A stretch of 57,903 nucleotides of DNA from IMG/VR virus record IMGVR_UViG_3300017724_000003, positions 1-57,903 of that record; one strand, written 5' to 3'. The notes under the pieces are model-generated. The model was not told where the DNA came from. It saw nothing but the letters and a program-made list of their open reading frames with translations, and ran no database searches. The stretch comes from a virus. This document shows, piece by piece, positions 1 through 57,903 of this stretch (positions are counted from its first letter, which is position 1; the number at the start of each line of letters is the position of its first letter). Both the position numbers and the translations under genes were made by a program.

Positions 1-123
1 TGATTGTTTCGTGCGTCGTGGAGATGCGTCCATCTGAATATGAACCGCATCAACGCCGTTGTGCGGCTAAAATGTGGGAGGCACTGACTAGCTTCGAGAA
101 CTGTGTGTCTGCTACACGAGGCA
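1..123. repeat. Terminal direct repeat, identical to 57781-57903 (circular assembly overlap or terminal redundancy)
   Basis: Base-by-base reading shows the same 123 nt at both window ends. The repeat lies inside an ORF that stays in frame across the junction. Confidence 0.95.
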
Positions 124-1448
124 ATAATCGGACGTATGGCCTACACAAAGACTGGGACAGTGCCAGTGAGCATGACGATGACGTGACGTATCTGGACTGG
201 TGTCTCGAGCATGCCAAGACTATGGGCATCACGCAGGACACCAAGCCTACACCCAAGGCCAAGCCTGCACCCAAGCAGAACGTGTCGTCTGCTATCACGA
301 ATGCACTGGATACTTTGCTCGAGAGTGCTGACCTACCAAGTGTGGCACACATTGGTGACATGCAGGCCAAGGTGGTTGCACTTAATGGTGAGGTCGAGGA
401 CTTACGCAATACGATTGCGACCATGCCTACCACCACTACCCTTGCACCAGTGACTGTCGCATCGGACGGGACTATCCCATCCGGCACGGTGTCCATGGTG
501 CCAGCACATGAGGCGTTCGGCATCACAGGCAGTGACGTCGGTATGTTCTGCATGGATGTGCCAGTGGGTGAGTGGGATGGTGTTCATCCCCATGTGCCAG
601 TGAAGGACGAGGACTACGTGTTCGATAGCGAGACACTGGTTCCGACCCTGTTGGCCATCACTCATGGACGCATACCGTGGCTTAAAGGTCACACTGGTAC
701 AGGCAAGACGACGTTAGTGGAGCAAGTCTACGCTCGGTTGAACCTGCCTTTGTTCCGCCTCAATCTGGACAGTGACATCACACGTGGTGAGTTGGTTTGT
801 CGTGAGGTATTGCGTACCGATGGCGATGGAAACACGGTGACTGAGTTTGTCGATGGCATCATACCTATGGCAATGCAACAGCCATGTGGATTGCTACTCG
901 ATGAGATTGATGCGTCACGTCCTGACTTGGGCTTCATCCTACAGCGCCTGACTGAGGGCAAGGGCTTCATGCTACTCGAGGATGGCGGTCGCACGATTGC
1001 ACCACACCCACACTTCCGCATGTTTGCTACAGCCAACACGAATGGTCGTGGTGATGAGTCGGGTCTCTACTCTGGGACACGAGCGCTCGGCACTGCATTC
1101 GTCAATCGCTTCAAGCCTTACATCGAGGTGGACTACATGAGCGAGGACGAGGAGGCACAACTCATACAGGAGAAGGTGCCGACCATTGAGGCCAGTGATG
1201 CACGTGCGATTGCAGGTTATGCGACCGAGCATCGTGTGGCATTCAAGCAGGCAGACGTCACCCTTGCATGTTCACCACGAGACACGATGGCATTCGCTTC
1301 ATCGGTCGTGGAGTACAAGCGGTGCTTCGGTGACAAGTCGGACTACATCGGGCTGGCATTCAAGCACAGCATCCTCAATGCGGCAGACAGTGATGACCGA
1401 CAGGTACTCGATGGTCTAGCCAATCGCATCTTCAAATCAGGAGAGTAA
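1..1448 (+). CDS. cobS: CobS-like (MoxR/dynein-related AAA_5) ATPase, partial at the window start (true start probably 57531; about 565 aa in total)
   Basis: Walker A GHTGTGKT and Walker B LLLDEID. Extended resemblance to aerobic cobaltochelatase CobS (RLNLDSDITRGELV..., FRMFATANT...GLYSGT). Confidence 0.9.
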   Translation, partial: IVSCVVEMRPSEYEPHQRRCAAKMWEALTSFENCVSATRGNNRTYGLHKDWDSASEHDDDVTYLDWCLEHAKTMGITQDTKPTPKAKPAPKQNVSSAITNALDTLLESADLPSVAHIGDMQAKVVALNGEVEDLRNTIATMPTTTTLAPVTVASDGTIPSGTVSMVPAHEAFGITGSDVGMFCMDVPVGEWDGVHPHVPVKDEDYVFDSETLVPTLLAITHGRIPWLKGHTGTGKTTLVEQVYARLNLPLFRLNLDSDITRGELVCREVLRTDGDGNTVTEFVDGIIPMAMQQPCGLLLDEIDASRPDLGFILQRLTEGKGFMLLEDGGRTIAPHPHFRMFATANTNGRGDESGLYSGTRALGTAFVNRFKPYIEVDYMSEDEEAQLIQEKVPTIEASDARAIAGYATEHRVAFKQADVTLACSPRDTMAFASSVVEYKRCFGDKSDYIGLAFKHSILNAADSDDRQVLDGLANRIFKSGE

Positions 1449-1450
1449 AC

Positions 1451-3385
1451 ATGAGAAACGTATCAGGAGATATGCTGACCCACGAGGTCATTAAGACAGC
1501 CAAGACGTTCTATCGTTCGCAGGACTTGGACGTTCGTATCGGTGGTGACACTGCCGCGACGAACGGCAAGATGGTCATGCTACCTAGCATACCCACAGGT
1601 GTGGACTACACGGCAGACGAGGTCGCAGTAGTGCGTGGCTTCGTCGACCACGAGGCAGGCCACGGACGTCATACCAACTTCGCGCTTTGCAAGCGCAAGC
1701 CATGGAAGGACATGCTCAAGCGGTATGCACACTTCATGCCTATCGCTAATGGTTTGGAGGACGTTCGCATCGAACGTCACATCACCCAGGAGTACCCAGG
1801 CTCGAAGCGAAACCTGGAGGCTACGTCTGCATGGGCTAACAACATCTACCTCAAGCATCTCGAGGAAGACCCAGAGATTGCGAAGGACATCGCTCGTGTC
1901 GGTGCCATTGGCATCACATGGGAGGGACGTCGTCGCATGGGCTATGACGACCCGACTATCCAGCAGTGTCTCGACAGTCTACCCGCTGACTTGCGTAAGC
2001 AAATCAACGAGGCGGTGGACATGTTGGACAAGGCAGGCTCGACGTCTGACTGCTTCAAGGCCAGTGAGAAGCTGCTCAAGAAGTGGGGGCTCGACTTCGA
2101 CCGTGTCGAAGCTGAGGAGAAACAGCAACAGCAGGCTCAAGAGGAGCGCGAGAAGCAAGAGCAGGAGCAACAGCAAGCGCAAGAGCAGGAGCAACGAGGA
2201 GGTGATGACGATGGTGATGAGAAAACATCCGAGGATGGTGGCGAGGAGACGCAGGAAGATGATGCAAGCGCTCCGGTCGGAGTCGAGACAGATGATGACA
2301 AGCCAGATGGAGATGATGACGGAGAGGTGCAGACACAATCCCATGGACTACCGGACGCACCCGCCGAGGCTCTCGACCCAAACCTAGACAAGGTCATGAC
2401 CGACATCACATCACGTGCCGCTGGTTCGGTTGGCTCTTACACAGCCATCAATCGGGCATGGGACAATCATGCTACCCCCACGTCTGGATGTGAGGGCGAG
2501 GAGTGGTTGAAGAGATGTATTGATGAGACCCGCACGTATGAGCAGTACAAGGTGGTCTACCGAGGGATTGGTTCACGCCTCAACAAGATACGTCGCAACA
2601 TCGAGCGCGCCCTTGTGTCTACACAGGAACGCACGTGGCGTGGTGGCTATGAGGAAGGCCAGTTGGATGGACGTGCTTTGGTGCGTGGTATGGCAGGTCA
2701 GTCGAATATCTACCGCAAACGTGAGGACACCCCCGAGATGGATACCAGCGTCATGCTTGTGCTTGATGGTTCAGGCTCGATGAATGGTGAGCCAGCACAG
2801 TTGACTATCCAAGCCACGATTGCGATGGCTGAGGTGTTCGAGAAGGTCGGCATACCATTCGCGGTGACTACCTTCAACACTCGTGCTCACGAAATTCACT
2901 ACCGCAAGCGTGACTACAGGAACGCGTGGCATGGGTTCCACGGTCGTGGACGTGGGCATGCGATTAGCACCTACCTTCTCAAGCCATACGAGATGCCGCT
3001 ACGCAAAGCGCAGGAGCGCATTGCGAGTTACCGAGCGCTGACCCGCCACAGTGATGGCAACACAGACGGTGACTCGTTGATGCACATCTATCAGGAGTAC
3101 GTTCGTCCACGCCCAGAGAAGCGCAAGATTATCTTGAGCCTGAGCGACGGTGAGCCAGTGGGTACATGCAACAGGACGGAGAAGCGTCGCCTCAAGGAAG
3201 TGGTCGACACCATATCCAAAGACATCGAGGTCGTGGGCTTGGGCATCTTGCATGACGTGAGCCCCTACTACTCCAACAATGTGAGTGTCAGTGACTTGGA
3301 TGAGTTGGCTAACACGACCATGAAGAAGGTCGCGCAGTTGCTACTCGGCAAGCGCTTCAAGGCCGACACACGTGAGGTCGCGTAA
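1451..3385 (+). CDS. cobT: CobT-like protein: N-terminal region with HEAGH motif, acidic Q/E/D-rich linker, C-terminal von Willebrand A domain
   Basis: VWA MIDAS-like motif VMLVLDGSGSM. Long acidic low-complexity stretch (EEKQQQQAQEEREKQEQEQQQ...DDDGDE). Starts 3 nt after the cobS stop. Confidence 0.8.
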   Translation: MRNVSGDMLTHEVIKTAKTFYRSQDLDVRIGGDTAATNGKMVMLPSIPTGVDYTADEVAVVRGFVDHEAGHGRHTNFALCKRKPWKDMLKRYAHFMPIANGLEDVRIERHITQEYPGSKRNLEATSAWANNIYLKHLEEDPEIAKDIARVGAIGITWEGRRRMGYDDPTIQQCLDSLPADLRKQINEAVDMLDKAGSTSDCFKASEKLLKKWGLDFDRVEAEEKQQQQAQEEREKQEQEQQQAQEQEQRGGDDDGDEKTSEDGGEETQEDDASAPVGVETDDDKPDGDDDGEVQTQSHGLPDAPAEALDPNLDKVMTDITSRAAGSVGSYTAINRAWDNHATPTSGCEGEEWLKRCIDETRTYEQYKVVYRGIGSRLNKIRRNIERALVSTQERTWRGGYEEGQLDGRALVRGMAGQSNIYRKREDTPEMDTSVMLVLDGSGSMNGEPAQLTIQATIAMAEVFEKVGIPFAVTTFNTRAHEIHYRKRDYRNAWHGFHGRGRGHAISTYLLKPYEMPLRKAQERIASYRALTRHSDGNTDGDSLMHIYQEYVRPRPEKRKIILSLSDGEPVGTCNRTEKRRLKEVVDTISKDIEVVGLGILHDVSPYYSNNVSVSDLDELANTTMKKVAQLLLGKRFKADTREVA

Positions 3386-3541
3386 GTGTCGGGTTCTCAC
3401 CCATTGGTTTGCATTGACGCCACGGCGATGGCCGTTCGGCTTCTGGTGGGACGTGGGTTGGGAAGTAAAACAAACCGGAGTGCCAGTGAAAGACATGGCA
3501 CGAGTGAAAGCAATCGTTAGGAAACTTGAGAGGAGCAGGAA

Positions 3542-3976
3542 ATGGAAATCGAGGACTTAATAACGAGACTGGAGCAGGCCGTTGCAGACGGTGAGATAAC
3601 CCGATACGTCACCGGAGACGGGTGGCAACCAGGTTGGCGAGAATTGTGCCGTGAGTCGCTGATTGCCATCCGAGGAATGCAACGTCTACTGCCAGTGAAC
3701 AAGACGTTCAACAGCCATGAGGTCGTCTATCACGGGTGGGTTACATGCAAGATGGACACGGACATCGTGGACGGTGTGCAGTTTAAGCGCAACAGCCAGT
3801 ACGAGGGCGAGTTGCATAGGCACGGCTCGGGCACGGCATTTGTCAATCGCAAGTGGGTGGTGTGGGACAAGTACGGAGTATCCGCACGGTGCTTGAGCGT
3901 CGTGGAATTTGAGAGAAGTTTTATCAAAGGTGAGTTAGCAAAGGAGTTACCAGAGAATGACCGACAATCCGATTGA
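3542..3976 (+). CDS. Hypothetical protein
   Basis: 144-aa ORF, GAGGAGCAGGA upstream of the ATG, same-strand operon context. Confidence 0.55.
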   Translation: MEIEDLITRLEQAVADGEITRYVTGDGWQPGWRELCRESLIAIRGMQRLLPVNKTFNSHEVVYHGWVTCKMDTDIVDGVQFKRNSQYEGELHRHGSGTAFVNRKWVVWDKYGVSARCLSVVEFERSFIKGELAKELPENDRQSD

Positions 3977-4208
3977 AGAAGCCCCGTGGGTGAAGGAGGA
4001 CATCGAGCCTTTGACACACGTCACGGGCAATGAGTACCAGATGAACTGGCGGACAGTGTGGATTGGCACCGACCGAATGAGCGTTCGTCTACGTCAACAC
4101 CAAGGCGGGATTGGACTGCGCCTTCACATCAACAACGAGCCAGTGGGTGAGGAGACGATTGTGTTCACCCCTGACATGCAATTTGAAGGAGACACACCAG
4201 ATGACTAA
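3957..4208 (+). CDS. Hypothetical protein
   Basis: 83-aa ORF overlapping the upstream ORF end by 20 nt. Confidence 0.45.
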   Translation: MTDNPIEEAPWVKEDIEPLTHVTGNEYQMNWRTVWIGTDRMSVRLRQHQGGIGLRLHINNEPVGEETIVFTPDMQFEGDTPDD

Positions 4209-4506
4209 GCAAGAGAAGCCAGAATGGAAGTTGATTGTGTTCAAGCCCGATGGCGAGGACGTGAGTTATTTCTATACGCACAACGAAGTGCAGTACCCAG
4301 AGAGCATAGCCCAGAACGCAGGGTTCAAGACGCAGGTGGTAAACCTGACGCATCAACGTGACTGGATGCGGTTACGCACGAAGGAACTGATAGACCGTAT
4401 CAAATCCGGCATGACCACGATGCAAGACGGATTCATGGTCGAGAAGTTTGTGTATGACCACAACCATGCACTGCCCAACGAAGAGAAGTTTTTAGAGGAG
4501 GACTAG
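4201..4506 (+). CDS. Hypothetical protein (start moved to the ATG at 4201 within tracked ORF 4111-4506)
   Basis: ATG at 4201 overlaps the upstream stop (4206-4208). The tracked N-terminal 30 aa lie inside the upstream gene. Confidence 0.5.
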   Translation: MTKQEKPEWKLIVFKPDGEDVSYFYTHNEVQYPESIAQNAGFKTQVVNLTHQRDWMRLRTKELIDRIKSGMTTMQDGFMVEKFVYDHNHALPNEEKFLEED

Positions 4507-4965
4507 ATGAACATCTTTGTATTAGACCGCGACCCTTTGGTCGCGGCACGTTACCATTGTGACAAGCACGTGCCCAAGATGGTGTTGGAGACAGCACAGA
4601 TGCTGTGTACTGCACGTCACATGCACGGATTGGATGCGCCTTACAAGCGCGCTTACGAGAAGCACCCATGCACGCAGTGGGTGGCATCGTCTCTACACAA
4701 TTATCAGTGGACGTGGTGCCTTGGTATGGGGCTTGGCATGGAGTACGAGAAGCGCTTTGGCAAGACACACAAAAGCTACGAGGTCATCAGGCGTTTGGCC
4801 AAGGGCTCGGCAAATATGGCCGAGGACATGACGCCATTCGCGCAGGCAATGCCGGACGAGTACAGGCAAGAGTGCGCCGTAGACGCTTATCGTTCGTATT
4901 ATTTAGGTGATAAAGCAAGGTTTGCTACCTGGGATAGGAGCGAGATACCTAGTTGGTGGCACTAG
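4507..4965 (+). CDS. Conserved hypothetical protein; I recall the N-terminal motif from other phage/virus proteins but cannot name the family
   Basis: 152-aa ORF starting 1 nt after the upstream stop. N-terminus is MNIFVLDRDPLVAARYHCDKHVPKMVLETAQML. Confidence 0.6.
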   Translation: MNIFVLDRDPLVAARYHCDKHVPKMVLETAQMLCTARHMHGLDAPYKRAYEKHPCTQWVASSLHNYQWTWCLGMGLGMEYEKRFGKTHKSYEVIRRLAKGSANMAEDMTPFAQAMPDEYRQECAVDAYRSYYLGDKARFATWDRSEIPSWWH

Positions 4966-4976
4966 GTGCCTACCTA

Positions 4977-5004
4977 TTGACACCGAGGGCTCTCCCCTGA
5001 TACT
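4977..5004 (+). promoter_or_regulatory. Candidate sigma70-type promoter for the LuxR/integrase module
   Basis: TTGACA (4977-4982), 16-nt spacer, GATACT (4999-5004). An 8-bp-stem hairpin AACTGTCC/GGACAGTT at 5011-5034 lies before the LuxR start. Confidence 0.4.
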
Positions 5005-5064
5005 CTCCCGAACTGTCCCACTTTCAGGACAGTTAATATTAAAGTTATCATTAAAGGAAGGGTT

Positions 5065-5502
5065 ATGAATAATGAAGTAGATACCCGTATAGCAAGGCTT
5101 GAGGGAAGATTAGAGTCGGTTGAGAAACAATTAAACGCATTCTTGGGTAAGCAGATTTTCTCCCCAAGCATAGACGGAGAAAGCCGCAATGCTATACTCC
5201 CACGCCTAACCCCCAAGCAACACGTGAGTATGCAAATGCTCATGAAGGGATACTCCAATGCGGAGATTGCCAAACGTCTTGGTGTTACTGAAAACACTGC
5301 AAAGGTACACGTGAGAGCAATCGCCAAGAAATATGGTGTTCAATCCCGTTCACAAATCGTGATGCAAGCGTTTCCAGAGTACGAAGCCATCCCTGCCTCA
5401 ACTTACGAGGTCATGACAGGTGGCATTCCAAAAGATTGGGCGGAGCAATGGCTAAGTAAGGCAGTCAAGCACGACCCGTATAGAAGTAAGTATCAGGACT
5501 AG
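5065..5502 (+). CDS. LuxR/GerE-family helix-turn-helix transcriptional regulator with a short N-terminal coiled-coil and no ligand-binding domain
   Basis: LTPKQHVSMQMLMKGYSNAEIAKRLGVTENTAKVHVRAIAKKYGV matches the GerE HTH. RBS AAGGAAGGG. Confidence 0.8.
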   Translation: MNNEVDTRIARLEGRLESVEKQLNAFLGKQIFSPSIDGESRNAILPRLTPKQHVSMQMLMKGYSNAEIAKRLGVTENTAKVHVRAIAKKYGVQSRSQIVMQAFPEYEAIPASTYEVMTGGIPKDWAEQWLSKAVKHDPYRSKYQD

Positions 5503-5512
5503 GAGCAGTCAA

Positions 5513-6508
5513 ATGTTAGACTTAAAGTTACGAGGAAGTATCTATTACATATGCGGCTTTCACAAAGGGAAGCGAATTAGACAGACCGCGAAGACCAAAG
5601 ACAAATGTGTCGCCGAAGGCATACGCGTCAAGATGGAACATGATTTGTTGTTCGGTCGCGCACCGTCAGGAGACAATGGCAAGACGTTCTCTGATGCAGT
5701 CGGAGGTTATCTGAAGAGACGTGCCCACACGAGTGACACCACGAGCGACTACTTGGTTAGGTTCATGGGTGAGTGGGACAAGATGGGCGTTCAGCAGATA
5801 GACCAGACGTTTCTCGAGGAGTGGCTAGACGCCAGGCTGGACTCGGTCAAGCCGCAGACAGTCAGGCGTGAGATAAACGCGTTCATGCCAGTGCTACGTC
5901 ATGCACGTAAGCGTGGCTGGATAGACGAAGTACCCGACATCGAGAGGCCAGCGGACGGTGAGCCGAGGTTACGTGTGTTGAACGAGGAAGAGTATTCTGC
6001 GGTCATGAACAATCATGAAGAAGGAAACTACGGTAGCGGAATGGCTCGCTTCCTACTACACACAGGCGCTCGGATTGGTGAGGCAGTCAAGTTGCGGTTT
6101 GAAGATGTGCACACTGGGGAACACCCATACCTGACATTGAGGACACGCAAACGTAAGGGTGGCAAAGAAGCGACCCGAGACATACCAATCAATCCTGTCG
6201 TCTTGACGTATGGTGAGGATGTGTATGGACCATCTAGTGATTGGCCAAAGAGCGGTCGCGTGTGGTCTATATGGGATGACCAAAGAGCGGCGGGTAAAGC
6301 AGTGATGCGCTACGTCCATGGCTTAGGTATTGATGACTTCCGACCGCATGATTTGCGCAGGACTTTTGCAACTCGTTTGTTGCTTGCTGGTGCTGACATG
6401 CGTTCGGTTGCAGACCTACTTGGCCACACAAGTTTGGCCATGGTGATGCGGTATGCTGTACCCCCTAATAATCACAAGCGTGACCTTGTAAATTCATTGG
6501 GTGTGTAA
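5513..6508 (+). CDS. int: Tyrosine recombinase / phage integrase
   Basis: C-terminal catalytic region HDLRRTFATRLLLAGADMRSVADLLGHTSLAMVMRYA, with upstream ARIGEA (Arg box). Confidence 0.9.
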   Translation: MLDLKLRGSIYYICGFHKGKRIRQTAKTKDKCVAEGIRVKMEHDLLFGRAPSGDNGKTFSDAVGGYLKRRAHTSDTTSDYLVRFMGEWDKMGVQQIDQTFLEEWLDARLDSVKPQTVRREINAFMPVLRHARKRGWIDEVPDIERPADGEPRLRVLNEEEYSAVMNNHEEGNYGSGMARFLLHTGARIGEAVKLRFEDVHTGEHPYLTLRTRKRKGGKEATRDIPINPVVLTYGEDVYGPSSDWPKSGRVWSIWDDQRAAGKAVMRYVHGLGIDDFRPHDLRRTFATRLLLAGADMRSVADLLGHTSLAMVMRYAVPPNNHKRDLVNSLGV

Positions 6509-6575
6509 GGTTGCGACCCACGAAACTAAAGAACTACTACTAAATTATAGAGGATTTTTGTTATGATTAACCAAC

Positions 6576-6617
6576 GGAGAGGTGGCCGAGTGGCTGAAGG
6601 CACTCCCCTGCTAAGGG
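6576..6617 (+). other. 5' fragment of tRNA-Ser(GCU), from the acceptor stem through the anticodon loop; candidate attP core
   Basis: GGAGAGG-TG-GCC-GAGTGGCTGAA-GGC-A-CTCCC-CTGCTAA-GGG folds as acceptor 5' arm, D-arm and anticodon arm. No variable arm, T-arm or 3' acceptor follows. It lies 68 nt downstream of int. Confidence 0.65.
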
Positions 6618-6879
6618 TAAGAACAGCACTAGGTACTATCTTTAAGAAACTATCGACACCTTTTGTAGAGGTGAAGACCAGTATCACAAGCCGCAACAAA
6701 CACGTTGTGACCATCAAGAGACCCATTACGTCACAGCCGGAGGACATCTACCAGACCATGATAGATGTGCTACAGGCTCGTCTTGTTGAGGACATTGATG
6801 ATTGGTCTCGCGATGAGTTTAACGAACTGAAAGACACACTCGTCGAGATGCGTGACTGTCGTCTTAGGTACGCCGCAAC

Positions 6880-7653
6880 TCAAAAATAAACTGCAACACG
6901 ATTGGTGTCCTCGAGAATTGCCCCGTGCCCTTGTAAGGTGATGCGGGGCTTCTCATTTGAAGGCCAAGTCGGTGCCGCAATTCTGTGTGGGAAGCGGCCA
7001 CTGTGGAGGTACATGTGTCCGGTCTCGTATGGGAGGTATCTCCTGTACTGTTCACCGTCGACCCAGTAGTCAAGGCCACCGTCACCGTCTGGTAACTCAA
7101 GTGCTACCGTAAAGCTGAATGGCTTACTGAATGGCTCCGTCCACAAGAGACGCTGGAATGGCTCGTCTGTGTGTATGTTCGAGCCCTCCTCTCTCCTATC
7201 GTCACCACTACTATCGAAGATGTGGAAGCCCATGAGGCCAGCGAAGGGGAGGTCTATACATTCTCTGTCATATATCTTTCCAATCACGGAACGCGTGAGC
7301 CCCAGCAAGGGGCCGAACGCATCTTTAATCATTGGGTTCACTTGTTCTGCTACTTGATAGTAGGTGGCATGCCCCTCGGAAACGATGAGGTCATTGTATG
7401 TGGACGCTCCGATTGTCCAGAACGTACCCTCTCCCCGTGAAATCCAGTGGTCACGTAGGTGCTTTACTTTTTCTGCTTCGATTGCCGCCTGCTCAGGTTT
7501 GAGCAGAGGTATGTCTATGATGAGCGGCTCACTCGTAGGTGATGCCGTGGTCCTAGCTTCTTGCGCAAGTGCAGTCCACGCCGCTTCTTTCGACGCTTGC
7601 TCTTCATCGGTGGGGTGTATATGTGTGCCGTTTGCTTTGCCATCGCCTGTCAC
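6880..7653 (-). CDS. Hypothetical protein, possibly 2OG-Fe(II) oxygenase-like
   Basis: 257-aa ORF. HxD (IHTDEP), distal His (FPHRI) and RITLQG are compatible with the dioxygenase facial triad. GTG start directly after the endolysin stop. Confidence 0.5.
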   Translation of the reverse strand: MTGDGKANGTHIHPTDEEQASKEAAWTALAQEARTTASPTSEPLIIDIPLLKPEQAAIEAEKVKHLRDHWISRGEGTFWTIGASTYNDLIVSEGHATYYQVAEQVNPMIKDAFGPLLGLTRSVIGKIYDRECIDLPFAGLMGFHIFDSSGDDRREEGSNIHTDEPFQRLLWTEPFSKPFSFTVALELPDGDGGLDYWVDGEQYRRYLPYETGHMYLHSGRFPHRIAAPTWPSNEKPRITLQGHGAILEDTNRVAVYF

Positions 7654-8037
7654 CTAGTAACTCCAGACCGTAGGCTTCGTAAAGCGGTCCTCTTGTGCGT
7701 CGTCAATGTGAATGAAGCGAGAAGACGTCGGTCCCTTTTGTGCGATACCAATACGCTGGATGCCCTTCATCATCGCCAGGGCGATGAACGCATGTGCCTG
7801 GTTACCGTAGACGTTTATGTCTATGGCACAGCCAGTGGTGTGTGTACCTGGGCGTTGTTTCTTTTTCTCGATTGGGTGCTCGGGACTGCGGTATGCAGAC
7901 GTAACTCTGAATGGAAAGCCCAGCTCTTCGCGCATCTCTTCGACTACCTGCATGAACTGAATGTCCATGCCTTCATCTCCGGTGTGACTGCACTTGAGCT
8001 CGTCTCGTGTGAAATACTTTAAGTCGTCTAGTGTCAT
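7654..8037 (-). CDS. Peptidase M15-family (D-Ala-D-Ala carboxypeptidase-like) endolysin
   Basis: SAYRSPEHPIE...GTHTTGCAIDINV...FIHIDD gives the H..D..H zinc ligand pattern of the Peptidase_M15_3 type. Confidence 0.8.
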   Translation of the reverse strand: MTLDDLKYFTRDELKCSHTGDEGMDIQFMQVVEEMREELGFPFRVTSAYRSPEHPIEKKKQRPGTHTTGCAIDINVYGNQAHAFIALAMMKGIQRIGIAQKGPTSSRFIHIDDAQEDRFTKPTVWSY

Positions 8038-8045
8038 TAGTTTTC

Positions 8046-8435
8046 CTACTTTTTTTTACCAATTCCTGAGACAGCCCACCTGATTCCCATGCTCGCGGCT
8101 ATGGCCCCGCAAAAAATATAGCTGTACCAATCCGGCGCGTGCTGCTGTAGGAAGACGAAGCCTTCCTTTACGTACTCTTGCGTCCACGGAAGGAAAGAAC
8201 CAATGAAAGGCATGATGACAACAGCCAACGCAACCTCGTCTTTAAGGCTGTACCTTGTTTCTTTGAGGGCTTGAATGTCGTAATCAGTGACGGCTTGGGC
8301 CGTCGTCTGTATCTGCTGTATCTCAGCTTCGACTCGGGCCTCAGCGATGCGAGCTTTACTTTCAGACTTGGCTCGGCGCTGAGCCATAAAGTCGCCAGCA
8401 ATACCAGTAACCCCGCTGATGATTGTTCCCCACAT
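8046..8435 (-). CDS. Membrane protein, holin-like (Gly-rich N-terminus, charged helix, two C-terminal TM segments)
   Basis: Hydrophobic segments VALAVVIMPFIGSFL and YIFCGAIAASMGI. Lies immediately upstream of the endolysin. The layout resembles 3-TM GTA-type holins. Confidence 0.5.
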   Translation of the reverse strand: MWGTIISGVTGIAGDFMAQRRAKSESKARIAEARVEAEIQQIQTTAQAVTDYDIQALKETRYSLKDEVALAVVIMPFIGSFLPWTQEYVKEGFVFLQQHAPDWYSYIFCGAIAASMGIRWAVSGIGKKK

Positions 8436-8448
8436 GTGTGTCTCCTAA

Positions 8449-8667
8449 TTACTTCTTCCAACGAATACGTTTCGAGCTCGTCTTCCTCTTGGCTGCCGAC
8501 GTGCACTGTGCTTTTGTCGGTCGACAAGCCGGATACCCCTTGCGTTTTTCGCCCTTCTGACGTCCACAAGGCTTCCCCGTCTTGCAGTCGACCCAACCTT
8601 TTCCGTTGTTTTGACTGAACCATGTCTTTAAGCTATTCGATTTCTTTGTCTTTTGTCGTCCTGCCAT
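8449..8667 (-). CDS. Small basic Cys-containing conserved phage protein
   Basis: 72 aa. KGWVDCKTGKPCGRQKGEKRKGYPACRP motif with a very Lys/Arg-rich tail. Confidence 0.6.
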   Translation of the reverse strand: MAGRQKTKKSNSLKTWFSQNNGKGWVDCKTGKPCGRQKGEKRKGYPACRPTKAQCTSAAKRKTSSKRIRWKK

Positions 8668-8670
8668 GAC

Positions 8671-9093
8671 CTACCTCAATGGATTGCTTGCAGCATCTAA
8701 GCCGCGCCAGATGTCGTCTATCTCTCTGTTGATTTTCTCGAACGACTTGTCGATGCCGTCCACGGTTGTCTTGAATTGCTGCACGAGGACGTCGTTCTCT
8801 GCTGACGTCTTCTCTACTGCTGCGATGCGGTCACGCATATCCAGAAGCTCTCGCTGGTTCTCCATGATTGTCTCTAGGTTTGTGCCAAGGACTGTGAGCT
8901 TCTCTGTTGTTGCGCCGTTGCCTGACGTGGCTTCTTCCACTGCTTCGATGCGGCCATAGAACTCGGCTACCGCCCAGATACCACCGCCGATAGTCGTTGC
9001 CATTGACACTACTATGGCAATGTAGACGCCCCGTAACTTGACGCCGCCAATGTTTAGCTCAGTATCCTCAATAGCCAAGGTCTTGCTCCTCAT
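8671..9093 (-). CDS. Membrane-anchored coiled-coil protein (i-spanin-like topology); start placed at the internal Met of tracked ORF 8671-9201
   Basis: TM segment VYIAIVVSMATTIGGGIWAVA followed by about 95 aa of heptad-like sequence. The upstream part of the tracked ORF lies inside the neighbouring gene. Confidence 0.45.
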   Translation of the reverse strand: MRSKTLAIEDTELNIGGVKLRGVYIAIVVSMATTIGGGIWAVAEFYGRIEAVEEATSGNGATTEKLTVLGTNLETIMENQRELLDMRDRIAAVEKTSAENDVLVQQFKTTVDGIDKSFEKINREIDDIWRGLDAASNPLR

Positions 9094-9841
9094 AGATTTC
9101 TTGGCCGACACCGAGAACAGTGGCCATCTCTGCGTAGTTATGACCAAAGAAGCCGTGGTAGCTGACGTATTGGTTTGATGCCCACTCAAGTTTGAGGACA
9201 TCGTCTACTGCGTTGAAGCTGACCTGCATGTTCATCGCTGTGCTGTTGAACTCTTGGGCTACCTCGTCTGTATGGTTGGTGACGAAGTCATCATTGGCCG
9301 CCGACAAGAAGACGGCTGCCTCCTGGGCGTGAGTTTCGATTGCCTCCAGGCTGTCATTGAATGCAGCAACGTCCTGCTGCGTCAGCTCGACGTCGGATTC
9401 AGAGATGAACTCCTGGAGCTGGAGCTGTTCGTCTACGGTGTCTGCTTCCTGGGCAACCTCGGCGACGGCCTCGACCTTTACTAATTCTTGGGCTGCGACG
9501 GCAAACATATCGACGGCATCACCAAGGTTATCCATGGCCTCGTCGTGTTTGTCCTCAAAGAACATCTGAGTGTTGTAATAGACGGCATCACGAACACCTT
9601 GAAGTGCGTCGTTGTAAGCTGTCATCTCTTCCATTGTGATGTTGTGTGGTGTCACTGTGTCTACACCAACAATCGTCCCCTGTGCTGCGAGGTGATGCGC
9701 CCCGGCTACTGCGTGCCGGGCGTTGTGAACCTTACCTGCAATCAGGCTACTTACGTCTACGAGATTATTTATCGCCGGGTCCGCGTACACTGGTGCGATA
9801 CTGCTCAGAAATAGTAAGACTGCTGTCAATGTCTTCGTCAT
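9068..9841 (-). CDS. Secreted acidic protein, unknown function
   Basis: N-terminal signal peptide MTKTLTAVLLFLSSIAPVYA/DP. 257-aa ORF. Confidence 0.6.
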   Translation of the reverse strand: MTKTLTAVLLFLSSIAPVYADPAINNLVDVSSLIAGKVHNARHAVAGAHHLAAQGTIVGVDTVTPHNITMEEMTAYNDALQGVRDAVYYNTQMFFEDKHDEAMDNLGDAVDMFAVAAQELVKVEAVAEVAQEADTVDEQLQLQEFISESDVELTQQDVAAFNDSLEAIETHAQEAAVFLSAANDDFVTNHTDEVAQEFNSTAMNMQVSFNAVDDVLKLEWASNQYVSYHGFFGHNYAEMATVLGVGQEIYEEQDLGY

Positions 9842-10397
9842 TAGATTTCTCCATCTGTAGAGTTAAGTTGTAAAACGGTTTGCGCTTTTTGTAGTCCGGT
9901 ATGAATAAGAGTGGGTCCTTTTTCATTGTGTAGTAGGCGGCTCGTCCCACGACGAGCCTGCCGTTTATGGTCAAAGGGCAGGGCGTGCCCGAGTTGAACA
10001 TGGAAATCCAGACTTCTGTGTCTGTGCACATGAGGGATACTGCGGCGATGGTCATGCCCAAATCCTTTAGGACTTTAGCGTCTCGCCTGCGATTACAGTT
10101 GACGTCCTGTCGATAGAACCCGCCCGATAGACCAAACAGATTTACCTGCGTGCCGATTGAATTGCCGACCAAGCACGTGTCTTGACCGCTACTGATGTAG
10201 CTCGGGGCGATTGCAGACGGAGGCGGCATCGTGTCCGATGAGGAGCCAGCGCCATTGAAGTTGTTTGTTGTGCTTGTGTTGTTGCTATCAACGGTGCTGT
10301 CAGAGGTGCTTGAGTTCAAGTCGCCATCTTGGTTGTTCTGGGCGTGGGCTAAACCCACGCACAGAAACAGCAGTAAGAGTGCACACCGCTTAACCAT
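9765..10397 (-). CDS. Secreted protein with an N/S/T-rich low-complexity N-terminus and a Cys-containing C-domain (start at Met22 of the tracked ORF)
   Basis: Signal peptide MVKRCALLLLFLCVGLAHA/Q. ATG at 10397 lies 5 nt from the desaturase stop. Confidence 0.55.
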   Translation of the reverse strand: MVKRCALLLLFLCVGLAHAQNNQDGDLNSSTSDSTVDSNNTSTTNNFNGAGSSSDTMPPPSAIAPSYISSGQDTCLVGNSIGTQVNLFGLSGGFYRQDVNCNRRRDAKVLKDLGMTIAAVSLMCTDTEVWISMFNSGTPCPLTINGRLVVGRAAYYTMKKDPLLFIPDYKKRKPFYNLTLQMEKSNDEDIDSSLTISEQYRTSVRGPGDK

Positions 10398-11115
10398 GAC
10401 CCTTGTTTCCGTTGAGCTTGTGCGGGAACCAACGGATGAGTAACCAATAAGGTAGGTCAACGAGGCCGAGCCTCGAGTTCATCATGTTCTCGTGATGTTT
10501 GTCGTGATAGATTTCTGGCGAATACAGCAGGGCAACCAAGTGGTTTTGCGGAATGCTCTTCATGTGACCGACGTATAAGAGTAAGACTTGGTGTATGACC
10601 ATGGTCATGTAGACGAAGGCCCACTCAGCGAATCCGAATGCCAGGGAGAATGCTGCTGCCGTGATGGCTGCCCATATCAAATAGTATTTTGCTTGGGCTA
10701 GATATAGTTTGTCTCGTAGTAAGTCGCGAACGTACATAAGGTTTGGGATGTGTCCAAAGATTTTCAGGTTGTGCATGAAAGAAAACTGGGGACCGTGGAC
10801 GTCGCCTTCTTCGTCAGAGAATCTGTGGTGCTGCCGATGGACGGCGCTCCACGGGATGACGGCAGCAAGACCGAGGCCACCAGATATAAACGTGAATGGA
10901 TAGCGTAACCAGTCAGGGCATTTCCATGTCGGGTGACAGACCGAGCGGTGATAGAAGGCAGAAGAGAGGACGAGCATGATGCCTGTCCCCACGAAGTACC
11001 AAAGCAAAAGCTCCCAGTTGGACTTGACCAGAAGCTCATAGCCCACGACACCGATAGTCATGAGGAATACACCCATGAGTATCGAACCTGTTTTACTGTT
11101 TAGATAATCAACCAT
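10390..11115 (-). CDS. Membrane fatty-acid desaturase, delta-9 acyl-CoA/acyl-lipid type (short form, 241 aa)
   Basis: Three His boxes in canonical order: HRSVCH, HRQHHRFSDEEGDVHGP, HDKHHEN. Several hydrophobic spans. Confidence 0.8.
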   Translation of the reverse strand: MVDYLNSKTGSILMGVFLMTIGVVGYELLVKSNWELLLWYFVGTGIMLVLSSAFYHRSVCHPTWKCPDWLRYPFTFISGGLGLAAVIPWSAVHRQHHRFSDEEGDVHGPQFSFMHNLKIFGHIPNLMYVRDLLRDKLYLAQAKYYLIWAAITAAAFSLAFGFAEWAFVYMTMVIHQVLLLYVGHMKSIPQNHLVALLYSPEIYHDKHHENMMNSRLGLVDLPYWLLIRWFPHKLNGNKGHG

Positions 11116-11214
11116 AAATAACCCACCATATTATTAGACCGTAGACAAACGCCCGAAACATGGGGTTACACCACATGCTTTCGGTGTGCCACTCAAGAAG
11201 CAAACGCTTCTGGT

Positions 11215-11388
11215 TTATGCTTTGCGACGCCGCTTTGTAGGTTTCTTTGCCTTTTTTGAGGAGTTTCCCCAGTTTGCCGCTCCAACTTTGCGGCATTTCA
11301 CTAGGGCCCCACTGGCGTAGGCGCTCGGCCAAACCTTGTAACGCGACTTTACCTTTCGATAACATGCGTCTTTCTTTCCAGCCGCCAT
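11215..11388 (-). CDS. Small conserved basic protein (57 aa). It is absent from the ORF track and lies in a different frame from tracked ORF 11108-11458.
   Basis: My translation: MAAGKKDACYRKVKSRYKVWPSAYASGALVKCRKVGAANWGNSSKKAKKPTKRRRKA. I recognise the VWPSAYASG..VKCRK.GA.NWG core as a widespread marine-phage/virus small-protein family. Confidence 0.6.
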   Translation of the reverse strand: MAAGKKDACYRKVKSRYKVWPSAYASGALVKCRKVGAANWGNSSKKAKKPTKRRRKA

Positions 11389-11558
11389 CACTTACCTCTT
11401 TTCTGTGTGCAAGGACACGGCTTGTGCTGCATATTTCCTGAACGAGTGCGCCGCCCAAGCGGGCGCACGGACTTAGGCTTTCTCATTAACTTCTTCCTTG
11501 TGACACTCACAGGTACACCTCTCCCTATCGCAGGGCATCTCGGAACAGACGAAACAAA

Positions 11559-11816
11559 TCACCACGCCTTGCATGACCAGTACCTTGCTTTCGTCTTTGG
11601 TCCCGGGTTGTCACAGTTGTGACGGGCCCGGAAGGACTTACGTCTTGCCGGAATGTTCTTTTTGATTTTCATGTTCGGGTCACCGAACCGCACAACCTTA
11701 ACTGAGCCGCCGTCCTTTACGCAGACGCCAGACTTCTTCGGCCCGCCAGGAGTGCGGAACGGTTTGTTAAGTGATTTGCCTTTACAGGCAGACGATACTC
11801 GTTTTTTTGCGGCCAT
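11559..11816 (-). CDS. Small conserved basic protein (85 aa)
   Basis: KPFRTPGGPKK...VRFGDPNMKIK...RRKSFRARHNCDNPGPKTKARYWSCKAW; I recognise this as a recurrent phage/giant-virus small-protein family. Confidence 0.65.
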   Translation of the reverse strand: MAAKKRVSSACKGKSLNKPFRTPGGPKKSGVCVKDGGSVKVVRFGDPNMKIKKNIPARRKSFRARHNCDNPGPKTKARYWSCKAW

Positions 11817-11843
11817 ATCTATCTCCTTTGGCTTAAAGATAGA

Positions 11844-12344
11844 TTACTTCTGATGGTTTAAGAGGTCGTCCCGATGTGCCAGCACAGCTTCGCACCAATC
11901 GTGCAGTTGCGAGACGCTGAGTGTGTTCTTCATTAGGTTCACGATGTTGCAGACTAGGTGGATGTTGTCTGTCCGGTAGCCGATAGAGCTATCTATGCGG
12001 TCAATGGAAGCGTTTGTGTAGACGGTACCCTCTCCCCTCTCTGTAGTCATGCTTCGCCCTGTAATCGCACACAGACCACCCTGAGAGAACCACAGGCCAG
12101 CGATGTCGCTTGGTGTGATGTGCCACTCATGTTTTGAGAAGCGCTTTCTGTGGTGTGACAGTTGTATTAGGAAGGGGATTGGGTCCTTTGAGTTAAAGCG
12201 CTCGGAGTCATAAGCTCTCTGGCACTCTGAGCAACGACCGTATGGCTGACCTTCTCTTGCTCCCGCCGATGGTCCACGCTTACGGAACTCATCAAGTGGA
12301 TGTTCAAGGCCGCATGCTCGGCAAAGTCTGGAACCCTCTGACAA
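11844..12344 (-). CDS. Zn-ribbon plus HNH-like endonuclease domain protein
   Basis: N-terminal CRACG...CSEC pair. C-terminal GGLCAITG...SIDRIDSSIGYRTDNIHLVCNIVNLMK is typical of a divergent HNH-type nuclease family. Confidence 0.45.
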   Translation of the reverse strand: MSEGSRLCRACGLEHPLDEFRKRGPSAGAREGQPYGRCSECQRAYDSERFNSKDPIPFLIQLSHHRKRFSKHEWHITPSDIAGLWFSQGGLCAITGRSMTTERGEGTVYTNASIDRIDSSIGYRTDNIHLVCNIVNLMKNTLSVSQLHDWCEAVLAHRDDLLNHQK

Positions 12345-12353
12345 TCAACCTCG

Positions 12354-12605
12354 CTAGTTTGCTTGCCGACGGATTGACAGTAAGTCAAACAGTCGGGCTT
12401 TAACTAGCTCGATGTGTCCAAGGACTTTGGTTGGGTCATCGAAGACATCGGGCGACCATCCAAGGAAGAGGCGCTCTTCTTCTGAGTCATCATCAAAGAC
12501 GCGAGCCAAAAGAATTACGTTTTCTACAAGCCCCCCATCTTCTGAGATGTTGTTCAGCTCTGATAGCATGTCATCGAGGGACTCGAATTGGCTTTGTTTA
12601 CTCAT
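12354..12605 (-). CDS. Hypothetical acidic protein
   Basis: 83-aa ORF overlapping the upstream gene end by 8 nt. Confidence 0.5.
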   Translation of the reverse strand: MSKQSQFESLDDMLSELNNISEDGGLVENVILLARVFDDDSEEERLFLGWSPDVFDDPTKVLGHIELVKARLFDLLSIRRQAN

Positions 12606-12960
12606 GTAAAACTCCTGACCAAATTAAATATGCACGGTATAGAACGGTCCAGTCGTCCAGTCTCATGACAACCAGGGACTTACCCGTGGGGACGTTATTC
12701 TTTCGTGTGATTACAACCGGGGCGTCATCGTTGTCCCGGGCAGCGATGCCTCGTTCTGCCTGCTCCATGGCAGCGTAGACGTTAGCGCGTTCTGTTCTCT
12801 TGGCTTCGACCCATATCTCTGGGGTTCCGTATAGGTCTGCCATCTGAACATCTTTCAGGCCGCCGCCGCTCAACGGCGAGCGGCTGACGTAGATACCTGT
12901 TTTTTCTGAGAGGTACTGGGCTAACTCATTCTCGTAGCCGTTACCTTTTGCCGTACTCAT
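12598..12960 (-). CDS. PD-(D/E)xK nuclease, Hjc-like Holliday-junction resolvase family
   Basis: KGNGYENELAQYL...D(L)YG...IWVEAKR gives the D-x(n)-E-x-K arrangement and an Hjc-like N-terminus. Confidence 0.6.
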   Translation of the reverse strand: MSTAKGNGYENELAQYLSEKTGIYVSRSPLSGGGLKDVQMADLYGTPEIWVEAKRTERANVYAAMEQAERGIAARDNDDAPVVITRKNNVPTGKSLVVMRLDDWTVLYRAYLIWSGVLHE

Positions 12961-13253
12961 TCGTCGTCATACCCTCTCGAGGCTCGGCACTTCTTACAGT
13001 AGTACCAGTTCTTTGGCCTTTGCTCCGTGCACCCACAATCCATGCACGGACGCTCCCATGTAGCTACTGTTTCTTTTCGGGCGACAACATACTTAGCCCC
13101 CTCGAAGTCACGCAGACCTTCTCGGACGAGAATCCTTTTAAGAGTATCGACGCAGACACCAATTCGGTCTGCGGCTTCAGTAAGAGTTACATTATGGTGG
13201 TGTTCTCTAAGCCACTTCATGTTGTCGTCAGTTACATTGACGACCTTTGGCAT
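12957..13253 (-). CDS. HTH DNA-binding protein with a C-terminal Cys4 zinc ribbon; first gene of the leftward operon
   Basis: VTLTEAADRIGVCVDTLKRILV (HTH-like) and CMDCGC...CKKC. RBS GGAGGG. Confidence 0.55.
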   Translation of the reverse strand: MPKVVNVTDDNMKWLREHHHNVTLTEAADRIGVCVDTLKRILVREGLRDFEGAKYVVARKETVATWERPCMDCGCTEQRPKNWYYCKKCRASRGYDDE

Positions 13254-13332
13254 ATATTCCCTCCTGTGTTACAGACATTGTAACGATTTGTAGACGCTTG
13301 CAACACCTTTAGATAACTTTACCCGTCGAAAG

Positions 13333-13361
13333 TTGACAAGAGGCCGCGAATATGGTACAAA
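13333..13361 (+). promoter_or_regulatory. Candidate sigma70 promoter reading toward the RuvC-like gene
   Basis: TTGACA (13333-13338), 17-nt spacer, TACAAA (13356-13361), preceded by TGg (extended -10-like). Confidence 0.4.
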
Positions 13362-13376
13362 GTGTCTGTGACTTTG

Positions 13377-13458
13377 AGTTAATTAAGACTATCTCAGAGC
13401 CGACAGGGGCTTTAGGCCCCTGCGGCGTATCAAGACTTTAATCTCTAGTTAATTAAGA
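13377..13458. promoter_or_regulatory. Two 12-nt direct repeats AGTTAATTAAGA, 70 bp apart, flanking a 7-bp-stem hairpin; candidate operator or 5' leader element
   Basis: Repeats at 13377-13388 and 13447-13458. Hairpin CAGGGGC-TTTAG-GCCCCTG at 13404-13422. Located between divergent genes. Confidence 0.4.
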
Positions 13459-13464
13459 ATGTGA

Positions 13465-13911
13465 ATGTCACAGACACAAATTCTCGCACTCGACCTTGCA
13501 TCTCGAACTGGATGGGCTCACTCAAATGGGAACGGCGGTGTGGTTGACTTGCGCAATAAGCAAAAAGACTGGGGCATGATGGGGCACAAGTGGAACTACG
13601 AGCTCCGCGAGATGATACAGCAGTGTCCACCAACACATATCTACTGTGAACTACCACCGAACAGACTAATGGGTGCAGCCAGAATGATTTTACTGGGCTT
13701 ACATTGGCAAAGCAGAGCCATCGCGTTTGATTATTGCATCCCATTCAAAAATGTCGCAGTCCCTACGCTCAAGAAGTGGGCGACAGGTTCAGGTAAAGCG
13801 ACTAAAGATGACATGATTAGAGCCGCATGCGAGCTCGATTGGCAGCAACCTGTAGACGACAACCACGCAGACGCAATCCTACTATGCAAGTACGGTGAGG
13901 CTAACGTGTGA
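13465..13911 (+). CDS. RuvC-like Holliday-junction resolvase
   Basis: ILALDLASRTGWA N-terminal motif and C-terminal DNHADAILL, typical of phage RuvC-family endonucleases. Confidence 0.75.
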   Translation: MSQTQILALDLASRTGWAHSNGNGGVVDLRNKQKDWGMMGHKWNYELREMIQQCPPTHIYCELPPNRLMGAARMILLGLHWQSRAIAFDYCIPFKNVAVPTLKKWATGSGKATKDDMIRAACELDWQQPVDDNHADAILLCKYGEANV

Positions 13912-14084
13912 GTGACGAACTACCAGCACTTGATAGTAAAGACAGATGGAAATACTCGGACGAGCAGTGGGTCAGCTTGGCACGCCAGTGGGCAGAGCAC
14001 GCACCCGAATTAAAATCAGCCGTAGACGAGTTGCGAGAGCAATTCCCAGGCTCAATCGTGACCTACATCGGACCACGCAGATAA
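13908..14084 (+). CDS. Small hypothetical protein (58 aa, GTG start overlapping the RuvC-like stop); not in the ORF track
   Basis: My translation: VSDELPALDSKDRWKYSDEQWVSLARQWAEHAPELKSAVDELREQFPGSIVTYIGPRR. More protein-like than tracked ORF 13946-14158. Confidence 0.3.
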   Translation: MSDELPALDSKDRWKYSDEQWVSLARQWAEHAPELKSAVDELREQFPGSIVTYIGPRR

Positions 14085-14135
14085 CAGGTTGGGCATCAGC
14101 CGCTGTCTATCTCGGCACGGCGTATTGTTTAGTGG

Positions 14136-14657
14136 TTATTCTTTCGGCTCTGACTTAAAGAACACAGCAAACGTAAACCTGTAGTAGGGCGCGCAGGCCG
14201 CAGGTGGCCGGAGCGCATGAGGGCTGTCAGCCTCCATCCATAACACTTGGCCAGGCTTGTATGGGATACACGTCTGGATGTCTACACCATTCTCTTCATA
14301 GATTATCGTCTCCCCCGCCCACTCTTGCTCCCAATCCAGGTTGGCGTAATACACCAACGTATCCTCGCCCATGTGTGCATGAGAGAAGAAGACGTTTTGT
14401 GGGATAGTCAGGTTGACGAATGACCGGAGTGGCTCCCTATCACCAATCAAGTCCAATAACTTTTGGTCGCGTATGCGTGGCAGGAAGTTCATGTTATCCA
14501 TGTCCTCCTCGCTATACGCTGATGTCAGGTATTGATGCGGCCTTGCCTTATCGCCAAGCCTGTCAGTGCCACCAATCGTGTACTTGCTTCTGTAGCAGAA
14601 CTCGTAGAACTCCTGCATCTCAGCGTATGAAAAGGGTTCTGGGAATAGTCTATACAT
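14136..14657 (-). CDS. 2OG-Fe(II) oxygenase-like protein
   Basis: SHAHMGED ... SPHALRP ... RFTFAVFF is compatible with an HxD/E...H...R dioxygenase core. Overlaps the primase-helicase stop by 8 nt. Confidence 0.45.
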   Translation of the reverse strand: MYRLFPEPFSYAEMQEFYEFCYRSKYTIGGTDRLGDKARPHQYLTSAYSEEDMDNMNFLPRIRDQKLLDLIGDREPLRSFVNLTIPQNVFFSHAHMGEDTLVYYANLDWEQEWAGETIIYEENGVDIQTCIPYKPGQVLWMEADSPHALRPPAACAPYYRFTFAVFFKSEPKE

Positions 14658-16569
14658 TGTCTATACCTAGCCATCCGTTGACGACCTCAAGTGGTTTAGT
14701 TAATTCCTGCGCAATGTCTATCGGCTGTCGGCCAGACAGTGCGAGCTCTTTGGCGCGACGCTTGGTGCTGTAACTGCTGACCAGCTTCTTGTTGCCCGTT
14801 ATCTTGTGTGCCGCCCACCCTATGAACTGGATTGGGTCGTGGACATCCGTCCATTCCCTAACCTTACCGTACCTAACTTCCATGGCCATCGACACATACC
14901 AATCGTCGTCGAGCTTGCGTTGAAGTGCGTCCATTGGTGAGCGCTCGTAGTTACCATCCCACATCCCCGCCTTTTGTTTTGCGGTCTCCTCGTCTCGGTA
15001 TATCTGCGCAATGCGTATCTGCGTTTCCAGAACTGTGAGCTGGTTGGTAGACCCAGCCTCCCGACCGAGCCCATCGTCTCCAGGCTTATTGCTGTGGTGC
15101 AGCATGATAACTGACATGCCAGCGTTGCGCAGACTTAGGGCCAGCCTGTTGATGTCAGCCCACTCTTCGGCGCTGTTCTCTGACATGCCTGACCACGCTG
15201 TTCGGATTGTGTCAAAGACAACGATGTCTGGGTTGTAGTAGTTAATCCACCCTTCCGTTTCTCTGACGCCAGCAGGAGAACGCATGTTGATTTCTTTATC
15301 CTCAAGCCAAGGTGTCCACACGGAGAACAAGTCCCCTGCGTCACCATACATCTGCCGAAGGTCAGTCAGCCTGCGACCAAGGTCGCCCTGCGATAACTCA
15401 AAATCCATATACAACACACGCGCTGGCTTCATCACTTCAAACGGACCGAAGTATCTTTGTCCAGCGGCCATTGAATACAATGCGTGTTGCAAGAACATCG
15501 TCTTGCCACTGCCACTGTACCCATGGACTTGAATGATTGTCTGCGGACGCAACCATGGTTCAATAAAGTATTCACGGTTCTTGCCTGCCTCGAGCAGAGC
15601 TTCGCTGTCTGATACGGTAATCAGTTTGCGTTCACGCGCCTCTCCATCGAACACCTCAATGTCTGGCCTCTTATATATGTAGTCACCTGTTTGCGCATCA
15701 AACCGCTCTGGGTGATTGCGGCGCTCCATACGCTCGACACTAAGAAGTGTGTCCTCAAACTCCTTGTCGCCAAGGTGCGACTCAAAGAAGTGGTCCATGA
15801 ATGCGCGACACTTAACGCGAAGAGTTGGGCCAAATGCACCAGTAAGGACGGACTCGCTGGCGTAGCGCATCACCCTATCGTTACGGGCATTGCCTTCGCC
15901 GCTAGGTATCTTGCCGCTAGTAAATCCCTTGTCCTTAATAAAGGCTTCGGTTCGCTCCCACTCAGTGAGTAGCCTGCTTGGGTCAAAGCGTATGTCTGCT
16001 AGATTAAGGTCGCCGAATGAGAAGTTGTCGGCGTTGGCGGTACTCAGTTGCTCAGTACCTACCCAGTCCTTCCACATTGGCAGGTCATGCAGACGGTCGA
16101 AGCTCTCGGCTACCTTCCACCGATACCCCTTAGAAGGCGGTAGAAGCGCGTAACTGCCGTCGCCTCGGAAATCCAGCCCTGACGTTCTTGGCCAGTCTGC
16201 ACCAGTCGAGTTATTCCCTGCTCTCGGGCCCCGTCTCTTGCCATCTTTAGGATGAGTAAACCAGAGGTGACATCCCCTCTTCGTCGATACGGAGATGGGC
16301 GAGCGCATTCCGCAGCTAATCGCCGCATTGAGCGCAGCATCATTATCGCAGTCAACAATGACGACGCCCGATATTTCTCCCGTAACGACCGCGATGTTGG
16401 CCTCGGGCCACATCGTAAACCAATCAGTGACTTCTTCTTCCGTAGGAAGACGGGTCTGGTAGTCCCTCCACTTAACTGCCGGACGCTTCGTGTCCGCGTG
16501 TATAGGGATGACTGATAACCCCTCATCCAGATATTCCAGAGCTGCGTTCAGGACTGCGTCTTTGGTCAT
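14650..16569 (-). CDS. Bifunctional primase-polymerase (Prim-Pol) N-domain fused to a RecA-fold helicase/ATPase domain
   Basis: GLSVIPIHADTKRPAVKWRDYQ and VIVDCDND (Prim-Pol). Walker A GYSGSGKT and Walker B DIVVFDT in the C-terminal half. Confidence 0.85.
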   Translation of the reverse strand: MTKDAVLNAALEYLDEGLSVIPIHADTKRPAVKWRDYQTRLPTEEEVTDWFTMWPEANIAVVTGEISGVVIVDCDNDAALNAAISCGMRSPISVSTKRGCHLWFTHPKDGKRRGPRAGNNSTGADWPRTSGLDFRGDGSYALLPPSKGYRWKVAESFDRLHDLPMWKDWVGTEQLSTANADNFSFGDLNLADIRFDPSRLLTEWERTEAFIKDKGFTSGKIPSGEGNARNDRVMRYASESVLTGAFGPTLRVKCRAFMDHFFESHLGDKEFEDTLLSVERMERRNHPERFDAQTGDYIYKRPDIEVFDGEARERKLITVSDSEALLEAGKNREYFIEPWLRPQTIIQVHGYSGSGKTMFLQHALYSMAAGQRYFGPFEVMKPARVLYMDFELSQGDLGRRLTDLRQMYGDAGDLFSVWTPWLEDKEINMRSPAGVRETEGWINYYNPDIVVFDTIRTAWSGMSENSAEEWADINRLALSLRNAGMSVIMLHHSNKPGDDGLGREAGSTNQLTVLETQIRIAQIYRDEETAKQKAGMWDGNYERSPMDALQRKLDDDWYVSMAMEVRYGKVREWTDVHDPIQFIGWAAHKITGNKKLVSSYSTKRRAKELALSGRQPIDIAQELTKPLEVVNGWLGIDNV

Positions 16570-16759
16570 TGGTGTTCCCCTCTATGTAATCATCAATACT
16601 AATAGTTGGCTGGCATTGCTTAATCCGCGCCAGCATGCGGCTTGAAATCATCCCTTGATTTATCCATCTGTAGGGCGTCGTCCTTGACACCCCTAACTGT
16701 TGCGCCAGAGCTGAGGCTCCGCCGCAATCAGCGACTAATCGTTCTATATCGAAAGACAT
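16523..16759 (-). CDS. Cro/YdaS-like HTH regulator
   Basis: GGASALAQQLGVSRTTPYRWINQG HTH. First gene of the leftward replication operon, at a divergent promoter region. Confidence 0.65.
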   Translation of the reverse strand: MSFDIERLVADCGGASALAQQLGVSRTTPYRWINQGMISSRMLARIKQCQPTISIDDYIEGNTNDQRRSPERSSGISG

Positions 16760-16763
16760 TATA

Positions 16764-16813
16764 TTGACACCCTTTGGTGATTATTAGTTGACACTGTAGT
16801 GCAAACATGACAC
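16764..16813. promoter_or_regulatory. Three same-orientation TGACAC repeats in the divergent intergenic region; candidate operators or -35 elements
   Basis: TTGACAC at 16764-16770 and 16788-16794, ATGACAC at 16807-16813. Confidence 0.4.
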
Positions 16814-16850
16814 CTTTAGGTCTCTTAATCAAGATTAAATTGAGGTTATT

Positions 16851-17339
16851 ATGAAATTACGGAAACCAAGCGCCAGTAGTGCGCCCAAAACTCCCTTCAC
16901 AAAACCTGTTACCGAATGGCACGCTGAGAAACGTGGCGGTGTCTGGTATGTGGAGAGCAAAGAGTTTCAGCAGTGGGTGAGTGAGGCTCACAAACTGGAA
17001 GAACAAATCGAGTCTCTTTCTGAGGCACGCAATGAAGCACTCCACCGCATTCGCGAAATGACTGTGAATGTAAAAGAGAATCCTGACGATGATGTCGACA
17101 TGAGCGGACATGGCTTCGACGTCAAAGTCAAACGACGTAATCAGTTCCGTTGGGACAGCGTCAAACTGGAGGAGATATTTGCTCAGTCAAGCAATCTCCC
17201 CACCCACGTTAAGAAAAATCTAAGCGTGGACCGTCGTACATTTGAGACGGGGTTGACCGCAAGCGAGCAAGACGAGCTTCGGCCAGCATTAAATGTAGTT
17301 AGCCAAAAGTCCGCAGTAACCATAACTAGGAGCCGATGA
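16851..17339 (+). CDS. Hypothetical coiled-coil protein, first gene of the recombination module
   Basis: 162-aa ORF, RBS GAGG. The position upstream of a Sak4-like ATPase is typical of Gp157/Gam-like accessory proteins, but I cannot verify that. Confidence 0.55.
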   Translation: MKLRKPSASSAPKTPFTKPVTEWHAEKRGGVWYVESKEFQQWVSEAHKLEEQIESLSEARNEALHRIREMTVNVKENPDDDVDMSGHGFDVKVKRRNQFRWDSVKLEEIFAQSSNLPTHVKKNLSVDRRTFETGLTASEQDELRPALNVVSQKSAVTITRSR

Positions 17340-18106
17340 TGGGATTATTTAATTCAACATCTAACGCCGGAATGAAGCACCACAAGACGCTTCTTTACGG
17401 ACACCACGGGTGGGGTAAGACCTACCAATGCCGCTACTATGCTGAAGAGTATGGTAAGGGGCTAATTATCTCTGGCGAGAGTGGTCTTGCCAGCCTGTCC
17501 GATGTGGACATTGATGTCGTTGACTTCGTTGGTTGGGACAGCAAGTACCACCCAAACCTCGAAGAGGGGCAATACTGCTTCAGAGACATTCTGCGACTGG
17601 TCAAGAGTGACGAGTTTAAGAAGGAAGAGTACAAGTGGATTTGCATCGACAGCCTGACTGAGATGTCTGACCGCTGTATGGCGGACGTCGAAAAAGAGTT
17701 CGACAGCCCTACCGACATGCGTAAGTGGCAGGACTATGAGCGTCAGATGATTGGTGCGCTCAAGTTCATTCGTGACTTACCTTACGAAGTCTACGTCACG
17801 TGCCTCGCCAAAGAGGAAAAGAATGACAATGACGCCATTGAGTATTGGCCGATGGTCACGCAAACCAAGGTGGCCAAGAAGTTGCCAGCCTTGTTTGACC
17901 ACGTCTTCTGTGGCCTACGTTCTACGGATGAAAGCAGTGGAGCTGTCACCGTATCTCGCCAAATCATTACCGACTCTGTGCGCGGATGGCATGGCAAAAC
18001 CCGCGACCCTCGTGGTCGCCTCAAAGCCGTAGAAAAAAGCGGCAATGTTGTTGAGCTTCTCAAGCGTATGAGTAGCGACGACAGTCAACTGAAAGCAGCG
18101 GAGTAA
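17336..18106 (+). CDS. Sak4-like (AAA_24) RecA-fold ATPase
   Basis: Walker A GHHGWGKT and Walker B WICIDSLTE. ATGA overlap with the upstream gene. Confidence 0.75.
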   Translation: MMGLFNSTSNAGMKHHKTLLYGHHGWGKTYQCRYYAEEYGKGLIISGESGLASLSDVDIDVVDFVGWDSKYHPNLEEGQYCFRDILRLVKSDEFKKEEYKWICIDSLTEMSDRCMADVEKEFDSPTDMRKWQDYERQMIGALKFIRDLPYEVYVTCLAKEEKNDNDAIEYWPMVTQTKVAKKLPALFDHVFCGLRSTDESSGAVTVSRQIITDSVRGWHGKTRDPRGRLKAVEKSGNVVELLKRMSSDDSQLKAAE

Positions 18107-18109
18107 AAT

Positions 18110-18649
18110 ATGTCTGATTGGAGTTTCGATAAAATTGACCTTGGTTCTGTGGATGAAGGTGGTGGACGCGCAACGCTCACCCCTGGAAATCACGCAGTGA
18201 AAGTATCTGAGGCAACTATCAAATCAACGAAGGCTGGCAACGGCAAATACATCGAGGTCAAACTCGCTAATGATGCAGGCCAGTATGTGATTGACCGCAT
18301 TAACGTGGTCAACAAAAACCCAAAGGCACAGGAGATTGGTCTGTCCCGTCTCAAGTCTTTGCTTATGCACGGTGGTCACGCCACTCCTGATAAGCCAGGT
18401 GACATTGCGTCTCTGGTTGGTCTTGAGTTGGGTGTTCGTGTTGAGCAAGGCGATAGCTGGCGGGACTCGGATGGCAACACCCGACCTGGTGGTGGTCAGC
18501 CGCGTAACAGTGGTGCGTATTTTGCGCTTGACGGTAACGTCGAGCTTGGAGAGTCGGACGCACCTCGCATGAGTTCTGGCAGCTCGGCATCGGCTCCCGA
18601 GGGTACAGCGTCTACAGGCGCGATGCCCAACGATGATATACCTTTTTAA
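18110..18649 (+). CDS. Phage ssDNA-binding protein analogue (DUF669-like) with an SSB-type acidic C-terminal tip
   Basis: C-terminus ...MPNDDIPF matches the bacterial SSB DDDIPF tip. A Gly/Ser-rich linker precedes it. Lies after the Sak4-like gene. Confidence 0.7.
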   Translation: MSDWSFDKIDLGSVDEGGGRATLTPGNHAVKVSEATIKSTKAGNGKYIEVKLANDAGQYVIDRINVVNKNPKAQEIGLSRLKSLLMHGGHATPDKPGDIASLVGLELGVRVEQGDSWRDSDGNTRPGGGQPRNSGAYFALDGNVELGESDAPRMSSGSSASAPEGTASTGAMPNDDIPF

Positions 18650-18727
18650 TTAACCCCCCTTATTAACTAGAAAGGTAGGGGGCGTCCTGACTGAGCTGTC
18701 ACTGAGAACAGGGCGTCCCCATTTTTT

Positions 18728-19534
18728 ATGGAAGATATTGTAGAAAAAATAGATGAGTCCGAAGTCGAGAAGAGCCAGAACAGGGCTTATCTTGGCGCGT
18801 CAATGATTGGCAATGAGTGCGAAGGTTACTTGCAGATGGGATTGCGCGGCTATCCTAAAAAGCCCTTCCCTCCAAATGTACTGCGCATATTCCAGCTTGG
18901 TCACATCATTGAGGACTTGGTTGTTGGTCACCTAAAGAAGGCTGGCTATCACGTCATGGAGAAGGATGACTTCACCGGACGCCAGTTTGAGTGGAAGGAT
19001 ATTGGCGGTCACATCAAGGCTCATGCTGATGGCATGATTGACCTTGGTCTTGGTCGCTTATCCCTACTAGAGATTAAGTCGATGAACGATAAGAAGCACA
19101 AAGAGTTCGTCAAGCGTGGCATCAAGGCCGCAAACAAAACCTACTATGAGCAAGTCCAGATGATGATGGGCATGAGCGGCACCCTTAAAGAGGCGCTGTT
19201 CATTGCTTACAACAAGAACAACAGCACTTACCACTGTGAGGTTGTTGAGTTCGATGACTTGGATTACGCGTTCATTGTAGACAAAGCCAACCGCGTTCTT
19301 GCTGGCAGCGCTGTTCGTCTACGCAGAGAGCGAGGGAAGTTCCCCTGCTCCTGGTGTGACCGAGAAGCCTTGTGCTGGACAGACGAGGCAGACGAAGAAA
19401 TACCTGCGATTTGCAGGACATGCGACCACGCTCGTGCTCACGAAGACGGTGGGTGGAAGTGCACCTTACATAAAAAAATATGCGGCGACCCTTGTGATGA
19501 CTGGGTCAGGCTGAAGATGGAGGAAGCATTGTGA
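18728..19534 (+). CDS. Cas4/RecB-like PD-(D/E)xK exonuclease with Fe-S-type Cys motif plus an extra C-terminal Cys cluster
   Basis: HADGMIDL...LLEIKS (D...ExK). One N-terminal Cys (GNECEG) plus CSWCDREALC (CX2CX5C). Additional CRTC...C...C...C. Confidence 0.75.
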   Translation: MEDIVEKIDESEVEKSQNRAYLGASMIGNECEGYLQMGLRGYPKKPFPPNVLRIFQLGHIIEDLVVGHLKKAGYHVMEKDDFTGRQFEWKDIGGHIKAHADGMIDLGLGRLSLLEIKSMNDKKHKEFVKRGIKAANKTYYEQVQMMMGMSGTLKEALFIAYNKNNSTYHCEVVEFDDLDYAFIVDKANRVLAGSAVRLRRERGKFPCSWCDREALCWTDEADEEIPAICRTCDHARAHEDGGWKCTLHKKICGDPCDDWVRLKMEEAL

Positions 19535-19809
19535 GTTACTTAGAGAGACTGCTTACTCTCGACAAAGTTATCGAGCAGTTAGGGCAGTCAAAGTGTGAAG
19601 AGATAAAGCTCAGTCATCAAGTGGTGAGTATGAGCGAGCGGATTGGCCAGATGGGGGAGAGTGATAAAAAACCTTCTGACTCTCTCATCAAGGTGATGGA
19701 CAAGCGGCGCTACACAAGAGAGCGACTGACTGAGGTTCGGGTAGAAATACAAGAGCTGGAGACAGAAAAAGAAAGACTAAAAACAACACTGGAGTTTGGC
19801 GATGAGTAG
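19531..19809 (+). CDS. Hypothetical coiled-coil protein
   Basis: 92-aa ORF, GTGA overlap with the upstream stop. Confidence 0.5.
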   Translation: MSYLERLLTLDKVIEQLGQSKCEEIKLSHQVVSMSERIGQMGESDKKPSDSLIKVMDKRRYTRERLTEVRVEIQELETEKERLKTTLEFGDE

Positions 19810-20059
19810 GATATTACAAGACGCGATTGATGTTATTGAAGAACGTGGTGAGAGCTACGGTCATCCTCGGGATAATCTAAAACGCATCGCCGAGATGTGG
19901 AGCACTTACTTAGGCATTGAGGTCGGCATGCACGACGTGGGTATGATGATGATATTGCTAAAGGTTGCTCGCACTGTTCCGACCCCTGCACATAGAGACA
20001 GCTTGGTTGATATTGTTGGTTATGTCGGCGCTATAGAGCAGGCACTAGACCTTGATTAA
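19802..20059 (+). CDS. Conserved phage protein of unknown function (start at ATG 19802)
   Basis: ERGESYGHPRDNLKRIAEMWSTYLG...ILLKVAR...HRDSLVDIVGYVG pattern recurs in many phage genomes. Confidence 0.6.
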   Translation: MSRILQDAIDVIEERGESYGHPRDNLKRIAEMWSTYLGIEVGMHDVGMMMILLKVARTVPTPAHRDSLVDIVGYVGAIEQALDLD

Positions 20060-20060
20060 G

Positions 20061-20222
20061 ATGTGGCATGTGACTGTCCGCGAGGCAGAAGAAGGCGCGA
20101 TGTTCTTAGACATGTCGGATGTCCTCGATGACATAGGCTGGGAGCATGGAGACGAACTTGTCTTCATCAAGAAGGAAGACGGCTCCATACTCATTCGGAA
20201 AAAGTTTAGTCCCAATCCTTAG
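20061..20222 (+). CDS. Small AbrB/SpoVT-like protein (53 aa); not in the ORF track
   Basis: ATG 1 nt after the upstream stop. ...LDDIGWEHGDELVFIKKEDGSILIRK resembles the looped-hinge-helix fold signature. Converges on and overlaps the giant gene by 17 nt. Confidence 0.4.
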   Translation: MWHVTVREAEEGAMFLDMSDVLDDIGWEHGDELVFIKKEDGSILIRKKFSPNP

Positions 20223-23200
20223 TCCAGTTAGTGTTCCAGCCTGATGACTTCTTGCCTGGTTTCGTTGGTTCTCCAGCCACCTTGTCTACGAGGTCTTCTC
20301 TGAGACTTCTGATGCCACCAGCTACAGGAATACGTTGAGCAACTGCTCTCATGGCATTTCTTTCTTTGCCTGTGCCGTTCTCATCTCCGCGCATTGCGGC
20401 ATCCCAACCACCAGATACAACGTCATATCCAGCCCACAAGGTTCCTACCCAAGGACCGCCTGCAACACCTGCTGTTCGCATGGCTCCGTAGGCACCGCCT
20501 TGGTCAACTTGTTCAGTAGTCTGATACATCATGTCTGCGAGGAGGCCCAAGCCACCGAGCATCACAAAGCCTTCCAGATACCAACCCAAGAATGCGTCTA
20601 CGTCTCCGTGTAAGCCAGGGTCGAAACCAAGACGTTCTGCCATTTCTTGTGCAGAGCGTTCTCGTAGATTGTCCCCGTCCTCACCACGTCTCTGCACCAC
20701 GTCTTTGACGGCCAGAGTTCCGGCACCCGCAGCAGGAGCCACCGAGGCCAGCATCAGGAGAGGACCAAAACGACGTCCACCACCTGTTACGGGGTCGACT
20801 TGTGTGGCCTGCTTGATGCTGTCGCCCACCATGCGCTGAAGCATAAGTGGGTATGACTTGAGCTGGAATATCATGGCACCGACGGGTGTCTGAGCCCACA
20901 ACGGAATGTCGTTGGGGTTAGGTGTGAAGATGCTTTCGTTAGCAAACTTGTTAATTGCAGAGCGAAGTTCAGGCATCTCGTTAAAGTCAGAGACGTTGTC
21001 GATGCGACGGTTTTGAGCCAGCATATCATCCAAGCCGTAACGACGGAGGATGCGGTACGCTTTCTTGAACGTCCGGTTCTGGGCGGTCAGTGGCGCTTGC
21101 GGGTTGAAGTTCGTAATCGCTCGGTTGAACTCAGACTTGAACCACTCAAAGCCAACTGCCCCAGCCATCTCACGCTGTGTATTTGTCCATGGTGTGAGCA
21201 TTGTGCCGTTAAAGAATGCGACAGTGTTCTTGGACGATACAGAGCCATAGAGACCCGTCATGCGCTCGTGAACAATGTTCTCAATCGCAACCCCAGAAGA
21301 CCTGATGAAGTCCCTGTAGTGTGGGTCTGCGGCGTATTTAGCCATACCCTGAGACCAAGACTTGAGGCTGCCAGTTCTGATGGCGGACAGTGCAGGGTCA
21401 CCTAATGACGTGAGGGTTGTGAAGCCCAACAATGTCACCGAGTTAAAGTTACGCATGTTCTTGGAGAAGGTATGAGCGCCAGAGAAGTTTACCGAAGAGG
21501 CATCAACTGGTTTGCGCATAATCGCGCGCATAACGCCGTTGGCACCTTTGACCACATCAGCGTGCGGACGGCTTCCAAGAGCCTGTCTATCCATGATTGC
21601 GCCAGTGATAGCATCCACGCGCTTCTCATAGACCCCTTTGTCTATTGCGTTTGTGCTTGTGTCGAGAGACATCAGATAATCTTTTACCGCAGCGCTTCCT
21701 TCTTGCGCACGGCTGATTGCTTCTTTTGCAGCCTCGACACCACCAGCACGGTCCTGGAACGGCATCGGTGTGATGCGCTCCAGACTGCCAATGTCTACGG
21801 TATCGTTAGTGTTGCTCTCGAATGAACGAAGCTCGCGCTTCGCTATTTTGTTCGTTGACAGCAGGTGGCCAATAGACTGGGTCATGTCACCCGAGTCCTC
21901 TATGACTAACATATAGTCATGGAAGCCGTGCGATTGTTGACCGAACTTCTGAGAGAAGTCGATGCGACGAACAGCACCGTCCACATACTTAGACATGATG
22001 GCCTCGAGGTCATCCTCTAAATAGTTTCCAACATCGTCGAGCTCTTCCACAAACTTATCTAGGCGAATGAGGCGCTGGTAATCAAGATGGTCACCAGTGA
22101 CGTCGCGACTGCCGCCAGTAGGCGGTGGTGTGTAGACACCATCGTCGTCGATGAGGTTGCCCATAACACGACGGGCTGTCTCTAGCGCCTGGTTATCATT
22201 CAAGGGGGCGTCTCTATCCATAGACTCACGCTTGAAATAGTTGGCCATGGACTTGAGGAAGGCGTCTTCGTTCTGACGTATCTTCTCGACATTCCAGACT
22301 TGTGGGAAGTAGTTGTTTACCGCCCCAATCATAACGCCCTGGTCCTTCATCTCTCCGTGTAGACGGTCAAAGATGCCCCGGATGTTTTTGTATGCAGCTC
22401 GTTCTGCTGCGTCCATGCTTTGCTCGTAGCGGTTGCCCGTTGGTCGGCGCAGTGCGTTCACAATTTTCCTGTGAGAACCAGGTTGTTTTGCGCGGAACTT
22501 CTCAGGCATGAACGTGTATTGAGTTTGCGAACGGAGCCATGAGTTTAGAGTTCCAGGGCTGTCCTTGAGGCTACGCAACTGCTTGAACAGTGGCACAAGT
22601 ATGCTGCCTGTCTTGCCGTTGACGCGCTCAAAGTGACCTGTGCCTGCCTCGCGCGATGGCGCAATCCAATCAGCAAACCAATTTAGTCCATCACGACGCA
22701 GACGCTCTGAGTTTTCAAGGAACCCTTTGTTCCAAAGTCGGCCCATTGCCCCAGCTTCGCGAGAGTCTGGCACCTTGCCTTTCGACATCTTAATCATGCC
22801 GCTAGTGGCAGACGGAGCCATGCCTGACTGGTCAAGCGCTACACCAAGAGACGTTGCGTGTTGTCCGTTTAGCTGAAGACCCTCAAACGCTGTAGACATA
22901 AACGCATTATTTACTGCACGAATGGCGGGCTTAGCGCCGAAGCCAATGTCACTGTCAATGCTCGTGTTGTCGAAGTAGGTGTCGTCTACCGGGCGGACGT
23001 TTTCGTTATGGAACACGACCAATGAACGCTTACCGTCCACAGTCTCAGTCACACTGTCGACGCCAATGTTGCCCAGTGTTGTGCGGATTTCACGTTCCGC
23101 TGTGGCGGGGTTCTTGGCGGATGGGTCTATTAGTCCCTTCAACCAAGCGTGAGCCTCAGTGCCTGTCATCTCTTGACTAAGACCCTCAGCGGCGAGCCGC

Positions 23201-26200
23201 AGTTTCTCTTGGGTAACGCCAGCATCACGAGCCATCAGGTCATTGACGATGGCATTGATTAAGCTGCTGTCTCTCATGTCGTATGACACGGCGTCGTCGA
23301 AGTGGGCGACGCTCTCTGCTTTGATATAGACAGGTTCCGCAGATTTTTGCCCAGGGAATAGACTGTCCAATTCCCTGTCTATTTCACTAATCTGGTACTC
23401 AGCTATCTCTGCTTCGGCGGAGAACACGTCAGCGTTCTCGCCCTGCTCAGCGCGGTCACGCATCTTTGCAGACAACTCTTGGAAGCGAGCCCTAGACTCG
23501 AGAAGCCCTTGCATGTCAGCAATAGCTTCCTCACTCTGGCCCTCCATGATTGACGCAATCTTTTCAGCAGTCAGCCCAGCTCGTTCGTCCACATCGGATG
23601 CGTCCATGAATACGCGTTTGGCACGACCAAACCCAGTCTTCTCTGGTTTAACCACACCACCTTTTGTGCGACCACCGAAGTATGGGACTGGTGTATCACC
23701 GCCCCCTACGCCGTTACCCACGAAGTTTAGGATTGCGTTCTTGCGACCCGGAGTCGCTGTGCTGAACGCCTCACCAGCAAACTCAGCGGCCATCGGTGTA
23801 GACATGCGTTCGCGTATGACAGTCGAGCGGCCAGGTAGGCTGGAGAACGATGCCTCCGGCGGCGAGAACATGTTGCCAAAGCGGTCAATCATTGGGTGAG
23901 CCAGCTTTAACTCGTTTGGCATTATACCGTTTGTCAAATAAGCGATGTTTTCTGACACATATTCAACCATCTCGATGGCGTCATTGCTCAGATTCAGCTT
24001 GTTAGAGCTTTTTCTCATGCTTGATTTAATGATGTTGATGGCTTGCTCGCGTGTTTCTACACCGAATACGTCCTGGACATCACCAACCTCAACCAATTCT
24101 GAGCCGATAACCAGGTCAATCAAGTCGTCTACCGCGCTTTCGTCCGACGCTTCAATCTTTACAGCGATTTTTCGGAGGTTATTGCGGGCGTTCTTGAAGG
24201 AGTCAGAAGCATAGTCACCCATAAACATCTCTGTATCGGTGGCTCGCGAATAGTCTCCGCCTATTGAGTTGAGTAATCCAATAGTCATCTCGCCTTCTTG
24301 CATCCCAGTCAGGATGTTAATGCGTGAGTACAATGTTCTCATGCCGTGGGCGACTACAGGGTTGCGCTGCGAAAGCTGGCTTTGTGCTTCGCGAAGTGCG
24401 AACGGGCCAGACGGTGTAACGCTGTCTTTGTCTACGCCTACGGTGTAAGTCACCTCAGTGCCTACTGCATCAGCTACGACTTGGTCGGTGACCCCAGTCT
24501 CTGTAATAGATGGGTCCTGAACTTCGGCGCGCTGCCTATGAAGCAACTCCATCCCAAGCTGACGACCGTAGTCGTTTTTGTTCTGGTCGAACGCACGCTG
24601 GATTTTGTCTGTAGACGCAACGCGAGGAGAGAACGTGTCCTCCATTTCGGTAGGAGCTGTTGTCGTAACATCTGGCTCTATAGCCTGCTGTTTGACTTGC
24701 GCCTCTGTCTTGGCTGGGCGCTTCTCAGCATTGCGGCGGCGCTTGGCGTTCCTGCCAATAGCCTTCATCTTCTCACGATACGGGTGTGGCTTCGGTCGAG
24801 GTGCCAAGGATAGGTCTGGCAGGATTTTAGATGCCTCGTCTGGCAGGTTGTTGAAGGTTTTACGGCCCTCTCCAATCATAATGTCCAGAATCTCGAATGC
24901 AGACATAGCCTGACCGTCTGTCTCTCCGTCAAGTATTCCATCAACTGCCTTGAGCACACTTTCTGCGCGGCGCTCAATACCAGAAAGGTAAGCGTCAGTT
25001 CTCATGAACTCATCGAACTCACCCGAGGCAACAACCTCTTCCGGCATATCAAGCGCGTCATAGATGCGCTTATACAGGGTGCGTGACAGCCCGTTTGTTT
25101 TCTTAGTTAAACCAAAGGATGTGTTATCCGAGCCTGCTCCAACCAAACCATACAGGCGGTTAGCCAGTTCTTGTGCTTGGTGCAGTATGCCTTCGGGGCT
25201 GTCTAGCTCTATTGCTTCGATTAGGTCATCTGCAATGAGCTGGAAGTCCACCATCCTGCGGACGAGTGCTTTACCGCCAGCAGACGAAGGCGCATCAACG
25301 CCTCCCTGAGCTGCGACTGCGCGCTCTGGCTCGGGCATAATTTTGGAGAACAAGGGAACCAGGTCTGCATCGACCTTGTTCGGGTTCATCATTTGGTCGA
25401 CGACATTACGAATGTAACGTGAGACCTCACCCCACCATTCAGGGCTGACGTACTGGCTCATTCTTTCGTAATAAGCAACGTCACGGAACTTGGGTGACAG
25501 ACGCTCTTGGTTAGCCCAAATCATAAACTGGTCTGCGAAAAATTCTTGGGGCGAACGCGTGTCCTTGCGCAAACGCATGGCTCCGGCCAGTTGTGCGTCA
25601 GGTACATTCATGTCGAGGATTGCGTCTTCGTCAGCTCTGCCCTCATTCATGTACTTCTGCATGCCATCCCAGAACGTGAGCCTGTCCTCATTGGAGAGGA
25701 CGTTATTGTATGCCCAGTGAGCAAGCTCGTGCACCATTGTGTGAACACGTGGCGTCATCGGGTTTACTTGTTCTGCGGCAACCTGGACGGTGTTTTGTTC
25801 AGGGCGGTACATACCGTTTGCGCCAGCAACATCAGGCTCACCAAATTTAGGTGACCCTTTGCCAGCACCAGACAGGACCTCAAGAAGGCGGCGGCCTTCT
25901 TTCTTTTCTGATGCGTTGAAGTTAATCGCGTGCACCTTAAATTGACGCTGACTCTCCTTGAGAGCCTCAGTCGGCAAGCGGATTTCTTCTGGAATGTACT
26001 TGGCTCGGAACTCATACATAGCGCGGACAAAGTCAACGACGTTGCCTTGCTTGTTTAAGTTGATACCACCACCATTTGCCTTGCCTATGTTAGGCCAGCC
26101 AACAGACATCTCCGCTGTTCGCAAGATGGTGTCTAGGCGCTGCTTGTTAATCTCAGCACCTTTGAGCCTACCCAACAATGCAAACGGGTTTTGACTTTGG

Positions 26201-29200
26201 TTGTCTCCCACGGGGATTAGTTCGGCCATATCCAGCAGCACATCAAGGTCTGCGTCAGCGATTTCCACTGGAATTTTAGATGCTTCGTATGAGCTAATGA
26301 ATGCACGCGCTGGTGCATTGGCACCAGGCGTGAATGGCTCAAAGGAACTCTCAGCGAGCTTTGTGCCGTAGGTTGCGCTTCCGTCTACGTAACCAACCTC
26401 AAAGTCCTTGATGCTGGACTTGCCGAGCAACGTGTTGATGTCAGCACCAGACTGGAGTTGTTTCTGCGAAATCACACGGATGGGTTTGTCCGGGTCAACG
26501 GGACGTAAGGCCAGGATTCTACCGTCTGCGTCTATGTTCGGAACGTCAGGTACATTTCCAGATACTTCGCCTTTGACCCTTTTAGTGTCAACGCCGTTGA
26601 CTTCTGCAATCAAACGGTCAAGGTCACCATGACCATCAACAAAGTCGTTAGCAATCTGAGTAAGACGGCTACGCTCTGGCATAGACGGCTCGTCGATGTT
26701 TACGTCAGCTTTGGGTGCACTCTCGGCTTCGCCACGCATGTAGCGCATGAGCGCTTCATCTTTGTAGTTTTGCTTAGTGACGGGGTCGTAAAAGTATCCC
26801 TTGCCATACTCGGCTCGCTCACGCTTGACTGCTTTACGGCCACCCGGGAGTGACTTGGTTGTTGCCGCACCACCAAAGATTTCTTCTCCGCCAGTGGAGA
26901 CGTAAGAGACGGGTGACATGTCTTGCTCGCGACGAGTCCGGGTTTTACCGTCCGGGTCGGTAACGTCCTTCATTAGCTCACGCTCTGCGTAAGCTCTTGC
27001 CTGGTCTGCACCATAAATGGTGTTACCCTTTGCGCCTTCGGTTCCTTTGATGACCTTGGGTGCTGGGCCGATAACTGTGCGCCCGTCGCCTATATCTGTG
27101 TTGCGACGCAGGAAGCTCTGTAGACGACCACGGGATGTGCGGCCAGCAGTTGTTTCAACTGGGGGACTTCCGAGTGGACTACTGGTTTGGCTTTTAGGCT
27201 CAGGCTTGGGCAAGAAGCTCTCGGACAGTGCTTGACCCTCTGCGATTGTCGTTGCGACATCCTCGTCCATGCTGGGGTTGTTTGCCAGCAGGTTCTCTTT
27301 GAGTATCTTTGCGCGACGCTTTTGTGTCTTTGTTAAGTTGGCGCGAGACTGGAATGCAGACTGAGCAAGCTCAGCTTCTACCGCATCCATCAGCTCGTCT
27401 GCATTCTTGGGGTCTGTTTTGCGTAAGATTTCCCTGATAACACGAGGCTCTTGCTCAAGCAGGGTAAAGAAACCATCATCGCCCAGCTTTTCGCGGATAG
27501 GTGTAAGCGCATTCAGGGCGCGCTCTGCGAGACCTTCGCCCAGTCGCGCTGAATCCCGCGCTTCTTTTGTGGCTTGTCGGAGCTGTTTGGTTGATTGCGT
27601 AGTAAGAGCGCCGCTATCGGTCGTATCAATATCGCCGTTGGCAATCATCGCACGCAAGTCATCCTCGTCCATGCCAGCATCTTCTAGCATCTTCGTCATG
27701 GTCTTGCGTTGGTTGTCGCTCCGATAGTTGATGTCTGCTGGCTGCTCGACCGCTTCGTCGGCTACGTCAGCTACTACATCTGGAGTTGCATCCGCTGGGC
27801 GTGCTGCTGTCTGTACCTCAACACCTTTGTTCTTGGCAATCTTCCTTACGTCGGCAATGGTAAATCCATTCTTGCCTGATGGTGTCTGGCCAGCGAAGTC
27901 TTCTGGAGTGAGCCCTGCGCCAACCGCTTTTTCTTTGACTGAGTTACGGCTGAACTTAAAGTCGTCCAGGTTCGGGGCGGGAGCTTCTTCCGCCTGAGCT
28001 TCTACATCCGGGGCTGCCTCGGTTGCTTCCGGGGTTGCGTCTTCTTTTTTCTTCTTCGCAGCAAACTCGGCTTCTGCCTTGCGTAGACGTTCTATGATTC
28101 CAGGGTCACCGTTCTCGATTGCCTGGTCGTACAGCGCACGCAGATTATTTAACTCAGTGTTGAGTCGGCGTGCTTTGTCTATTCGCGCTGGTTCGTTTGA
28201 AGCAAAGTTATCGGCAATCTCGGCCTGGTAGTTATTCATGCGGTCGCCAAGGCTACGCATCTCCGTCAACGTGTTTATTCTTGCCTGGATTGCTTCCTTG
28301 TTTCCTGGGTTATCAAGGTTGTCGCGCAGGTCTTCAGCCGCTCTGGCAATCTCATTATCAATCGCGGCTACGTTTATCTCGCGCCCTACGTCGATGCCAG
28401 TGCGGTTGTCTCCGTCAATCTCCGCTGCTTGTTGTGCGCCTGCATCAACGTCCGCATCAACTTCGGGTACTTCTTCTTCAATAAAGTCTGGGTTGGCTGA
28501 ACGCTGCAAGTCAGTCTTGAGGACTTGACCCACGTATGGCTGCGGCATTTGCAGGATGTCTTCTTCGGTGTATCCCAAGTCTGCGAGCTTTTTATTTTCG
28601 CGAGCGATGGTTCCTGGTGCGGCTACATTGCGGCCCATCTTTTGATAAGCGCCACCAGCGGCACCAAATACGCCACCAGCTACACCACCAAGAGCACCAC
28701 CAAGGGCTGTTGCTCCAGCAAGTTCGCCAACACTGAACCCGTCCTGTAGACCAACCTGTTGGTCTCGGACTTGCTCGAGCGCATTGAATGCGCCTTCAGT
28801 CAGTGCCCCGGCGGCTGCCTCGCCTTTGGCACCAGCCGTAACCGCTTTACGCATTACAGCATTGCCACCAGTTCTGATTGCAGCTTTCGCTGCTGCGCCA
28901 CCAGCCCCGAAACCAATTAGGTTAAGTGGGTCGGCTGCGGCAGCGAGAATGTTTTGACCAAGCCCAGCAGCACCGCGTCCGCCTTCTTCATAGAAGTTGG
29001 GCGTGCTGTCATAAACCTCTTTCATGCGGCGCATGAGAGTGACTTGTCTGTCGTCTGATGTGTATGCCTCACCAACCTGCTTGGCCAGTGAAACGGAGTT
29101 CATAGATGCCCACGTCTGGTCAGAGTAAAACTCATCAATCAGGTCGGCGTCATTATCGAAGTATTGGCTTTTCTTGGAATAGTATTCGCGCAGCTCAGCG

Positions 29201-29337
29201 ATAAAACGCGGGTCGCGAAATGCGTCCAGTCCAGTTGCGGTGCTTAATGTGCCTGAGTCGTAGGAAGAGACATCACTGACCTCTTCGTCAAAGCTGAACA
29301 GGTCGGTGTTGTAGTTGTTGTCAAACTCATTTGCCAC
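20206..29337 (-). CDS. Giant (3043 aa) virion-associated / ejection-type multidomain protein with an HExxH metallopeptidase-like motif and C-terminal hydrophobic segments
   Basis: Single uninterrupted ORF at the distal end of the late operon. GTG start with GGAG 8 nt upstream. HELAH encoded at 25717-25731 (aa 1203-1207). Gly/Ala-rich N-terminal segments, with TM-like stretches near the C-terminus. Confidence 0.8.
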   Translation of the reverse strand: MANEFDNNYNTDLFSFDEEVSDVSSYDSGTLSTATGLDAFRDPRFIAELREYYSKKSQYFDNDADLIDEFYSDQTWASMNSVSLAKQVGEAYTSDDRQVTLMRRMKEVYDSTPNFYEEGGRGAAGLGQNILAAAADPLNLIGFGAGGAAAKAAIRTGGNAVMRKAVTAGAKGEAAAGALTEGAFNALEQVRDQQVGLQDGFSVGELAGATALGGALGGVAGGVFGAAGGAYQKMGRNVAAPGTIARENKKLADLGYTEEDILQMPQPYVGQVLKTDLQRSANPDFIEEEVPEVDADVDAGAQQAAEIDGDNRTGIDVGREINVAAIDNEIARAAEDLRDNLDNPGNKEAIQARINTLTEMRSLGDRMNNYQAEIADNFASNEPARIDKARRLNTELNNLRALYDQAIENGDPGIIERLRKAEAEFAAKKKKEDATPEATEAAPDVEAQAEEAPAPNLDDFKFSRNSVKEKAVGAGLTPEDFAGQTPSGKNGFTIADVRKIAKNKGVEVQTAARPADATPDVVADVADEAVEQPADINYRSDNQRKTMTKMLEDAGMDEDDLRAMIANGDIDTTDSGALTTQSTKQLRQATKEARDSARLGEGLAERALNALTPIREKLGDDGFFTLLEQEPRVIREILRKTDPKNADELMDAVEAELAQSAFQSRANLTKTQKRRAKILKENLLANNPSMDEDVATTIAEGQALSESFLPKPEPKSQTSSPLGSPPVETTAGRTSRGRLQSFLRRNTDIGDGRTVIGPAPKVIKGTEGAKGNTIYGADQARAYAERELMKDVTDPDGKTRTRREQDMSPVSYVSTGGEEIFGGAATTKSLPGGRKAVKRERAEYGKGYFYDPVTKQNYKDEALMRYMRGEAESAPKADVNIDEPSMPERSRLTQIANDFVDGHGDLDRLIAEVNGVDTKRVKGEVSGNVPDVPNIDADGRILALRPVDPDKPIRVISQKQLQSGADINTLLGKSSIKDFEVGYVDGSATYGTKLAESSFEPFTPGANAPARAFISSYEASKIPVEIADADLDVLLDMAELIPVGDNQSQNPFALLGRLKGAEINKQRLDTILRTAEMSVGWPNIGKANGGGINLNKQGNVVDFVRAMYEFRAKYIPEEIRLPTEALKESQRQFKVHAINFNASEKKEGRRLLEVLSGAGKGSPKFGEPDVAGANGMYRPEQNTVQVAAEQVNPMTPRVHTMVHELAHWAYNNVLSNEDRLTFWDGMQKYMNEGRADEDAILDMNVPDAQLAGAMRLRKDTRSPQEFFADQFMIWANQERLSPKFRDVAYYERMSQYVSPEWWGEVSRYIRNVVDQMMNPNKVDADLVPLFSKIMPEPERAVAAQGGVDAPSSAGGKALVRRMVDFQLIADDLIEAIELDSPEGILHQAQELANRLYGLVGAGSDNTSFGLTKKTNGLSRTLYKRIYDALDMPEEVVASGEFDEFMRTDAYLSGIERRAESVLKAVDGILDGETDGQAMSAFEILDIMIGEGRKTFNNLPDEASKILPDLSLAPRPKPHPYREKMKAIGRNAKRRRNAEKRPAKTEAQVKQQAIEPDVTTTAPTEMEDTFSPRVASTDKIQRAFDQNKNDYGRQLGMELLHRQRAEVQDPSITETGVTDQVVADAVGTEVTYTVGVDKDSVTPSGPFALREAQSQLSQRNPVVAHGMRTLYSRINILTGMQEGEMTIGLLNSIGGDYSRATDTEMFMGDYASDSFKNARNNLRKIAVKIEASDESAVDDLIDLVIGSELVEVGDVQDVFGVETREQAINIIKSSMRKSSNKLNLSNDAIEMVEYVSENIAYLTNGIMPNELKLAHPMIDRFGNMFSPPEASFSSLPGRSTVIRERMSTPMAAEFAGEAFSTATPGRKNAILNFVGNGVGGGDTPVPYFGGRTKGGVVKPEKTGFGRAKRVFMDASDVDERAGLTAEKIASIMEGQSEEAIADMQGLLESRARFQELSAKMRDRAEQGENADVFSAEAEIAEYQISEIDRELDSLFPGQKSAEPVYIKAESVAHFDDAVSYDMRDSSLINAIVNDLMARDAGVTQEKLRLAAEGLSQEMTGTEAHAWLKGLIDPSAKNPATAEREIRTTLGNIGVDSVTETVDGKRSLVVFHNENVRPVDDTYFDNTSIDSDIGFGAKPAIRAVNNAFMSTAFEGLQLNGQHATSLGVALDQSGMAPSATSGMIKMSKGKVPDSREAGAMGRLWNKGFLENSERLRRDGLNWFADWIAPSREAGTGHFERVNGKTGSILVPLFKQLRSLKDSPGTLNSWLRSQTQYTFMPEKFRAKQPGSHRKIVNALRRPTGNRYEQSMDAAERAAYKNIRGIFDRLHGEMKDQGVMIGAVNNYFPQVWNVEKIRQNEDAFLKSMANYFKRESMDRDAPLNDNQALETARRVMGNLIDDDGVYTPPPTGGSRDVTGDHLDYQRLIRLDKFVEELDDVGNYLEDDLEAIMSKYVDGAVRRIDFSQKFGQQSHGFHDYMLVIEDSGDMTQSIGHLLSTNKIAKRELRSFESNTNDTVDIGSLERITPMPFQDRAGGVEAAKEAISRAQEGSAAVKDYLMSLDTSTNAIDKGVYEKRVDAITGAIMDRQALGSRPHADVVKGANGVMRAIMRKPVDASSVNFSGAHTFSKNMRNFNSVTLLGFTTLTSLGDPALSAIRTGSLKSWSQGMAKYAADPHYRDFIRSSGVAIENIVHERMTGLYGSVSSKNTVAFFNGTMLTPWTNTQREMAGAVGFEWFKSEFNRAITNFNPQAPLTAQNRTFKKAYRILRRYGLDDMLAQNRRIDNVSDFNEMPELRSAINKFANESIFTPNPNDIPLWAQTPVGAMIFQLKSYPLMLQRMVGDSIKQATQVDPVTGGGRRFGPLLMLASVAPAAGAGTLAVKDVVQRRGEDGDNLRERSAQEMAERLGFDPGLHGDVDAFLGWYLEGFVMLGGLGLLADMMYQTTEQVDQGGAYGAMRTAGVAGGPWVGTLWAGYDVVSGGWDAAMRGDENGTGKERNAMRAVAQRIPVAGGIRSLREDLVDKVAGEPTKPGKKSSGWNTNWTKDWD

Positions 29338-29408
29338 GTCGGTACTCCAGTTTCCGGTTTAGTGGATATTTCCACCAAACTACTGGAGAACCTGCTATGT
29401 GGTCGTCC

Positions 29409-31283
29409 TTATTGGAGAGCCTCAATTATGCGGCGGCGTAACTCTGCCTCCTCCGCTTTGGCATCCGCGCCATCAGGTCGACCGTATCGGTTCAGAGGTG
29501 TCGTTCTGATAAGGCCAGCTTGGTCCATAATGGTGTCGAACATTTTGTTTGATGGACGTTGATTGCTTCGAGGGTTCACCCTGCGGCCAGGAGCCGAGAA
29601 CGACTGAGCGTTACCACCCATCCGACGGACTTCCTCAGCAAGGCGCTGGATGTCAGCATCGCTAATATCTCTGTTTGTTAGTCCGCCCGCTACTCGACGG
29701 CTCGCAAGGTCAAGCTGACCTTCGACGCTCGCTCTGCGTTCCAGAAGCATCATCTTTTGCTGCTCAAGTGTGGCTTTCGCAGTTTCGCCGGAGGCGTTGT
29801 TCGCGGTTATCATCTGCGCGTTAAAGTCGCCGTCAAACGTCGCCAGGAAGTTTGCTTGGTTTTGGCCGTATGCTACAGCGCCATTGATTTGCTGGATGTC
29901 TCTGTCAATCCTGGCCAACTCAGCATCAATATCTGCCATGTGAGCTTGGTATGCTTGAGGACCAAAGCGAGACTGCATCTTGTTCATCTTGCCCGCGAGA
30001 TAATCATCGGTAGGCTGAGCGACCTTAGCGGTTCGGTCGGCTGATTCTCGAACGCGAACGCCTATCTCTCCCTCGTTTCCGCTGTCGCCGAACATCTCTT
30101 TTGAGTAGGCGCTGGCGGTGGTCATGGCTTTTGGGCGGCCCGTTGCACTAACGTATGAGTCCACTAGCCTAGACTCGTAATCGGCGATAGGCACCAACTG
30201 TCCCCCAGCGGACTGGAGGATTTTGTTTACCGCGTCGTCATACGTGATGTCGTCTTCGTCTACCAACTGCTGCGCAGCAGCAATAACTCCTGATATGCCG
30301 CCTGCACCTGCTGGACGATAGGAAGTAGAGATGGCTCTGATGGCGTCTTGCACACCTTGTGGGTAGCTATCCAAGTTGATGGCATTCTTCATTCTCTCGG
30401 ATATTGCTTCAGACTGATTCTTGGCATACGTCATAGCCTCGGAACGAGACTTGCCTATCGTTTCGGTATGGAGCGTCTGCTGCTGAGTTTGAATCGCGTT
30501 GTTGATGAATGTCTTGATTTGAGGGTCTGCGTTAGCGTAGCGGCCCAGCTCAGGCATAATCATCTCAAGCTGCCCATCGCGGTACATATTGATTGCATTA
30601 GGGTCAGAGGCCAGCGTTCTTACTTGCTGGTACATCTCTGCTCTTTTGGCTTCGTCGAACTTGCTCTTTTGGTTGGTGAAAGCTGTTCTGAATGCAGGCG
30701 CATTTGCAATACCTTTGTTGGCGAGGCCCGTTGCAAAATCATCATAGGTGCCAAAGTTCTCAATGACCTGTGTCATTGAGTCTTGGTTGTCATCAAGGTA
30801 GCGACGGACAAACTGGTTCTCTACGTTGTTGTCCAGATTGTTGACGAAGTTCTGGAGCTCAGGCATCGCCAGGGACGCATACTCAGAAGACGGGGTGTCA
30901 AGCTCTAGCCTCTTTAAGACCTGGTCTTTTGCTAAGCCAAAGTTCCCTGTGTCGAGGTATCCAGTATAGAGCTGCTCACGAATTTCTTTCTTGCGCCTGT
31001 CCATGAAGTCCATGTCTTGACCCATGCGCGTGCGCTCTGCTTCAAGGCGTGCCTCGCGGTTACGCTTTGCGACTTCGTCTACAGCCTGGCGATTTCCGCC
31101 CGCAGCACGCAGATAAGGATTCCCACCAGCTATCTGGTTGATGGCCGATTGCAGCTCTGTCGCTGTGGCGTATGGGTTATTCTTCTTGAAGTCCTCATAG
31201 GCTTTTGCGACGTCCAGACGCTTGGTTTCCAATTCGTCTGTGCGGTCCCGATAACCTTCGTAAGCGTATCCACCGAATGCCAT
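29409..31283 (-). CDS. Large internal virion / ejection protein candidate (624 aa)
   Basis: Long helical, Q/A/R-rich ORF in the late operon next to other coiled-coil proteins. Function inferred from position only. Confidence 0.6.
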   Translation of the reverse strand: MAFGGYAYEGYRDRTDELETKRLDVAKAYEDFKKNNPYATATELQSAINQIAGGNPYLRAAGGNRQAVDEVAKRNREARLEAERTRMGQDMDFMDRRKKEIREQLYTGYLDTGNFGLAKDQVLKRLELDTPSSEYASLAMPELQNFVNNLDNNVENQFVRRYLDDNQDSMTQVIENFGTYDDFATGLANKGIANAPAFRTAFTNQKSKFDEAKRAEMYQQVRTLASDPNAINMYRDGQLEMIMPELGRYANADPQIKTFINNAIQTQQQTLHTETIGKSRSEAMTYAKNQSEAISERMKNAINLDSYPQGVQDAIRAISTSYRPAGAGGISGVIAAAQQLVDEDDITYDDAVNKILQSAGGQLVPIADYESRLVDSYVSATGRPKAMTTASAYSKEMFGDSGNEGEIGVRVRESADRTAKVAQPTDDYLAGKMNKMQSRFGPQAYQAHMADIDAELARIDRDIQQINGAVAYGQNQANFLATFDGDFNAQMITANNASGETAKATLEQQKMMLLERRASVEGQLDLASRRVAGGLTNRDISDADIQRLAEEVRRMGGNAQSFSAPGRRVNPRSNQRPSNKMFDTIMDQAGLIRTTPLNRYGRPDGADAKAEEAELRRRIIEALQ

Positions 31284-31293
31284 TACTTATCTC

Positions 31294-32763
31294 CTAACCG
31301 TTAAAAATGCCGCCGGGTTTCTTTTCATCTAAGAAACTCCCGAGACTTGTAACAACATCAGCGCCCGCACTACCCGCTGCTCTATACGCGTCTGCGGTTC
31401 GGTCGTAAGCCTTATCGGCAGACGCCTGCGCGTTCGTTGCATTTGAGTTAAGAGCAGTCGAGCCTTGCTGGAAGAAAGTGTTGGCGTCTGGTGTGTTGAG
31501 GTTTGGCATCGCTGCATAACCAGAGGCTTGCGTGCCTGCCATGCTCAGTGTCGGCATATTTAGTGTGCTTCCATACCCTTGAGACAGGTTTCCGATGGAG
31601 CGGATTTGACTGTCAATATCCAACGGCCCACTCACCCCTACCATAGATGTGCTCGGACCACGCGATGTGTATGCGTTGTAAGCGCTACCAACATCACGGT
31701 CTAAGACGCCAGATGTGCTTGGGTTGCTGAGTCGAGCCTGAATATCAAGGCCAGTTGTGCCTACTTGCTGCTCAGCATCAAGATTAACGCCGAGGGCTTC
31801 ACGTAGGTTCTTGAAGCGGTCTTGTGCGATTTGATTTTCTGCCGCCACTTCACGTCCAGCTTGGGTGTTTGCATCAGCACGAGCCCGCATGAACTGAGGA
31901 GCAATCCGTGCCAATATCTCTGCACGCTGCGCGTTGCTTGAGCCACCGCCTTGCATGCCTTTCCTGATAAGGTCGGCTTCTAGTGTAGACAGGTTTCTGT
32001 CGAGTGCTTGGTCTACCTCTTGACTGTACTGGTCGTAGTAGCGGTTAGACAGACGAGATATGTCATCTGCGCCAGCGAGCTCTGGTGCGGTGATGCGACC
32101 GTACTCATCGAGTACACCGCGCATGCGGTTGCGAGTGTCTACGGCTTGACCGATTGCTTGGTTCTGGCGGTCGATTTCAAAGCGTCGCTCTTCCTGTCGC
32201 GCCAACTTGTCTTCGTCCAGACGACGTAGACGTTCCTGGTATTCGTCCGCTACAACCTGGTCACCCCGGTCCATTCGTCTTTGTTCTTCACGGCGCTGAC
32301 GTCGCGCTCTATCGCGCTCACGCTGAAGTTCAGCTAGAGCAAACTCACGCTCTTGTCGCGTTAATTTATCGTCTCGAGCAATCCGCTCGAGCTCAAACTC
32401 GCGTCGGTCACCCTCTAGTTCATCGGTCATTGCCTGGCGACCAACAGTTCTGTTTATCTGGTCGGTAAGGCGCTCCTCATTACGAACATCAAATCCGCGC
32501 AAATAGCGTTGACGTTCTTGTTCGGCGAGGTTTTGTTGCCTAGCAAGCTCTTGGCGGTATTCGTTTTGCTCTTCTGCAATACGCATGTTGTATGCGCCAA
32601 GCTCTGTCATTGCTGCTGCATTGGACAGGTTATCTTTGCGAGCTTGTTCTGCTACCGCATTTTGATACGCCAGTTGTTTGGCTTGTTGCTTGGCTGCCTT
32701 ATTGGAGCCAAACATGCCTGCAACAGATGAGCCTACAGCGAAGGCTGTTGAGAACGCGACCAT
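31294..32763 (-). CDS. Coiled-coil internal virion protein candidate (489 aa)
   Basis: Hydrophobic N-terminus (MVAFSTAFAVGSSVAGMFG) followed by an extremely E/R/Q-rich helical region. Confidence 0.6.
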   Translation of the reverse strand: MVAFSTAFAVGSSVAGMFGSNKAAKQQAKQLAYQNAVAEQARKDNLSNAAAMTELGAYNMRIAEEQNEYRQELARQQNLAEQERQRYLRGFDVRNEERLTDQINRTVGRQAMTDELEGDRREFELERIARDDKLTRQEREFALAELQRERDRARRQRREEQRRMDRGDQVVADEYQERLRRLDEDKLARQEERRFEIDRQNQAIGQAVDTRNRMRGVLDEYGRITAPELAGADDISRLSNRYYDQYSQEVDQALDRNLSTLEADLIRKGMQGGGSSNAQRAEILARIAPQFMRARADANTQAGREVAAENQIAQDRFKNLREALGVNLDAEQQVGTTGLDIQARLSNPSTSGVLDRDVGSAYNAYTSRGPSTSMVGVSGPLDIDSQIRSIGNLSQGYGSTLNMPTLSMAGTQASGYAAMPNLNTPDANTFFQQGSTALNSNATNAQASADKAYDRTADAYRAAGSAGADVVTSLGSFLDEKKPGGIFNG

Positions 32764-32766
32764 AGT

Positions 32767-35049
32767 CTAGTTCCTTCCTAGCGCAATGTTCTGCGCAAAC
32801 GATGATTGGTTAAGCATGTTGAGCAATTCGTCTTCCTCAGACTGGTTGGCCAGGAAGGCGTTTAATTGTTCTTCTGTCATAACGTCGTTAGCGTCTCCTA
32901 CGCTTGGGAACTGCAAGTTACCGAACTGGTCAATCAGCGCCTCAATCTCCGCAGCGCCTTGGCCTTCACGGAACGCGACCTCGTCAGCATCGCCTGCCAG
33001 TCGATTGCTTTCTTTGGCAAGGACTTGCTCAAGAGCGGCAAGCTCGTCTGCTGCTTGTTGTGCACCGAAGGTCTCGGCTCGCTGACGTATCTGCTCAACT
33101 TCTTGCCGCGCAGTGTCCACGTCTGAGGGATTAAAGAACTCACGGTTCCTGATGTCTTGCAGTGATGCCAATGCGTCAGACTCAATGCCTCCACGCTCAC
33201 CACCTAGCTCTCTCAAGCGGGCGTCGACTTGACCAATAGCATCTTCGATAGCGTTGACGTTTGCTGTTGTACCGCCCTGGAATCGGCCCAGGTCGGCCAG
33301 CTCACGTTCAAAATCTGAACGTCGACTCATAAGCCCGGACTCATCAGACAATGCTATGTCCTGTAGCCCGGCCAGGGACTCATCAATATCAGTTGTCGGG
33401 TCGTCTACGCGGCCAGAGAGGAGCTCGGCCACGACGTTCCTTTGTGCCTCAAGGGCTTGGTTACGCCCTCCAAGCAGCTCATCAAGGGATGCTCGCGCGC
33501 CAGACAACCCTGCGGATGCACCGGAGAAGTCTGTGGACAGGTCGGACGTTACGCCACCAATATCTGCCTCAAGGGCAGATAGCGCGTCCTGTAGGTCTTC
33601 GATTTCAGACAGGTTATACATGTCCTGGCGGTCACTTATGCGGCCAAGGGAATCTGCGCGGTTCTGGAAGTTGCGACCAAGGCCAGAGAGGCGGCTCTGC
33701 TCAGCAGCCCGCTGCTGACCCAAAGAGTAAATGTCCTCGTCTAGGTCATAGAGGTCTGCAAGCTCGTTGGAGAAGTTAAAGTCCAAGTCGCTCTCAAAGT
33801 CGCGCAATGCTCCGCGCTGTGTGTCGAGCCTTCCAGTGAGGGCCTCGATGGTTTCGGCGTCTGCATCGGCAATGCCCATCCTGTCTAAGGATGCAATGAG
33901 GTCGTCTATTTCTGTGCGAGCCGTACCAGAGGCAGTGTCGACCCGACCCTGCTCTAATTCTTTTGCTGATGTGCGCCCTGCAATAATGTTCTCCAGCTCG
34001 GTAAGTTCGTTGAGGGCCGCCTTCCGGTTGTCATCAAATCCGAGCACGCTATCAAACGCGTTGATGTCGTTGCGAGCTACCGCAAGTTCTCGTGCGTATT
34101 TACCGAAGTCATCGTTGATGTCGGCAAACTCCACGTCGATGTCAGCAGCGTTTGCTTGATTTACGTAGTCAGAAAAGAAGTCCTCAATGCGACCCTTTTC
34201 TGCGGTCTCTTCAGAACGCAGGCCAGAGATAAGTGCTTCGATGTCGTCAATTTGAGTTTGGTACCTGTCCGTCATACCAACATTCAGCTTGTTCAGAGTT
34301 GGCATGTCATAGGCAACAGCGCCGCCGTATGAGGTGCCAGCGGCTTGGAACCCTGGGTCTACAGGCATACCAAAAGCGTCGTAGTCTATAAGTTTATCGT
34401 AATAAGTCCCCGTGTCGCCAAAATTTCTGCCGCCGTAGGGGTCGTAGGTAAAGTCCTCAATGCCTTCTCCTAAGTCACCGTAGAGCGTATTGCTGATTGA
34501 GGAGCTTATACCGCTGATGTCCCACCACGGTATATTGTTCTGCTTCTTCCAGTTAAATACATCGCCGGGACTAGCAACGTCTACGCCATCGGCAATCATT
34601 CTTTTTCGCAAGTTTTCTTTCTGGTCTAATTCGCGCTGGGCCTTTTTCGACTTCTGCCCCGAGATTTCGTCAGCGTATAACGATTCATAGGCAGCCTTGT
34701 CCGTATTGAAGCGCCGCTTGTTATCTGCAACACGCTCTTCGTTGGTTTGCAGAAAGTCGACGTCTCCTTGTGATACACCAGCGAAGTTGCGGTCGAGAGC
34801 CTTTAGGTCTGTCTGAATATCACCAAGGCCGGAAAGGTCATCGCCTAGCTTTAGGCCAGACACTGTGTCGGTGTAGTTATCAAGCGTTGAGCCAAAACCG
34901 GACAACTGCGTGTTGAAGTCATCAACTCGCGAGTTGTACGCTTTAGCGATGTTTCCTCGGCGATAGTTCTCACTTCTCACCTGGTTTTGTCGCTGCTTTG
35001 TATAATCGGGCGGCGGCGGGGGAGCCGGAGGTCCTGATTTCTTACCCAT
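32767..35049 (-). CDS. Acidic coiled-coil virion protein candidate (760 aa) with an N-terminal poly-Pro stretch
   Basis: MGKKSGPPAPPPPPDY... followed by D/E/L-rich repeats. Late operon context. Confidence 0.6.
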   Translation of the reverse strand: MGKKSGPPAPPPPPDYTKQRQNQVRSENYRRGNIAKAYNSRVDDFNTQLSGFGSTLDNYTDTVSGLKLGDDLSGLGDIQTDLKALDRNFAGVSQGDVDFLQTNEERVADNKRRFNTDKAAYESLYADEISGQKSKKAQRELDQKENLRKRMIADGVDVASPGDVFNWKKQNNIPWWDISGISSSISNTLYGDLGEGIEDFTYDPYGGRNFGDTGTYYDKLIDYDAFGMPVDPGFQAAGTSYGGAVAYDMPTLNKLNVGMTDRYQTQIDDIEALISGLRSEETAEKGRIEDFFSDYVNQANAADIDVEFADINDDFGKYARELAVARNDINAFDSVLGFDDNRKAALNELTELENIIAGRTSAKELEQGRVDTASGTARTEIDDLIASLDRMGIADADAETIEALTGRLDTQRGALRDFESDLDFNFSNELADLYDLDEDIYSLGQQRAAEQSRLSGLGRNFQNRADSLGRISDRQDMYNLSEIEDLQDALSALEADIGGVTSDLSTDFSGASAGLSGARASLDELLGGRNQALEAQRNVVAELLSGRVDDPTTDIDESLAGLQDIALSDESGLMSRRSDFERELADLGRFQGGTTANVNAIEDAIGQVDARLRELGGERGGIESDALASLQDIRNREFFNPSDVDTARQEVEQIRQRAETFGAQQAADELAALEQVLAKESNRLAGDADEVAFREGQGAAEIEALIDQFGNLQFPSVGDANDVMTEEQLNAFLANQSEEDELLNMLNQSSFAQNIALGRN

Positions 35050-35476
35050 GTTTAATCCACCTACACTCTTCTTTTAACATTCCAAAGATGATTGCTGCAT
35101 CTTCGTCTTCGTCACCAAAGAACCGTCTGACTTTTCCTTCATTGGTGAAGCCCAGACGCTCCGTTAATCTCACCGACTTTTCATTTCCTAGTCTTGCGTT
35201 AGTAGTAAGCCGAACCACCTTGCAAGTAATAAAGGGATATGAAAACAACTCCCTTAATACTGGCCTCGTCAGGGCCCTTTTGTCGTCCAACCAAATGGAC
35301 GCCCAGATTTCTCGCACCGTATAGCAAGAGTAAGTAACTCCGCCAACGAGCTTTTTCTCCTCACTGTCCCAGATGCCGATTGACGAGTTCGGCTCCGCGA
35401 AGGGAGGACATTCACACTTGGTTGCACATATTTGAGCCAACTCGGCTTGTCCTTCATAAATAGGGACAAACCGCAT
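35042..35476 (-). CDS. GNAT-family N-acetyltransferase (RimJ/RimL-like)
   Basis: C-terminal NEKSVRLTERLGFTNEGKVRRFF...AIIFGML matches the GNAT motif A/B region. Overlaps both neighbours by 1-8 nt. Confidence 0.7.
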   Translation of the reverse strand: MRFVPIYEGQAELAQICATKCECPPFAEPNSSIGIWDSEEKKLVGGVTYSCYTVREIWASIWLDDKRALTRPVLRELFSYPFITCKVVRLTTNARLGNEKSVRLTERLGFTNEGKVRRFFGDEDEDAAIIFGMLKEECRWIKHG

Positions 35477-37023
35477 TAGCTGGACAATATGCTAATTGCC
35501 AAGGTGACCTCGAGGTCGTTCAAGCTGCTCGCGCTTGTGATTGCATACCCAATCGACTTGGAAGACGAGGTGGCGTCAATCTCTTGTGGAGTAGACAAGA
35601 CAGTCTCAAGACCTGATGAGGTGACGTTCTGGGTTGAACCCACTGCGACACCGTTTACCAAAAGCTGCCATGTGGCAGAGCCGGAAGAGCACTGAAGACT
35701 GATGGCATCAATCTGAATCTTCTGGCGATAAATCCTTTTGATTGTGTAGCTGGCGTTGCTTACCGCACCGCTCCGGCTTTGATAGATACTATCGGAAGCT
35801 AGAATGGTCGGGAGCTGAGCTGCTGGCAGTCGGCCAGAGCTGTCCAGTTCTGCAACGCCGTTCGCTGCACCCTTCTGTGTTACAGGGACCACGGAGGATA
35901 GGTCAATGTCAGCATAGGACAGGGCGGTACCTGTGGAATTTACCTTAACGAATTGACCTGCGTTTGGTGCAGTGAATGTGGGGAGCGAGCTTTCAGGTGC
36001 CGTCTCTAGCCACTGAGTTCCTGTGTAGAACTTCAGAGTGTTAGGCGTCTGACTGGTGTCCATCCACAATGCACCACTGTCGGGTGAAGACGGTGTGGAT
36101 GAAGACACGGTCAGCTTCGCTGCTGTCGAAATGTGAGAGACCAAGCCGCTTACTTTTGCTTGAGGAATATCAGCGTCTGCGAATTGCATATTCGCAAAGG
36201 TGATTTTGCCTGTGGCCAAGTCGGTAAAGTTCGCTTCCGTCATCAAGCCAGTGACTACGTTTGTGGATGTGTTCTCCACCGTAATAATAGTTACTGTGTT
36301 GCCTGAAGGCACGGCGCTTGTAAACGTCACCGTGTCGGAGGCCGCATTGGTTACATAGTCATTGGCACCGCCGGAGCGCTGCAAGAGACCGTTTTTGTAG
36401 ACCTGTAGGACAGTCGCTTCGTCATGCACAAACGGGAAAACTGTCTGTGATGCTGTCGTCGCTGTGTCTGAACGAGTGAAGCCTGTAATCGACGAGGTCC
36501 GAATCTTGTATATGGTGACAGTCTCACCAGCAGAAAGGCCGGAGTTAAATGTCACTGTGTTCGCTGAGTCGCTGGCCTGGTAGTCATAGCTACTGCCCAG
36601 GCGTTTGAGGACACCGTCCACATAGACCAGCAATTCGTCTCCGCTTTCGTGAGCGTAAGAGATTACGGTCTGACCTGCTGTGGCTACTGTGTCTTGTCGC
36701 GAGAACAGAATTGGCGCACCCAATTCGCCGACCACGCTGCCAGCAGCACCACGAAGAGACTCAAGAGTCGCAAGGTTTTTCCATCCTGTGCTTTCATCAG
36801 TGTATGTGCCTACTCGATATTGCAGGCCAGAAGAGGAGTCATTGCGTAGCTCAATCGGCCCTTGCCATATACCGCTTTCGTCAAAAAGCGTTTCGAGCAG
36901 CTCTCCAAGTGTCTTTTCTCCCAACTCAGCAGAGTTGAGGTATCTAATTACGTTTTCAAACTCAGCGTTGATGTTGCCGGAAGCAACATAATTTTGTGGG
37001 TTTTGTTGTCGAAGTCGAGCCAT
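35476..37023 (-). CDS. Tail fiber / tail spike protein 1, with a duplicated internal beta-domain
   Basis: N-terminal domain is homologous to that of ORF 48295-50316. Tandem units ...ELLVYVDGVLKRLGSSYDY...TVTF and ...VLQVYKNGLLQRSGGANDY...TVTF. Confidence 0.65.
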   Translation of the reverse strand: MARLRQQNPQNYVASGNINAEFENVIRYLNSAELGEKTLGELLETLFDESGIWQGPIELRNDSSSGLQYRVGTYTDESTGWKNLATLESLRGAAGSVVGELGAPILFSRQDTVATAGQTVISYAHESGDELLVYVDGVLKRLGSSYDYQASDSANTVTFNSGLSAGETVTIYKIRTSSITGFTRSDTATTASQTVFPFVHDEATVLQVYKNGLLQRSGGANDYVTNAASDTVTFTSAVPSGNTVTIITVENTSTNVVTGLMTEANFTDLATGKITFANMQFADADIPQAKVSGLVSHISTAAKLTVSSSTPSSPDSGALWMDTSQTPNTLKFYTGTQWLETAPESSLPTFTAPNAGQFVKVNSTGTALSYADIDLSSVVPVTQKGAANGVAELDSSGRLPAAQLPTILASDSIYQSRSGAVSNASYTIKRIYRQKIQIDAISLQCSSGSATWQLLVNGVAVGSTQNVTSSGLETVLSTPQEIDATSSSKSIGYAITSASSLNDLEVTLAISILSS

Positions 37024-37024
37024 T

Positions 37025-38518
37025 TTACTTCCTCAAGATTACGCCCAAGCCGATAATTCGACAGAGCCCCTTTCCTTTAACTGTCATGCGGTATTGGGCA
37101 CCCCGATAACGCATCTCGAGTTTTCTTTCGTACTGCCGTGATAATGGAACATCAGGGAAATAGTTGTCGTCCGCACTGTCGCTTATCTCAAATACCATGC
37201 TTCCGATAATCCGCCCCGTGTCATCTATCACCTCCAGCGTCGCGTCTCCAGCGCCGTCCGCCTGGACAACAACTGAATGCACTGTTTTTGTTTCAGAGAA
37301 GCTGCCATGCCAGAGGACAGGTGTGGTGAACACCATGTCTGGATGGACTTCGGCTTCCTCTTCGATTTTCTTGATGTCGTATATGCCACCCGATGTTCCG
37401 TAGACTAAACGTCCAGCCTGGAATGCGCCGCAGCGGGCGTTCAAGAACTCTCCTGTAGACCACTTAGGCTCCATACGAGGATTAACCGTCATGGTCAGTC
37501 GTTTAGATAGGGTGCCGCCAGGCTGCGGGAAGAAGATGTGGTACTGCCCCATGTCTGGGTCGTAGGCAGAGCTGATAAGGCTCACGTCCTCAACAGTAGC
37601 AATCAGCTTGCGATACTCGATGTCGATTTTTTCTGACAGCGCTGTTCCCTCAATCGTGATGCCGTTTTCCGCAGAGCGACGAAGGCTGTGCACGCCAGAG
37701 CGTGAGCAAAACAGAATGTCTGTGCCAGCCCGTTGAACTGTTCGGTGACTTACGCAACCGACGTTCACGCTGGCCTTATCGTCCAGAGCCCAGAGGTCAA
37801 TGTTTGGGTCAATCAGGTAAACGAGAACACGGTCGTTAGTAAACACAGCCATGCGTGACTGCTCGAACTTAGACAGCCCGGTGATTTGCTCTGATGTACC
37901 CAACTGGTTAGCAACGTCAATGATGCCAGCGCGGAGAACACTCACGCTGTCGAGAGGTTCGTCTCCTGGAAAAATCTCGTCGTTGTCTACGCGGGACAGG
38001 AAGATTTGCGTTTCACGCCCTGGGACGCCAGCAACACACAGTCTGCGTGAAACCGATGTGGCAAACGATGGGCGCAGACGGTCAAGGTCTGGGCTGCCAT
38101 TCGTCTTGTACTGTAGGCCGTTGTAGTAAAGTGGCGATTCACCACGAGAAAAAAAGTGCACAGAGCGATTGAACACTGTGGTCGATACCCGCGCGTTACG
38201 AGGGAATGCGCCAGTTTTCTTGTGCCCCACTTCGCTTACCAAATTTAAGCCAGCGCCATCTTGCTCTGTGTAGACCACGTTGTCCGTGGAATAGAAGGCA
38301 ACCTCTTGAACTGGGTGTTGTCCTGACAAGAAGTTTGCACCAGGGTCGCGGACAATCTGACCGCGCCAGTCGCAGAAGCAGTCTGTAGACGTAGACAGAT
38401 GCTGGTTCTTACCTGTATCGAGCGACGTCACGTCCCGGGAAGAGTCTAGCCCCTGGAAGCTCTCGTAAGGAACACTCCGTAGGGATATTCCACTTTTACT
38501 TTTGGTCGCACTGGCCAT
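37025..38518 (-). CDS. Tail structural protein candidate (nozzle / tubular protein position)
   Basis: 497-aa ORF between head-proximal small proteins and the fiber gene. Assignment by synteny only. Confidence 0.5.
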   Translation of the reverse strand: MASATKSKSGISLRSVPYESFQGLDSSRDVTSLDTGKNQHLSTSTDCFCDWRGQIVRDPGANFLSGQHPVQEVAFYSTDNVVYTEQDGAGLNLVSEVGHKKTGAFPRNARVSTTVFNRSVHFFSRGESPLYYNGLQYKTNGSPDLDRLRPSFATSVSRRLCVAGVPGRETQIFLSRVDNDEIFPGDEPLDSVSVLRAGIIDVANQLGTSEQITGLSKFEQSRMAVFTNDRVLVYLIDPNIDLWALDDKASVNVGCVSHRTVQRAGTDILFCSRSGVHSLRRSAENGITIEGTALSEKIDIEYRKLIATVEDVSLISSAYDPDMGQYHIFFPQPGGTLSKRLTMTVNPRMEPKWSTGEFLNARCGAFQAGRLVYGTSGGIYDIKKIEEEAEVHPDMVFTTPVLWHGSFSETKTVHSVVVQADGAGDATLEVIDDTGRIIGSMVFEISDSADDNYFPDVPLSRQYERKLEMRYRGAQYRMTVKGKGLCRIIGLGVILRK

Positions 38519-38982
38519 CAGTATTTAACTGTCCCGTTGTTTTTGTCGGTAGACATGGCAGTGTAGTTTTTTGGGTTCGTGCCGTTGTCTGTAACGCGCA
38601 TCTGTACTTTAGTGTTGCCGTTGAGGCGACGCCAAAGCTCTTGGTTAATCATGCGAATAAACTGAGCGCCATACGTTTCTTCTTTGTCCGACGCCTGCTG
38701 CGTTGCGTAGTGAAACAACAGACCAGCAATCATGATTGTGTCTGGCACGGGACGGGTCTCGGACATGTGTTCGTAGTAATCAAGCTCGGCTCCATCCCAA
38801 TATGGGTGCATACGGACCTCGTCGAGTATCATGTTTGCGAACTCAATGAACATCAGAGATGCGTCACCGGACAAAGTCCCTGGAGCAAAGTCACCAAAAC
38901 GGCGCACAGCCTGTAGGGTCATCGTCTCCAGAGGGGCGAAGTTATCTGTAACGTGCGGATTGGTGTTGCTTGTCTCGACCAT
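38518..38982 (-). CDS. Head-tail adaptor / connector candidate
   Basis: 154-aa ORF, 1-nt overlap with the downstream gene. Position is downstream of the capsid gene. Confidence 0.45.
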   Translation of the reverse strand: MVETSNTNPHVTDNFAPLETMTLQAVRRFGDFAPGTLSGDASLMFIEFANMILDEVRMHPYWDGAELDYYEHMSETRPVPDTIMIAGLLFHYATQQASDKEETYGAQFIRMINQELWRRLNGNTKVQMRVTDNGTNPKNYTAMSTDKNNGTVKY

Positions 38983-38983
38983 T

Positions 38984-39256
38984 TTATTCCTCGACTACAC
39001 GCCCCATCTGGACGTAATGATGGCGGCGCACAAGCACAGCCTCTTCTGCTGAGAAGCGCCAGCGTAGACGACCGTCTTCGCGGCGGTGAGCGTATCGGTC
39101 GCGGATGTTGAACTGAACTGGCTCTTTTTCGCGCGATATAAAAACAACGACATCTTTGGCTTTGGGGGCTTCAGTCTTGGGCGCTTCGACCTCTGGGGCC
39201 TCGACTTTCGTAGCGGCCTTCTTGGTGGCTTGCTTCTTTGGCTTAGTATCTGACAT
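38984..39256 (-). CDS. Hypothetical protein with a Lys/Ala/Pro-rich N-terminus (start at internal Met of tracked ORF 38984-39400)
   Basis: ATG at 39256 preceded by GGAGAC. The upstream part of the tracked ORF covers the capsid terminator and capsid 3' end. Confidence 0.5.
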   Translation of the reverse strand: MSDTKPKKQATKKAATKVEAPEVEAPKTEAPKAKDVVVFISREKEPVQFNIRDRYAHRREDGRLRWRFSAEEAVLVRRHHYVQMGRVVEE

Positions 39257-39269
39257 TAAAGGTCTCCAT

Positions 39270-39300
39270 AAAAAAGGGGTGATAGCTGAGCTACCACCCC
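39270..39300 (-). terminator. Rho-independent terminator downstream of the major capsid gene
   Basis: On the minus strand: GGGGTGGTAGC-TCA-GCTATCACCCC (11-bp stem with one G.U) followed by TTTTTT. Confidence 0.7.
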
Positions 39301-39335
39301 TAAACTTACAGCCGTCATCAAGACGGGTCGTCCGC

Positions 39336-40508
39336 TTACGCGTTGGACGCCCAGTTCTTAATGTAGACGTGGGTTTTGTCTTGCAGGAGTTCCAGACCAC
39401 ACTCGGTCAGGTACTCATGGATGACACCATCCACGCCGTTACCTTGACGGTTCTCGTACAGTGCAGTGTCGCGACCGTCGAGGTGGCGATACTTGAGGTA
39501 CGGGAAGTCAACGATAATCATGGCATTGTCCATGCCAGGAATTTGACGGAACTGCGGGTGCAGGTGAACCATCAAGTCGCCAGCAAAAGTGTTGTAGCGA
39601 GTCAGGTTTACACCGTAAGCACCTTGGACACTTTCAGGACGCCAGCGGTTCTTGCCAAACTCTTGCAAGTGAGCAGCCACTTTGTAGCCACAGAATGCAA
39701 TCTTTTCGCTTGAACCGTATTTGAAGATGGTCTTGATGAGCTCTTCGTCGAATTGAGCTTCACTCATAGAACCGTCACCGTCGATGTCGCTATTGCAATC
39801 AATAACGGTCGTCAGTGAGTTGGTCAAACCACCTGTGTAGCGGCGAGGCGCAGCAGCCGAACCGTTTTCCTCTGCCTTGATACCGAAGAACATGGCGCGC
39901 TCAATGTCGCTCATGTGCAGCTTCAGGGCTTTGGTCATCGCTTCGTCTTCTTTGTCACCAGTGCGCAGGTACGTTGACTTCAGGGTGTTAGACACACCGA
40001 AGGCTGTACGGAAAATCTGCGTGTAGTTGGAAGCTACCGACGCGTCGAACGTGATGGGCGTACCCACGTTGTCGTTCTCAGCAGCGGCAAAGCCAGCTAC
40101 GAACAGTTCTGCATTGTCTGCGATTTGGTGAGTGGTTCCACCGATGTTACGAGCAACAACAAGAGTAGTTGCAGTAGTATCAGCAGTAACACGCATCACT
40201 TCACCAGTTGCACTGTTGACAACGATTGCGCCAGCAACGGCGAATTTGTTGTCGTCAGAAGCGTCGATGGTGACTGATGTGGTGCTTGTTGAAGCAACAG
40301 CGCCGTTCACAGTGATTTTCCGGTCCGGCAATTCGTCACGGAAGTTTTTGTACTCAGGGTCGTCGGTGCCTTCAGAGGAACCGAAAGACAACAGAGCATT
40401 CAACGGTGCATTACCGTTGGGTTCCAGAAGCGTAAAGAGCTCCCGGTAGTTTTTGGGGCGGAAGTCCGATGAGAACTCTCCAGTACCCCGTACACCTTGA
40501 ATAGCCAT
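39336..40508 (-). CDS. Major capsid protein
   Basis: 390 aa. N-terminus MAIQGVRGTGEFSSDFRPKNYRE resembles podovirus major capsid proteins. Lies downstream of the scaffold gene and is followed by a strong terminator. Confidence 0.75.
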   Translation of the reverse strand: MAIQGVRGTGEFSSDFRPKNYRELFTLLEPNGNAPLNALLSFGSSEGTDDPEYKNFRDELPDRKITVNGAVASTSTTSVTIDASDDNKFAVAGAIVVNSATGEVMRVTADTTATTLVVARNIGGTTHQIADNAELFVAGFAAAENDNVGTPITFDASVASNYTQIFRTAFGVSNTLKSTYLRTGDKEDEAMTKALKLHMSDIERAMFFGIKAEENGSAAAPRRYTGGLTNSLTTVIDCNSDIDGDGSMSEAQFDEELIKTIFKYGSSEKIAFCGYKVAAHLQEFGKNRWRPESVQGAYGVNLTRYNTFAGDLMVHLHPQFRQIPGMDNAMIIVDFPYLKYRHLDGRDTALYENRQGNGVDGVIHEYLTECGLELLQDKTHVYIKNWASNA

Positions 40509-40634
40509 GATAAGTCTCCTTTAATGGCGGGTTTACGTTGGTTATGGTGAGCTGCTCCGCCTAGTGAGGAATTACCGTCTCATAAAGCGTTTCACTCAAA
40601 AAATCAGGGGCCTTGGCACCTGTGACTACAGGAT

Positions 40635-40666
40635 AAAAAAAGGGCGGGACTTTTGTCGTCCCGCCC
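40635..40666 (-). terminator. Rho-independent terminator (weakly bidirectional) between the scaffold and capsid genes
   Basis: Stem AGGGCGGGAC/GTCCCGCCCT (10 bp) with a 7-nt loop. Seven T follow immediately on the minus strand; on the plus strand the T-run follows after 4 nt. Confidence 0.65.
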
Positions 40667-40690
40667 TTAGTTTTTTATTAGCTATTTTAG

Positions 40691-40840
40691 CTATTTATCT
40701 TTTCGGATATTTAGAGCAAGCAACTGAATAAACTTGTTCACTTTTGCTAATAGCTCGTTGTCCTTATTAGAGGAAGTCAGGTTAGCCAGCACTGAGGCTG
40801 ACGCAATGATTCCTGCAATCCATGCGACTACGGTTTCCAT
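40691..40840 (-). CDS. Small membrane protein (49 aa); not in the ORF track
   Basis: TAATG overlap with the scaffold stop. My translation: METVVAWIAGIIASASVLANLTSSNKDNELLAKVNKFIQLLALNIRKDK. Confidence 0.4.
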   Translation of the reverse strand: METVVAWIAGIIASASVLANLTSSNKDNELLAKVNKFIQLLALNIRKDK

Positions 40841-41850
40841 TATTCTCTCCCTGTTGCGAGGTTAGTCAGACGATTAAGTGTGGGGTCGCCTTCAGGTTCA
40901 GGTGCCGACATAGCATCGCCTGCTTGTGGCGTCTGAGAGATTGTCCCAGTAAATGCTTGGCGGCGCTTGTGAATGTCACGGAGGCTTGCCATCTCTTCAC
41001 TGTCCATGCTGTTCTTGAAGTCAGTCATGACACGCATGGTAAGACCAGCGTCAATGAAGTCATCTTCTGTGTAGCCACGCTCGTTAGCGAACACACGGAA
41101 GTCTTCCGCCATTTCATCACTAAGACCGACTTGAGCCGCACCCTTGTCCAGGTTGTTGGCAATCATCTGAGAGGCAGCCTTGCCTTTCATGTCCTGAGCT
41201 TCAATAGCCTGCTTTGCTGCACCGTCGGCTGCTGCTTCGCCCTGCTGTAGGACTTTCGCAAGCATGCCCTGGAGCTGCTGCATGTTGCCTGCCATTGTCG
41301 CCATTTGCTGTTGCGACTCACGGAAGCCAGGCGGCAGGGCAACAGCGTTGTCCTCTTCCCACTGACTAAGTGCATCGCGAGTCATCTCGGCGCTTGCTTG
41401 GACATTGGTCTTGCCGTCTTCGTCACCCATCTGTGGGTTGGACTGACCAGCCTTCATCATGTTTAAGATTTGACGAGCGGCGTCATCAGGGTTTTTAGCG
41501 AACCCATTTTTGATGGCAGCCTCAACAACCTTATTCAGGTTAGCGTTCTGAGAGTTAGCGAAGTTTAAGTCTCGATAACGCTTGAAGGTCTCTCGGATTT
41601 GGTTGGGATTCAGCTTGCGCATGTCACCCTCACCGAAGTCGATTTCATACAGGATGGCATCCATGTCCATCTTGTCGCCTTCGGTTTGCGGAGAACCTTC
41701 GTCTACAGCTTTCTCTTCTGCTGTTTCAGGTGCCTCTGCTGGCGCTGCTGGTGCTGGGGCTTGTGCTTGTTGTGGGTCAACACCCATTTGTTTAGATGCG
41801 AGCGTGTCGATTAGATTTGCTTGCGCTTCCTGTGGCAGTTCATCAGCCAT
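40840..41850 (-). CDS. Scaffolding protein candidate
   Basis: 336 aa, acidic, A/Q/E-rich and helical. Lies immediately upstream of the capsid gene. Confidence 0.55.
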   Translation of the reverse strand: MADELPQEAQANLIDTLASKQMGVDPQQAQAPAPAAPAEAPETAEEKAVDEGSPQTEGDKMDMDAILYEIDFGEGDMRKLNPNQIRETFKRYRDLNFANSQNANLNKVVEAAIKNGFAKNPDDAARQILNMMKAGQSNPQMGDEDGKTNVQASAEMTRDALSQWEEDNAVALPPGFRESQQQMATMAGNMQQLQGMLAKVLQQGEAAADGAAKQAIEAQDMKGKAASQMIANNLDKGAAQVGLSDEMAEDFRVFANERGYTEDDFIDAGLTMRVMTDFKNSMDSEEMASLRDIHKRRQAFTGTISQTPQAGDAMSAPEPEGDPTLNRLTNLATGRE

Positions 41851-41853
41851 TGT

Positions 41854-42174
41854 TTACTCCTCTCCCGGCCTTGGCGGGGATTTGGTTAAGATATTGAATG
41901 AAGCCGTGGCGTCACTCAGTTCATCTGCTGCCTCGAGCCGTATTAGAGATTCCAGATGAAGCTCTAGCTTATCTGGCAACTCGAGTAGCTGCTTTGCGGC
42001 CCAGATAGAGCCGCGTCGGAAGTGCATCTCTTCAACAGGCATGGCAGCGTTGTTTGCCATTCCCATTGCCGCACTAACGATTTCCTGTTCCATCACTTCT
42101 CGGATGTAAGTCCAGCCGCGTGATGACTTTAGTGTTTCGACGCCCTTGAGGTTCGTCTTATCTTTACGTGACAT
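41854..42174 (-). CDS. Hypothetical protein
   Basis: 106-aa ORF, tightly packed in the late operon. Confidence 0.5.
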   Translation of the reverse strand: MSRKDKTNLKGVETLKSSRGWTYIREVMEQEIVSAAMGMANNAAMPVEEMHFRRGSIWAAKQLLELPDKLELHLESLIRLEAADELSDATASFNILTKSPPRPGEE

Positions 42175-42627
42175 TTATTTGAAATAACCCTCGTTGAATT
42201 TAGTTGGCTTGTTCATCTCATCGCTGATTTCTTGATTGCTGAAATACTGGTTGGAGAACTGCTTGTCCATGTCGATTTGTTGAAACGTCTTCATTACGTT
42301 GTCTGTAAGAGAAAGCGGTATTGTTGGAACAAAACCAACGAGGCCAGCAAGAATGTCAGACGCTCTCATGGGTGGCGCGTTCGGGCTTCTGTCGCCAGCA
42401 AAGCCGCCACTGAATGTGTTGAGCATTTGGTCCGCTGCGCGGCTCACTGCGGTATCACCGCTAAACAAGCCCTTTGCCTTTGGACGGTTGTAGTAAACGT
42501 CATCAGGTATGTCTGTGAAGTTTGTGCTAGGGACGTAACCAAACGGGTTAGCGCGTGCGGCAAGCTCATCTTCTTGAGACATGAGATTGGCACCATACAG
42601 GTTCCGCTGCTGGTCACTTATCGGCAT
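42175..42627 (-). CDS. Hypothetical protein
   Basis: 150-aa ORF abutting both neighbours. Confidence 0.5.
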   Translation of the reverse strand: MPISDQQRNLYGANLMSQEDELAARANPFGYVPSTNFTDIPDDVYYNRPKAKGLFSGDTAVSRAADQMLNTFSGGFAGDRSPNAPPMRASDILAGLVGFVPTIPLSLTDNVMKTFQQIDMDKQFSNQYFSNQEISDEMNKPTKFNEGYFK

Positions 42628-43019
42628 TAGGCTCTCCGGCTAACGCGGCGGTTAGGTGAGCCTGCTAGGGCTGCACGGTCACGCTGCATCTGACGCGAGG
42701 TTGCCTGATTGTAGGCTTTGATGGCCTTGCTCATCTCGTCATTAAACGTGGTGTCCGTTTCAGCGGTTGATTTCGCCACAGACATTCCTTCGCTTACTGA
42801 TGCGTTGTCAGTGGGTCTTTCTTCTGCTGCCATCGGATTGGGGGCTGGAGCTGATGCGCTGGTTGATGGCAAGCCTGGCTTGCTCTGCGCAATCTCAGGA
42901 GCTCCCTGACCTGCGTTACGGTATTTATCAAACAGTGTTTGAAACCGAGCGAAGGGACCAGAGCCTGCTCGCTTTAAGCGACCAGCTTCGTAATCGCGGA
43001 AACTACCTGAGAATGCCAT
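42627..43019 (-). CDS. Hypothetical protein
   Basis: 130-aa ORF, 1-nt overlap with the downstream gene. Confidence 0.5.
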   Translation of the reverse strand: MAFSGSFRDYEAGRLKRAGSGPFARFQTLFDKYRNAGQGAPEIAQSKPGLPSTSASAPAPNPMAAEERPTDNASVSEGMSVAKSTAETDTTFNDEMSKAIKAYNQATSRQMQRDRAALAGSPNRRVSRRA

Positions 43020-43043
43020 GATTAAGCCCGCCGTGTTTTCGCT

Positions 43044-43661
43044 TTAGATTTCCGTGCTGTGGGTTTCCCCGCCATCACTGTCTTGTGTGCTTTCGCTTTC
43101 TTGCCGCGACCAGGAGCGGCGCGTTTTCTTCCCATAGCCATCTTCGTATTCCTCTCTTGCTTGTCGTCGTTGATATAGGTGCTTCACCTCTTTTGATGAA
43201 GCGCCCTTGTAATACCTTTGTGCCTCAAGTTGCCTACTGGCGTCGTCCAGTTCGGTCAGCCTTTGGACGAAGACCATTGCATACGGCTCGTCCACAAGAG
43301 GCGTGAAGTCATCATCATCGGCGAAATCTGGGTCAGGGTCGTCCGGGTGAAATCCGATGAGCCACAGGTTACTTTTGGCGAGCTGTGGATTTATATCGTT
43401 TAGGTCTTTGTGGAAGTCCGCGCTGCTTTTTTCTGGGTTGAGCTCTGCGTGTATCACAATGCTCTTGGTCTGCGGGAACCGTCGCGCGGTATCCATGATG
43501 GAAGAGTAGCTCCACCCAAACCCGATACGTATTTCTACGTGGTCGCGCTCTAGCGCATTCTCTGCAAAAGGACAGGCAGGCATGCCGTTGAAGTGGGGAC
43601 TGTTGGGCGTCAGGTACTTTTTGGCCCAGAGGCGCAACTCTGACTTAATAAGCTCTTTCAT
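43044..43661 (-). CDS. Hypothetical protein with an acidic middle and a basic/acidic C-terminal tail
   Basis: 205-aa ORF in the accessory island. Confidence 0.5.
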   Translation of the reverse strand: MKELIKSELRLWAKKYLTPNSPHFNGMPACPFAENALERDHVEIRIGFGWSYSSIMDTARRFPQTKSIVIHAELNPEKSSADFHKDLNDINPQLAKSNLWLIGFHPDDPDPDFADDDDFTPLVDEPYAMVFVQRLTELDDASRQLEAQRYYKGASSKEVKHLYQRRQAREEYEDGYGKKTRRSWSRQESESTQDSDGGETHSTEI

Positions 43662-43662
43662 A

Positions 43663-43911
43663 TTATTCGGAGAAGAACTGCATGCCGATTGCTGCGGCGA
43701 TGCCAGATAGGATGGTTAGAGTGACGACACGGGTTATTGTTTGGCCTACAGCGCCTTTTGTTTCGCGCCAGCTATCGAGCAGGTTTCTTAGTTCGTAGAC
43801 GTCATGAATTGCGTCGTCATCGTGCAAGCCCACATCAGAAAGCGCCTTGCGAGCACCCGCTTCAGCAGCGCGCTCAAGTAGTATCTCTAGTTCTGCTTGC
43901 TCAATGTCCAT
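43663..43911 (-). CDS. Small protein with a C-terminal transmembrane anchor
   Basis: 82 aa. C-terminal VVTLTILSGIAAAIGMQFF. Confidence 0.5.
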   Translation of the reverse strand: MDIEQAELEILLERAAEAGARKALSDVGLHDDDAIHDVYELRNLLDSWRETKGAVGQTITRVVTLTILSGIAAAIGMQFFSE

Positions 43912-43947
43912 GGTGCATAGTTACCTATTTACAGTTACTGGTCGTCC

Positions 43948-44490
43948 CTAGATGAACTTCGGCCCAACAAACCAACTAACAATGCTGTGCCTTGTGCCAG
44001 AAGTGACTGGTTTTACTTGGTGCATTAAGAAGCTAGGGAAGACGAGGATTGAGCCGCGTTTGTCAAAGTTCGTCGGGGTGGTCTCTTCGCCATCGTCTAC
44101 AAAGACAAACTCTCCGCCCTCATAGTCTTCGGGGTCTGAAAGCTGAATAACGATACTTAGCTTTCTCATATTGTCTTCGAGCTTAAACGTGTCTATGTGA
44201 GCGTCGTAGAACTCACCCACCGCATACTTTGTGAACTGAATGCCGTTGTCGCCATGTATGTCGAAGTCCCAAGCCTGCCTGTTCGCCATGAAGGTGTAAT
44301 GGCTTACGAGGCCACCTATCCAGTGGCCTGAGTCGACCCAAGACACCCGCGACTTGCGCTTCTCAATGTTGAGGTCGCCACCCGCCTCGGCTTGCTTCTC
44401 TGGTAGCGAAAGCCCGTGCTCGATAATTTCGTCGCATATGGAGGCAGGCAACTCACTGGTCCATGACCAGTAGTGTGGGTCTACTATCAT
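43948..44490 (-). CDS. 2OG-Fe(II) oxygenase, prolyl-4-hydroxylase-like (P4Hc / 2OG-FeII_Oxy_3 type)
   Basis: YAVGEFYDAHIDTF (HxD), RKLSIVIQLSDPEDYEGGEF, LMHQVKPVTSGTRHSIV (distal His and Arg). Confidence 0.8.
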   Translation of the reverse strand: MIVDPHYWSWTSELPASICDEIIEHGLSLPEKQAEAGGDLNIEKRKSRVSWVDSGHWIGGLVSHYTFMANRQAWDFDIHGDNGIQFTKYAVGEFYDAHIDTFKLEDNMRKLSIVIQLSDPEDYEGGEFVFVDDGEETTPTNFDKRGSILVFPSFLMHQVKPVTSGTRHSIVSWFVGPKFI

Positions 44491-45188
44491 CTATATAGCT
44501 TTACTAAAATCGTGTCCTGCTCGGCTGTTAGAACAGGCGAATTTGAGGTGAGAGGTATTAAGCGTTTCTTTTTGAAAGACCCGTCTGACTTAGACAGGGG
44601 GGAGAATAGCGACAAGAAATGACAATGCTCACCCTCGGGCTCAATGGTAATTGATTGGCCAGCGAGTAGAGGGATAACTTTTCGCTTGAAGCTGGAGCTA
44701 TTCTTGGTGGGCAGCGTGCATACTAATTCAGAGCCGGGGTGGAGCACCTCCAGCTTTATCGCCGACCAGCGAGGACTGAACGCGATGGAGCAGTCCGTCC
44801 ACTCTTCCAGGTTCCAGACAGCGCTGGCGTCTATGTAAGCCGTGACTCTGCCTGTGGTCGAATTAAAGGTATAACGGTCGATGAAGAAAGGCTCTGTTCC
44901 TGCCATAGCAGCCTCTACGGCATCCATATCTGTACCAGTTACACACTTGTATGTTGCTGCTACATAGTCATCGGATGGGCTGCTGGGCGATGGAGTGGCG
45001 CATACCCAAGGAGTTGCACCAGAAACAAGGTGGGACGTTTCAGGATGCTCAGAGGCACCCTCATAAAGATTGTTGGTTTCTTCAGGTAAGAATGTTGCCT
45101 GCTGACCAACGTGGGACAGAGGAGCATAACTCAGGGCAAGCTCGTCGGTCGCATGAATTGGGATGTTTACTCTACCTTTTAAGGACAT
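44487..45188 (-). CDS. Hypothetical protein (possible cupin-like C-terminus)
   Basis: 233-aa ORF, ATGA overlap with the downstream oxygenase gene. The cupin hint rests only on ...ITIEPEGEHCHF. Confidence 0.5.
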   Translation of the reverse strand: MSLKGRVNIPIHATDELALSYAPLSHVGQQATFLPEETNNLYEGASEHPETSHLVSGATPWVCATPSPSSPSDDYVAATYKCVTGTDMDAVEAAMAGTEPFFIDRYTFNSTTGRVTAYIDASAVWNLEEWTDCSIAFSPRWSAIKLEVLHPGSELVCTLPTKNSSSFKRKVIPLLAGQSITIEPEGEHCHFLSLFSPLSKSDGSFKKKRLIPLTSNSPVLTAEQDTILVKLYR

Positions 45189-45193
45189 TGCAT

Positions 45194-45463
45194 TTACTCG
45201 ATTGAGTTAGATGATGTTCCGGTCGTGCCAACCAGTGAAGCGGTACCTGTAATTGCAGGGGTAGGAGCGCACACCGCAAGAATGGTTGCGTCAATCGACT
45301 CTCTTGTGGCGGTCTCGTCTACCTGGTTGTCTGGGTCGTGCACAGCAGGAACTAGAACCGTTCTTGACTCTCCATCATGAGTAAAGGACACAAGGTACTC
45401 GCGAGTGTCAACGTCATAAGCAACAATGGTGTAATCAACTGTAATGGTCATTTTCTTTCCCAC
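45194..45463 (-). CDS. Hypothetical protein
   Basis: 89-aa ORF overlapping the upstream gene end by 16 nt. Confidence 0.45.
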   Translation of the reverse strand: MGKKMTITVDYTIVAYDVDTREYLVSFTHDGESRTVLVPAVHDPDNQVDETATRESIDATILAVCAPTPAITGTASLVGTTGTSSNSIE

Positions 45464-46152
45464 ATAGTTTCGCGATAAAGACTTGGGCGGCTAGTGCGCT
45501 GACTCCTTAAATGGTTAAGCGCCTTGACCTCCTTGCTTGACATCGCTCGAATATCAGACTTCTTGTCCATACCCCTCTTAAAAGGTATGGCCTGAACGAC
45601 AGGATAGCCTCGCGGAATCAGAAGGGTCGTCCCCTTCGGCTTTAGGAAGCTAGGGAAGTTCACAAACTCGAGATACTTATCTGTCTCGACTACTCCAGCC
45701 ATCGGCTCGAAGTATTTGTTTTCTCTGTTTAAGGGGGAGACGAAGAGTGTCGACCAACCAGGCGGGGTCCGCATGTGCCAGTAGTTCATTATCTTTAGGG
45801 GTAATCTCGGTAGTGACGGATGACCCTTTATCTGTTGCGTCGCATGCTCCTCGATAACCGAGTGAGTAAAGTCTGTATGCCATTCAACGCCGCTGCCATC
45901 GTCATTGATGGAGACTTCCATTTCTGCTGGCGTCGTCAATATCCAGCCGCTAACCATAGCGTCCAGAACAGGCGGGCATCGCTTGATGGTCCGGTTAGGC
46001 CAAACGGTTCCAGAGTCGGGGTCTTGGTTAGCAAACCCCTTTAGCTTTTTGAACCAATCAGGCAACAAAGACCTAGCAGGGATAGGCTCTGGGATTACGC
46101 CATACAGCTCTGGGTATGTAGTGAAAGTAACTTTAGGATTTCCAAATATCAT
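45448..46152 (-). CDS. Conserved hypothetical protein, possibly another double-stranded beta-helix (oxygenase-like) protein
   Basis: 234 aa. WHTDF (HxD-like) and a later YWHMRTPPGW. ATGA overlap with the collagen-like gene stop. Fold assignment is speculative. Confidence 0.5.
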   Translation of the reverse strand: MIFGNPKVTFTTYPELYGVIPEPIPARSLLPDWFKKLKGFANQDPDSGTVWPNRTIKRCPPVLDAMVSGWILTTPAEMEVSINDDGSGVEWHTDFTHSVIEEHATQQIKGHPSLPRLPLKIMNYWHMRTPPGWSTLFVSPLNRENKYFEPMAGVVETDKYLEFVNFPSFLKPKGTTLLIPRGYPVVQAIPFKRGMDKKSDIRAMSSKEVKALNHLRSQRTSRPSLYRETMWERK

Positions 46153-47969
46153 TGTCGCTCGAATGTAACAGTAACTTCAGTGCCAGACGCCACGGACACA
46201 GCAATCTGCTGTTGCGCCTGTGTAATCGTTATATTTTGGTCAACGTATGAGGTCGTCCCACCTGCTGTGCCGGAGCCACCAGCGTTGCCTGCTTTGCCTG
46301 ACCATGTGCTCGGAGCAGCGCCGCCAGGATTTCCTGAGCCGCCGCCATTGCCTGCACTACCATTGTTGCCTGATGAACCATTGCCTCCAGGGTTTCCGCC
46401 GTTAGCTCCGTTGCCGTTGTTTCCTGGGTTGCCTGAGTTGCCTGAGTTGCCTGGGCTTCCTGCGGAACCGGAGTTGGCACCACTGCCGTTGTTGCCCGCG
46501 CTCCCTGCGTTACCGTTAGAGCCCGCGTTACCGCCACTACCGCCACTACCGTTATAGGAGCGCCCCCCACGGCCTCCATTGCCACCAGTATCAGAATAAT
46601 TAGCGATGGCACCACCATTGCCGCCGTTGCCGTAGCCACTTCGATTGCCGTCGGGGCTTCCGGTATTGCCGTTGGCTCCTGGGAGCATCCCGAGACGCGC
46701 CCCGGCAGCGCCGCCATTGCCGCCACCACCAGCGCCACCACCGCTGCCGCCTGAGCCGCCAGGGCCGTTGTTGCCTGGGTTGCCCGAGCTACCTGGGTTG
46801 CCAGCATTACCTGCGTTGCCTCGTGCTCCACCAGCACCGCCGTTTCCTGCGGCACCTGCGTTACCAGGATTGCCTGCATTACCCGCAGAGCCGCCATTAC
46901 CCGCAGCGCCATTGTTTCCGGGATTGCCGGAGTTGCCGGGATTGCCAGGAGGACCGCCGTTGCCTGCGCTGCCAGCAGGGCCACCTACACCACCATTGCC
47001 CGCAGCTCCACTAGCACCGCCAGCTCCTCCAGCAAAAGTGTGGTAGCTACCAAAAGCTGTGGAGGCTCCAGAATTTCCAGAAGCCCCTGCGTTTCCTGCT
47101 GCCCCAGAATTTCCGCTATTGCCAGCGTTACCTGACGCCCCGCTATTGCCAGCGTTACCTGGGTTGCCTGATGTGGCACCCGAACCGTTATTGCCTGCGT
47201 TTCCTGATGAGCCACTGGTTCCGTTGTTTCCTGCTCCGCCGCCGTTACCGCTTGCACCAGTATTGCCTGCGTTTCCGTTAGAGCCAGAGTTTCCTGGGTT
47301 GCCGTTAGCGCCAAAGTTTCTTCCGTTGCCGGACGCCCCAGTGTTACCGCTTGCACCAGTATTGCCTGCGCCTCCGCCGTTTCCAGGGTTAGAGTTGTAC
47401 CAGCCCATAACCGGGTCCCTGGGTGTATTTCCACGGCTGCCAGCATTGCCGCCGGGACCTGAACCAGCGTTACCTGGGTTGCCTAAGGCGCCTTGCCCCG
47501 CCTTAAAGCTCCCGCTTGCTCCACCGCCTCCGCCGCCTCCAGGGTTTCCTGCGCCGCCTGTATTTCCTGTCGCACCCGGGTTGCCAGCGTTGCCTCGTGC
47601 ACCGCCATTGCCTGCGTTGCCGTTACTGCCTGGGTTGCCTGAGTTTCCTTGAGCGCCACCATTGCCCGCAGGGCCACCGTTACCACGAACACCGTTGTTG
47701 CCCGAGTTCCCTGCATTGCCCGCGTTACCTGCGCTGCCAGCATTACCTGCATTGCCAATCACCCCAGGGTTTCCTGGGTTGCCTGCGTTACCTTGGTTGC
47801 CGTCCGTTCCTGGGTTTCCAGGAGAGCCAGCGTTGCCTGAAGTTCCCTTACCTCGAACAGTGACTTTGGAGATGCCGGGAGGCACGGTAAAGGTTCCGCT
47901 CGATGTGAACGTCTGTGTACCCCCTGGGAACAGAGGGTCTGCGCGCATGGAAACCCCGAGCAAAGGCAT
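46149..47969 (-). CDS. Collagen-like (strict Gly-X-Y) glycine/asparagine-rich fibre protein
   Basis: 606 aa. Non-repeat N-terminus (FTSSGTFTVPPGISKVTV), several long blocks with Gly at every third residue (GNAGNPGNPG...) separated by short linkers, and a globular C-terminal tail. Confidence 0.8.
   Translation of the reverse strand: MPLLGVSMRADPLFPGGTQTFTSSGTFTVPPGISKVTVRGKGTSGNAGSPGNPGTDGNQGNAGNPGNPGVIGNAGNAGSAGNAGNAGNSGNNGVRGNGGPAGNGGAQGNSGNPGSNGNAGNGGARGNAGNPGATGNTGGAGNPGGGGGGGASGSFKAGQGALGNPGNAGSGPGGNAGSRGNTPRDPVMGWYNSNPGNGGGAGNTGASGNTGASGNGRNFGANGNPGNSGSNGNAGNTGASGNGGGAGNNGTSGSSGNAGNNGSGATSGNPGNAGNSGASGNAGNSGNSGAAGNAGASGNSGASTAFGSYHTFAGGAGGASGAAGNGGVGGPAGSAGNGGPPGNPGNSGNPGNNGAAGNGGSAGNAGNPGNAGAAGNGGAGGARGNAGNAGNPGSSGNPGNNGPGGSGGSGGGAGGGGNGGAAGARLGMLPGANGNTGSPDGNRSGYGNGGNGGAIANYSDTGGNGGRGGRSYNGSGGSGGNAGSNGNAGSAGNNGSGANSGSAGSPGNSGNSGNPGNNGNGANGGNPGGNGSSGNNGSAGNGGGSGNPGGAAPSTWSGKAGNAGGSGTAGGTTSYVDQNITITQAQQQIAVSVASGTEVTVTFERQ
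46290..47837. repeat. Degenerate 9-nt/triplet repeat DNA encoding the Gly-X-Y blocks
   Basis: Reiterated GTTGCC(T/A/C)GG-type units. The low complexity keeps long ORFs open in several other frames on both strands. Confidence 0.8.
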
Positions 47970-48292
47970 TAGGACACCTGTGTAGCAAGAGTTACAAAAT
48001 CATCTGGGAGGTCGGCTACGGCAACAGCAAAGTGTTGCTTGCGATAGCTGTCAGAACCATCGTCTGCCTCCCAGAGCACTTGGTTGAAGACGAGAACAGG
48101 TGTGTCCTCGAATGTTACTTGTTCTTCACCGTCCCAAAACCATGTTGATAAAGCGGCTAGGCTTTCCGTAGGGTCTGCATAATCTAGGTTGGTGTAAGCA
48201 ATCCCGTTGGCATCCAGCCACTGTCTAATTGTGGCGCTGGCTGCCTGACCGGGCTTCGCATACAAATGAATGTCGTCGTAGCGGATAGTCAT
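47969..48292 (-). CDS. Hypothetical protein, possibly a glutaredoxin/NrdH-like fold lacking the CxxC motif
   Basis: IHLYAKPGQAASATIRQWLDANGIAYTNLDY mirrors the Grx beta-alpha-beta start, with QAAS where CxxC is expected. TAATG overlap with the collagen-like gene start. Confidence 0.45.
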   Translation of the reverse strand: MTIRYDDIHLYAKPGQAASATIRQWLDANGIAYTNLDYADPTESLAALSTWFWDGEEQVTFEDTPVLVFNQVLWEADDGSDSYRKQHFAVAVADLPDDFVTLATQVS

Positions 48293-48294
48293 CT

Positions 48295-50316
48295 CTAAGC
48301 CTCATAGAAAGATAGTGATACGTAGATGGTGGTAGAGCCCTTCACGAGCAGGGCTGTGTAGATTGTCTCCTTGTTCGCCGCAGTATTTACGCCAGGCTGG
48401 GTAGACGAGCTGTTGTATTTGATTGAGTAACCAGAAGGAGCGGCGAAAGTGAACGCACGACCACCCGTCCCGTCCTGCTTAACAAACACTGTTACTGTCC
48501 GAGCTGTGCCTGTCGGCATTTCGTCTGTGTCTGGGAGGGTGACGGTTGTGCCGCCCGTCAGTGTGTAGCTGACGTTGTTGGTTGCGTCAGGAATAGTTAC
48601 TGAACCACTGACGTTTGCGTTTGACGCCATAACCTCCTGGAAGTTCTCAAGGGTAACGTCCGTAATCTTGTTGTTGTTAAAGTCTACGTCGCCCGTCATC
48701 GTGCCACCAGCAAGGGGCAGTTTTGCGGCAATCGCATTGTTTGTCGTCGTCGCAAAGTTGCTGTCGTCGTTTAGCGCTGCGGCCAACTCGTTGAGGGTAT
48801 CGAGGGAAGCTGGTGCGCTGTCCACGATGGCAGCAACTTCCGTGTCTACGTAGCCTTTGGTGGCTGCATGACCCGTCGCTGTCGGGGTGGCAACCGTAAT
48901 GGTGTTGGTTGTTGTCGCACCTACATCGGTAAGAGCTTGCAAGGTATACGCGGTAGGCGTGTATGCAGAACCACTAAACACAGGCACTTGGTTTGCTGAC
49001 GGAGCAGTTGCCGCTACGTTCGCCAAATCCTGTAGGTTTATGCTGGAAAAAGCCGAAGACGTAACCCAAGAAATGCCGTTGTAAGATTTAAGCTGGTTAT
49101 TGGCTGTGTCATACCACAGGTCGCCCGCACCGATGTTCGACCCTACAGGAGCGAATGGGCCAATAAAGTAAGTGTTCGCGAATGAATTTACATCCGCAAT
49201 GCTTCCGGCAACAGTATTTACGTTAGCAATAGAGCCCGCCACGGTAGAGACGTTTGTGTTGTTGCCAGCAACAGTGGTTACATCTGAGGTGATGCCGCCA
49301 ACAGCAGTCACGTTTGCATTGTTGCCTGCGACAGTGTTGATGTTTGCGCTATTGTTTGCGACCGCTGTGACGTTGGAGTCGATGCCAGCAACAGTGTTTA
49401 CGTTGGCTATTGAGGCTGCAACCGTTCCGACGGTGTCTGTGCCAGCCAAATCGGCGGCGACAGTCCCAATGTCAGTAGCGTCACCAGCTACAGAAGTTAC
49501 GTTCGCCGAGATGCCAGCAACGATATTTACGTTGGCTACGTTTGCTGAAACGACACCGATGTCTGTAGCGTCTCCCGCAACCGCTGTTACGTCACTTGAG
49601 ATGCCCGCAACCGTAGTTACGTTTGCATCAATACCGCTCACGGTATTTACGTTTGCGATGTTGGTCGCGACTGTCTGGACAGATGAGATGTTTGCGGACA
49701 CCGTAGTTACGGGTGTAGACGTTGCCCAGTATTTAGCTGAGTAGTTGGTTCCGTCGACTGTACCGCTGGTTTTTGTTGCCCACTCCATTGCCGCGCCACG
49801 GTTCGCCGTGTCGGTTACGCCTGTGCCGCCAATAGCCCATGCCTTTGCAGAGTATTCGCTACCCGTTACTGCGCCATCTGTTTTGTTGGCGTAGTCAGAT
49901 ACCAGAGAGCCGTTGATGACTTTCTGAAACTTGGTTGCGTCAGGCGTGGCTGCTGAGGACGTATGAGCTGATATGCAGACGTGGGTGTCTTGCGCGTTGG
50001 TGACGATGTCGAGTGGTTTGTATGCGGTGGCAGTTGCGTATGCGCCGCGCGGATTGAATATCTCAACGCCTGTCTCCACAAAGCTATTGCCTGTGCCAAC
50101 ACGAACTTCGAGTTTGTTGTTGTCCGTTGTGTCGACCTGGAAGGTAAAGATAGTTGCGTCGAACGTACCGTTGCTACTGTTGAAGATGTCACCGAGAAGC
50201 TGGCTCAGTTGGCGTCCGCCAATCTCAGCATTCTCCATATATGTGTCCAGAACGTGCTCACCAGTATTGGCGGAGACGAAACGGAGCTGTTCACCTGTGG
50301 GGCGCGTAATAGCCAT
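48295..50316 (-). CDS. Tail fiber protein 2, with YSAK(A/Y)WA motifs and a 10-aa tandem-repeat shaft
   Basis: N-terminal domain homologous to ORF 35476-37023. EYSAKAWA / NYSAKYWA. About 17 repeats of the xNVxTVAGxx type. Confidence 0.75.
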   Translation of the reverse strand: MAITRPTGEQLRFVSANTGEHVLDTYMENAEIGGRQLSQLLGDIFNSSNGTFDATIFTFQVDTTDNNKLEVRVGTGNSFVETGVEIFNPRGAYATATAYKPLDIVTNAQDTHVCISAHTSSAATPDATKFQKVINGSLVSDYANKTDGAVTGSEYSAKAWAIGGTGVTDTANRGAAMEWATKTSGTVDGTNYSAKYWATSTPVTTVSANISSVQTVATNIANVNTVSGIDANVTTVAGISSDVTAVAGDATDIGVVSANVANVNIVAGISANVTSVAGDATDIGTVAADLAGTDTVGTVAASIANVNTVAGIDSNVTAVANNSANINTVAGNNANVTAVGGITSDVTTVAGNNTNVSTVAGSIANVNTVAGSIADVNSFANTYFIGPFAPVGSNIGAGDLWYDTANNQLKSYNGISWVTSSAFSSINLQDLANVAATAPSANQVPVFSGSAYTPTAYTLQALTDVGATTTNTITVATPTATGHAATKGYVDTEVAAIVDSAPASLDTLNELAAALNDDSNFATTTNNAIAAKLPLAGGTMTGDVDFNNNKITDVTLENFQEVMASNANVSGSVTIPDATNNVSYTLTGGTTVTLPDTDEMPTGTARTVTVFVKQDGTGGRAFTFAAPSGYSIKYNSSSTQPGVNTAANKETIYTALLVKGSTTIYVSLSFYEA
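49177..49707. repeat. About 30-nt in-frame tandem repeats (about 17 units) within tail fiber 2
   Basis: Protein aa 204-380 read as ANVNTVSGID ANVTTVAGIS SDVTAVAGDA TDIGVVSANV and so on. The repeats cause shadow ORF 49172-49744 on the plus strand. Confidence 0.8.
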
Positions 50317-50522
50317 TATAGTCGTCCTTTCAGGTTGGCAACCTCGGCTTCGAGGATAGCCACCTTCTCCTGTAGTTTTGCAATCACTTGAGCGTTTTGA
50401 ATGCCCCAGTCCTTTTGATTACGATTAACCTGCTCAAACACTGCGTGGACATAGTCCACAACCCCTGTGTCAAGAGACGGTTCCATTGCTGCTGCACGGG
50501 AGTTAATTGTTTCGTTAGCCAT
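50316..50522 (-). CDS. Small coiled-coil protein
   Basis: 68-aa ORF overlapping the portal stop by 8 nt and the fiber start by 1 nt. Confidence 0.5.
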   Translation of the reverse strand: MANETINSRAAAMEPSLDTGVVDYVHAVFEQVNRNQKDWGIQNAQVIAKLQEKVAILEAEVANLKGRL

Positions 50523-52437
50523 TTCTCTGTGCCTCGCTCATTGGGATGAGGTTGCCTTTTTCTACCTCACGTGAGATGTCTTCTTGCGGCTGGACAGATG
50601 CACCACGCATCTTCTCCATCAACGCAATTTGTTGACTAGGTGAATTGCCTTGCGCCTTCTCTTCTTCAGAGATGCGGAATTGGTCTAGGTCTGAAATGCC
50701 CAGGGCCCGGATAGCTTCCTCAGCAATCTTGCCCATCTTGTATTCCATGTTGAGTCCGGTCTGGCTCATCATTTGAAGCATGTTCATCCACGTCTCTGCA
50801 TTGCGTGTAGGCTCAACAGGAAGCGTGCCGTCGATAACCAGGTAGTCAATCTGACCTTGTAGGTCACGAGACGTGTAGTCGATGTAACCATCGTCCACCA
50901 TGTCTGCCAGTTGGCCAGGCATCTTGTCTGGGTCAATCTTGATTGAGCCATCAAGGTCAAGAGAGTCTTGGATGTTGGATGTCATCATGCGGACCATCGG
51001 GCGGATGGTTGTCGCAGAGATGACACGACTAAGAACACCCAGACGCTGAGAACCAAGTTGCGTCATTCGCGCAATCTCTGTCGCTGTGCGTACATCCGGC
51101 GTCGGCATACCCTGTTGCGCGTCACTGGCTGAAGAGACGCGGTTCTTGAGTTCTGACATAGCTTGGATGTCGTTCCAGTGGCCACGAGTGACATCTGGAA
51201 CTTGGGCAATAAAGACACCATCGCCAGGCTTAGCACCTGGCATGGTGCGAACAACACCCCATGGATTGCGGTCGATGAGGTCGGGAACCATTACCTGTGT
51301 CGGGTCGACAAAGATTAGGTTGTTGAGGGCGGCCTGCACATTGTCAATACGACTACGAAGCAGCCACGTTGCAATATCGTGCATAGGGAGCATGAGGTCA
51401 TAGAGGGATTGACCCCACGTTTTGTGGCTGTCGTTATACAGACCGCCCACAACTACTGGGAACTGTTGGCCGTATGGGTTTAGTTGCATACGGATACAGA
51501 TGTGTTCGTCGAGAATGGTAATGACCATCCAGATTTGTTCGATGGATGGAATGCCGATTTCGTGACCAGCAAAGCGCACCCAGCATTCGTCTGTGACACG
51601 TGCGTCACCCAATGTGAAATACGCATGGTCCATACGCTCGCGTTGGTTAGGAGCGGCTGGGTCAATGTTGAGGCCCCGTCCCTCTTCTTTATGCCATCTA
51701 TGGGCAGCCCACGCGTTCCGAGGAGGGGCGGTGCGGTGGCGGAGGGACGGGTGCTTTTTGAGTTTGGGGTAGAGGCCCGAACTCATAAGCGTGTTAAAGC
51801 TGACGTAGTCAGTAAATACACAATACTGCCACTTCTCCCAATCGCCCCAGCTTACGCGTGGGTCAGGGAAGGCACGGCGTGGGTCAAAATTCACTATCTG
51901 GTTTTGGTTTGACTTGGAGTCCCAAACGATTTTTGTGGGAGCAAAGCCATACCTAATGCTATCGAGAAGCATCTGAGCAAGCCGAGCTTCACCAGCAGTT
52001 CTTCGCATTTGGCTGTGAAGCACACGCTCAAGAATTGATGAGACCTTCCGGCTGTTTCGGTTTAGTCCTTCGAGCTGGAACATCGGATTGCGTCCAGCAA
52101 GAGCAGCCATCAAGTAAGTGAGGACGGTGTCCGCCACTGCACGGGTGTCTGCGATTACCGCCTTTTCGCGGAACTGAGTAGCTTCGGGCGGGACGTAGAC
52201 GTCGTGAGCTCGGTCAGCTTCTGTCCAGTGGTCGTACCGCTTCTTAATTTTGTTGTACGACATGTCTACACAGGACTTAACGTAGTCCACGATGCGACGC
52301 TCTTCTTCCTCAGTCAGGTCGTCAGAGATGTCTTCGTAATTGGTTAGCTTGCGCGCCAGGCGTGACAGGTCGACAATCATCCCATCAGTAGGAGAGAAAG
52401 CGTAATCTGCGCCATATAAGTTTGAATCTTCAGCCAT
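50515..52437 (-). CDS. Portal protein
   Basis: 640-aa ORF immediately downstream of TerL. Size and position are typical of a portal; I recognised no contradicting motif. Confidence 0.7.
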   Translation of the reverse strand: MAEDSNLYGADYAFSPTDGMIVDLSRLARKLTNYEDISDDLTEEEERRIVDYVKSCVDMSYNKIKKRYDHWTEADRAHDVYVPPEATQFREKAVIADTRAVADTVLTYLMAALAGRNPMFQLEGLNRNSRKVSSILERVLHSQMRRTAGEARLAQMLLDSIRYGFAPTKIVWDSKSNQNQIVNFDPRRAFPDPRVSWGDWEKWQYCVFTDYVSFNTLMSSGLYPKLKKHPSLRHRTAPPRNAWAAHRWHKEEGRGLNIDPAAPNQRERMDHAYFTLGDARVTDECWVRFAGHEIGIPSIEQIWMVITILDEHICIRMQLNPYGQQFPVVVGGLYNDSHKTWGQSLYDLMLPMHDIATWLLRSRIDNVQAALNNLIFVDPTQVMVPDLIDRNPWGVVRTMPGAKPGDGVFIAQVPDVTRGHWNDIQAMSELKNRVSSASDAQQGMPTPDVRTATEIARMTQLGSQRLGVLSRVISATTIRPMVRMMTSNIQDSLDLDGSIKIDPDKMPGQLADMVDDGYIDYTSRDLQGQIDYLVIDGTLPVEPTRNAETWMNMLQMMSQTGLNMEYKMGKIAEEAIRALGISDLDQFRISEEEKAQGNSPSQQIALMEKMRGASVQPQEDISREVEKGNLIPMSEAQRNG

Positions 52438-52475
52438 GACGTTTAATTTGCCTCATTGTTGTGGAGGGGTCGTCC

Positions 52476-54104
52476 TTATAACTCACCCCAACCCTTGAAA
52501 ATGTCTCTGCCATACTGCTCAGATAGAGAGTCTCTTTTTCTGTGAGTCTCCTGCATCAAAGAGTTGCCAGACTCGAGTGAGCCAAATACAGACTCGGGTG
52601 TAATTGTTTGGCGGGACAGGACGTCCACTGCCATTGATAGAGCATCTACTTGGTCATCATGTTTGCCGCTTGGGAACGCAACGCACTCCTCCACGAAATC
52701 ATCAAGCCATGTAGCTTTTTCTGGGAGCCACACTCTGCCGCCTTGGATGAGCGGCGTAATCCCGTTGATGCGCGATACCTTATCGTTGACCACCTTATAT
52801 GGAACAACAGCAATCCCTGACTCGCGACGCAAGTCCTGAATGATGGACTGGCCGGATGCCTTGTCCTCAACATAAAGCGCGCGCAAGCCTCTGCCTCTCC
52901 AAGTTGCGTTGATGTTGATGAGCTTTGCGCGTAACTCTGGGTAATCCCAGCGCCCACGATGTATGTCCACAATGTAGATGTCACCTTCATGGGTTAGGCC
53001 AGCGACAATGGCCACAGAGTAGTCGGCGGTCTCCGTCTTCTTAAAGGCGGTGTCTGCTGCAATGATTAAGCTCTGGAAGTTCGTGGGGTTCAGGTCTTCT
53101 GGGTAGTAGTTCCACCACTCTGACTTGAGGATGTTACCACCCTCGATGTATGGCTGCTGCTGGTATAGGGACGCGAAGTCGCGAGGGTTGAGACGCTCAC
53201 GTCTGCGCAGCTCCTCGACGGGAAAGCGCTCTGGCCACAGGGCTACTTCTTTTGTCTCCTGGTGGTAGCGCTTTCCTTTGGCTAGGTTTGAAAGCTCCCC
53301 GGCCTCGACATACATCGGGTGGTCTTTTGGTAGGTTACGCCGAGAAACTTTCTCGCCACCAACGGTCTTGATGGCTGGATAGTCGAGGTGCATCCACAAC
53401 CCCTCCTTCCAGTCGGCTGTTCTCATTAGGCGTCCAGCTAAGTCGTCTGGATGCCAGCGCGTGAGGATAACGATTTGACTGGGTGCTTGCCCCTGCCCGT
53501 CTGGCTGTAGACGAGTGGATAGGGCTGCTGTGTAGAAGTCCCATATCTTGTTGCGCTGGGTTGCGGACTCCGCATCCTCGCGTGACTTAACTGGGTCATC
53601 GACGATAAGTAGGTTTGCTGGTCGACCAGTTGTTGTGCCGCCAATACCCACACCAAAGTATGCGCCGCCCATCTCTGTGCGCCACACATCCGCTGCCCGA
53701 CTATCGCTAGACATCTTGAAGTCAGGGAATGCCTGTTGAACTTCTACGCCAGCAGCTCGGTCACGCACCTGCCGACCAAAGTCAGAGGCCAGCATTGCGT
53801 TGTATGAGCAGGACAGGATGTAGCGGCTGGGATTCTTCGCCATATAGTAGGCAGGAAATAACACAGTCGAGAATGTGGACTTGGCATGTCGAGGTGGCAT
53901 GGTGACGAGGATGTTTCTGGCGGGACGGCCTTCGTCGTCTTCTAGCTCTCCGCGCTCCAGGGCGTCCAGCTTCCTAATAAGGTCTAGCTGAAAGTCCGCA
54001 AGCTCGAAGGTCGGCTCTACTATGCGAACAAAACCCTCAAAGCTCTTCTCTGCATCTTGGAGTTTAAGTAGATGCTTGGCTGCTGCCGAGCGGGACACAC
54101 TCAT
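52476..54104 (-). CDS. terL: Terminase large subunit
   Basis: Walker A-like MPPRHAKST and Walker B LLIVDDPV. C-terminal RNaseH-like nuclease residues (IIAADTAF..., HDDQVDAL). Confidence 0.9.
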   Translation of the reverse strand: MSVSRSAAAKHLLKLQDAEKSFEGFVRIVEPTFELADFQLDLIRKLDALERGELEDDEGRPARNILVTMPPRHAKSTFSTVLFPAYYMAKNPSRYILSCSYNAMLASDFGRQVRDRAAGVEVQQAFPDFKMSSDSRAADVWRTEMGGAYFGVGIGGTTTGRPANLLIVDDPVKSREDAESATQRNKIWDFYTAALSTRLQPDGQGQAPSQIVILTRWHPDDLAGRLMRTADWKEGLWMHLDYPAIKTVGGEKVSRRNLPKDHPMYVEAGELSNLAKGKRYHQETKEVALWPERFPVEELRRRERLNPRDFASLYQQQPYIEGGNILKSEWWNYYPEDLNPTNFQSLIIAADTAFKKTETADYSVAIVAGLTHEGDIYIVDIHRGRWDYPELRAKLININATWRGRGLRALYVEDKASGQSIIQDLRRESGIAVVPYKVVNDKVSRINGITPLIQGGRVWLPEKATWLDDFVEECVAFPSGKHDDQVDALSMAVDVLSRQTITPESVFGSLESGNSLMQETHRKRDSLSEQYGRDIFKGWGEL

Positions 54105-54301
54105 ACGATAATGTCCTTGGCTTTTACCTGGGCAATACCGCTAGTGGGTTTCTGTCTTTTCTCTTTAATGGCGCGCGAGCCCTTCAGCTCCTCTGAGAGC
54201 TTTGTGTCCATGACATTCTCGGACATGACACGGAAGAAGTGGTCCATTACGGCTTCTTGGCGTCTATGTTCCGGTACTGAACTGAGGTCCAGTTGGCTCA
54301 T
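54101..54301 (-). CDS. Small hypothetical protein (start placed at internal Met39 of tracked ORF 54101-54415)
   Basis: ATGA-type overlap with the terL start. The upstream 38 codons of the tracked ORF overlap the TerS-candidate tail in another frame. Confidence 0.35.
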   Translation of the reverse strand: MSQLDLSSVPEHRRQEAVMDHFFRVMSENVMDTKLSEELKGSRAIKEKRQKPTSGIAQVKAKDIIV

Positions 54302-54731
54302 CGCTGCCCCCAGCCCCACTGTCGATATTTTCGTCGGCACTGCTTCCGCTATCGGGTTGCTCACTAGGTCCTTGCTCTTGTCCGTCATCAGTTTCCTCCA
54401 TTGGTTCTGCGTCAATAATTTCGTCTACGCCTGAAGCAATACGCTCCAGCTCTTCGCGAGACATTTCGTTTAATGCACGGTGACTGTGCTCGTGCTGATG
54501 GTAAGAAGCGGACAGGTCGGGAATAACCTTGTTCAACAGGTTGGAAAACACGCGTGCTTGCGTGGGACTCCACTCTGTATGGCCCTTTATTACATCATCA
54601 GCCAGTGCGATGTGCGTCTCCATGTTCCTTGCTATTTGGCCGCGCAGGTTTGCCACCTGATTTGGTGACAATGCCACTTGGCCAGTAGCTGTTTGTACGC
54701 TTACGCGATTTGTGAACTTAGTTCTACTCAT
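54264..54731 (-). CDS. Terminase small subunit candidate with an acidic low-complexity C-terminal tail
   Basis: 155-aa ORF, first gene of the late operon, upstream of terL. Assignment by position only. Confidence 0.45.
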   Translation of the reverse strand: MSRTKFTNRVSVQTATGQVALSPNQVANLRGQIARNMETHIALADDVIKGHTEWSPTQARVFSNLLNKVIPDLSASYHQHEHSHRALNEMSREELERIASGVDEIIDAEPMEETDDGQEQGPSEQPDSGSSADENIDSGAGGSDEPTGPQFSTGT

Positions 54732-55127
54732 TGTTCTCCAACATTTTCATTTTTGCTCGCGACTCGAGACCCCCTGGTGACGTTAGATAGACCGCGCGCG
54801 GAAGGCGGGTGCCGGGTATGCCCCCCGGGGGGGCGTGTGACGTCACAAAACCGTCCCAAACCGCCCGAAACCCGCAGAAAACGTGGGGTTTTGCTCCCCT
54901 TTCAGGGGTGTTTTTGGCGGTGTGTTTTCGCACGCGCTCGTTACGCGTGCGAACGATAGGGTGCTGAGAGACATTCGTAACCATTTCATGACGTTACATG
55001 CGCTCGCGTGGGCGTGTCGTCCGCACGGTTCCCCGAAGGGGAACAGGGGGTTTACTGAGCGGAGCAGTCTGCCTGCTCTTCCCCAGCGCAATCCCGCGCA
55101 GGGGACGCTCACACAGGAGAATTACCC
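54732..55127. promoter_or_regulatory. GC-rich, highly structured non-coding region between the divergent late and early arms; candidate ori, pac site or promoter hub
   Basis: Four ~10-bp tandem units with phased A-tracts (54841-54880). Palindromes GC6G7C (54820-54834) and GTGACGTCAC (54837-54846). TGACGTTA twice (54778, 54989). 9-bp-stem hairpin at 54928-54952. No convincing ORF. Confidence 0.6.
55029..55062 (+). repeat. Copy A of a 34-nt repeated element carrying hairpin TTCCCC-GAA-GGGGAA
   Basis: TTCCCCGAAGGGGAACAGGGGGTTTACTGAGCGG; 30/34 identical to copy B at 57358-57391. Confidence 0.75.
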
Positions 55128-55484
55128 ATGAGCAATTTCACAGGCGCATCATTGCGCGAAATCGAAACCACCATCACCAACGCCAACGCAGACGAGCGCG
55201 ACGCGCTCACAGCCGAGGCCATCGCAATCCTGCAACCGCGTGCAGACCGAGCGACCGAGCGCAAGCAGGTCGGCAAGGCCAAGCGCACGCTCAAGTTCAT
55301 CGCGCAGCTTACCGAAGGTAAGCCTGACCACAAGGCCGCGTTCGCTACGGCGAAGCCGAAGGCCAAGCGCAAGCCGAAGGCCAAGCAGGCGGCAGTCGGC
55401 GGGAACGTCGCAGGCATGAGCGATGCAGACCTCGCGGGCATGGTTGCCATGCTCACCAGCGAGTTGGCTAAGCGCAACGCATAA
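55128..55484 (+). CDS. Hypothetical early protein with a Lys/Ala-rich (histone-tail-like) central segment
   Basis: RBS AGGAGA 7 nt upstream. 118 aa (…ATAKPKAKRKPKAKQAA…). A terminator follows. Confidence 0.6.
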   Translation: MSNFTGASLREIETTITNANADERDALTAEAIAILQPRADRATERKQVGKAKRTLKFIAQLTEGKPDHKAAFATAKPKAKRKPKAKQAAVGGNVAGMSDADLAGMVAMLTSELAKRNA

Positions 55485-55503
55485 CACCTGCGCTACGAAA
55501 TCA

Positions 55504-55537
55504 GCCCTCACACCTTCGGGTGTGGGGGCTTTTTTTG
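55504..55537 (+). terminator. Rho-independent terminator
   Basis: GCCCTCACACC-TTCG-GGTGTGGGGGC (11-bp stem with one G.U, tetraloop) followed by TTTTTTT. Confidence 0.75.
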
Positions 55538-55611
55538 TGTGCTGTTACAGGTCGTGGCACACACACGAACGACCAATAACGACCACCAACGCCATCACAG
55601 GAGGATTCCCA

Positions 55612-55806
55612 ATGGCTAAACAACCTACGCTCGACGAGCTAATCGCAGATGACTCATCACTTGCGACCATCTACGAACGTGCTGACCGCATGAGACGACG
55701 CGAACGAATCGTGTCACTCACGCTGGTTGGTCTACTACTAATCGCTACACACGCAACAGCGGCAACGCTGGGTGCATACGTGTGGCATTTGATTCGGGGG
55801 TGCTGA
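55612..55806 (+). CDS. Small membrane protein (64 aa; start at the ATG with RBS within tracked ORF 55423-55806)
   Basis: AGGAGG 7 nt upstream. C-terminal TM IVSLTLVGLLLIATHATAATLGAYVW. Confidence 0.55.
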   Translation: MAKQPTLDELIADDSSLATIYERADRMRRRERIVSLTLVGLLLIATHATAATLGAYVWHLIRGC

Positions 55807-55807
55807 C

Positions 55808-55990
55808 ATGACGAAGCGATACAACAGTGTCATCAGCCTGCTCGCGTCAATCGACCACGACGACCCAGATGGCGCAGACGTAACAGCCAGTGCTGTTCGT
55901 CAACGTCTACTCGAACGACTGGCCAGCGTGCCAGACGATGAGTTGCTCGAGGCATCGGGTCTTGAAGACACGTGCGAGGTGCTGACATGA
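55808..55990 (+). CDS. Small acidic hypothetical protein
   Basis: 60-aa ORF starting 1 nt after the upstream stop. Confidence 0.5.
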   Translation: MTKRYNSVISLLASIDHDDPDGADVTASAVRQRLLERLASVPDDELLEASGLEDTCEVLT

Positions 55991-56127
55991 CGCTGACAGA
56001 CATCATCGGATTCATCAACGCGTTGGCTGACGCCGACGACATCAACGAGACCGCTCGACGCAAGCAACTACACGAGTTTGCGTGGATGTTGGTCAATGCC
56101 ACAAGGGAGGAAGAAGCCAATGTTTGA
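55987..56127 (+). CDS. Small hypothetical protein (46 aa); not in the ORF track
   Basis: ATGA overlap with the upstream stop. My translation: MTLTDIIGFINALADADDINETARRKQLHEFAWMLVNATREEEANV. Confidence 0.4.
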   Translation: MTLTDIIGFINALADADDINETARRKQLHEFAWMLVNATREEEANV

Positions 56128-56266
56128 CGACGAGTTCATCGCGGCAGTCTTCGAGATTGCCTTCGGCGACAACGCCATCAACCGAGGATTTACGCATCAA
56201 GAGGTCTTAGACCGACTGCGTGTGTTCTCAGACAAATCCCTTATCTGGGAGGAGAACCAACAATGA
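56120..56266 (+). CDS. Small hypothetical protein (48 aa; start at ATG 56120 within tracked ORF 56078-56266)
   Basis: GGGAGGAAG RBS upstream. Overlaps the previous small ORF by 8 nt. Confidence 0.45.
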   Translation: MFDDEFIAAVFEIAFGDNAINRGFTHQEVLDRLRVFSDKSLIWEENQQ

Positions 56267-56481
56267 AACGTGACTATCACCAACTCGCGTCCTCGTTCTA
56301 TCTGTGCGAGACGCTACCCGATGACTGGAACGATTGGGACGAGGACAAATACAACGCATTCCTCACAGACTACGCATGGGAGCCGTTTGAGTATCACGAC
56401 ATCCATGACGTTCACGAGCACATCTTAAACCTAGCGGACATGTTCGCTCATGTCGCTAAGGAGGCTCGTGATGAGACGTGA
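56263..56481 (+). CDS. Small acidic hypothetical protein
   Basis: 72-aa ORF, ATGA overlap with the upstream gene. Confidence 0.5.
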   Translation: MKRDYHQLASSFYLCETLPDDWNDWDEDKYNAFLTDYAWEPFEYHDIHDVHEHILNLADMFAHVAKEARDET

Positions 56482-56620
56482 CCTATCAACCATCTGGAAC
56501 GCGCTTCAATGCTACCGCGAGGATTGCATCTCGACGGATGACGAAGCGTGGGACGAAGTGTGCGAAGCAATGGCACACGTTCATGAAGCACTCGACATTC
56601 CACAGGAGGACATCGAATGA
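56471..56620 (+). CDS. Small hypothetical protein (49 aa); not in the ORF track
   Basis: ATG at 56471 overlaps the previous gene end; its stop overlaps the next ATG (ATGA). My translation: MRRDLSTIWNALQCYREDCISTDDEAWDEVCEAMAHVHEALDIPQEDIE. Confidence 0.4.
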   Translation: MRRDLSTIWNALQCYREDCISTDDEAWDEVCEAMAHVHEALDIPQEDIE

Positions 56621-56937
56621 CAACCATCATCATCCACAAGCCCGGGCAACAGCATCCGCCACGCAAAGAGGCAATGCTTACGTCGTCCGGCAATCCTGCC
56701 AAAGACCAATACGTCGTCTACCACGACGACGGGTCTACGGCATTTGAATCTTACGGGACAACCATCGCGGTTCGTCCTGTGGATTATCCAAGCAACCCGA
56801 TACGTCTCGACCGCGAGCATTGGAATTATTCCATTACGACCGCTCGCTATCGCAATCGGTTCTTGGGTGAAGCGACTGCGGCTACCCGCAAGCGCATATC
56901 GAACGGCCAGTATGTTCTGGCCAAACTTAACGTCTGA
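56617..56937 (+). CDS. Conserved hypothetical phage protein
   Basis: 106 aa. FESYGTTIAV...WNYSITTARYRNRFL pattern recurs in phage early regions. Confidence 0.55.
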   Translation: MTTIIIHKPGQQHPPRKEAMLTSSGNPAKDQYVVYHDDGSTAFESYGTTIAVRPVDYPSNPIRLDREHWNYSITTARYRNRFLGEATAATRKRISNGQYVLAKLNV

Positions 56938-56954
56938 CATAGGAGGACACAGTG

Positions 56955-57341
56955 ATGTTCACAGACATGATTTCAAACATCTTCGGTCGCAAGGCCGAGT
57001 CCACGCAACCCAAACTTCGAGGCGCTACTCGTCGGCAGGCCAGTGACGGAGACGTCCATGGTCAACAGGTGGTGCGACGCACCATCTCGGTCAACGGCGA
57101 AGCCTTCGAGGTCGGCATCAATCGCAGGCTCAATGTATTGCAGAGACGCAATCGCCTACGGCAGATGGTCGTGCACGAGGAACAAGTGTTCTTCGACAAG
57201 CAGGCGGCAATGCACGCTGAGGTTAAAGACCTCATCGCAGGTCACACCTGCAAGGGAAGGCAATTCATTGTCAACCCAGCCACAGTGAAGGGCGCTCGGA
57301 TTCCTGAGCAATCGGTAACTGTGGTTACCCGCGTGAAATAG
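56955..57341 (+). CDS. Hypothetical basic protein
   Basis: AGGAGG 8 nt upstream of the ATG at 56955. 128 aa. Confidence 0.55.
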   Translation: MFTDMISNIFGRKAESTQPKLRGATRRQASDGDVHGQQVVRRTISVNGEAFEVGINRRLNVLQRRNRLRQMVVHEEQVFFDKQAAMHAEVKDLIAGHTCKGRQFIVNPATVKGARIPEQSVTVVTRVK

Positions 57342-57357
57342 TTCCCCAACACGCAAA

Positions 57358-57391
57358 TTCCCCGAAGGGGAATAGGGGGTTCACTTGGCGG
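57358..57391 (+). repeat. Copy B of the 34-nt repeated element
   Basis: TTCCCCGAAGGGGAATAGGGGGTTCACTTGGCGG. Lies between the last early small ORF and cobS. Confidence 0.75.
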
Positions 57392-57427
57392 CTCGGCATC
57401 GAAAGGTGTCGGGTCGTTACTCGTTTG

Positions 57428-57487
57428 GTGTCACGAATTGTTGACACTACTACCCGAAATGTGTTCTGGTGACATCGTTAGGTGTCA
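57428..57487. promoter_or_regulatory. Two inverted repeats built from the TGACA(C) half-site upstream of cobS; candidate operators
   Basis: GTGTCA-N8-TGACAC at 57428-57447 and TGACA-N8-TGTCA at 57470-57487. The same half-site is repeated at 16764-16813 and occurs in the 4977 promoter. Confidence 0.45.
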
Positions 57488-57530
57488 TTATTAGCACTTT
57501 TATTATTACCCATTACAGGAGAAACCTAAC

Positions 57531-57903
57531 ATGACATGGGATAAAACACTTGAAACAGCTTTGGCAGTCGAGGGATTGCAAAGCGAAGTCTATACCGAAA
57601 AACGCAGTGCCTTGCGCAAATCGTTCTCGATACTGCTTCAATACTTCAGCCATTACGAAACACCCGACGCCATTCAACACGAATGGGACAGTGGCACATG
57701 GTCAACTCATATCAAGCTGACTAGGCCATCGACGTCTGGTGTTGCCGCTAATTGCGGTAGCCCATCGGCGCTCACTGCTTTGATTGTTTCGTGCGTCGTG
57801 GAGATGCGTCCATCTGAATATGAACCGCATCAACGCCGTTGTGCGGCTAAAATGTGGGAGGCACTGACTAGCTTCGAGAACTGTGTGTCTGCTACACGAG
57901 GCA
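57531..57903 (+). CDS. cobS: 5' part of the CobS-like AAA+ ATPase gene. It continues across the window junction into 1-1448.
   Basis: ATG at 57531 is preceded by AGGAGA. The frame is open to the window end, and position 57798 is in the same frame as the tracked ORF starting at 18. Confidence 0.75.
   Translation, partial: MTWDKTLETALAVEGLQSEVYTEKRSALRKSFSILLQYFSHYETPDAIQHEWDSGTWSTHIKLTRPSTSGVAANCGSPSALTALIVSCVVEMRPSEYEPHQRRCAAKMWEALTSFENCVSATRG
57781..57903. repeat. Second copy of the 123-bp terminal repeat
   Basis: Identical to 1-123. Confidence 0.95.

Follow-up and report, generated by a model that had tools for sequence, protein, structure and literature searches.

The giant open reading frame (ORF) that ends the structural operon encodes, with a probability that we put at roughly 0.7, the phage's largest ejection (internal virion) protein, which would be an outsized representative of the T7 gp16, or 'internal virion protein D', class. 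The class itself is already known, and what appears to be new, judging from sequence comparisons, is its enlargement by an insert of the polyvalent-protein type. The gp16 framework would be split, with a Gly/Ala module at the N terminus (aa ∼116–235) and a helical body at the C terminus (aa 2190–3043), and ∼1950 aa would have been inserted between them in the order acidic tether, small conserved domain, zincin peptidase, helical spacer, and degenerate second peptidase plus ART-PolyVal. The family to which the protein belongs is large and unstudied, and it occurs in marine phages and prophages.

The ORF is genuine. It covers 9132 of the 57,903 nt (15.8%) of the window, the whole stretch of DNA that was analysed, it is preceded by a ribosome-binding site (Table 1), and public data hold a protein identical to its product (P0001) as well as >150 representatives of the family. 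A sequence-only reading of the window had described a 3043-aa ORF at these same coordinates, filling ∼16% of the genome at the distal end of an operon behind three large ORFs, and had taken this for the position of an ejection protein. The gene is indeed the final one of its operon, preceded by ORFs of 760, 489 and 624 aa and converging on plus-strand genes, and it closes the ejection-protein cluster downstream of the tail genes. In the window, and likewise in three related loci (prophages of Poseidonocella and Azospirillum and a metagenome contig), the structural operon ends with this gene, its largest, and an ORF of ∼620–635 aa lies immediately before it. The proposed position is supported, and both terminal modules match the T7 gp16 family, by profile and by predicted fold.

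Table 1. Features of the giant ORF and its surroundings, in window coordinates, listed from the 5′ side of the gene.
Feature	Coordinates	Strand	Basis
Three upstream ORFs (624, 489, 760 aa), candidate partner ejection proteins	29409..35049	-	zero Cys, composition, position
GGAG ribosome-binding site, 7 nt 5′ of GTG	29345..29348	-	direct sequence reading
Whole giant ORF, GTG start, stop codon included, 3043 aa	20206..29337	-	ORF list and translation
N-terminal conserved region, aa 30–115, motifs DPRF..ELR.YY and FYSD..W...N	28993..29250	-	conserved in 30/31 homologues
Gly/Ala-rich amphipathic module, aa 116–235, DPLNLIGFG motif	28633..28992	-	hydrophobic peaks, phrog_342 match
Acidic low-complexity linker/tether, aa 236–929	26551..28632	-	composition, poor conservation
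Pre-domain, mixed strands and helices, aa 930–1099	26041..26550	-	conserved in A2 alignment
Zincin-type metallopeptidase module (predicted), aa 1100–1350	25288..26040	-	invariant residues, AF2 topology
HELAH motif, aa 1203–1207	25717..25731	-	sequence
SPQEFFADQF helix, aa 1262–1271, E1265 = predicted third zinc ligand	25525..25554	-	conservation
Helical spacer, aa 1351–1700	24238..25287	-	AF2 model and composition
Degenerate second peptidase, aa 1701–1870	23728..24237	-	alignment with homologues
ART-PolyVal-like remnant, aa 1871–2125	22963..23727	-	alignment, homologue P0023
C module, alpha-helical gp16-like body, family-defining, aa 2190–3043	20209..22770	-	profile and fold matches
Hydrophobic helix GPLLMLASVAPAAGAGTLAV, aa 2858–2877	20707..20766	-	hydrophobicity; conserved in A1 consensus
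Hydrophobic helix FLGWYLEGFVMLGGLGLLA, aa 2916–2934	20536..20592	-	hydrophobicity; GWYLEG..GGLGL conserved in A1

The C module was found in every family member, and 4284 library representatives carried it at E≤1e-3. Segmented domain and structure searches, which the sequence-only reading had recommended, gave matches for the terminal modules that whole-protein searches missed. The C module matched phrog_684 ('virion structural protein') with an E of 3.9e-14 and positions 531–673 of phrog_342 with an E of 2.2e-13; among 17 family C modules, 15 matched phrog_684 and 3 matched phrog_342 (best E 7.4e-28). Phrog_342 was identified as the T7 gp16 family by its scores against T7 gp16 (1354.7 bits) and LKD16 gp37 (825.5 bits). 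At the other end of the protein, aa 122–232 matched positions 311–408 of the same profile in the segmented search (E 1.2e-4), which is weaker evidence because the sequence is compositionally biased. The two modules match phrog_342 in the same order as in gp16. Alignment by hhalign to the single sequence of T7 gp16 was weak (Prob 16.5%, E 0.0015) and collinear over 659 columns. An AF2 model of the C module (pLDDT 70.5, pTM 0.71) gave 61 Foldseek matches in BFVD at E≤1e-3, with query-normalised TM-scores of 0.4–0.56. After three close family members, these were mostly podovirus internal virion or core proteins, among them VP2, the BB8 'Internal protein D', RSB3, LKA1, the CB5A 'protein inside capsid D' and SLT-domain proteins. 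Foldseek searches of solved structures with the models of the C module and of aa 930–2129 gave nothing significant. The hydrophobic segments pointed out earlier near the C terminus are the two helices of this module listed in Table 1.

The N-terminal conserved region is homologous to gp36 of Roseobacter phage CRP-810, annotated as 'internal virion protein D' (48% identity over aa 40–141). Behind it, the Gly/Ala-rich module has hydrophobic peaks at aa 130–148 and aa 206–224, which locates the membrane-like segments that had been seen by eye, and resembles both aa ∼325–420 of T7 gp16 and the membrane-spanning region 224–278 of N4 gp50; it is a candidate inner-membrane anchor. The linker that follows is poorly conserved (5–10 of 31 homologues align) and acidic, with Asp plus Glu making up 15–21% of each 100 aa over aa 201–700 and 12–17% beyond, and segmented Pfam and PHROG scans returned no family matches for it.

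Beyond the linker, the HExxH motif belongs to a conserved zincin-type module whose catalytic motifs are apparently intact. The preceding small domain carries the motif GR.LA.R...IRV.S..Q...G....LLGK...DFEVGYV and has strands at residues 12–17, 50–55 and 84–86 of its AF2 model (pLDDT 54–90). Both elements that the sequence-only reading had named, HELAH and a downstream SPQEFFAD with a possible third ligand, are in place, and the distal Glu is conserved. HExxH occurs far beyond chance, since a protein of this composition should contain only 0.016 such motifs, 31 of 32 first-round homologues have it in the form HE[LMIV][AG]HW.Y.N.L, and all 151 full-length family representatives have at least one HExxH upstream of the C module; the earlier concern that homologues might not conserve it can be set aside. 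In the A2 alignment, whose homologues are ∼20–70% identical, H1203, E1204, H1207 and E1265 are invariant. The AF2 model of the module (pLDDT ∼63–90) predicts helices, three strands, the HExxH helix and the Glu helix, a topology that fits the zincin core as defined in PMC5512222. Profile matches were fainter: Pfam DUF6782 'putative metallopeptidase' matched below its curated cut-off (E 3.2e-5), MPTase-PolyVal scored 12.2 bits (E 0.2) against a cut-off of 27.5, and the Foldseek matches to PPEP-1/Zmp1 (family M34) among solved structures were non-significant (E 3.6–6.8). With hhalign, the module aligned to the C1 domain of N4 gp50 over 231 columns with the HExxH motifs in register (Prob 65%, E 6e-5), the corresponding single-HMM search being weak. 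The peptidase would be the sole recognised enzyme domain of the protein with intact catalytic motifs, and its proteolytic activity is predicted from these motifs and from the model topology.

The other two enzyme modules have decayed. Behind the helical spacer, which includes a basic, Pro-rich disordered stretch around aa 1500–1600, the second peptidase was compared with homologues that retain the HE[IV]xH[LM]..R and EEWFAE motifs; DDLID (aa 1737–1741, nt 24115–24129) replaces HExxH and the 'EEWFAE' helix is deleted, whereas 44 of 151 family members have the motif intact. The ART remnant has lost the catalytic His and Tyr of the H-Y-D active site defined in PMC5512222, with 'VVFYHGT' changed to 'PVPYFGGRT' and 'GPGxY' to 'GFGRAKRVF', and retains its C-terminal half (PVYIKA, GVDSV, VVFHNEN); a module at aa 1997–2123 is conserved in 28 of 32 homologues. 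With 37.1 bits, homologue P0023 exceeds the Pfam ART-PolyVal cut-off of 31.2 bits, and whole-protein and segmented scans of the giant protein gave no match to this model. Homologues retain two or three modules intact, compared with one in the giant protein. The sequence-only reading was broadly right, but its suggestion that novel enzymatic modules lie hidden along the protein was not borne out: ∼28% of its length is gp16-like helical body, ∼23% is acidic linker and the two further enzyme modules are degenerate, so that the bulk is probably scaffold, tether and relics rather than hidden enzymes.

The giant protein has no Cys in 3043 aa, where the other ORFs of the window would predict ∼19, and 139 of 151 family members are likewise Cys-free. 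The same is true of T7 gp15 and gp16, LKD16 gp36 and gp37, N4 gp50, gp51 and gp52, and the 1788-aa C-terminal part of KPP25 ORF088 that this check covered. Each of the three ORFs upstream of the giant gene also has 0 Cys; they are charged and rich in Ala, Gln, Arg and Asp, family searches gave no match for them, and they are candidate analogues of gp14 and gp15 or of N4 gp51 and gp52.

By analogy with T7 gp16 and N4 gp50, a few copies of the protein may be packaged in the capsid, loosely folded as beads on a string. They would exit through the tail after the three upstream Cys-free proteins, which would build a channel across the outer membrane and periplasm. The Gly/Ala module, possibly together with the C-terminal hydrophobic helices, would enter the inner membrane and there make up the terminal part of the DNA channel, and the tethered peptidase would refold on the cytoplasmic side and cut a protein. 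Our best guess at its substrates is the ejection proteins, which cleavage would free or take apart; proteins of the host come second.

With T7 gp16 and gp37 of phiKMV-LKD16 (PHROG 342), the giant protein shares the collinear profile matches of Gly/Ala module and helical body, the predicted fold of an internal virion protein D, the position as last and largest gene of the cluster and the absence of Cys. LKD16 gp37 likewise has an HExxH domain between its Gly/Ala module and its body, of the N4 C1 type (phrog_2206, E 7.3e-17). Unlike this class, the giant protein is 2.3 times longer, lacks an SLT or lysozyme domain and carries the ∼1950-aa insert. N4 gp50 (Schitoviridae), which has been described as a gp16 analogue whose N-terminal helices 224–278 insert into nanodiscs and whose beads-on-a-string architecture includes low-complexity linkers (PMC13434306), resembles it in length (∼3000–3500 aa), lack of Cys, linkers and bead-like organisation. 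In its ejection operon it comes third, behind an ORF of ∼640 aa, and it has a Gly/Ala-rich N-terminal region and, in C1, an HExxH domain to which the zincin may be related. In contrast, the giant protein has no RNA polymerase domain (Pfam, PHROG and Foldseek), and its C module is unrelated to N4 C2 (hhalign Prob 0.3%) and gp16-like instead.

That the protein is mainly an injected anti-host polyvalent effector, its terminal modules serving only as packaging and delivery handles and its peptidase destroying defence or housekeeping proteins of the host within the first minutes of an infection, is possible but somewhat unlikely. The zincin peptidase is the most common and most connected polyvalent-protein domain (Iyer, Burroughs, Anand, de Souza, Aravind 2017, PMC5512222), action on host proteins is one possible role of such peptidases (Iyer et al., PMC5512222), the ART-PolyVal and second peptidase of the homologues are typical effector modules, and the middle region varies between relatives in a way that looks like an arms race. 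The sequence-only reading had seen a polyvalent architecture, and part of this stood: the protein is a giant multidomain product of a phage with portal-terminase packaging, its zincin module has HExxH and a distal Glu, homologues carry ART-PolyVal and extra peptidase copies, and the UniProt entries of relatives read 'Large polyvalent protein associated domain-containing protein' (LPD domains). The protein differs from that architecture in several respects: two enzyme modules are degenerate here, leaving one intact among three recognisable, the Pfam peptidase and ART models stay below their cut-offs, and the framework is that of a gp16-class ejection protein. PMC5512222 itself uses none of the terms gp16, 'internal virion' and 'ejection'. 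However, it is the variable effector modules that have decayed, and the conserved peptidase is a core module, found in 151 of 151 relatives, in gp16-class proteins of ordinary size and apparently in N4 gp50, which speaks more for a housekeeping task in ejection than for a weapon that evolves fast. The terminal modules, moreover, account for >35% of the length and are better conserved than any other part. Because the peptidase is common to LKD16 gp37, KPP25 ORF088 and apparently N4 gp50, an ejection role for it is at least as likely as host attack.

We consider it unlikely that the protein's role in ejection is only structural or regulatory (as an anchor, tether or channel part), with an HExxH domain that binds metal or partners without cleavage. 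A conserved motif may not mean proteolysis, because no proteolysis by the HExxH of N4 C1 is reported in PMC5512222 or PMC13434306 and gp50 is packaged unprocessed (PMC5512222); the Pfam peptidase matches under their cut-offs and the clear decay of both other enzyme modules also favour this explanation. Against it, none of the four residues (two His, the catalytic Glu, the distal Glu) varies among aligned homologues at ∼20–70% identity, and all 151 representatives have retained at least one HExxH. That these residues are invariant in the first copy and freely lost in the second suggests selection for catalysis, or for metal binding at the least.

A cell-wall role is improbable for the zincin, although the gp16 class usually includes a wall-degrading domain and whole-protein and segmented Pfam and PHROG scans of the giant protein gave no SLT or lysozyme match. 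In this reading the zincin would do the work of the lytic transglycosylase in T7 gp16 or of the lysozyme in phiKMV gp37, opening a way across the periplasm for the channel by cleaving Lpp-type tethers or the peptides of peptidoglycan; the N4 ejection proteins, too, have no identified peptidoglycan hydrolase (PMC13434306). LKD16 gp37, however, has an annotated C-terminal lysozyme motif and the HExxH domain together, so the two are not alternatives. To our knowledge, peptidoglycan peptidases are not usually HExxH gluzincins, and an ORF of the tail module (37025–38518) with a weak amidase match could supply wall hydrolysis.

Far less probable is a tape-measure or tail needle/fibre protein of a long-tailed phage, an identity raised earlier that the very large size, the long helical regions, a weak tape-measure PHROG match in 1 of 17 C modules (E 4.4e-4) and the unpublished morphology of CRP-810-type phages might favour: the profile and fold matches point to podovirus internal virion proteins, and a peptidase module is present. 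We rejected tape-measure identity, as the giant protein has no tape-measure match and the window no long-tail gene set. The phage is probably of the podovirus type, because its portal is of the SU10 podovirus type and the window gave no tail-tube, sheath or tape-measure matches, nor any to a tape-measure chaperone or baseplate. A cryptic virion RNA polymerase, as in N4 gp50 or crAss-like phages, is scarcely credible despite the similar size, the same ejection-operon position and the HExxH domain that it apparently has in common with gp50, as the protein did not match the N4 vRNAP Pfam domains or phrog_2206, Foldseek found no polymerase fold for aa 930–2129 among solved structures, aa 236–929 is of low complexity, and the relatives are temperate phages with integrases (PMC11288001). 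With no polymerase domain in the giant protein, this temperate group presumably uses the host polymerase.

The closest relative found in a named phage outside the CRP-810 group is ORF088 of Pseudomonas phage KPP25 ('structural protein', ∼2010 aa), which shares the C module (hmmsearch E 1.5e-37, hhalign Prob 99.3%) and has an HExxH module just upstream of it. It differs in being ∼1000 aa shorter, with the peptidase adjoining the body and no ART remnant detected, and in the type of its genome (DNA polymerase A and helicase). The only cultured relative is Roseobacter phage CRP-810 (OR671924), whose orthologous gene (gp36+gp35+gp34) is annotated as three ORFs in three frames, one of them 'internal virion protein D', at 22–48% identity; the CRP-810 paper does not discuss these ORFs and gives no virion morphology. 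The CRP-810 genome is collinear with the window.

A single minus-strand ORF with a GTG start, with GGAG 7 nt 5′ of the GTG, encodes the 3043-aa giant protein and makes up 15.8% of the window. It is the terminal gene of its operon and converges with plus-strand genes. The last of these overlaps its 3′ end by 17 nt (20206-20222), and a search 3′ of the giant ORF, where the two gene blocks meet, gave no intrinsic terminator. The features listed by the sequence-only reading, which had proposed an injected multidomain anti-host effector, were found in place: the motifs HELAH (aa 1203-1207) and SPQEFFADQF (aa 1262-1271), hydrophobic Gly/Ala-rich segments close to the N terminus and two hydrophobic helices close to the C terminus. 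Its interpretation was largely right, except that novel hidden enzymes in this protein were not borne out.

The window also encodes an SU10-type portal, a large terminase, a major capsid protein and tail fibres, one with collagen repeats. Tail tube, sheath and tape-measure proteins had no matches in the window, so the gene content makes a short-tailed virion likely. The collagen-repeat fibre gene falls in the stretch with the highest G+C. The 497-aa ORF of the tail module could be a virion-associated cell-wall hydrolase, judging from its PHROG match; this would account for the lack of an SLT or lysozyme domain in the giant protein.

Coordinates of the giant gene, neighbouring features and comparison loci
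Feature	Genome	Coordinates	Remark
Last ORF of plus-strand run	window	20052-20222 (+)	
Giant ORF	window	20206-29337 (-)	
Small conserved domain of giant protein (aa 930-1099)	window	26041-26550	mixed strands and helices; just upstream of peptidase
First ORF upstream of giant ORF	window	29409-31283	
Second upstream ORF	window	31294-32763	
Third upstream ORF	window	32767-35049	
Giant ORF plus three upstream ORFs	window	20206-35049	all without Cys; 4916 aa combined
GNAT-type acetyltransferase	window	35042-35476	phrog_4470, E 3.7e-29; in structural operon between tail genes and presumed ejection genes
497-aa ORF in tail module	window	37025-38518	weak 'amidase' PHROG match, E 2.1e-10
2OG-Fe(II) oxygenase	window	43948-44490	phrog_61, E 1.9e-39; among small ORFs between capsid gene and tail-fibre genes
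Highest-G+C stretch	window	46001-48000	G+C 0.597
Tail-fibre-like protein, collagen triple-helix repeats	window	46149-47969	Pfam Collagen, E 4.3e-14
Giant-gene orthologue	CRP-810	21570-31210	annotated as gp36, gp35 and gp34 in three different reading frames; frame junctions near 30065-30111 and 24061-24089
gp37 (T7 gp16 family)	LKD16	12161-16171	HExxH at aa 423

The initial search returned one identical protein and 31 homologues, which were 2.0-4.1 thousand residues long and nearly all without Pfam annotation, and the BLAST map placed the conserved parts at aa ~30-230, aa ~1190-1340 around the HExxH motif and aa ~2200-3030. A profile of the last part (the C module, a helical body at aa 2190-3043) was run against 1.84 billion representative proteins (50%-identity representatives) and gave 4284 matches at E≤1e-3, of which 1999 reached E≤1e-10 and 277 reached E≤1e-30; the best 150 were nearly all 2.8-4.1 thousand residues long, with the C module at the extreme C terminus. 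The family occurs in marine metagenomes and alphaproteobacterial prophages and is essentially unannotated, and the CRP-810-type roseophages, which are distributed globally, have the giant gene among their core genes. Gene order was conserved in three loci (a Poseidonocella prophage, an Azospirillum prophage and a metagenome contig), running from tail genes through several ORFs of 260-650 aa and one of ~620-635 aa to the giant gene, beyond which lie AAA_24 and Prim-Pol, in a divergent replication module. The Azospirillum and metagenome loci carry a GNAT acetyltransferase after the tail genes, in the same place as in the window, and the Poseidonocella locus has an extra 273-aa ORF between the ~620-635 aa ORF and the giant gene. 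Later large homology searches returned nine close relatives for the N4 C terminus and three matches for the C-module profile.

Whole-protein Pfam and PHROG scans of the giant protein gave nothing useful, and all informative matches came from segmented scans. In these, the C module matched phrog_684 'virion structural protein' (E 3.9e-14) and positions 531-673 of phrog_342 'internal virion protein with endolysin domain' (E 2.2e-13), and the Gly/Ala-rich N module (aa 122-232) matched positions 311-408 of the latter profile (E 1.2e-4). The phrog_342 profile represents the T7 gp16 family, with scores of 1354.7 bits for T7 gp16, matched from end to end, and 825.5 bits for LKD16 gp37. Among 17 family C modules, 15 matched phrog_684 and three matched phrog_342 (best E 7.4e-28). 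In hhalign comparisons, the C module aligned weakly but collinearly with T7 gp16 alone (Prob 16.5%, 659 columns) and had no match to gp15; the N module gave nothing significant against the N4 N-terminal domain or T7 gp16 as single sequences, with the Gly/Ala-rich region visibly alike.

The AlphaFold2 model of aa 2190-3043 (pLDDT 70.5, pTM 0.71) is almost wholly helical, and a Foldseek search with it against predicted viral structures gave 61 matches at E≤1e-3. The top three were close family members with the UniProt name 'Large polyvalent protein associated domain-containing protein', and many of the next were named podovirus internal virion or core proteins (KPP25 structural protein, Vibrio VP2, Bordetella BB8 'Internal protein D', Ralstonia RSB3, LKA1, CB5A 'protein inside capsid D' and SLT-domain proteins). 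Neither this model nor that of aa 930-2129 matched a solved structure at E<0.1, in a set that the N4 gp50 C-terminal-domain entries (9PNR and related) probably postdate, and profiles of the C module, middle region and N terminus found nothing significant among the sequences of solved structures. Because the two gp16-profile matches keep the order that they have in gp16 itself, the most economical interpretation of these sequence matches is that the window protein would be a gp16-class protein with ~1950 aa inserted between a membrane-active module and the body.

Within the insert, the HExxH motif (expected 0.016 times by chance from the protein's own composition) was strongly conserved. The extended motif HE[LMIV][AG]HW.Y.N.L was present in 31 of the 32 first-round homologues, the SPQEFFANQF helix ~60 residues downstream was as conserved as the motif itself, and H1203, E1204, H1207 and E1265 were invariant in a 10-sequence alignment of the peptidase region. 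An HExxH, in one or more copies, preceded the C module in all 151 full-length representatives. The model of aa 930-2129 (mean pLDDT 66; ~63-90 around HExxH) shows two helices, three short strands, the HExxH helix, an insert and a Glu-bearing helix, the layout of the zincin core (Iyer et al., PMC5512222). Pfam matches fell below curated cut-offs (DUF6782 'putative metallopeptidase', E 3.2e-5; MPTase-PolyVal, E 0.2), and Foldseek found no significant match to this model among solved structures (PPEP-1/Zmp1 at E ~4-7). We conclude from sequence and model that the module is a genuine zincin-type domain with metal-binding residues under selection; catalysis is predicted, and a non-catalytic scaffold is possible. 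The small domain at aa 930-1099, with the motif GR.LA.R...IRV.S..Q...G....LLGK...DFEVGYV, was found in all aligned homologues and matched no known family.

Two further enzyme modules of the family have decayed in the window protein. Several homologues have another HExxH (HE[IV]xH[LM]..R) ~600-700 aa downstream, followed by an 'EEWFAE' helix, and this is by its motifs a predicted second copy of the peptidase; the strict motif was kept in 44 of 151 relatives. At this site the window protein reads DDLID (aa 1737-1741), and the Glu-helix segment is deleted. The other module is ART-PolyVal, defined by a strand 1 His, a strand 2 Tyr and a strand 5 Asp (Iyer et al., PMC5512222); one homologue (P0023) passed its Pfam cut-off and another (P0009) matched weakly. 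The window protein keeps the ART C-terminal half (aa 1997-2123; conserved in 28 of 32), but the other half has 'PVPYFGGRT' in place of 'VVFYHGT' and 'GFGRAKRVF' in place of 'GPGxY', so that in the alignment the catalytic His and Tyr are lost. The window protein therefore holds one intact enzyme module and two relics, which disappoints the hope that novel enzymes were hidden in it.

The zincin may also link the giants to better-known ejection proteins. KPP25 ORF088 (~2010 aa, annotated as a structural protein) is a clear C-module homologue (hmmsearch E 1.5e-37; hhalign Prob 99.3%) with an HExxH module just upstream of its C module. In LKD16 gp37, aa 415-563 matched positions 2098-2250 of the N4 virion RNA polymerase PHROG, in the C1 zincin region (E 7.3e-17), which connects gp16-class proteins with N4 gp50 at the level of sequence. 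The ejection proteins of the schitovirus DEV have been described as without detectable sequence similarity to T7 gp14-gp16 (PMC13434306). An hhalign comparison of our peptidase alignment with one of the N4 gp50 C-terminal region aligned the HExxH motifs (Prob 65%, E 6e-5, 231 columns) and covered the C1 zincin domain (gp50 residues 2124-2375; PMC13434306), and the two domains are probably related, as far as the alignments indicate; against single gp16-class sequences the motif was misaligned. BLAST and HMM comparisons with N4 gp50/51/52 gave only noise, both for the giant protein and for the three ORFs upstream of its gene, and homology of the C module to the N4 gp50 C terminus was rejected (hhalign Prob 0.3%). 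T7 gp16 itself has HERLH at aa 559-563, between its Gly/Ala-rich region and helical body.

N4 gp50 has been called an analogue of T7 gp16; helices 224-278 in its N-terminal part insert into nanodiscs and are connected to the remainder by a low-complexity linker, and the proposal is that gp50 moves as 'beads on a string' and remains anchored at the inner membrane (PMC13434306). By analogy, the window protein would be packaged in few copies, would exit after the three upstream proteins have built a channel and would be anchored in the inner membrane through aa ~116-235, perhaps also through the C-terminal hydrophobic helices, with the zincin held on the cytoplasmic side by a 700-residue acidic tether. 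The zincin is kept in the ordinary gp16-class LKD16 gp37, in KPP25 ORF088, in 151 of 151 relatives and, in a probably related form, in N4 gp50, while ART and the second peptidase are variably present among relatives. We therefore favour a role for the zincin within ejection (self-processing, cargo release or channel dismantling) and rank action as an anti-host effector, which is not mutually exclusive with it, second. A pure anti-host effector is possible, as is a cell-wall peptidase. A cryptic RNA polymerase is effectively excluded by the lack of any Pfam or PHROG polymerase match and of a polymerase fold for aa 930-2129 among solved structures, and a tape-measure protein by the lack of a tape-measure PHROG match for the giant protein and of tail tube, sheath or tape-measure matches in the window.

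A broader and more tentative possibility, to which we give a probability of roughly 0.3, is that T7 gp16, phiKMV/LKD16 gp37, KPP25 ORF088, N4 gp50 and the giants form one ejection-protein lineage in which the zincin belongs to the genome-delivery core and is not an anti-host weapon. These inner-membrane ejection proteins would share a framework of Gly/Ala membrane module, zincin and helical body, into which cargo would be spliced (SLT, lysozyme, RNA polymerase, ADP-ribosyltransferase or extra peptidases), and the zincin would cut ejection proteins, for example to release cargo or close the channel after DNA entry. If this single-lineage reading is true, the window protein would represent a naturally occurring 'RNA-polymerase-less N4 gp50', and the N4-type HExxH function could be tested in a simpler background. 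No activity is reported for the N4-type HExxH domain in PMC5512222 or PMC13434306, and a core ejection part would assign a role to this domain of N4-like vRNAPs.

Gp16-class ejection proteins, polyvalent proteins (PMC5512222) and giant ejected proteins (N4) are already known. What appears new is the combination of a gp16 framework with a polyvalent-type insert in a very large, essentially unannotated family, together with the clear retention of one enzyme module as two others decay. The 2017 polyvalent-protein paper (PMC5512222) uses none of the terms gp16, 'internal virion' and 'ejection', and no publication pairing 'internal virion protein' with 'polyvalent protein' was found in the literature searched. 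How podoviruses push very large proteins through a ~35 Å channel, and what these do on arrival, is an active question (PMC13434306). The giant family combines two classes of injected proteins, gp16 and polyvalent/N4, in one polypeptide, and shows the first zincin under constant selection as the ART and second peptidase come and go.

The giant protein contains no Cys, with ~19 expected from the other window ORFs (mean 0.62% Cys), and 139 of 151 relatives likewise have none (maximum two in any). Also Cys-free are the three ORFs upstream of the giant gene, T7 gp15/gp16, LKD16 gp36/gp37, N4 gp50/gp51/gp52 and the 1788-aa C-terminal part of KPP25 ORF088. This absence is consistent with proteins that would cross the tail channel and periplasm unfolded, and zero Cys could be an easy compositional criterion by which to recognise podovirus ejection proteins.

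Phage genomes searched with 20 kb of the window at the nucleotide level gave no match, and a protein search identified Roseobacter phage CRP-810 (57.7 kb; host FZCC0198), with the window's gene order, as the only relative among deposited phages. Because this relative is cultured, virion proteomics and active-site mutants are feasible. The paper describing it (PMC11288001) reports no morphology and does not discuss the giant gene. The annotation of the CRP-810 orthologue as three ORFs could reflect sequencing or assembly frameshifts, a truly split gene or programmed frameshifting; only gp36, the counterpart of the window protein's N terminus, bears the name 'internal virion protein D'.

Follow-up and report, generated by a model that had tools for sequence, protein, structure and literature searches.

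Gene Content of the Locus

The window analysed here is a stretch of 57,903 nucleotides of viral DNA (IMG/VR record IMGVR_UViG_3300017724_000003) from a CRP-810-type temperate marine phage. The genes under study occupy the slot behind the tail-fibre gene, which varies within this phage family and holds unrelated genes in CRP-810 itself. A first-pass annotation had described six genes read leftward from 48292 to 43948. All six minus-strand ORFs are present with the reported lengths, as are the reported junctions, which are, in order from g1 to g6, TAATG, ATGA, a 16-nt overlap, a 5-nt gap and ATGA. We rejected the idea of a closed six-gene unit because a 673-aa fibre gene lies upstream, only 2 nt from g1.

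48295-50316, minus strand: tail fibre gene, 673 aa, matching PHROG tail-fibre families (phrog_21412 at 3e-23)
48298-48687, minus strand: C-terminal 130 residues of the tail fibre (aa 544-673), putative fibre-tip domain travelling with the module
47969-48292, minus strand: g1, 107 aa, small conserved partner with a weak thioredoxin-fold-like signal
46149-47969, minus strand: g2, 606 aa, Gly/Asn-rich Gly-X-Y repeat protein, presumed fibre-associated and structural
45448-46152, minus strand: g3, 234 aa, DUF6065/phrog_7084 protein with a predicted dUTPase-like fold, partner of g2 and g6
45194-45463, minus strand: g4, 89 aa, lineage-specific small protein
44487-45188, minus strand: g5, 233 aa, lineage-restricted orphan
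43948-44490, minus strand: g6, 180 aa, 2OG-Fe(II) oxygenase of prolyl-hydroxylase/PKHD type

Between 41800 and 51000, no promoter-like or terminator-like site was found on the minus strand, which indicates that the six genes belong to a single extended block of late genes; just two terminator-like sites were seen, both within the portal gene near 51050.

Architecture of the Gly-X-Y Repeat Protein

The g2 protein had been described as collagen-like, with Gly at every third residue over hundreds of residues. Gly-X-Y triplets, 142 of them, do make up 426 of its 606 residues, yet they are split over 10 runs, the longest of 38 and 37 triplets. Overall, g2 is 35% Gly and 17% Asn, with 4% charged residues; X positions are 52% Asn and 3% Pro, and Y positions are mostly Ala, Gly or Ser, with just 4% Thr. 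The many Asn-Pro-Gly motifs noted earlier number 18. In family searches, g2 matched Pfam Collagen (52.5 bits, 4e-14, for a cut-off of 27.2) and PHROG tail-fibre families, and did not reach the threshold of Pfam Gly_rich_2. Its AF2 model was uninformative (pLDDT 36), except for strands at the N terminus (residues 18-42, pLDDT 56-71) and the C terminus (577-605, pLDDT 62-66). Comparison with its orthologs delineated the following parts:

47847-47969, minus strand: N-terminal 41-aa beta-strand region (GGTQTFTSSGTFTVPPGISKVTV), 75% mean pairwise identity in 9 orthologs
47505-47846, minus strand: arm 1, 38 Gly-X-Y triplets, 108-114 residues long in 9/9 orthologs
47385-47504, minus strand: variable segment A (aa 156-195), proposed distal tip, least conserved
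47061-47384, minus strand: arm 2, 36 triplets with register-preserving breaks RNF and ATS
47028-47060, minus strand: central hinge TAFGSYHTFAG, F-G-x-Y-x-T-F motif in all orthologs, 62% identity
46695-47027, minus strand: arm 3, 37 triplets, 108-124 residues in orthologs
46551-46694, minus strand: variable segment C (aa 426-473), proposed second distal tip
46254-46550, minus strand: arm 4, about 33 triplets with register-preserving breaks ANS and ANG
46152-46253, minus strand: C-terminal 34-aa beta-strand region, 70% ortholog identity

By inspection, the N-terminal motif is similar to the start of phage glycine-rich domains. The four arms of about 110 residues are common to 9/9 orthologs, in which the ends and hinge are conserved and the proposed tips are the most variable parts: segment A shows 36% identity (26% without Gly columns) and ranges from 15 to 47 residues, and segment C shows 38% identity (24% without Gly columns) and ranges from 18 to 48. 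Such a plan of four equal arms, in which the ends and hinge are kept while the tips diverge, suggests that g2 is a glycine-rich fibre folded back on itself and not a classical collagen rod; this topology is read from sequence architecture. It can be likened to the established glycine-rich fibre tips of Pam3 gp24/gp25 and S16 gp38, whose distal ends are hypervariable and which have helper genes of their own just downstream (PMC9608196).

Alternatively, g2 might form a canonical parallel homotrimeric collagen triple helix, a stalk with its ends at opposite poles, in which g6, acting as a collagen prolyl 4-hydroxylase (P4H), would make stabilising Gly-Asn-Hyp. The Pfam Collagen score above the cut-off, the unbroken runs of 37-38 triplets, the many breaks of exactly three residues that keep the register, the occurrence of Pro at Y as in hydroxylated eukaryotic collagens and the full-length alignment of g6 to solved collagen-type P4Hs all favor this possibility, and the presence of collagen-like stretches in phage tail fibres is well established (PMC3368898). 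However, it is hard to see why a single parallel rod would be built with four equal arms, a central hinge and two variable segments, and two other proteins with the conserved termini of g2 (L049 and P0087; the termini also occur in L050) are too irregular for a triple helix. Moreover, Gly is frequent at X or Y (12 and 27 triplets), positions at which it destabilizes collagen triplets in host-guest peptide studies. The composition of g2 is also unlike that of prokaryotic collagens, which place Pro at X rather than at Y (PMC8968730). We thus consider a collagen rod rather unlikely.

The Oxygenase and the DUF6065 Protein

The g6 protein matches 2OG-FeII_Oxy_3 (1.7e-18) and phrog_61 (2e-39), and the HxD...H...R signature reported earlier is invariant in an alignment of 34 homologs.

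43990-44199, minus strand: g6 catalytic core, H98, D100, H157 and R167

In collagen-type P4Hs, 2OG is bound by a Lys, not an Arg. The best matches of the g6 family profile were PKHD-type hydroxylases (2.5e-19), followed over the full length by the PBCV-1, Chlamydomonas and B. anthracis P4Hs (1e-13 to 2e-12), P3H1, PPHD (an EF-Tu prolyl hydroxylase) and PHD2. The nearest solved relatives are the PKHD-type Sbal_3634 and PiuC, whose entries name no substrate. By profile similarity, g6 is thus assigned to the prolyl-hydroxylase-like branch of 2OG oxygenases, as anticipated by its description as P4H-like, although it appears nearer to PKHD-type hydroxylases than to collagen P4Hs. It had also been suggested that g6 might prove to be of another subfamily, such as nucleic acid hydroxylases. 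An AlkB-type identity was rejected, as neither Pfam nor profile searches gave an AlkB-type match; the profile matches were protein hydroxylases, with no TET/JBP protein among them, and the match to Pfam Oxygenase-NA was weak and under the cut-off (E 8e-4). The Pfam search also detected no similarity to AspH or JmjC/FIH families.

The g3 protein had been labelled an HxD protein. We rejected an HxD oxygenase identity because its H-T-D is not conserved across the family and its predicted fold is dUTPase-like. It matches Pfam DUF6065 (7e-8) and phrog_7084 (1e-50), and its AF2 model (pLDDT 92, pTM 0.83) retrieved trimeric dUTPases as all of the top 50 Foldseek PDB matches (3ecy_A at E 2.3e-4); in BFVD, its own family came first and dUTPases after. 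On this model, g3 is a DUF6065 protein with a dUTPase-like fold, which suggests nucleotide binding, a property with no evident place in fibre maturation.

Given these features, g3 and g6 might have nothing to do with the fibre and act as a pair on nucleotides or DNA, g3 as an enzyme of the dUTPase/dCTP-deaminase superfamily and g6 as a hydroxylase of bases or nucleotides. In support, g3 contains a motif-III-like G-x-V-(D/E)-T-D-K-Y, a g3 homolog in halovirus HF1 adjoins ribonucleotide reductase and DNA methylase, and the weak Oxygenase-NA match of g6 points the same way. However, g3 has two helices in place of C-terminal motif V, which is required to hydrolyse dUTP, and a Gly-rich tail protein lies about 900 bp from the HF1 homolog. 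In Alphaproteobacteria, DUF6065 genes adjoin secreted (Asn-Ser-Ser)n proteins, with no oxygenase nearby. Given also that the g6 profile leads to protein hydroxylases, we regard such a pair as highly improbable.

A Module Shared by Unrelated Phages

In a T4-like myovirus, unrelated to the window phage, the genes of locus L050/L051 (followed downstream by gp13/14/15) stand in the order fibre, 107-aa protein, 359-aa Gly-rich protein, DUF6065 protein and 2OG oxygenase. Identity to the window proteins reaches 38% over the C-terminal 130 aa of the 1194-aa L050 fibre (the rest of the fibres being unrelated), 34% for g1 and the 107-aa protein at the same position, 45% for g3 and 46% for g6. These comparisons identify the fibre C-terminal domain, g1, g2, g3 and g6 as the probable conserved unit, co-transferred between unrelated phage types, so that the six-gene cassette proposed earlier is both extended by the fibre and reduced by g4 and g5.

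A Gly-rich neighbour was seen in 12 of 18 viral g3 clusters, and 11 had a g6-type oxygenase no more than 1.5 kb away. The set includes podovirus-like loci arranged as fibre (Gly-rich C-terminus), 145 aa, g3 and g6, as well as the rearranged locus L049. The co-occurrence of Gly-rich and oxygenase genes, suggested earlier as a check, was also assessed from the oxygenase side (17 clusters taken in). A same-strand Gly-rich ORF ended at most 2.5 kb upstream of the oxygenase in 7/16 cases, versus 2/66 for the other distance bins used as controls (Fisher p = 8.7e-5). These neighbours belong to Pfam Gly_rich_2 (L062, L085, L061, L069) or Collagen (L074) and precede the oxygenase in a wide range of gene arrangements; the same adjacency is seen in the cultured pelagiphages HTVC023P and HTVC033P. 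Within 15 CRP-810-type loci, Gly-rich fibre proteins occur without g3 or g6 in 4 and no case of g3 or g6 without a Gly-rich protein was found, a presence/absence test confounded by phylogeny. In line with the earlier annotation, the searchable literature yielded no collagen/hydroxylase pair encoded by a phage.

Chance adjacency had been put forward as a real alternative. In a related scenario, g6, along with g3, would be a host-directed auxiliary gene hitch-hiking in a recombination-prone slot by fibre genes, and would not act on g2; its roles might be translation-factor or ribosomal-protein hydroxylation, iron or siderophore physiology (PiuC/YbiX-type), or repair as in the literature annotation. 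The variability of the post-fibre slot, the proximity of g6 to PKHD-type enzymes and its match to PPHD agree with this scenario, as does the lack of a Gly-rich neighbour in 9/17 oxygenase clusters. In addition, the 2OG oxygenases of the family were filed under DNA-repair auxiliary genes in the CRP-810 paper (PMC11288001), and the function of viral P4H was termed "cryptic" (PMC9301287). On the other hand, gene order was kept in the transfer between unrelated phage types, the enrichment is position-specific and the linkage survives rearrangement in L049, L060 and L016. The missing AlkB-type similarity of g6 and the constant company of a Gly-rich protein in CRP-810-type loci also argue against hitch-hiking, which we judge unlikely. 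As far as genomic context can tell, the linkage between Gly-rich protein and oxygenase is real, and the module very probably forms a functional unit.

Proline Context and Possible Modification of the Fibre

In the window g2, Pro occurs 20 times at Y and 4 times at X, and the ratio reaches 31:2 in orthologs; in the g2 lineage, Gly comes directly after 72-79% of Pro residues (p from 1e-5 to 1e-8). The Pro-at-Y triplets are scattered along the arms and not bunched at turns. This near-confinement of Pro to X-Pro-Gly would fit hydroxylation. The bias is absent in canonical Gly_rich_2 proteins adjoining other g6-type oxygenases, and the collagen-like L074 protein near such an oxygenase has Pro at X. 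A shared X-Pro-Gly target is therefore unsupported.

Another possibility is that g6, possibly with g3, modifies g2 at a non-proline residue, for example by Asn beta-hydroxylation, an FIH/AspH-like chemistry carried out by another branch of the 2OG fold. Asn is the dominant X residue of g2, it is common in the other oxygenase-linked Gly-rich proteins, in which Pro-Gly is not enriched, and DUF6065 is tied to Asn-rich period-3 repeat proteins in bacteria also. An "aspartyl hydroxylase" is moreover reported in other subgroups of the CRP-810 family (PMC11288001). Nevertheless, the functionally named solved relatives of g6 outside PKHD-type entries are all prolyl hydroxylases, g6 resembles neither AspH nor JmjC/FIH families, and this reading offers no explanation for the strong preference of Pro for Y in the g2 lineage, which makes a non-proline target very doubtful.

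In the explanation that we favor, a tail-fibre-tip module capable of horizontal transfer occupies the slot behind the fibre gene, with g4 and g5 as lineage-specific additions. The g2 protein, probably a virion fibre protein, would descend from phage adhesins of the "glycine-rich domain" type. The strands at its N and C termini would build a small base, and from it the four arms would extend and return, forming two long hairpins of polyproline-II/polyglycine-II-type helices that expose the two variable inter-arm segments as distal tips. Made from the same late gene block, g6 would most likely hydroxylate g2 prior to assembly or in the course of it, with about 20 Y-position prolines (X-Pro-Gly) as the best candidate sites; hydroxyproline there would stiffen and stabilize the extended helices. 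Recognizing Asn-rich period-3 repeats, g3 may be a second maturation factor. For this explanation as a whole, belief and doubt are about evenly matched; g2 may or may not be acted on by g6, with no tilt either way, and prolyl hydroxylation at X-Pro-Gly is a tentative choice of reaction. If true, these data suggest that some phages chemically alter their own receptor-binding fibres, by means of a module that brings together a Gly/Asn-rich fibre protein, a prolyl-hydroxylase-type enzyme and a dUTPase-fold protein in a marine temperate phage and recurs in an unrelated phage type.

The Small and Lineage-Specific Genes

Found in all close relatives, g1 might act as an adaptor or chaperone of the fibre tip. 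The glutaredoxin (Grx)-like label given to it earlier was abandoned: its 107 aa include no cysteine, it matched no Pfam or PHROG family, and its glutaredoxin-like or Spx matches were sub-threshold (E ~0.02). As judged from their distribution, g4 and g5 are lineage-specific and lie outside the conserved module. Both are missing from L050. The g5 protein had just 15 matches among 1.84 billion representative proteins and showed no relation to g3, g6 or PDB entries. For g4, family searches gave no match, and homologs, absent from distant loci, were found in close relatives only (31-53% identity). An in-frame ATG at 45451, after GGGAAAG, would give g4 a length of 85 aa and create another ATGA overlap, and this start seems at least as plausible as the GTG.

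The cassette and its phage background

All six minus-strand ORFs that the first-pass annotation had placed between 48292 and 43948 were found at the coordinates and lengths it claimed (g1 to g6; 107, 606, 234, 89, 233, and 180 aa), and so were the junctions between them: TAATG, ATGA, a 16-nt overlap, a 5-nt gap, and ATGA. The genes and junctions of the proposed six-gene cassette thus stand, but not its closure, because a gap of just 2 nt separates g1 from the 673-aa tail-fibre gene upstream. Such tight junctions are commonplace in phage late genes. No promoter-like or terminator-like site was found on the minus strand between 41800 and 51000, the only two terminator-like ones both lying within the portal gene near 51050, so that the cassette belongs to a single long block of late genes. 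The surrounding features are as follows:

18-3385, two genes, CobS- and CobT-like AAA ATPase and partner (PHROG families labelled porphyrin/cobalamin biosynthesis)
5513-6508, integrase
43044-43661, phrog_28122 protein, 205 aa, downstream of the DUF6127 gene
43663-43911, DUF6127 gene (82 aa, hydrophobic C-terminus; Pfam 4e-21), after g6
43948-48292, minus strand, g6 to g1
50515-52437, portal
52476-54104, large terminase

The window also encodes a primase, as well as the CobS/CobT-like proteins, whose genes are typical auxiliary genes of marine phages. The succession of terminase, portal, and fibre, together with an integrase, agrees with the layout published for the CRP-810-type temperate marine phage family (PMC11288001), and at the DNA level the fibre weakly matches Roseobacter phage CRP-810 and pelagiphages. 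In CRP-810 itself, the genes that follow the fibre are unrelated to the cassette, which indicates that the cassette occupies a variable slot. The DUF6127 and phrog_28122 genes accompany the cassette in all close relatives and are absent from the T4-like myovirus locus L050; they therefore appear to belong to the backbone and not to the module.

The extent of this module is indicated by P0038, a homolog of g3 (45% identity) located on T4-like myovirus contigs with gp13/14/15 downstream. There, the order is a 1194-aa fibre, a 107-aa protein (34% identical to g1), a 359-aa Gly-rich protein, DUF6065 (the g3 family), and a 2OG oxygenase (46% identical to g6). The Gly-rich proteins of the window and of the T4-like locus have N- and C-terminal sequences in common, and the two fibres are related over their last 130 residues only (38% identity). 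Because these elements recur while g4 and g5 are absent, the unit moving between phage types consists of the fibre tip, g1, g2, g3, and g6, and not of the six genes originally taken as the unit.

Linkage of glycine-rich proteins with 2OG oxygenases

A survey based on g3 yielded 46 viral loci, falling into 18 g3 clusters. Close relatives of the window keep the whole block, and about 24 distant loci (26-37% identity) display the order fibre with a Gly-rich C-terminal domain, ~145-aa protein, g3, g6, and ~182-aa protein. The last of these, encoded after g3 and g6 in podovirus-like loci (L023:9217-9780; L019-L044), is a second HxD...H protein (H-T-D...H), which has no Pfam match and is possibly another divergent oxygenase. 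A rearranged locus (L049) contains three oxygenase-like genes along with a g2-like protein and g3. Overall, a Gly-rich neighbour was present in 12/18 clusters and a g6-type oxygenase within 1.5 kb in 11/18, several of the misses being truncated contigs; the exceptions have either a glycosyltransferase-like neighbour (L018 type) or a bilin reductase neighbour (L045-48).

The second survey took a g6-like gene as its sole criterion and comprised 80 viral loci, collapsed to 17 oxygenase clusters. Apart from the close relatives, only three of these loci contain g3, in tandem pairs, and a same-strand Gly-rich protein is encoded just upstream of the oxygenase in about 25 loci. A Gly-rich ORF ended within 2.5 kb upstream of the oxygenase in 7/16 clusters, versus 2/66 for all other distance bins (Fisher p = 8.7e-5); about half of the oxygenase clusters are without a Gly-rich neighbour. 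These neighbours are of several kinds. Some match Gly_rich_2 (PF21722; L062, 1e-13; L069, 7e-42; L061; L085), and the L030 protein does so weakly (E 0.015). An 81-kb viral contig (L074, 3117-5460) encodes a true collagen-like protein with GPTGPPG-type repeats and Pro at X (Pfam Collagen 8.5e-11), which directly follows a 1041-aa Gly-rich protein and has a g6-type oxygenase ~1 kb downstream. The pelagiphages HTVC023P (L002, gp59-gp71) and HTVC033P (L003, gp60-gp64) possess 2-4 tandem 2OG oxygenases with paralogous Gly-rich proteins (35-46% Gly per 100 aa) encoded directly upstream, all of them annotated as hypothetical.

Presence and absence were also compared in 15 CRP-810-type loci retrieved via their portal protein. 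Gly-rich protein, g3, and g6 occurred together in five of them, none of the three in six, and the Gly-rich protein alone in four, while g3 or g6 without the Gly-rich protein was found in 0/15. The outcome agrees with a linkage, but this test is low in power because all the carriers form one close lineage, in which neighbouring non-module genes co-vary as well.

A Gly-X-Y protein with four arms of equal length

The g2 protein consists of 35% Gly and 17% Asn, with 4% charged residues. Glycine at every third residue, as initially described, is seen in 142 Gly-X-Y triplets, yet these are split into ten runs, the longest of 38 and 37 triplets. The X position is occupied by Asn in 52% and by Pro in 3% of triplets, and the Y position by Ala (29%), Gly (19%), Ser (18%), Pro (14%), and Thr (4%). 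Although g2 matches Pfam Collagen (PF01391; 52.5 bits versus a cut-off of 27.2), its composition departs from that of prokaryotic collagens, in which X is typically Pro and Y typically Thr, Gln, or a charged residue; Pro makes up 19-31% of X and Thr 32-48% of Y in these collagens (PMC8968730). The g2 protein is probably not a classical collagen. Recent tandem DNA expansion was rejected as the origin of the periodicity, as the gene contains only short 9/18/27-bp arrays of 2-6 copies.

Nine orthologs of g2 (46-90% identity) follow one common segment plan:

Segment plan of g2 (length; mean pairwise identity in the nine orthologs)
N-terminal region: 41 residues; 75%
Arm 1: 108-114 residues; 66%
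Variable segment A: 15-47 residues; 36%
Arm 2: 107-134 residues; 54%
Hinge F-G-x-Y-x-T-F: 10-11 residues; 62%
Arm 3: 108-124 residues; 66%
Variable segment C: 18-48 residues; 38%
Arm 4: 99-123 residues; 62%
C-terminal region: 33-34 residues; 70%

Many of the breaks inside arms are exactly three residues long (ATS, ANS, HNN), so that the register of the repeat is kept. By inspection, the shorter homolog of L050 is built along broadly similar lines, its arms having about half the length, and L049 and P0087 (a g2-like protein) retain the termini with irregular repeats. Given four equal arms, a conserved base and hinge, and variable segments between arms, we infer that the chain may run out and back twice and expose two variable tips, which would suit these features better than one parallel collagen rod. 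A plan of four equal arms speaks for such a fold-back and is compatible with triple helices too. An AF2 monomer model (2-sequence alignment) reached pLDDT 36, with the terminal strands alone moderately confident, and consequently does not distinguish a collagen triple helix from polyglycine-II. Full-length homolog searches were swamped by low-complexity candidates and gave P0087 as the one usable match, and a search with the concatenated non-repeat termini gave a 62-aa fragment only, which is why no deep alignment of g2 could be built. Gly_rich_2 (PF21722) was not matched by g2 at E up to 0.1.

Such a fold-back would parallel the logic of the glycine-rich fibre tips of cyanophage Pam3 gp24 and Salmonella phage S16 gp38. 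Pam3 gp24, with its chaperone gp25, and S16 gp38 (PDB 6F45) are distal receptor-binding tips of extended Gly-rich motifs, in which a conserved stem bears hypervariable distal ends and helper genes lie directly downstream (PMC9608196). Terminal-strand type, conservation pattern, and genomic position are all similar in g2. The differences are that the Gly-rich motifs of Pam3/S16-type domains are short and number 10-12, against four arms of ~36 triplets with a strict Gly-X-Y period in g2, and that neither Pam3 nor S16 has an associated oxygenase. Prophage collagen-like fibres (E. coli O157 EPclA-type; PMC3368898) likewise carry Gly-X-Y repeats in phage fibre genes, but as one repeat block between globular domains, with Pro in the X position and either Thr or a charged residue in the Y position, and they lack a dedicated hydroxylase.

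The many Asn-Pro-Gly triplets reported at first amount to 18 motifs. Within triplets, proline is found 20 times at Y and 4 times at X, and in the g2 lineage Gly follows 72-79% of prolines (p from 1e-5 to 1e-8), the Pro-at-Y triplets being distributed along the arms. This context fits a putative X-Pro-Gly hydroxylation, and such a modification would stabilise any polyproline-II-type helix. The Pro-before-Gly bias is weaker in L050, L049, and L030; canonical Gly_rich_2 proteins encoded next to other g6-type oxygenases lack it, and in the collagen-like protein of L074 it runs the opposite way. X-Pro-Gly is accordingly not supported as a common target of all g6-type oxygenases: if all of them modify their neighbours, the target motif is not universal.

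The oxygenase is prolyl-hydroxylase-like

The g6 protein matches Pfam 2OG-FeII_Oxy_3 (1.7e-18; 67.8 bits, cut-off 27) and is a member of phrog_61 (2e-39). Its HxD...H...R signature, already recognized in the first-pass annotation, is real: H98, D100, H157, and R167 are invariant in an alignment of 34 homologs (A3). R167 corresponds to H157+10, the position of the basic residue binding the 2OG C5-carboxylate, which is Lys in collagen-type P4Hs and Arg in PHD, PPHD, and PKHD-type enzymes; these preferences place g6 nearer the latter group. Among solved structures, the family profile matched PKHD-type 3dkq (2.5e-19) and PiuC (8e-17) best, followed over its full length by the P4Hs of PBCV-1 at 9e-14, Chlamydomonas at 7e-13, and B. 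anthracis at 1.7e-12, and it also matched P3H1, PPHD, PHD2, and human C-P4H over full length. With PKHD-type enzymes scoring above the P4Hs, g6 is, on profile comparison, prolyl-hydroxylase-like at the superfamily level; the earlier P4H-family assignment is retained to that extent, and its specific form, a collagen P4H, is not.

The 2OG oxygenases of the CRP-810-type family have been listed, for some subgroups only, as DNA-repair auxiliary genes (PMC11288001). An AlkB-type DNA/RNA repair enzyme, as this literature annotation implies, was rejected for g6, which had no Pfam 2OG-FeII_Oxy_2 match and no AlkB-type chain in the PDB profile search (E up to 0.01).

Several characterized enzymes invite comparison. 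The P4H of PBCV-1 (PDB 5c5t/5c5u) is, like g6, a virus-encoded, small P4H-type 2OG oxygenase of monomeric size, but it comes from a giant eukaryotic virus and is not known to adjoin its substrate gene. Its proline-rich viral substrates are Pro-Ala-Pro-Lys-type repeats, versus Gly-Asn-Pro in g2. Repeat proteins of the virus itself are the presumed targets of the enzyme (Eriksson et al. 1999, cited in PMC9301287). B. anthracis P4H (PDB 3itq/5hv0) hydroxylates collagen-like Gly-X-Y peptides with a preference for Pro at Y (PMC8968730); it is a prokaryotic P4H that the g6 profile matches over the full length, but it is a cellular enzyme and forms no conserved operon with its substrate. The collagen-like spore protein BclA is glycosylated and rich in Thr, in contrast to the Asn/Ala/Ser-rich g2. 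PKHD-type enzymes (Shewanella Sbal_3634, 3dkq; PiuC/YbiX, 9ghl, 9qn0-4) share the HxD...H...R core and the 'EDYEGGE' region with g6, but are cellular and have no Gly-rich neighbour; they have been linked to TonB-dependent iron uptake loci (PMC12004947). Finally, g6 belongs to the marine-phage P4H/2OG-Fe(II) auxiliary genes (phrog_61), which are abundant in cyanophages and pelagiphages and whose unclear role is usually taken to be host-directed or in DNA repair (PMC9301287, PMC11288001). Among the oxygenases considered here, a subset shows conserved linkage to Gly-rich structural proteins.

DUF6065 accompanies Asn-rich repeat proteins in phages and bacteria

The g3 protein belongs to Pfam DUF6065 (phrog_7084). 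With its AF2 model (pLDDT 92), the top 50 Foldseek matches in the PDB were all trimeric dUTPases (TM up to 0.74 on target), and in BFVD its own family came first and viral dUTPases next; a PDB sequence search with g3 returned no dUTPase. By inspection, alignment A1 of g3 homologs contains a motif-III-like G-x-V-(D/E)-T-D-K-Y and a motif-IV-like P-L-V-Q-A-I-P and no other dUTPase motifs. The C-terminal P-loop-like motif V of dUTPases is missing, and the model ends in two helices. Because the five-motif set is incomplete and motif V is missing, g3 is assigned a predicted dUTPase-like fold under the name DUF6065 and is not classed as a dUTPase. Invariant residues include K57, C59, H103, Q107, K120, and Y226, H103 being the sole invariant His among 54 homologs. 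The H-T-D from which g3 had been described as an HxD protein lies outside the conserved columns in these homologs, which, along with the dUTPase-like fold, led us to reject g3 as a second 2OG oxygenase.

Genome contigs contained 399 DUF6065 relatives. The best 80 of these 399 were all from Alphaproteobacteria (38-46% identity), and no g6-like gene lay within 6 kb in any of these 80. The gene adjacent to DUF6065 encodes, in at least 41 of 76 bacterial loci, a small protein with a signal peptide, (Asn-Ser-Ser / Asn-Ser-Asn)n repeats, and an acidic tail (L136-L215, e.g., L149:5974-7222). Rhizobiaceae have this gene on the same strand as DUF6065, and Rhodobacterales, Aminobacter, Nitratireductor, and Inquilinus have it in convergent orientation. 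Also encoded close by are an ECF sigma factor, a putative anti-sigma factor, and an S8 peptidase whose N-terminus is D/G-rich. Given these (Asn-Ser-Ser)n neighbours in bacteria and g2 in phages, DUF6065 is found in both alongside proteins in which every third residue is Asn. Full-length homologs (~36% identity) are further present in haloarchaeal tailed viruses (50 records); in halovirus HF1 (L001, AY190604.2 41218-55916), DUF6065 is flanked by ribonucleotide reductase and the tail module, a Gly-rich tail protein being encoded ~900 bp away, and there is no oxygenase.

Other settings were also encountered. In L079, L088, and L096 (~7060-8540 each), a tandem DUF6065-like pair lies ~630 bp downstream of a g6-type oxygenase, and no strongly Gly-rich ORF was found in these loci. 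A distant DUF6065 overlaps a ferredoxin-dependent bilin reductase (Fe_bilin_red 8e-17) in L045-L048 (e.g., L046:7911-9295), a cyanophage-like auxiliary-gene setting with no fibre or oxygenase near DUF6065. In L018, L027, and L032 (e.g., L018:2772-4294), DUF6065 is followed, in place of an oxygenase, by a 260-aa protein that shows weak glycosyltransferase-family-2-like signals.

A possible maturation system for phage fibres

Genomic linkage, enzyme family, and proline context together support the core of the first-pass proposal, namely that the Gly-rich fibre protein and the P4H-type oxygenase are functionally paired, with hydroxylation as the putative chemistry. A more ambitious reading is that several unrelated marine phage families, and haloarchaeal viruses for the DUF6065 part, would share a system devoted to maturing extended fibre proteins with period-3 repeats. 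The substrate hydroxylated by the P4H/PKHD-type oxygenase would be the Gly-rich receptor-binding fibre of the same phage; DUF6065 would be a factor, so far unrecognised, with specificity for Asn-rich period-3 repeats, common to phages and Alphaproteobacteria and serving secreted (Asn-Ser-Ser)n proteins in the latter; g2 would represent a new fibre type, a fold-back of polyproline-II/polyglycine-II helices needing post-translational hydroxylation, with a rod of ~30 nm (estimated from ~110 residues per arm at ~0.3 nm per residue); and virion maturation would be the task of many 'P4H' auxiliary genes, which are abundant in ocean viromes. We consider this reading as a whole unlikely.

Within the searchable literature, we found no phage collagen/P4H pair, no account of DUF6065, and no linkage between oxygenases and glycine-rich fibres, so that the pairing of a Gly-rich fibre with a P4H-type oxygenase is, in that scope, undescribed in phages. 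P4H-annotated 2OG-Fe(II) oxygenases are among the commonest 'auxiliary metabolic genes' of marine viromes, with a role openly termed cryptic or set to DNA repair by default, and the pairing offers a concrete, testable role for this very abundant gene class. If a large subset modifies the Gly-rich receptor-binding proteins of the phage itself, these genes would shift from 'host metabolism' to 'virion maturation', and fibre assembly or stability, perhaps infectivity, would be tied to host oxygen, iron, and 2-oxoglutarate; this would also be the first described enzymatic post-translational hydroxylation system for a phage fibre. DUF6065 gains a testable context in Asn-rich period-3 repeat proteins of phages and Alphaproteobacteria, and the four equal Gly-X-Y arms point to an unusual fibre architecture. 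The idea is experimentally accessible because the cultured pelagiphages HTVC023P and HTVC033P have the same gene adjacency.

Remaining genes of the cassette and a giant late ORF

The 107-aa g1 protein, at first called Grx-like, contains no cysteine, hence no CxxC/CxxS site, and all its glutaredoxin-like matches are sub-threshold (15 bits versus cut-offs of 66-100); its identification as a redox-active glutaredoxin was dropped because of the missing cysteines. No family match was obtained for g4, whose start (45448-45463) is ambiguous: a GTG at 45463 produces the 16-nt overlap, and an in-frame ATG at 45451, giving an 85-aa product and an ATGA overlap, has GGGAAAG upstream, a better purine-rich stretch than that preceding the GTG. 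No match to g5 came from a pattern scan of viral contigs, and its profile had no detectable relation to g3, g6, or any PDB entry; an exhaustive HMMER search of 1.84 billion representative proteins yielded 15 relatives. Elsewhere in the late block, a single 3043-aa ORF (20206-29337, minus strand), with Gly up to 24% per 100 aa, is presumably, judged by its position, a giant internal virion or tail protein.
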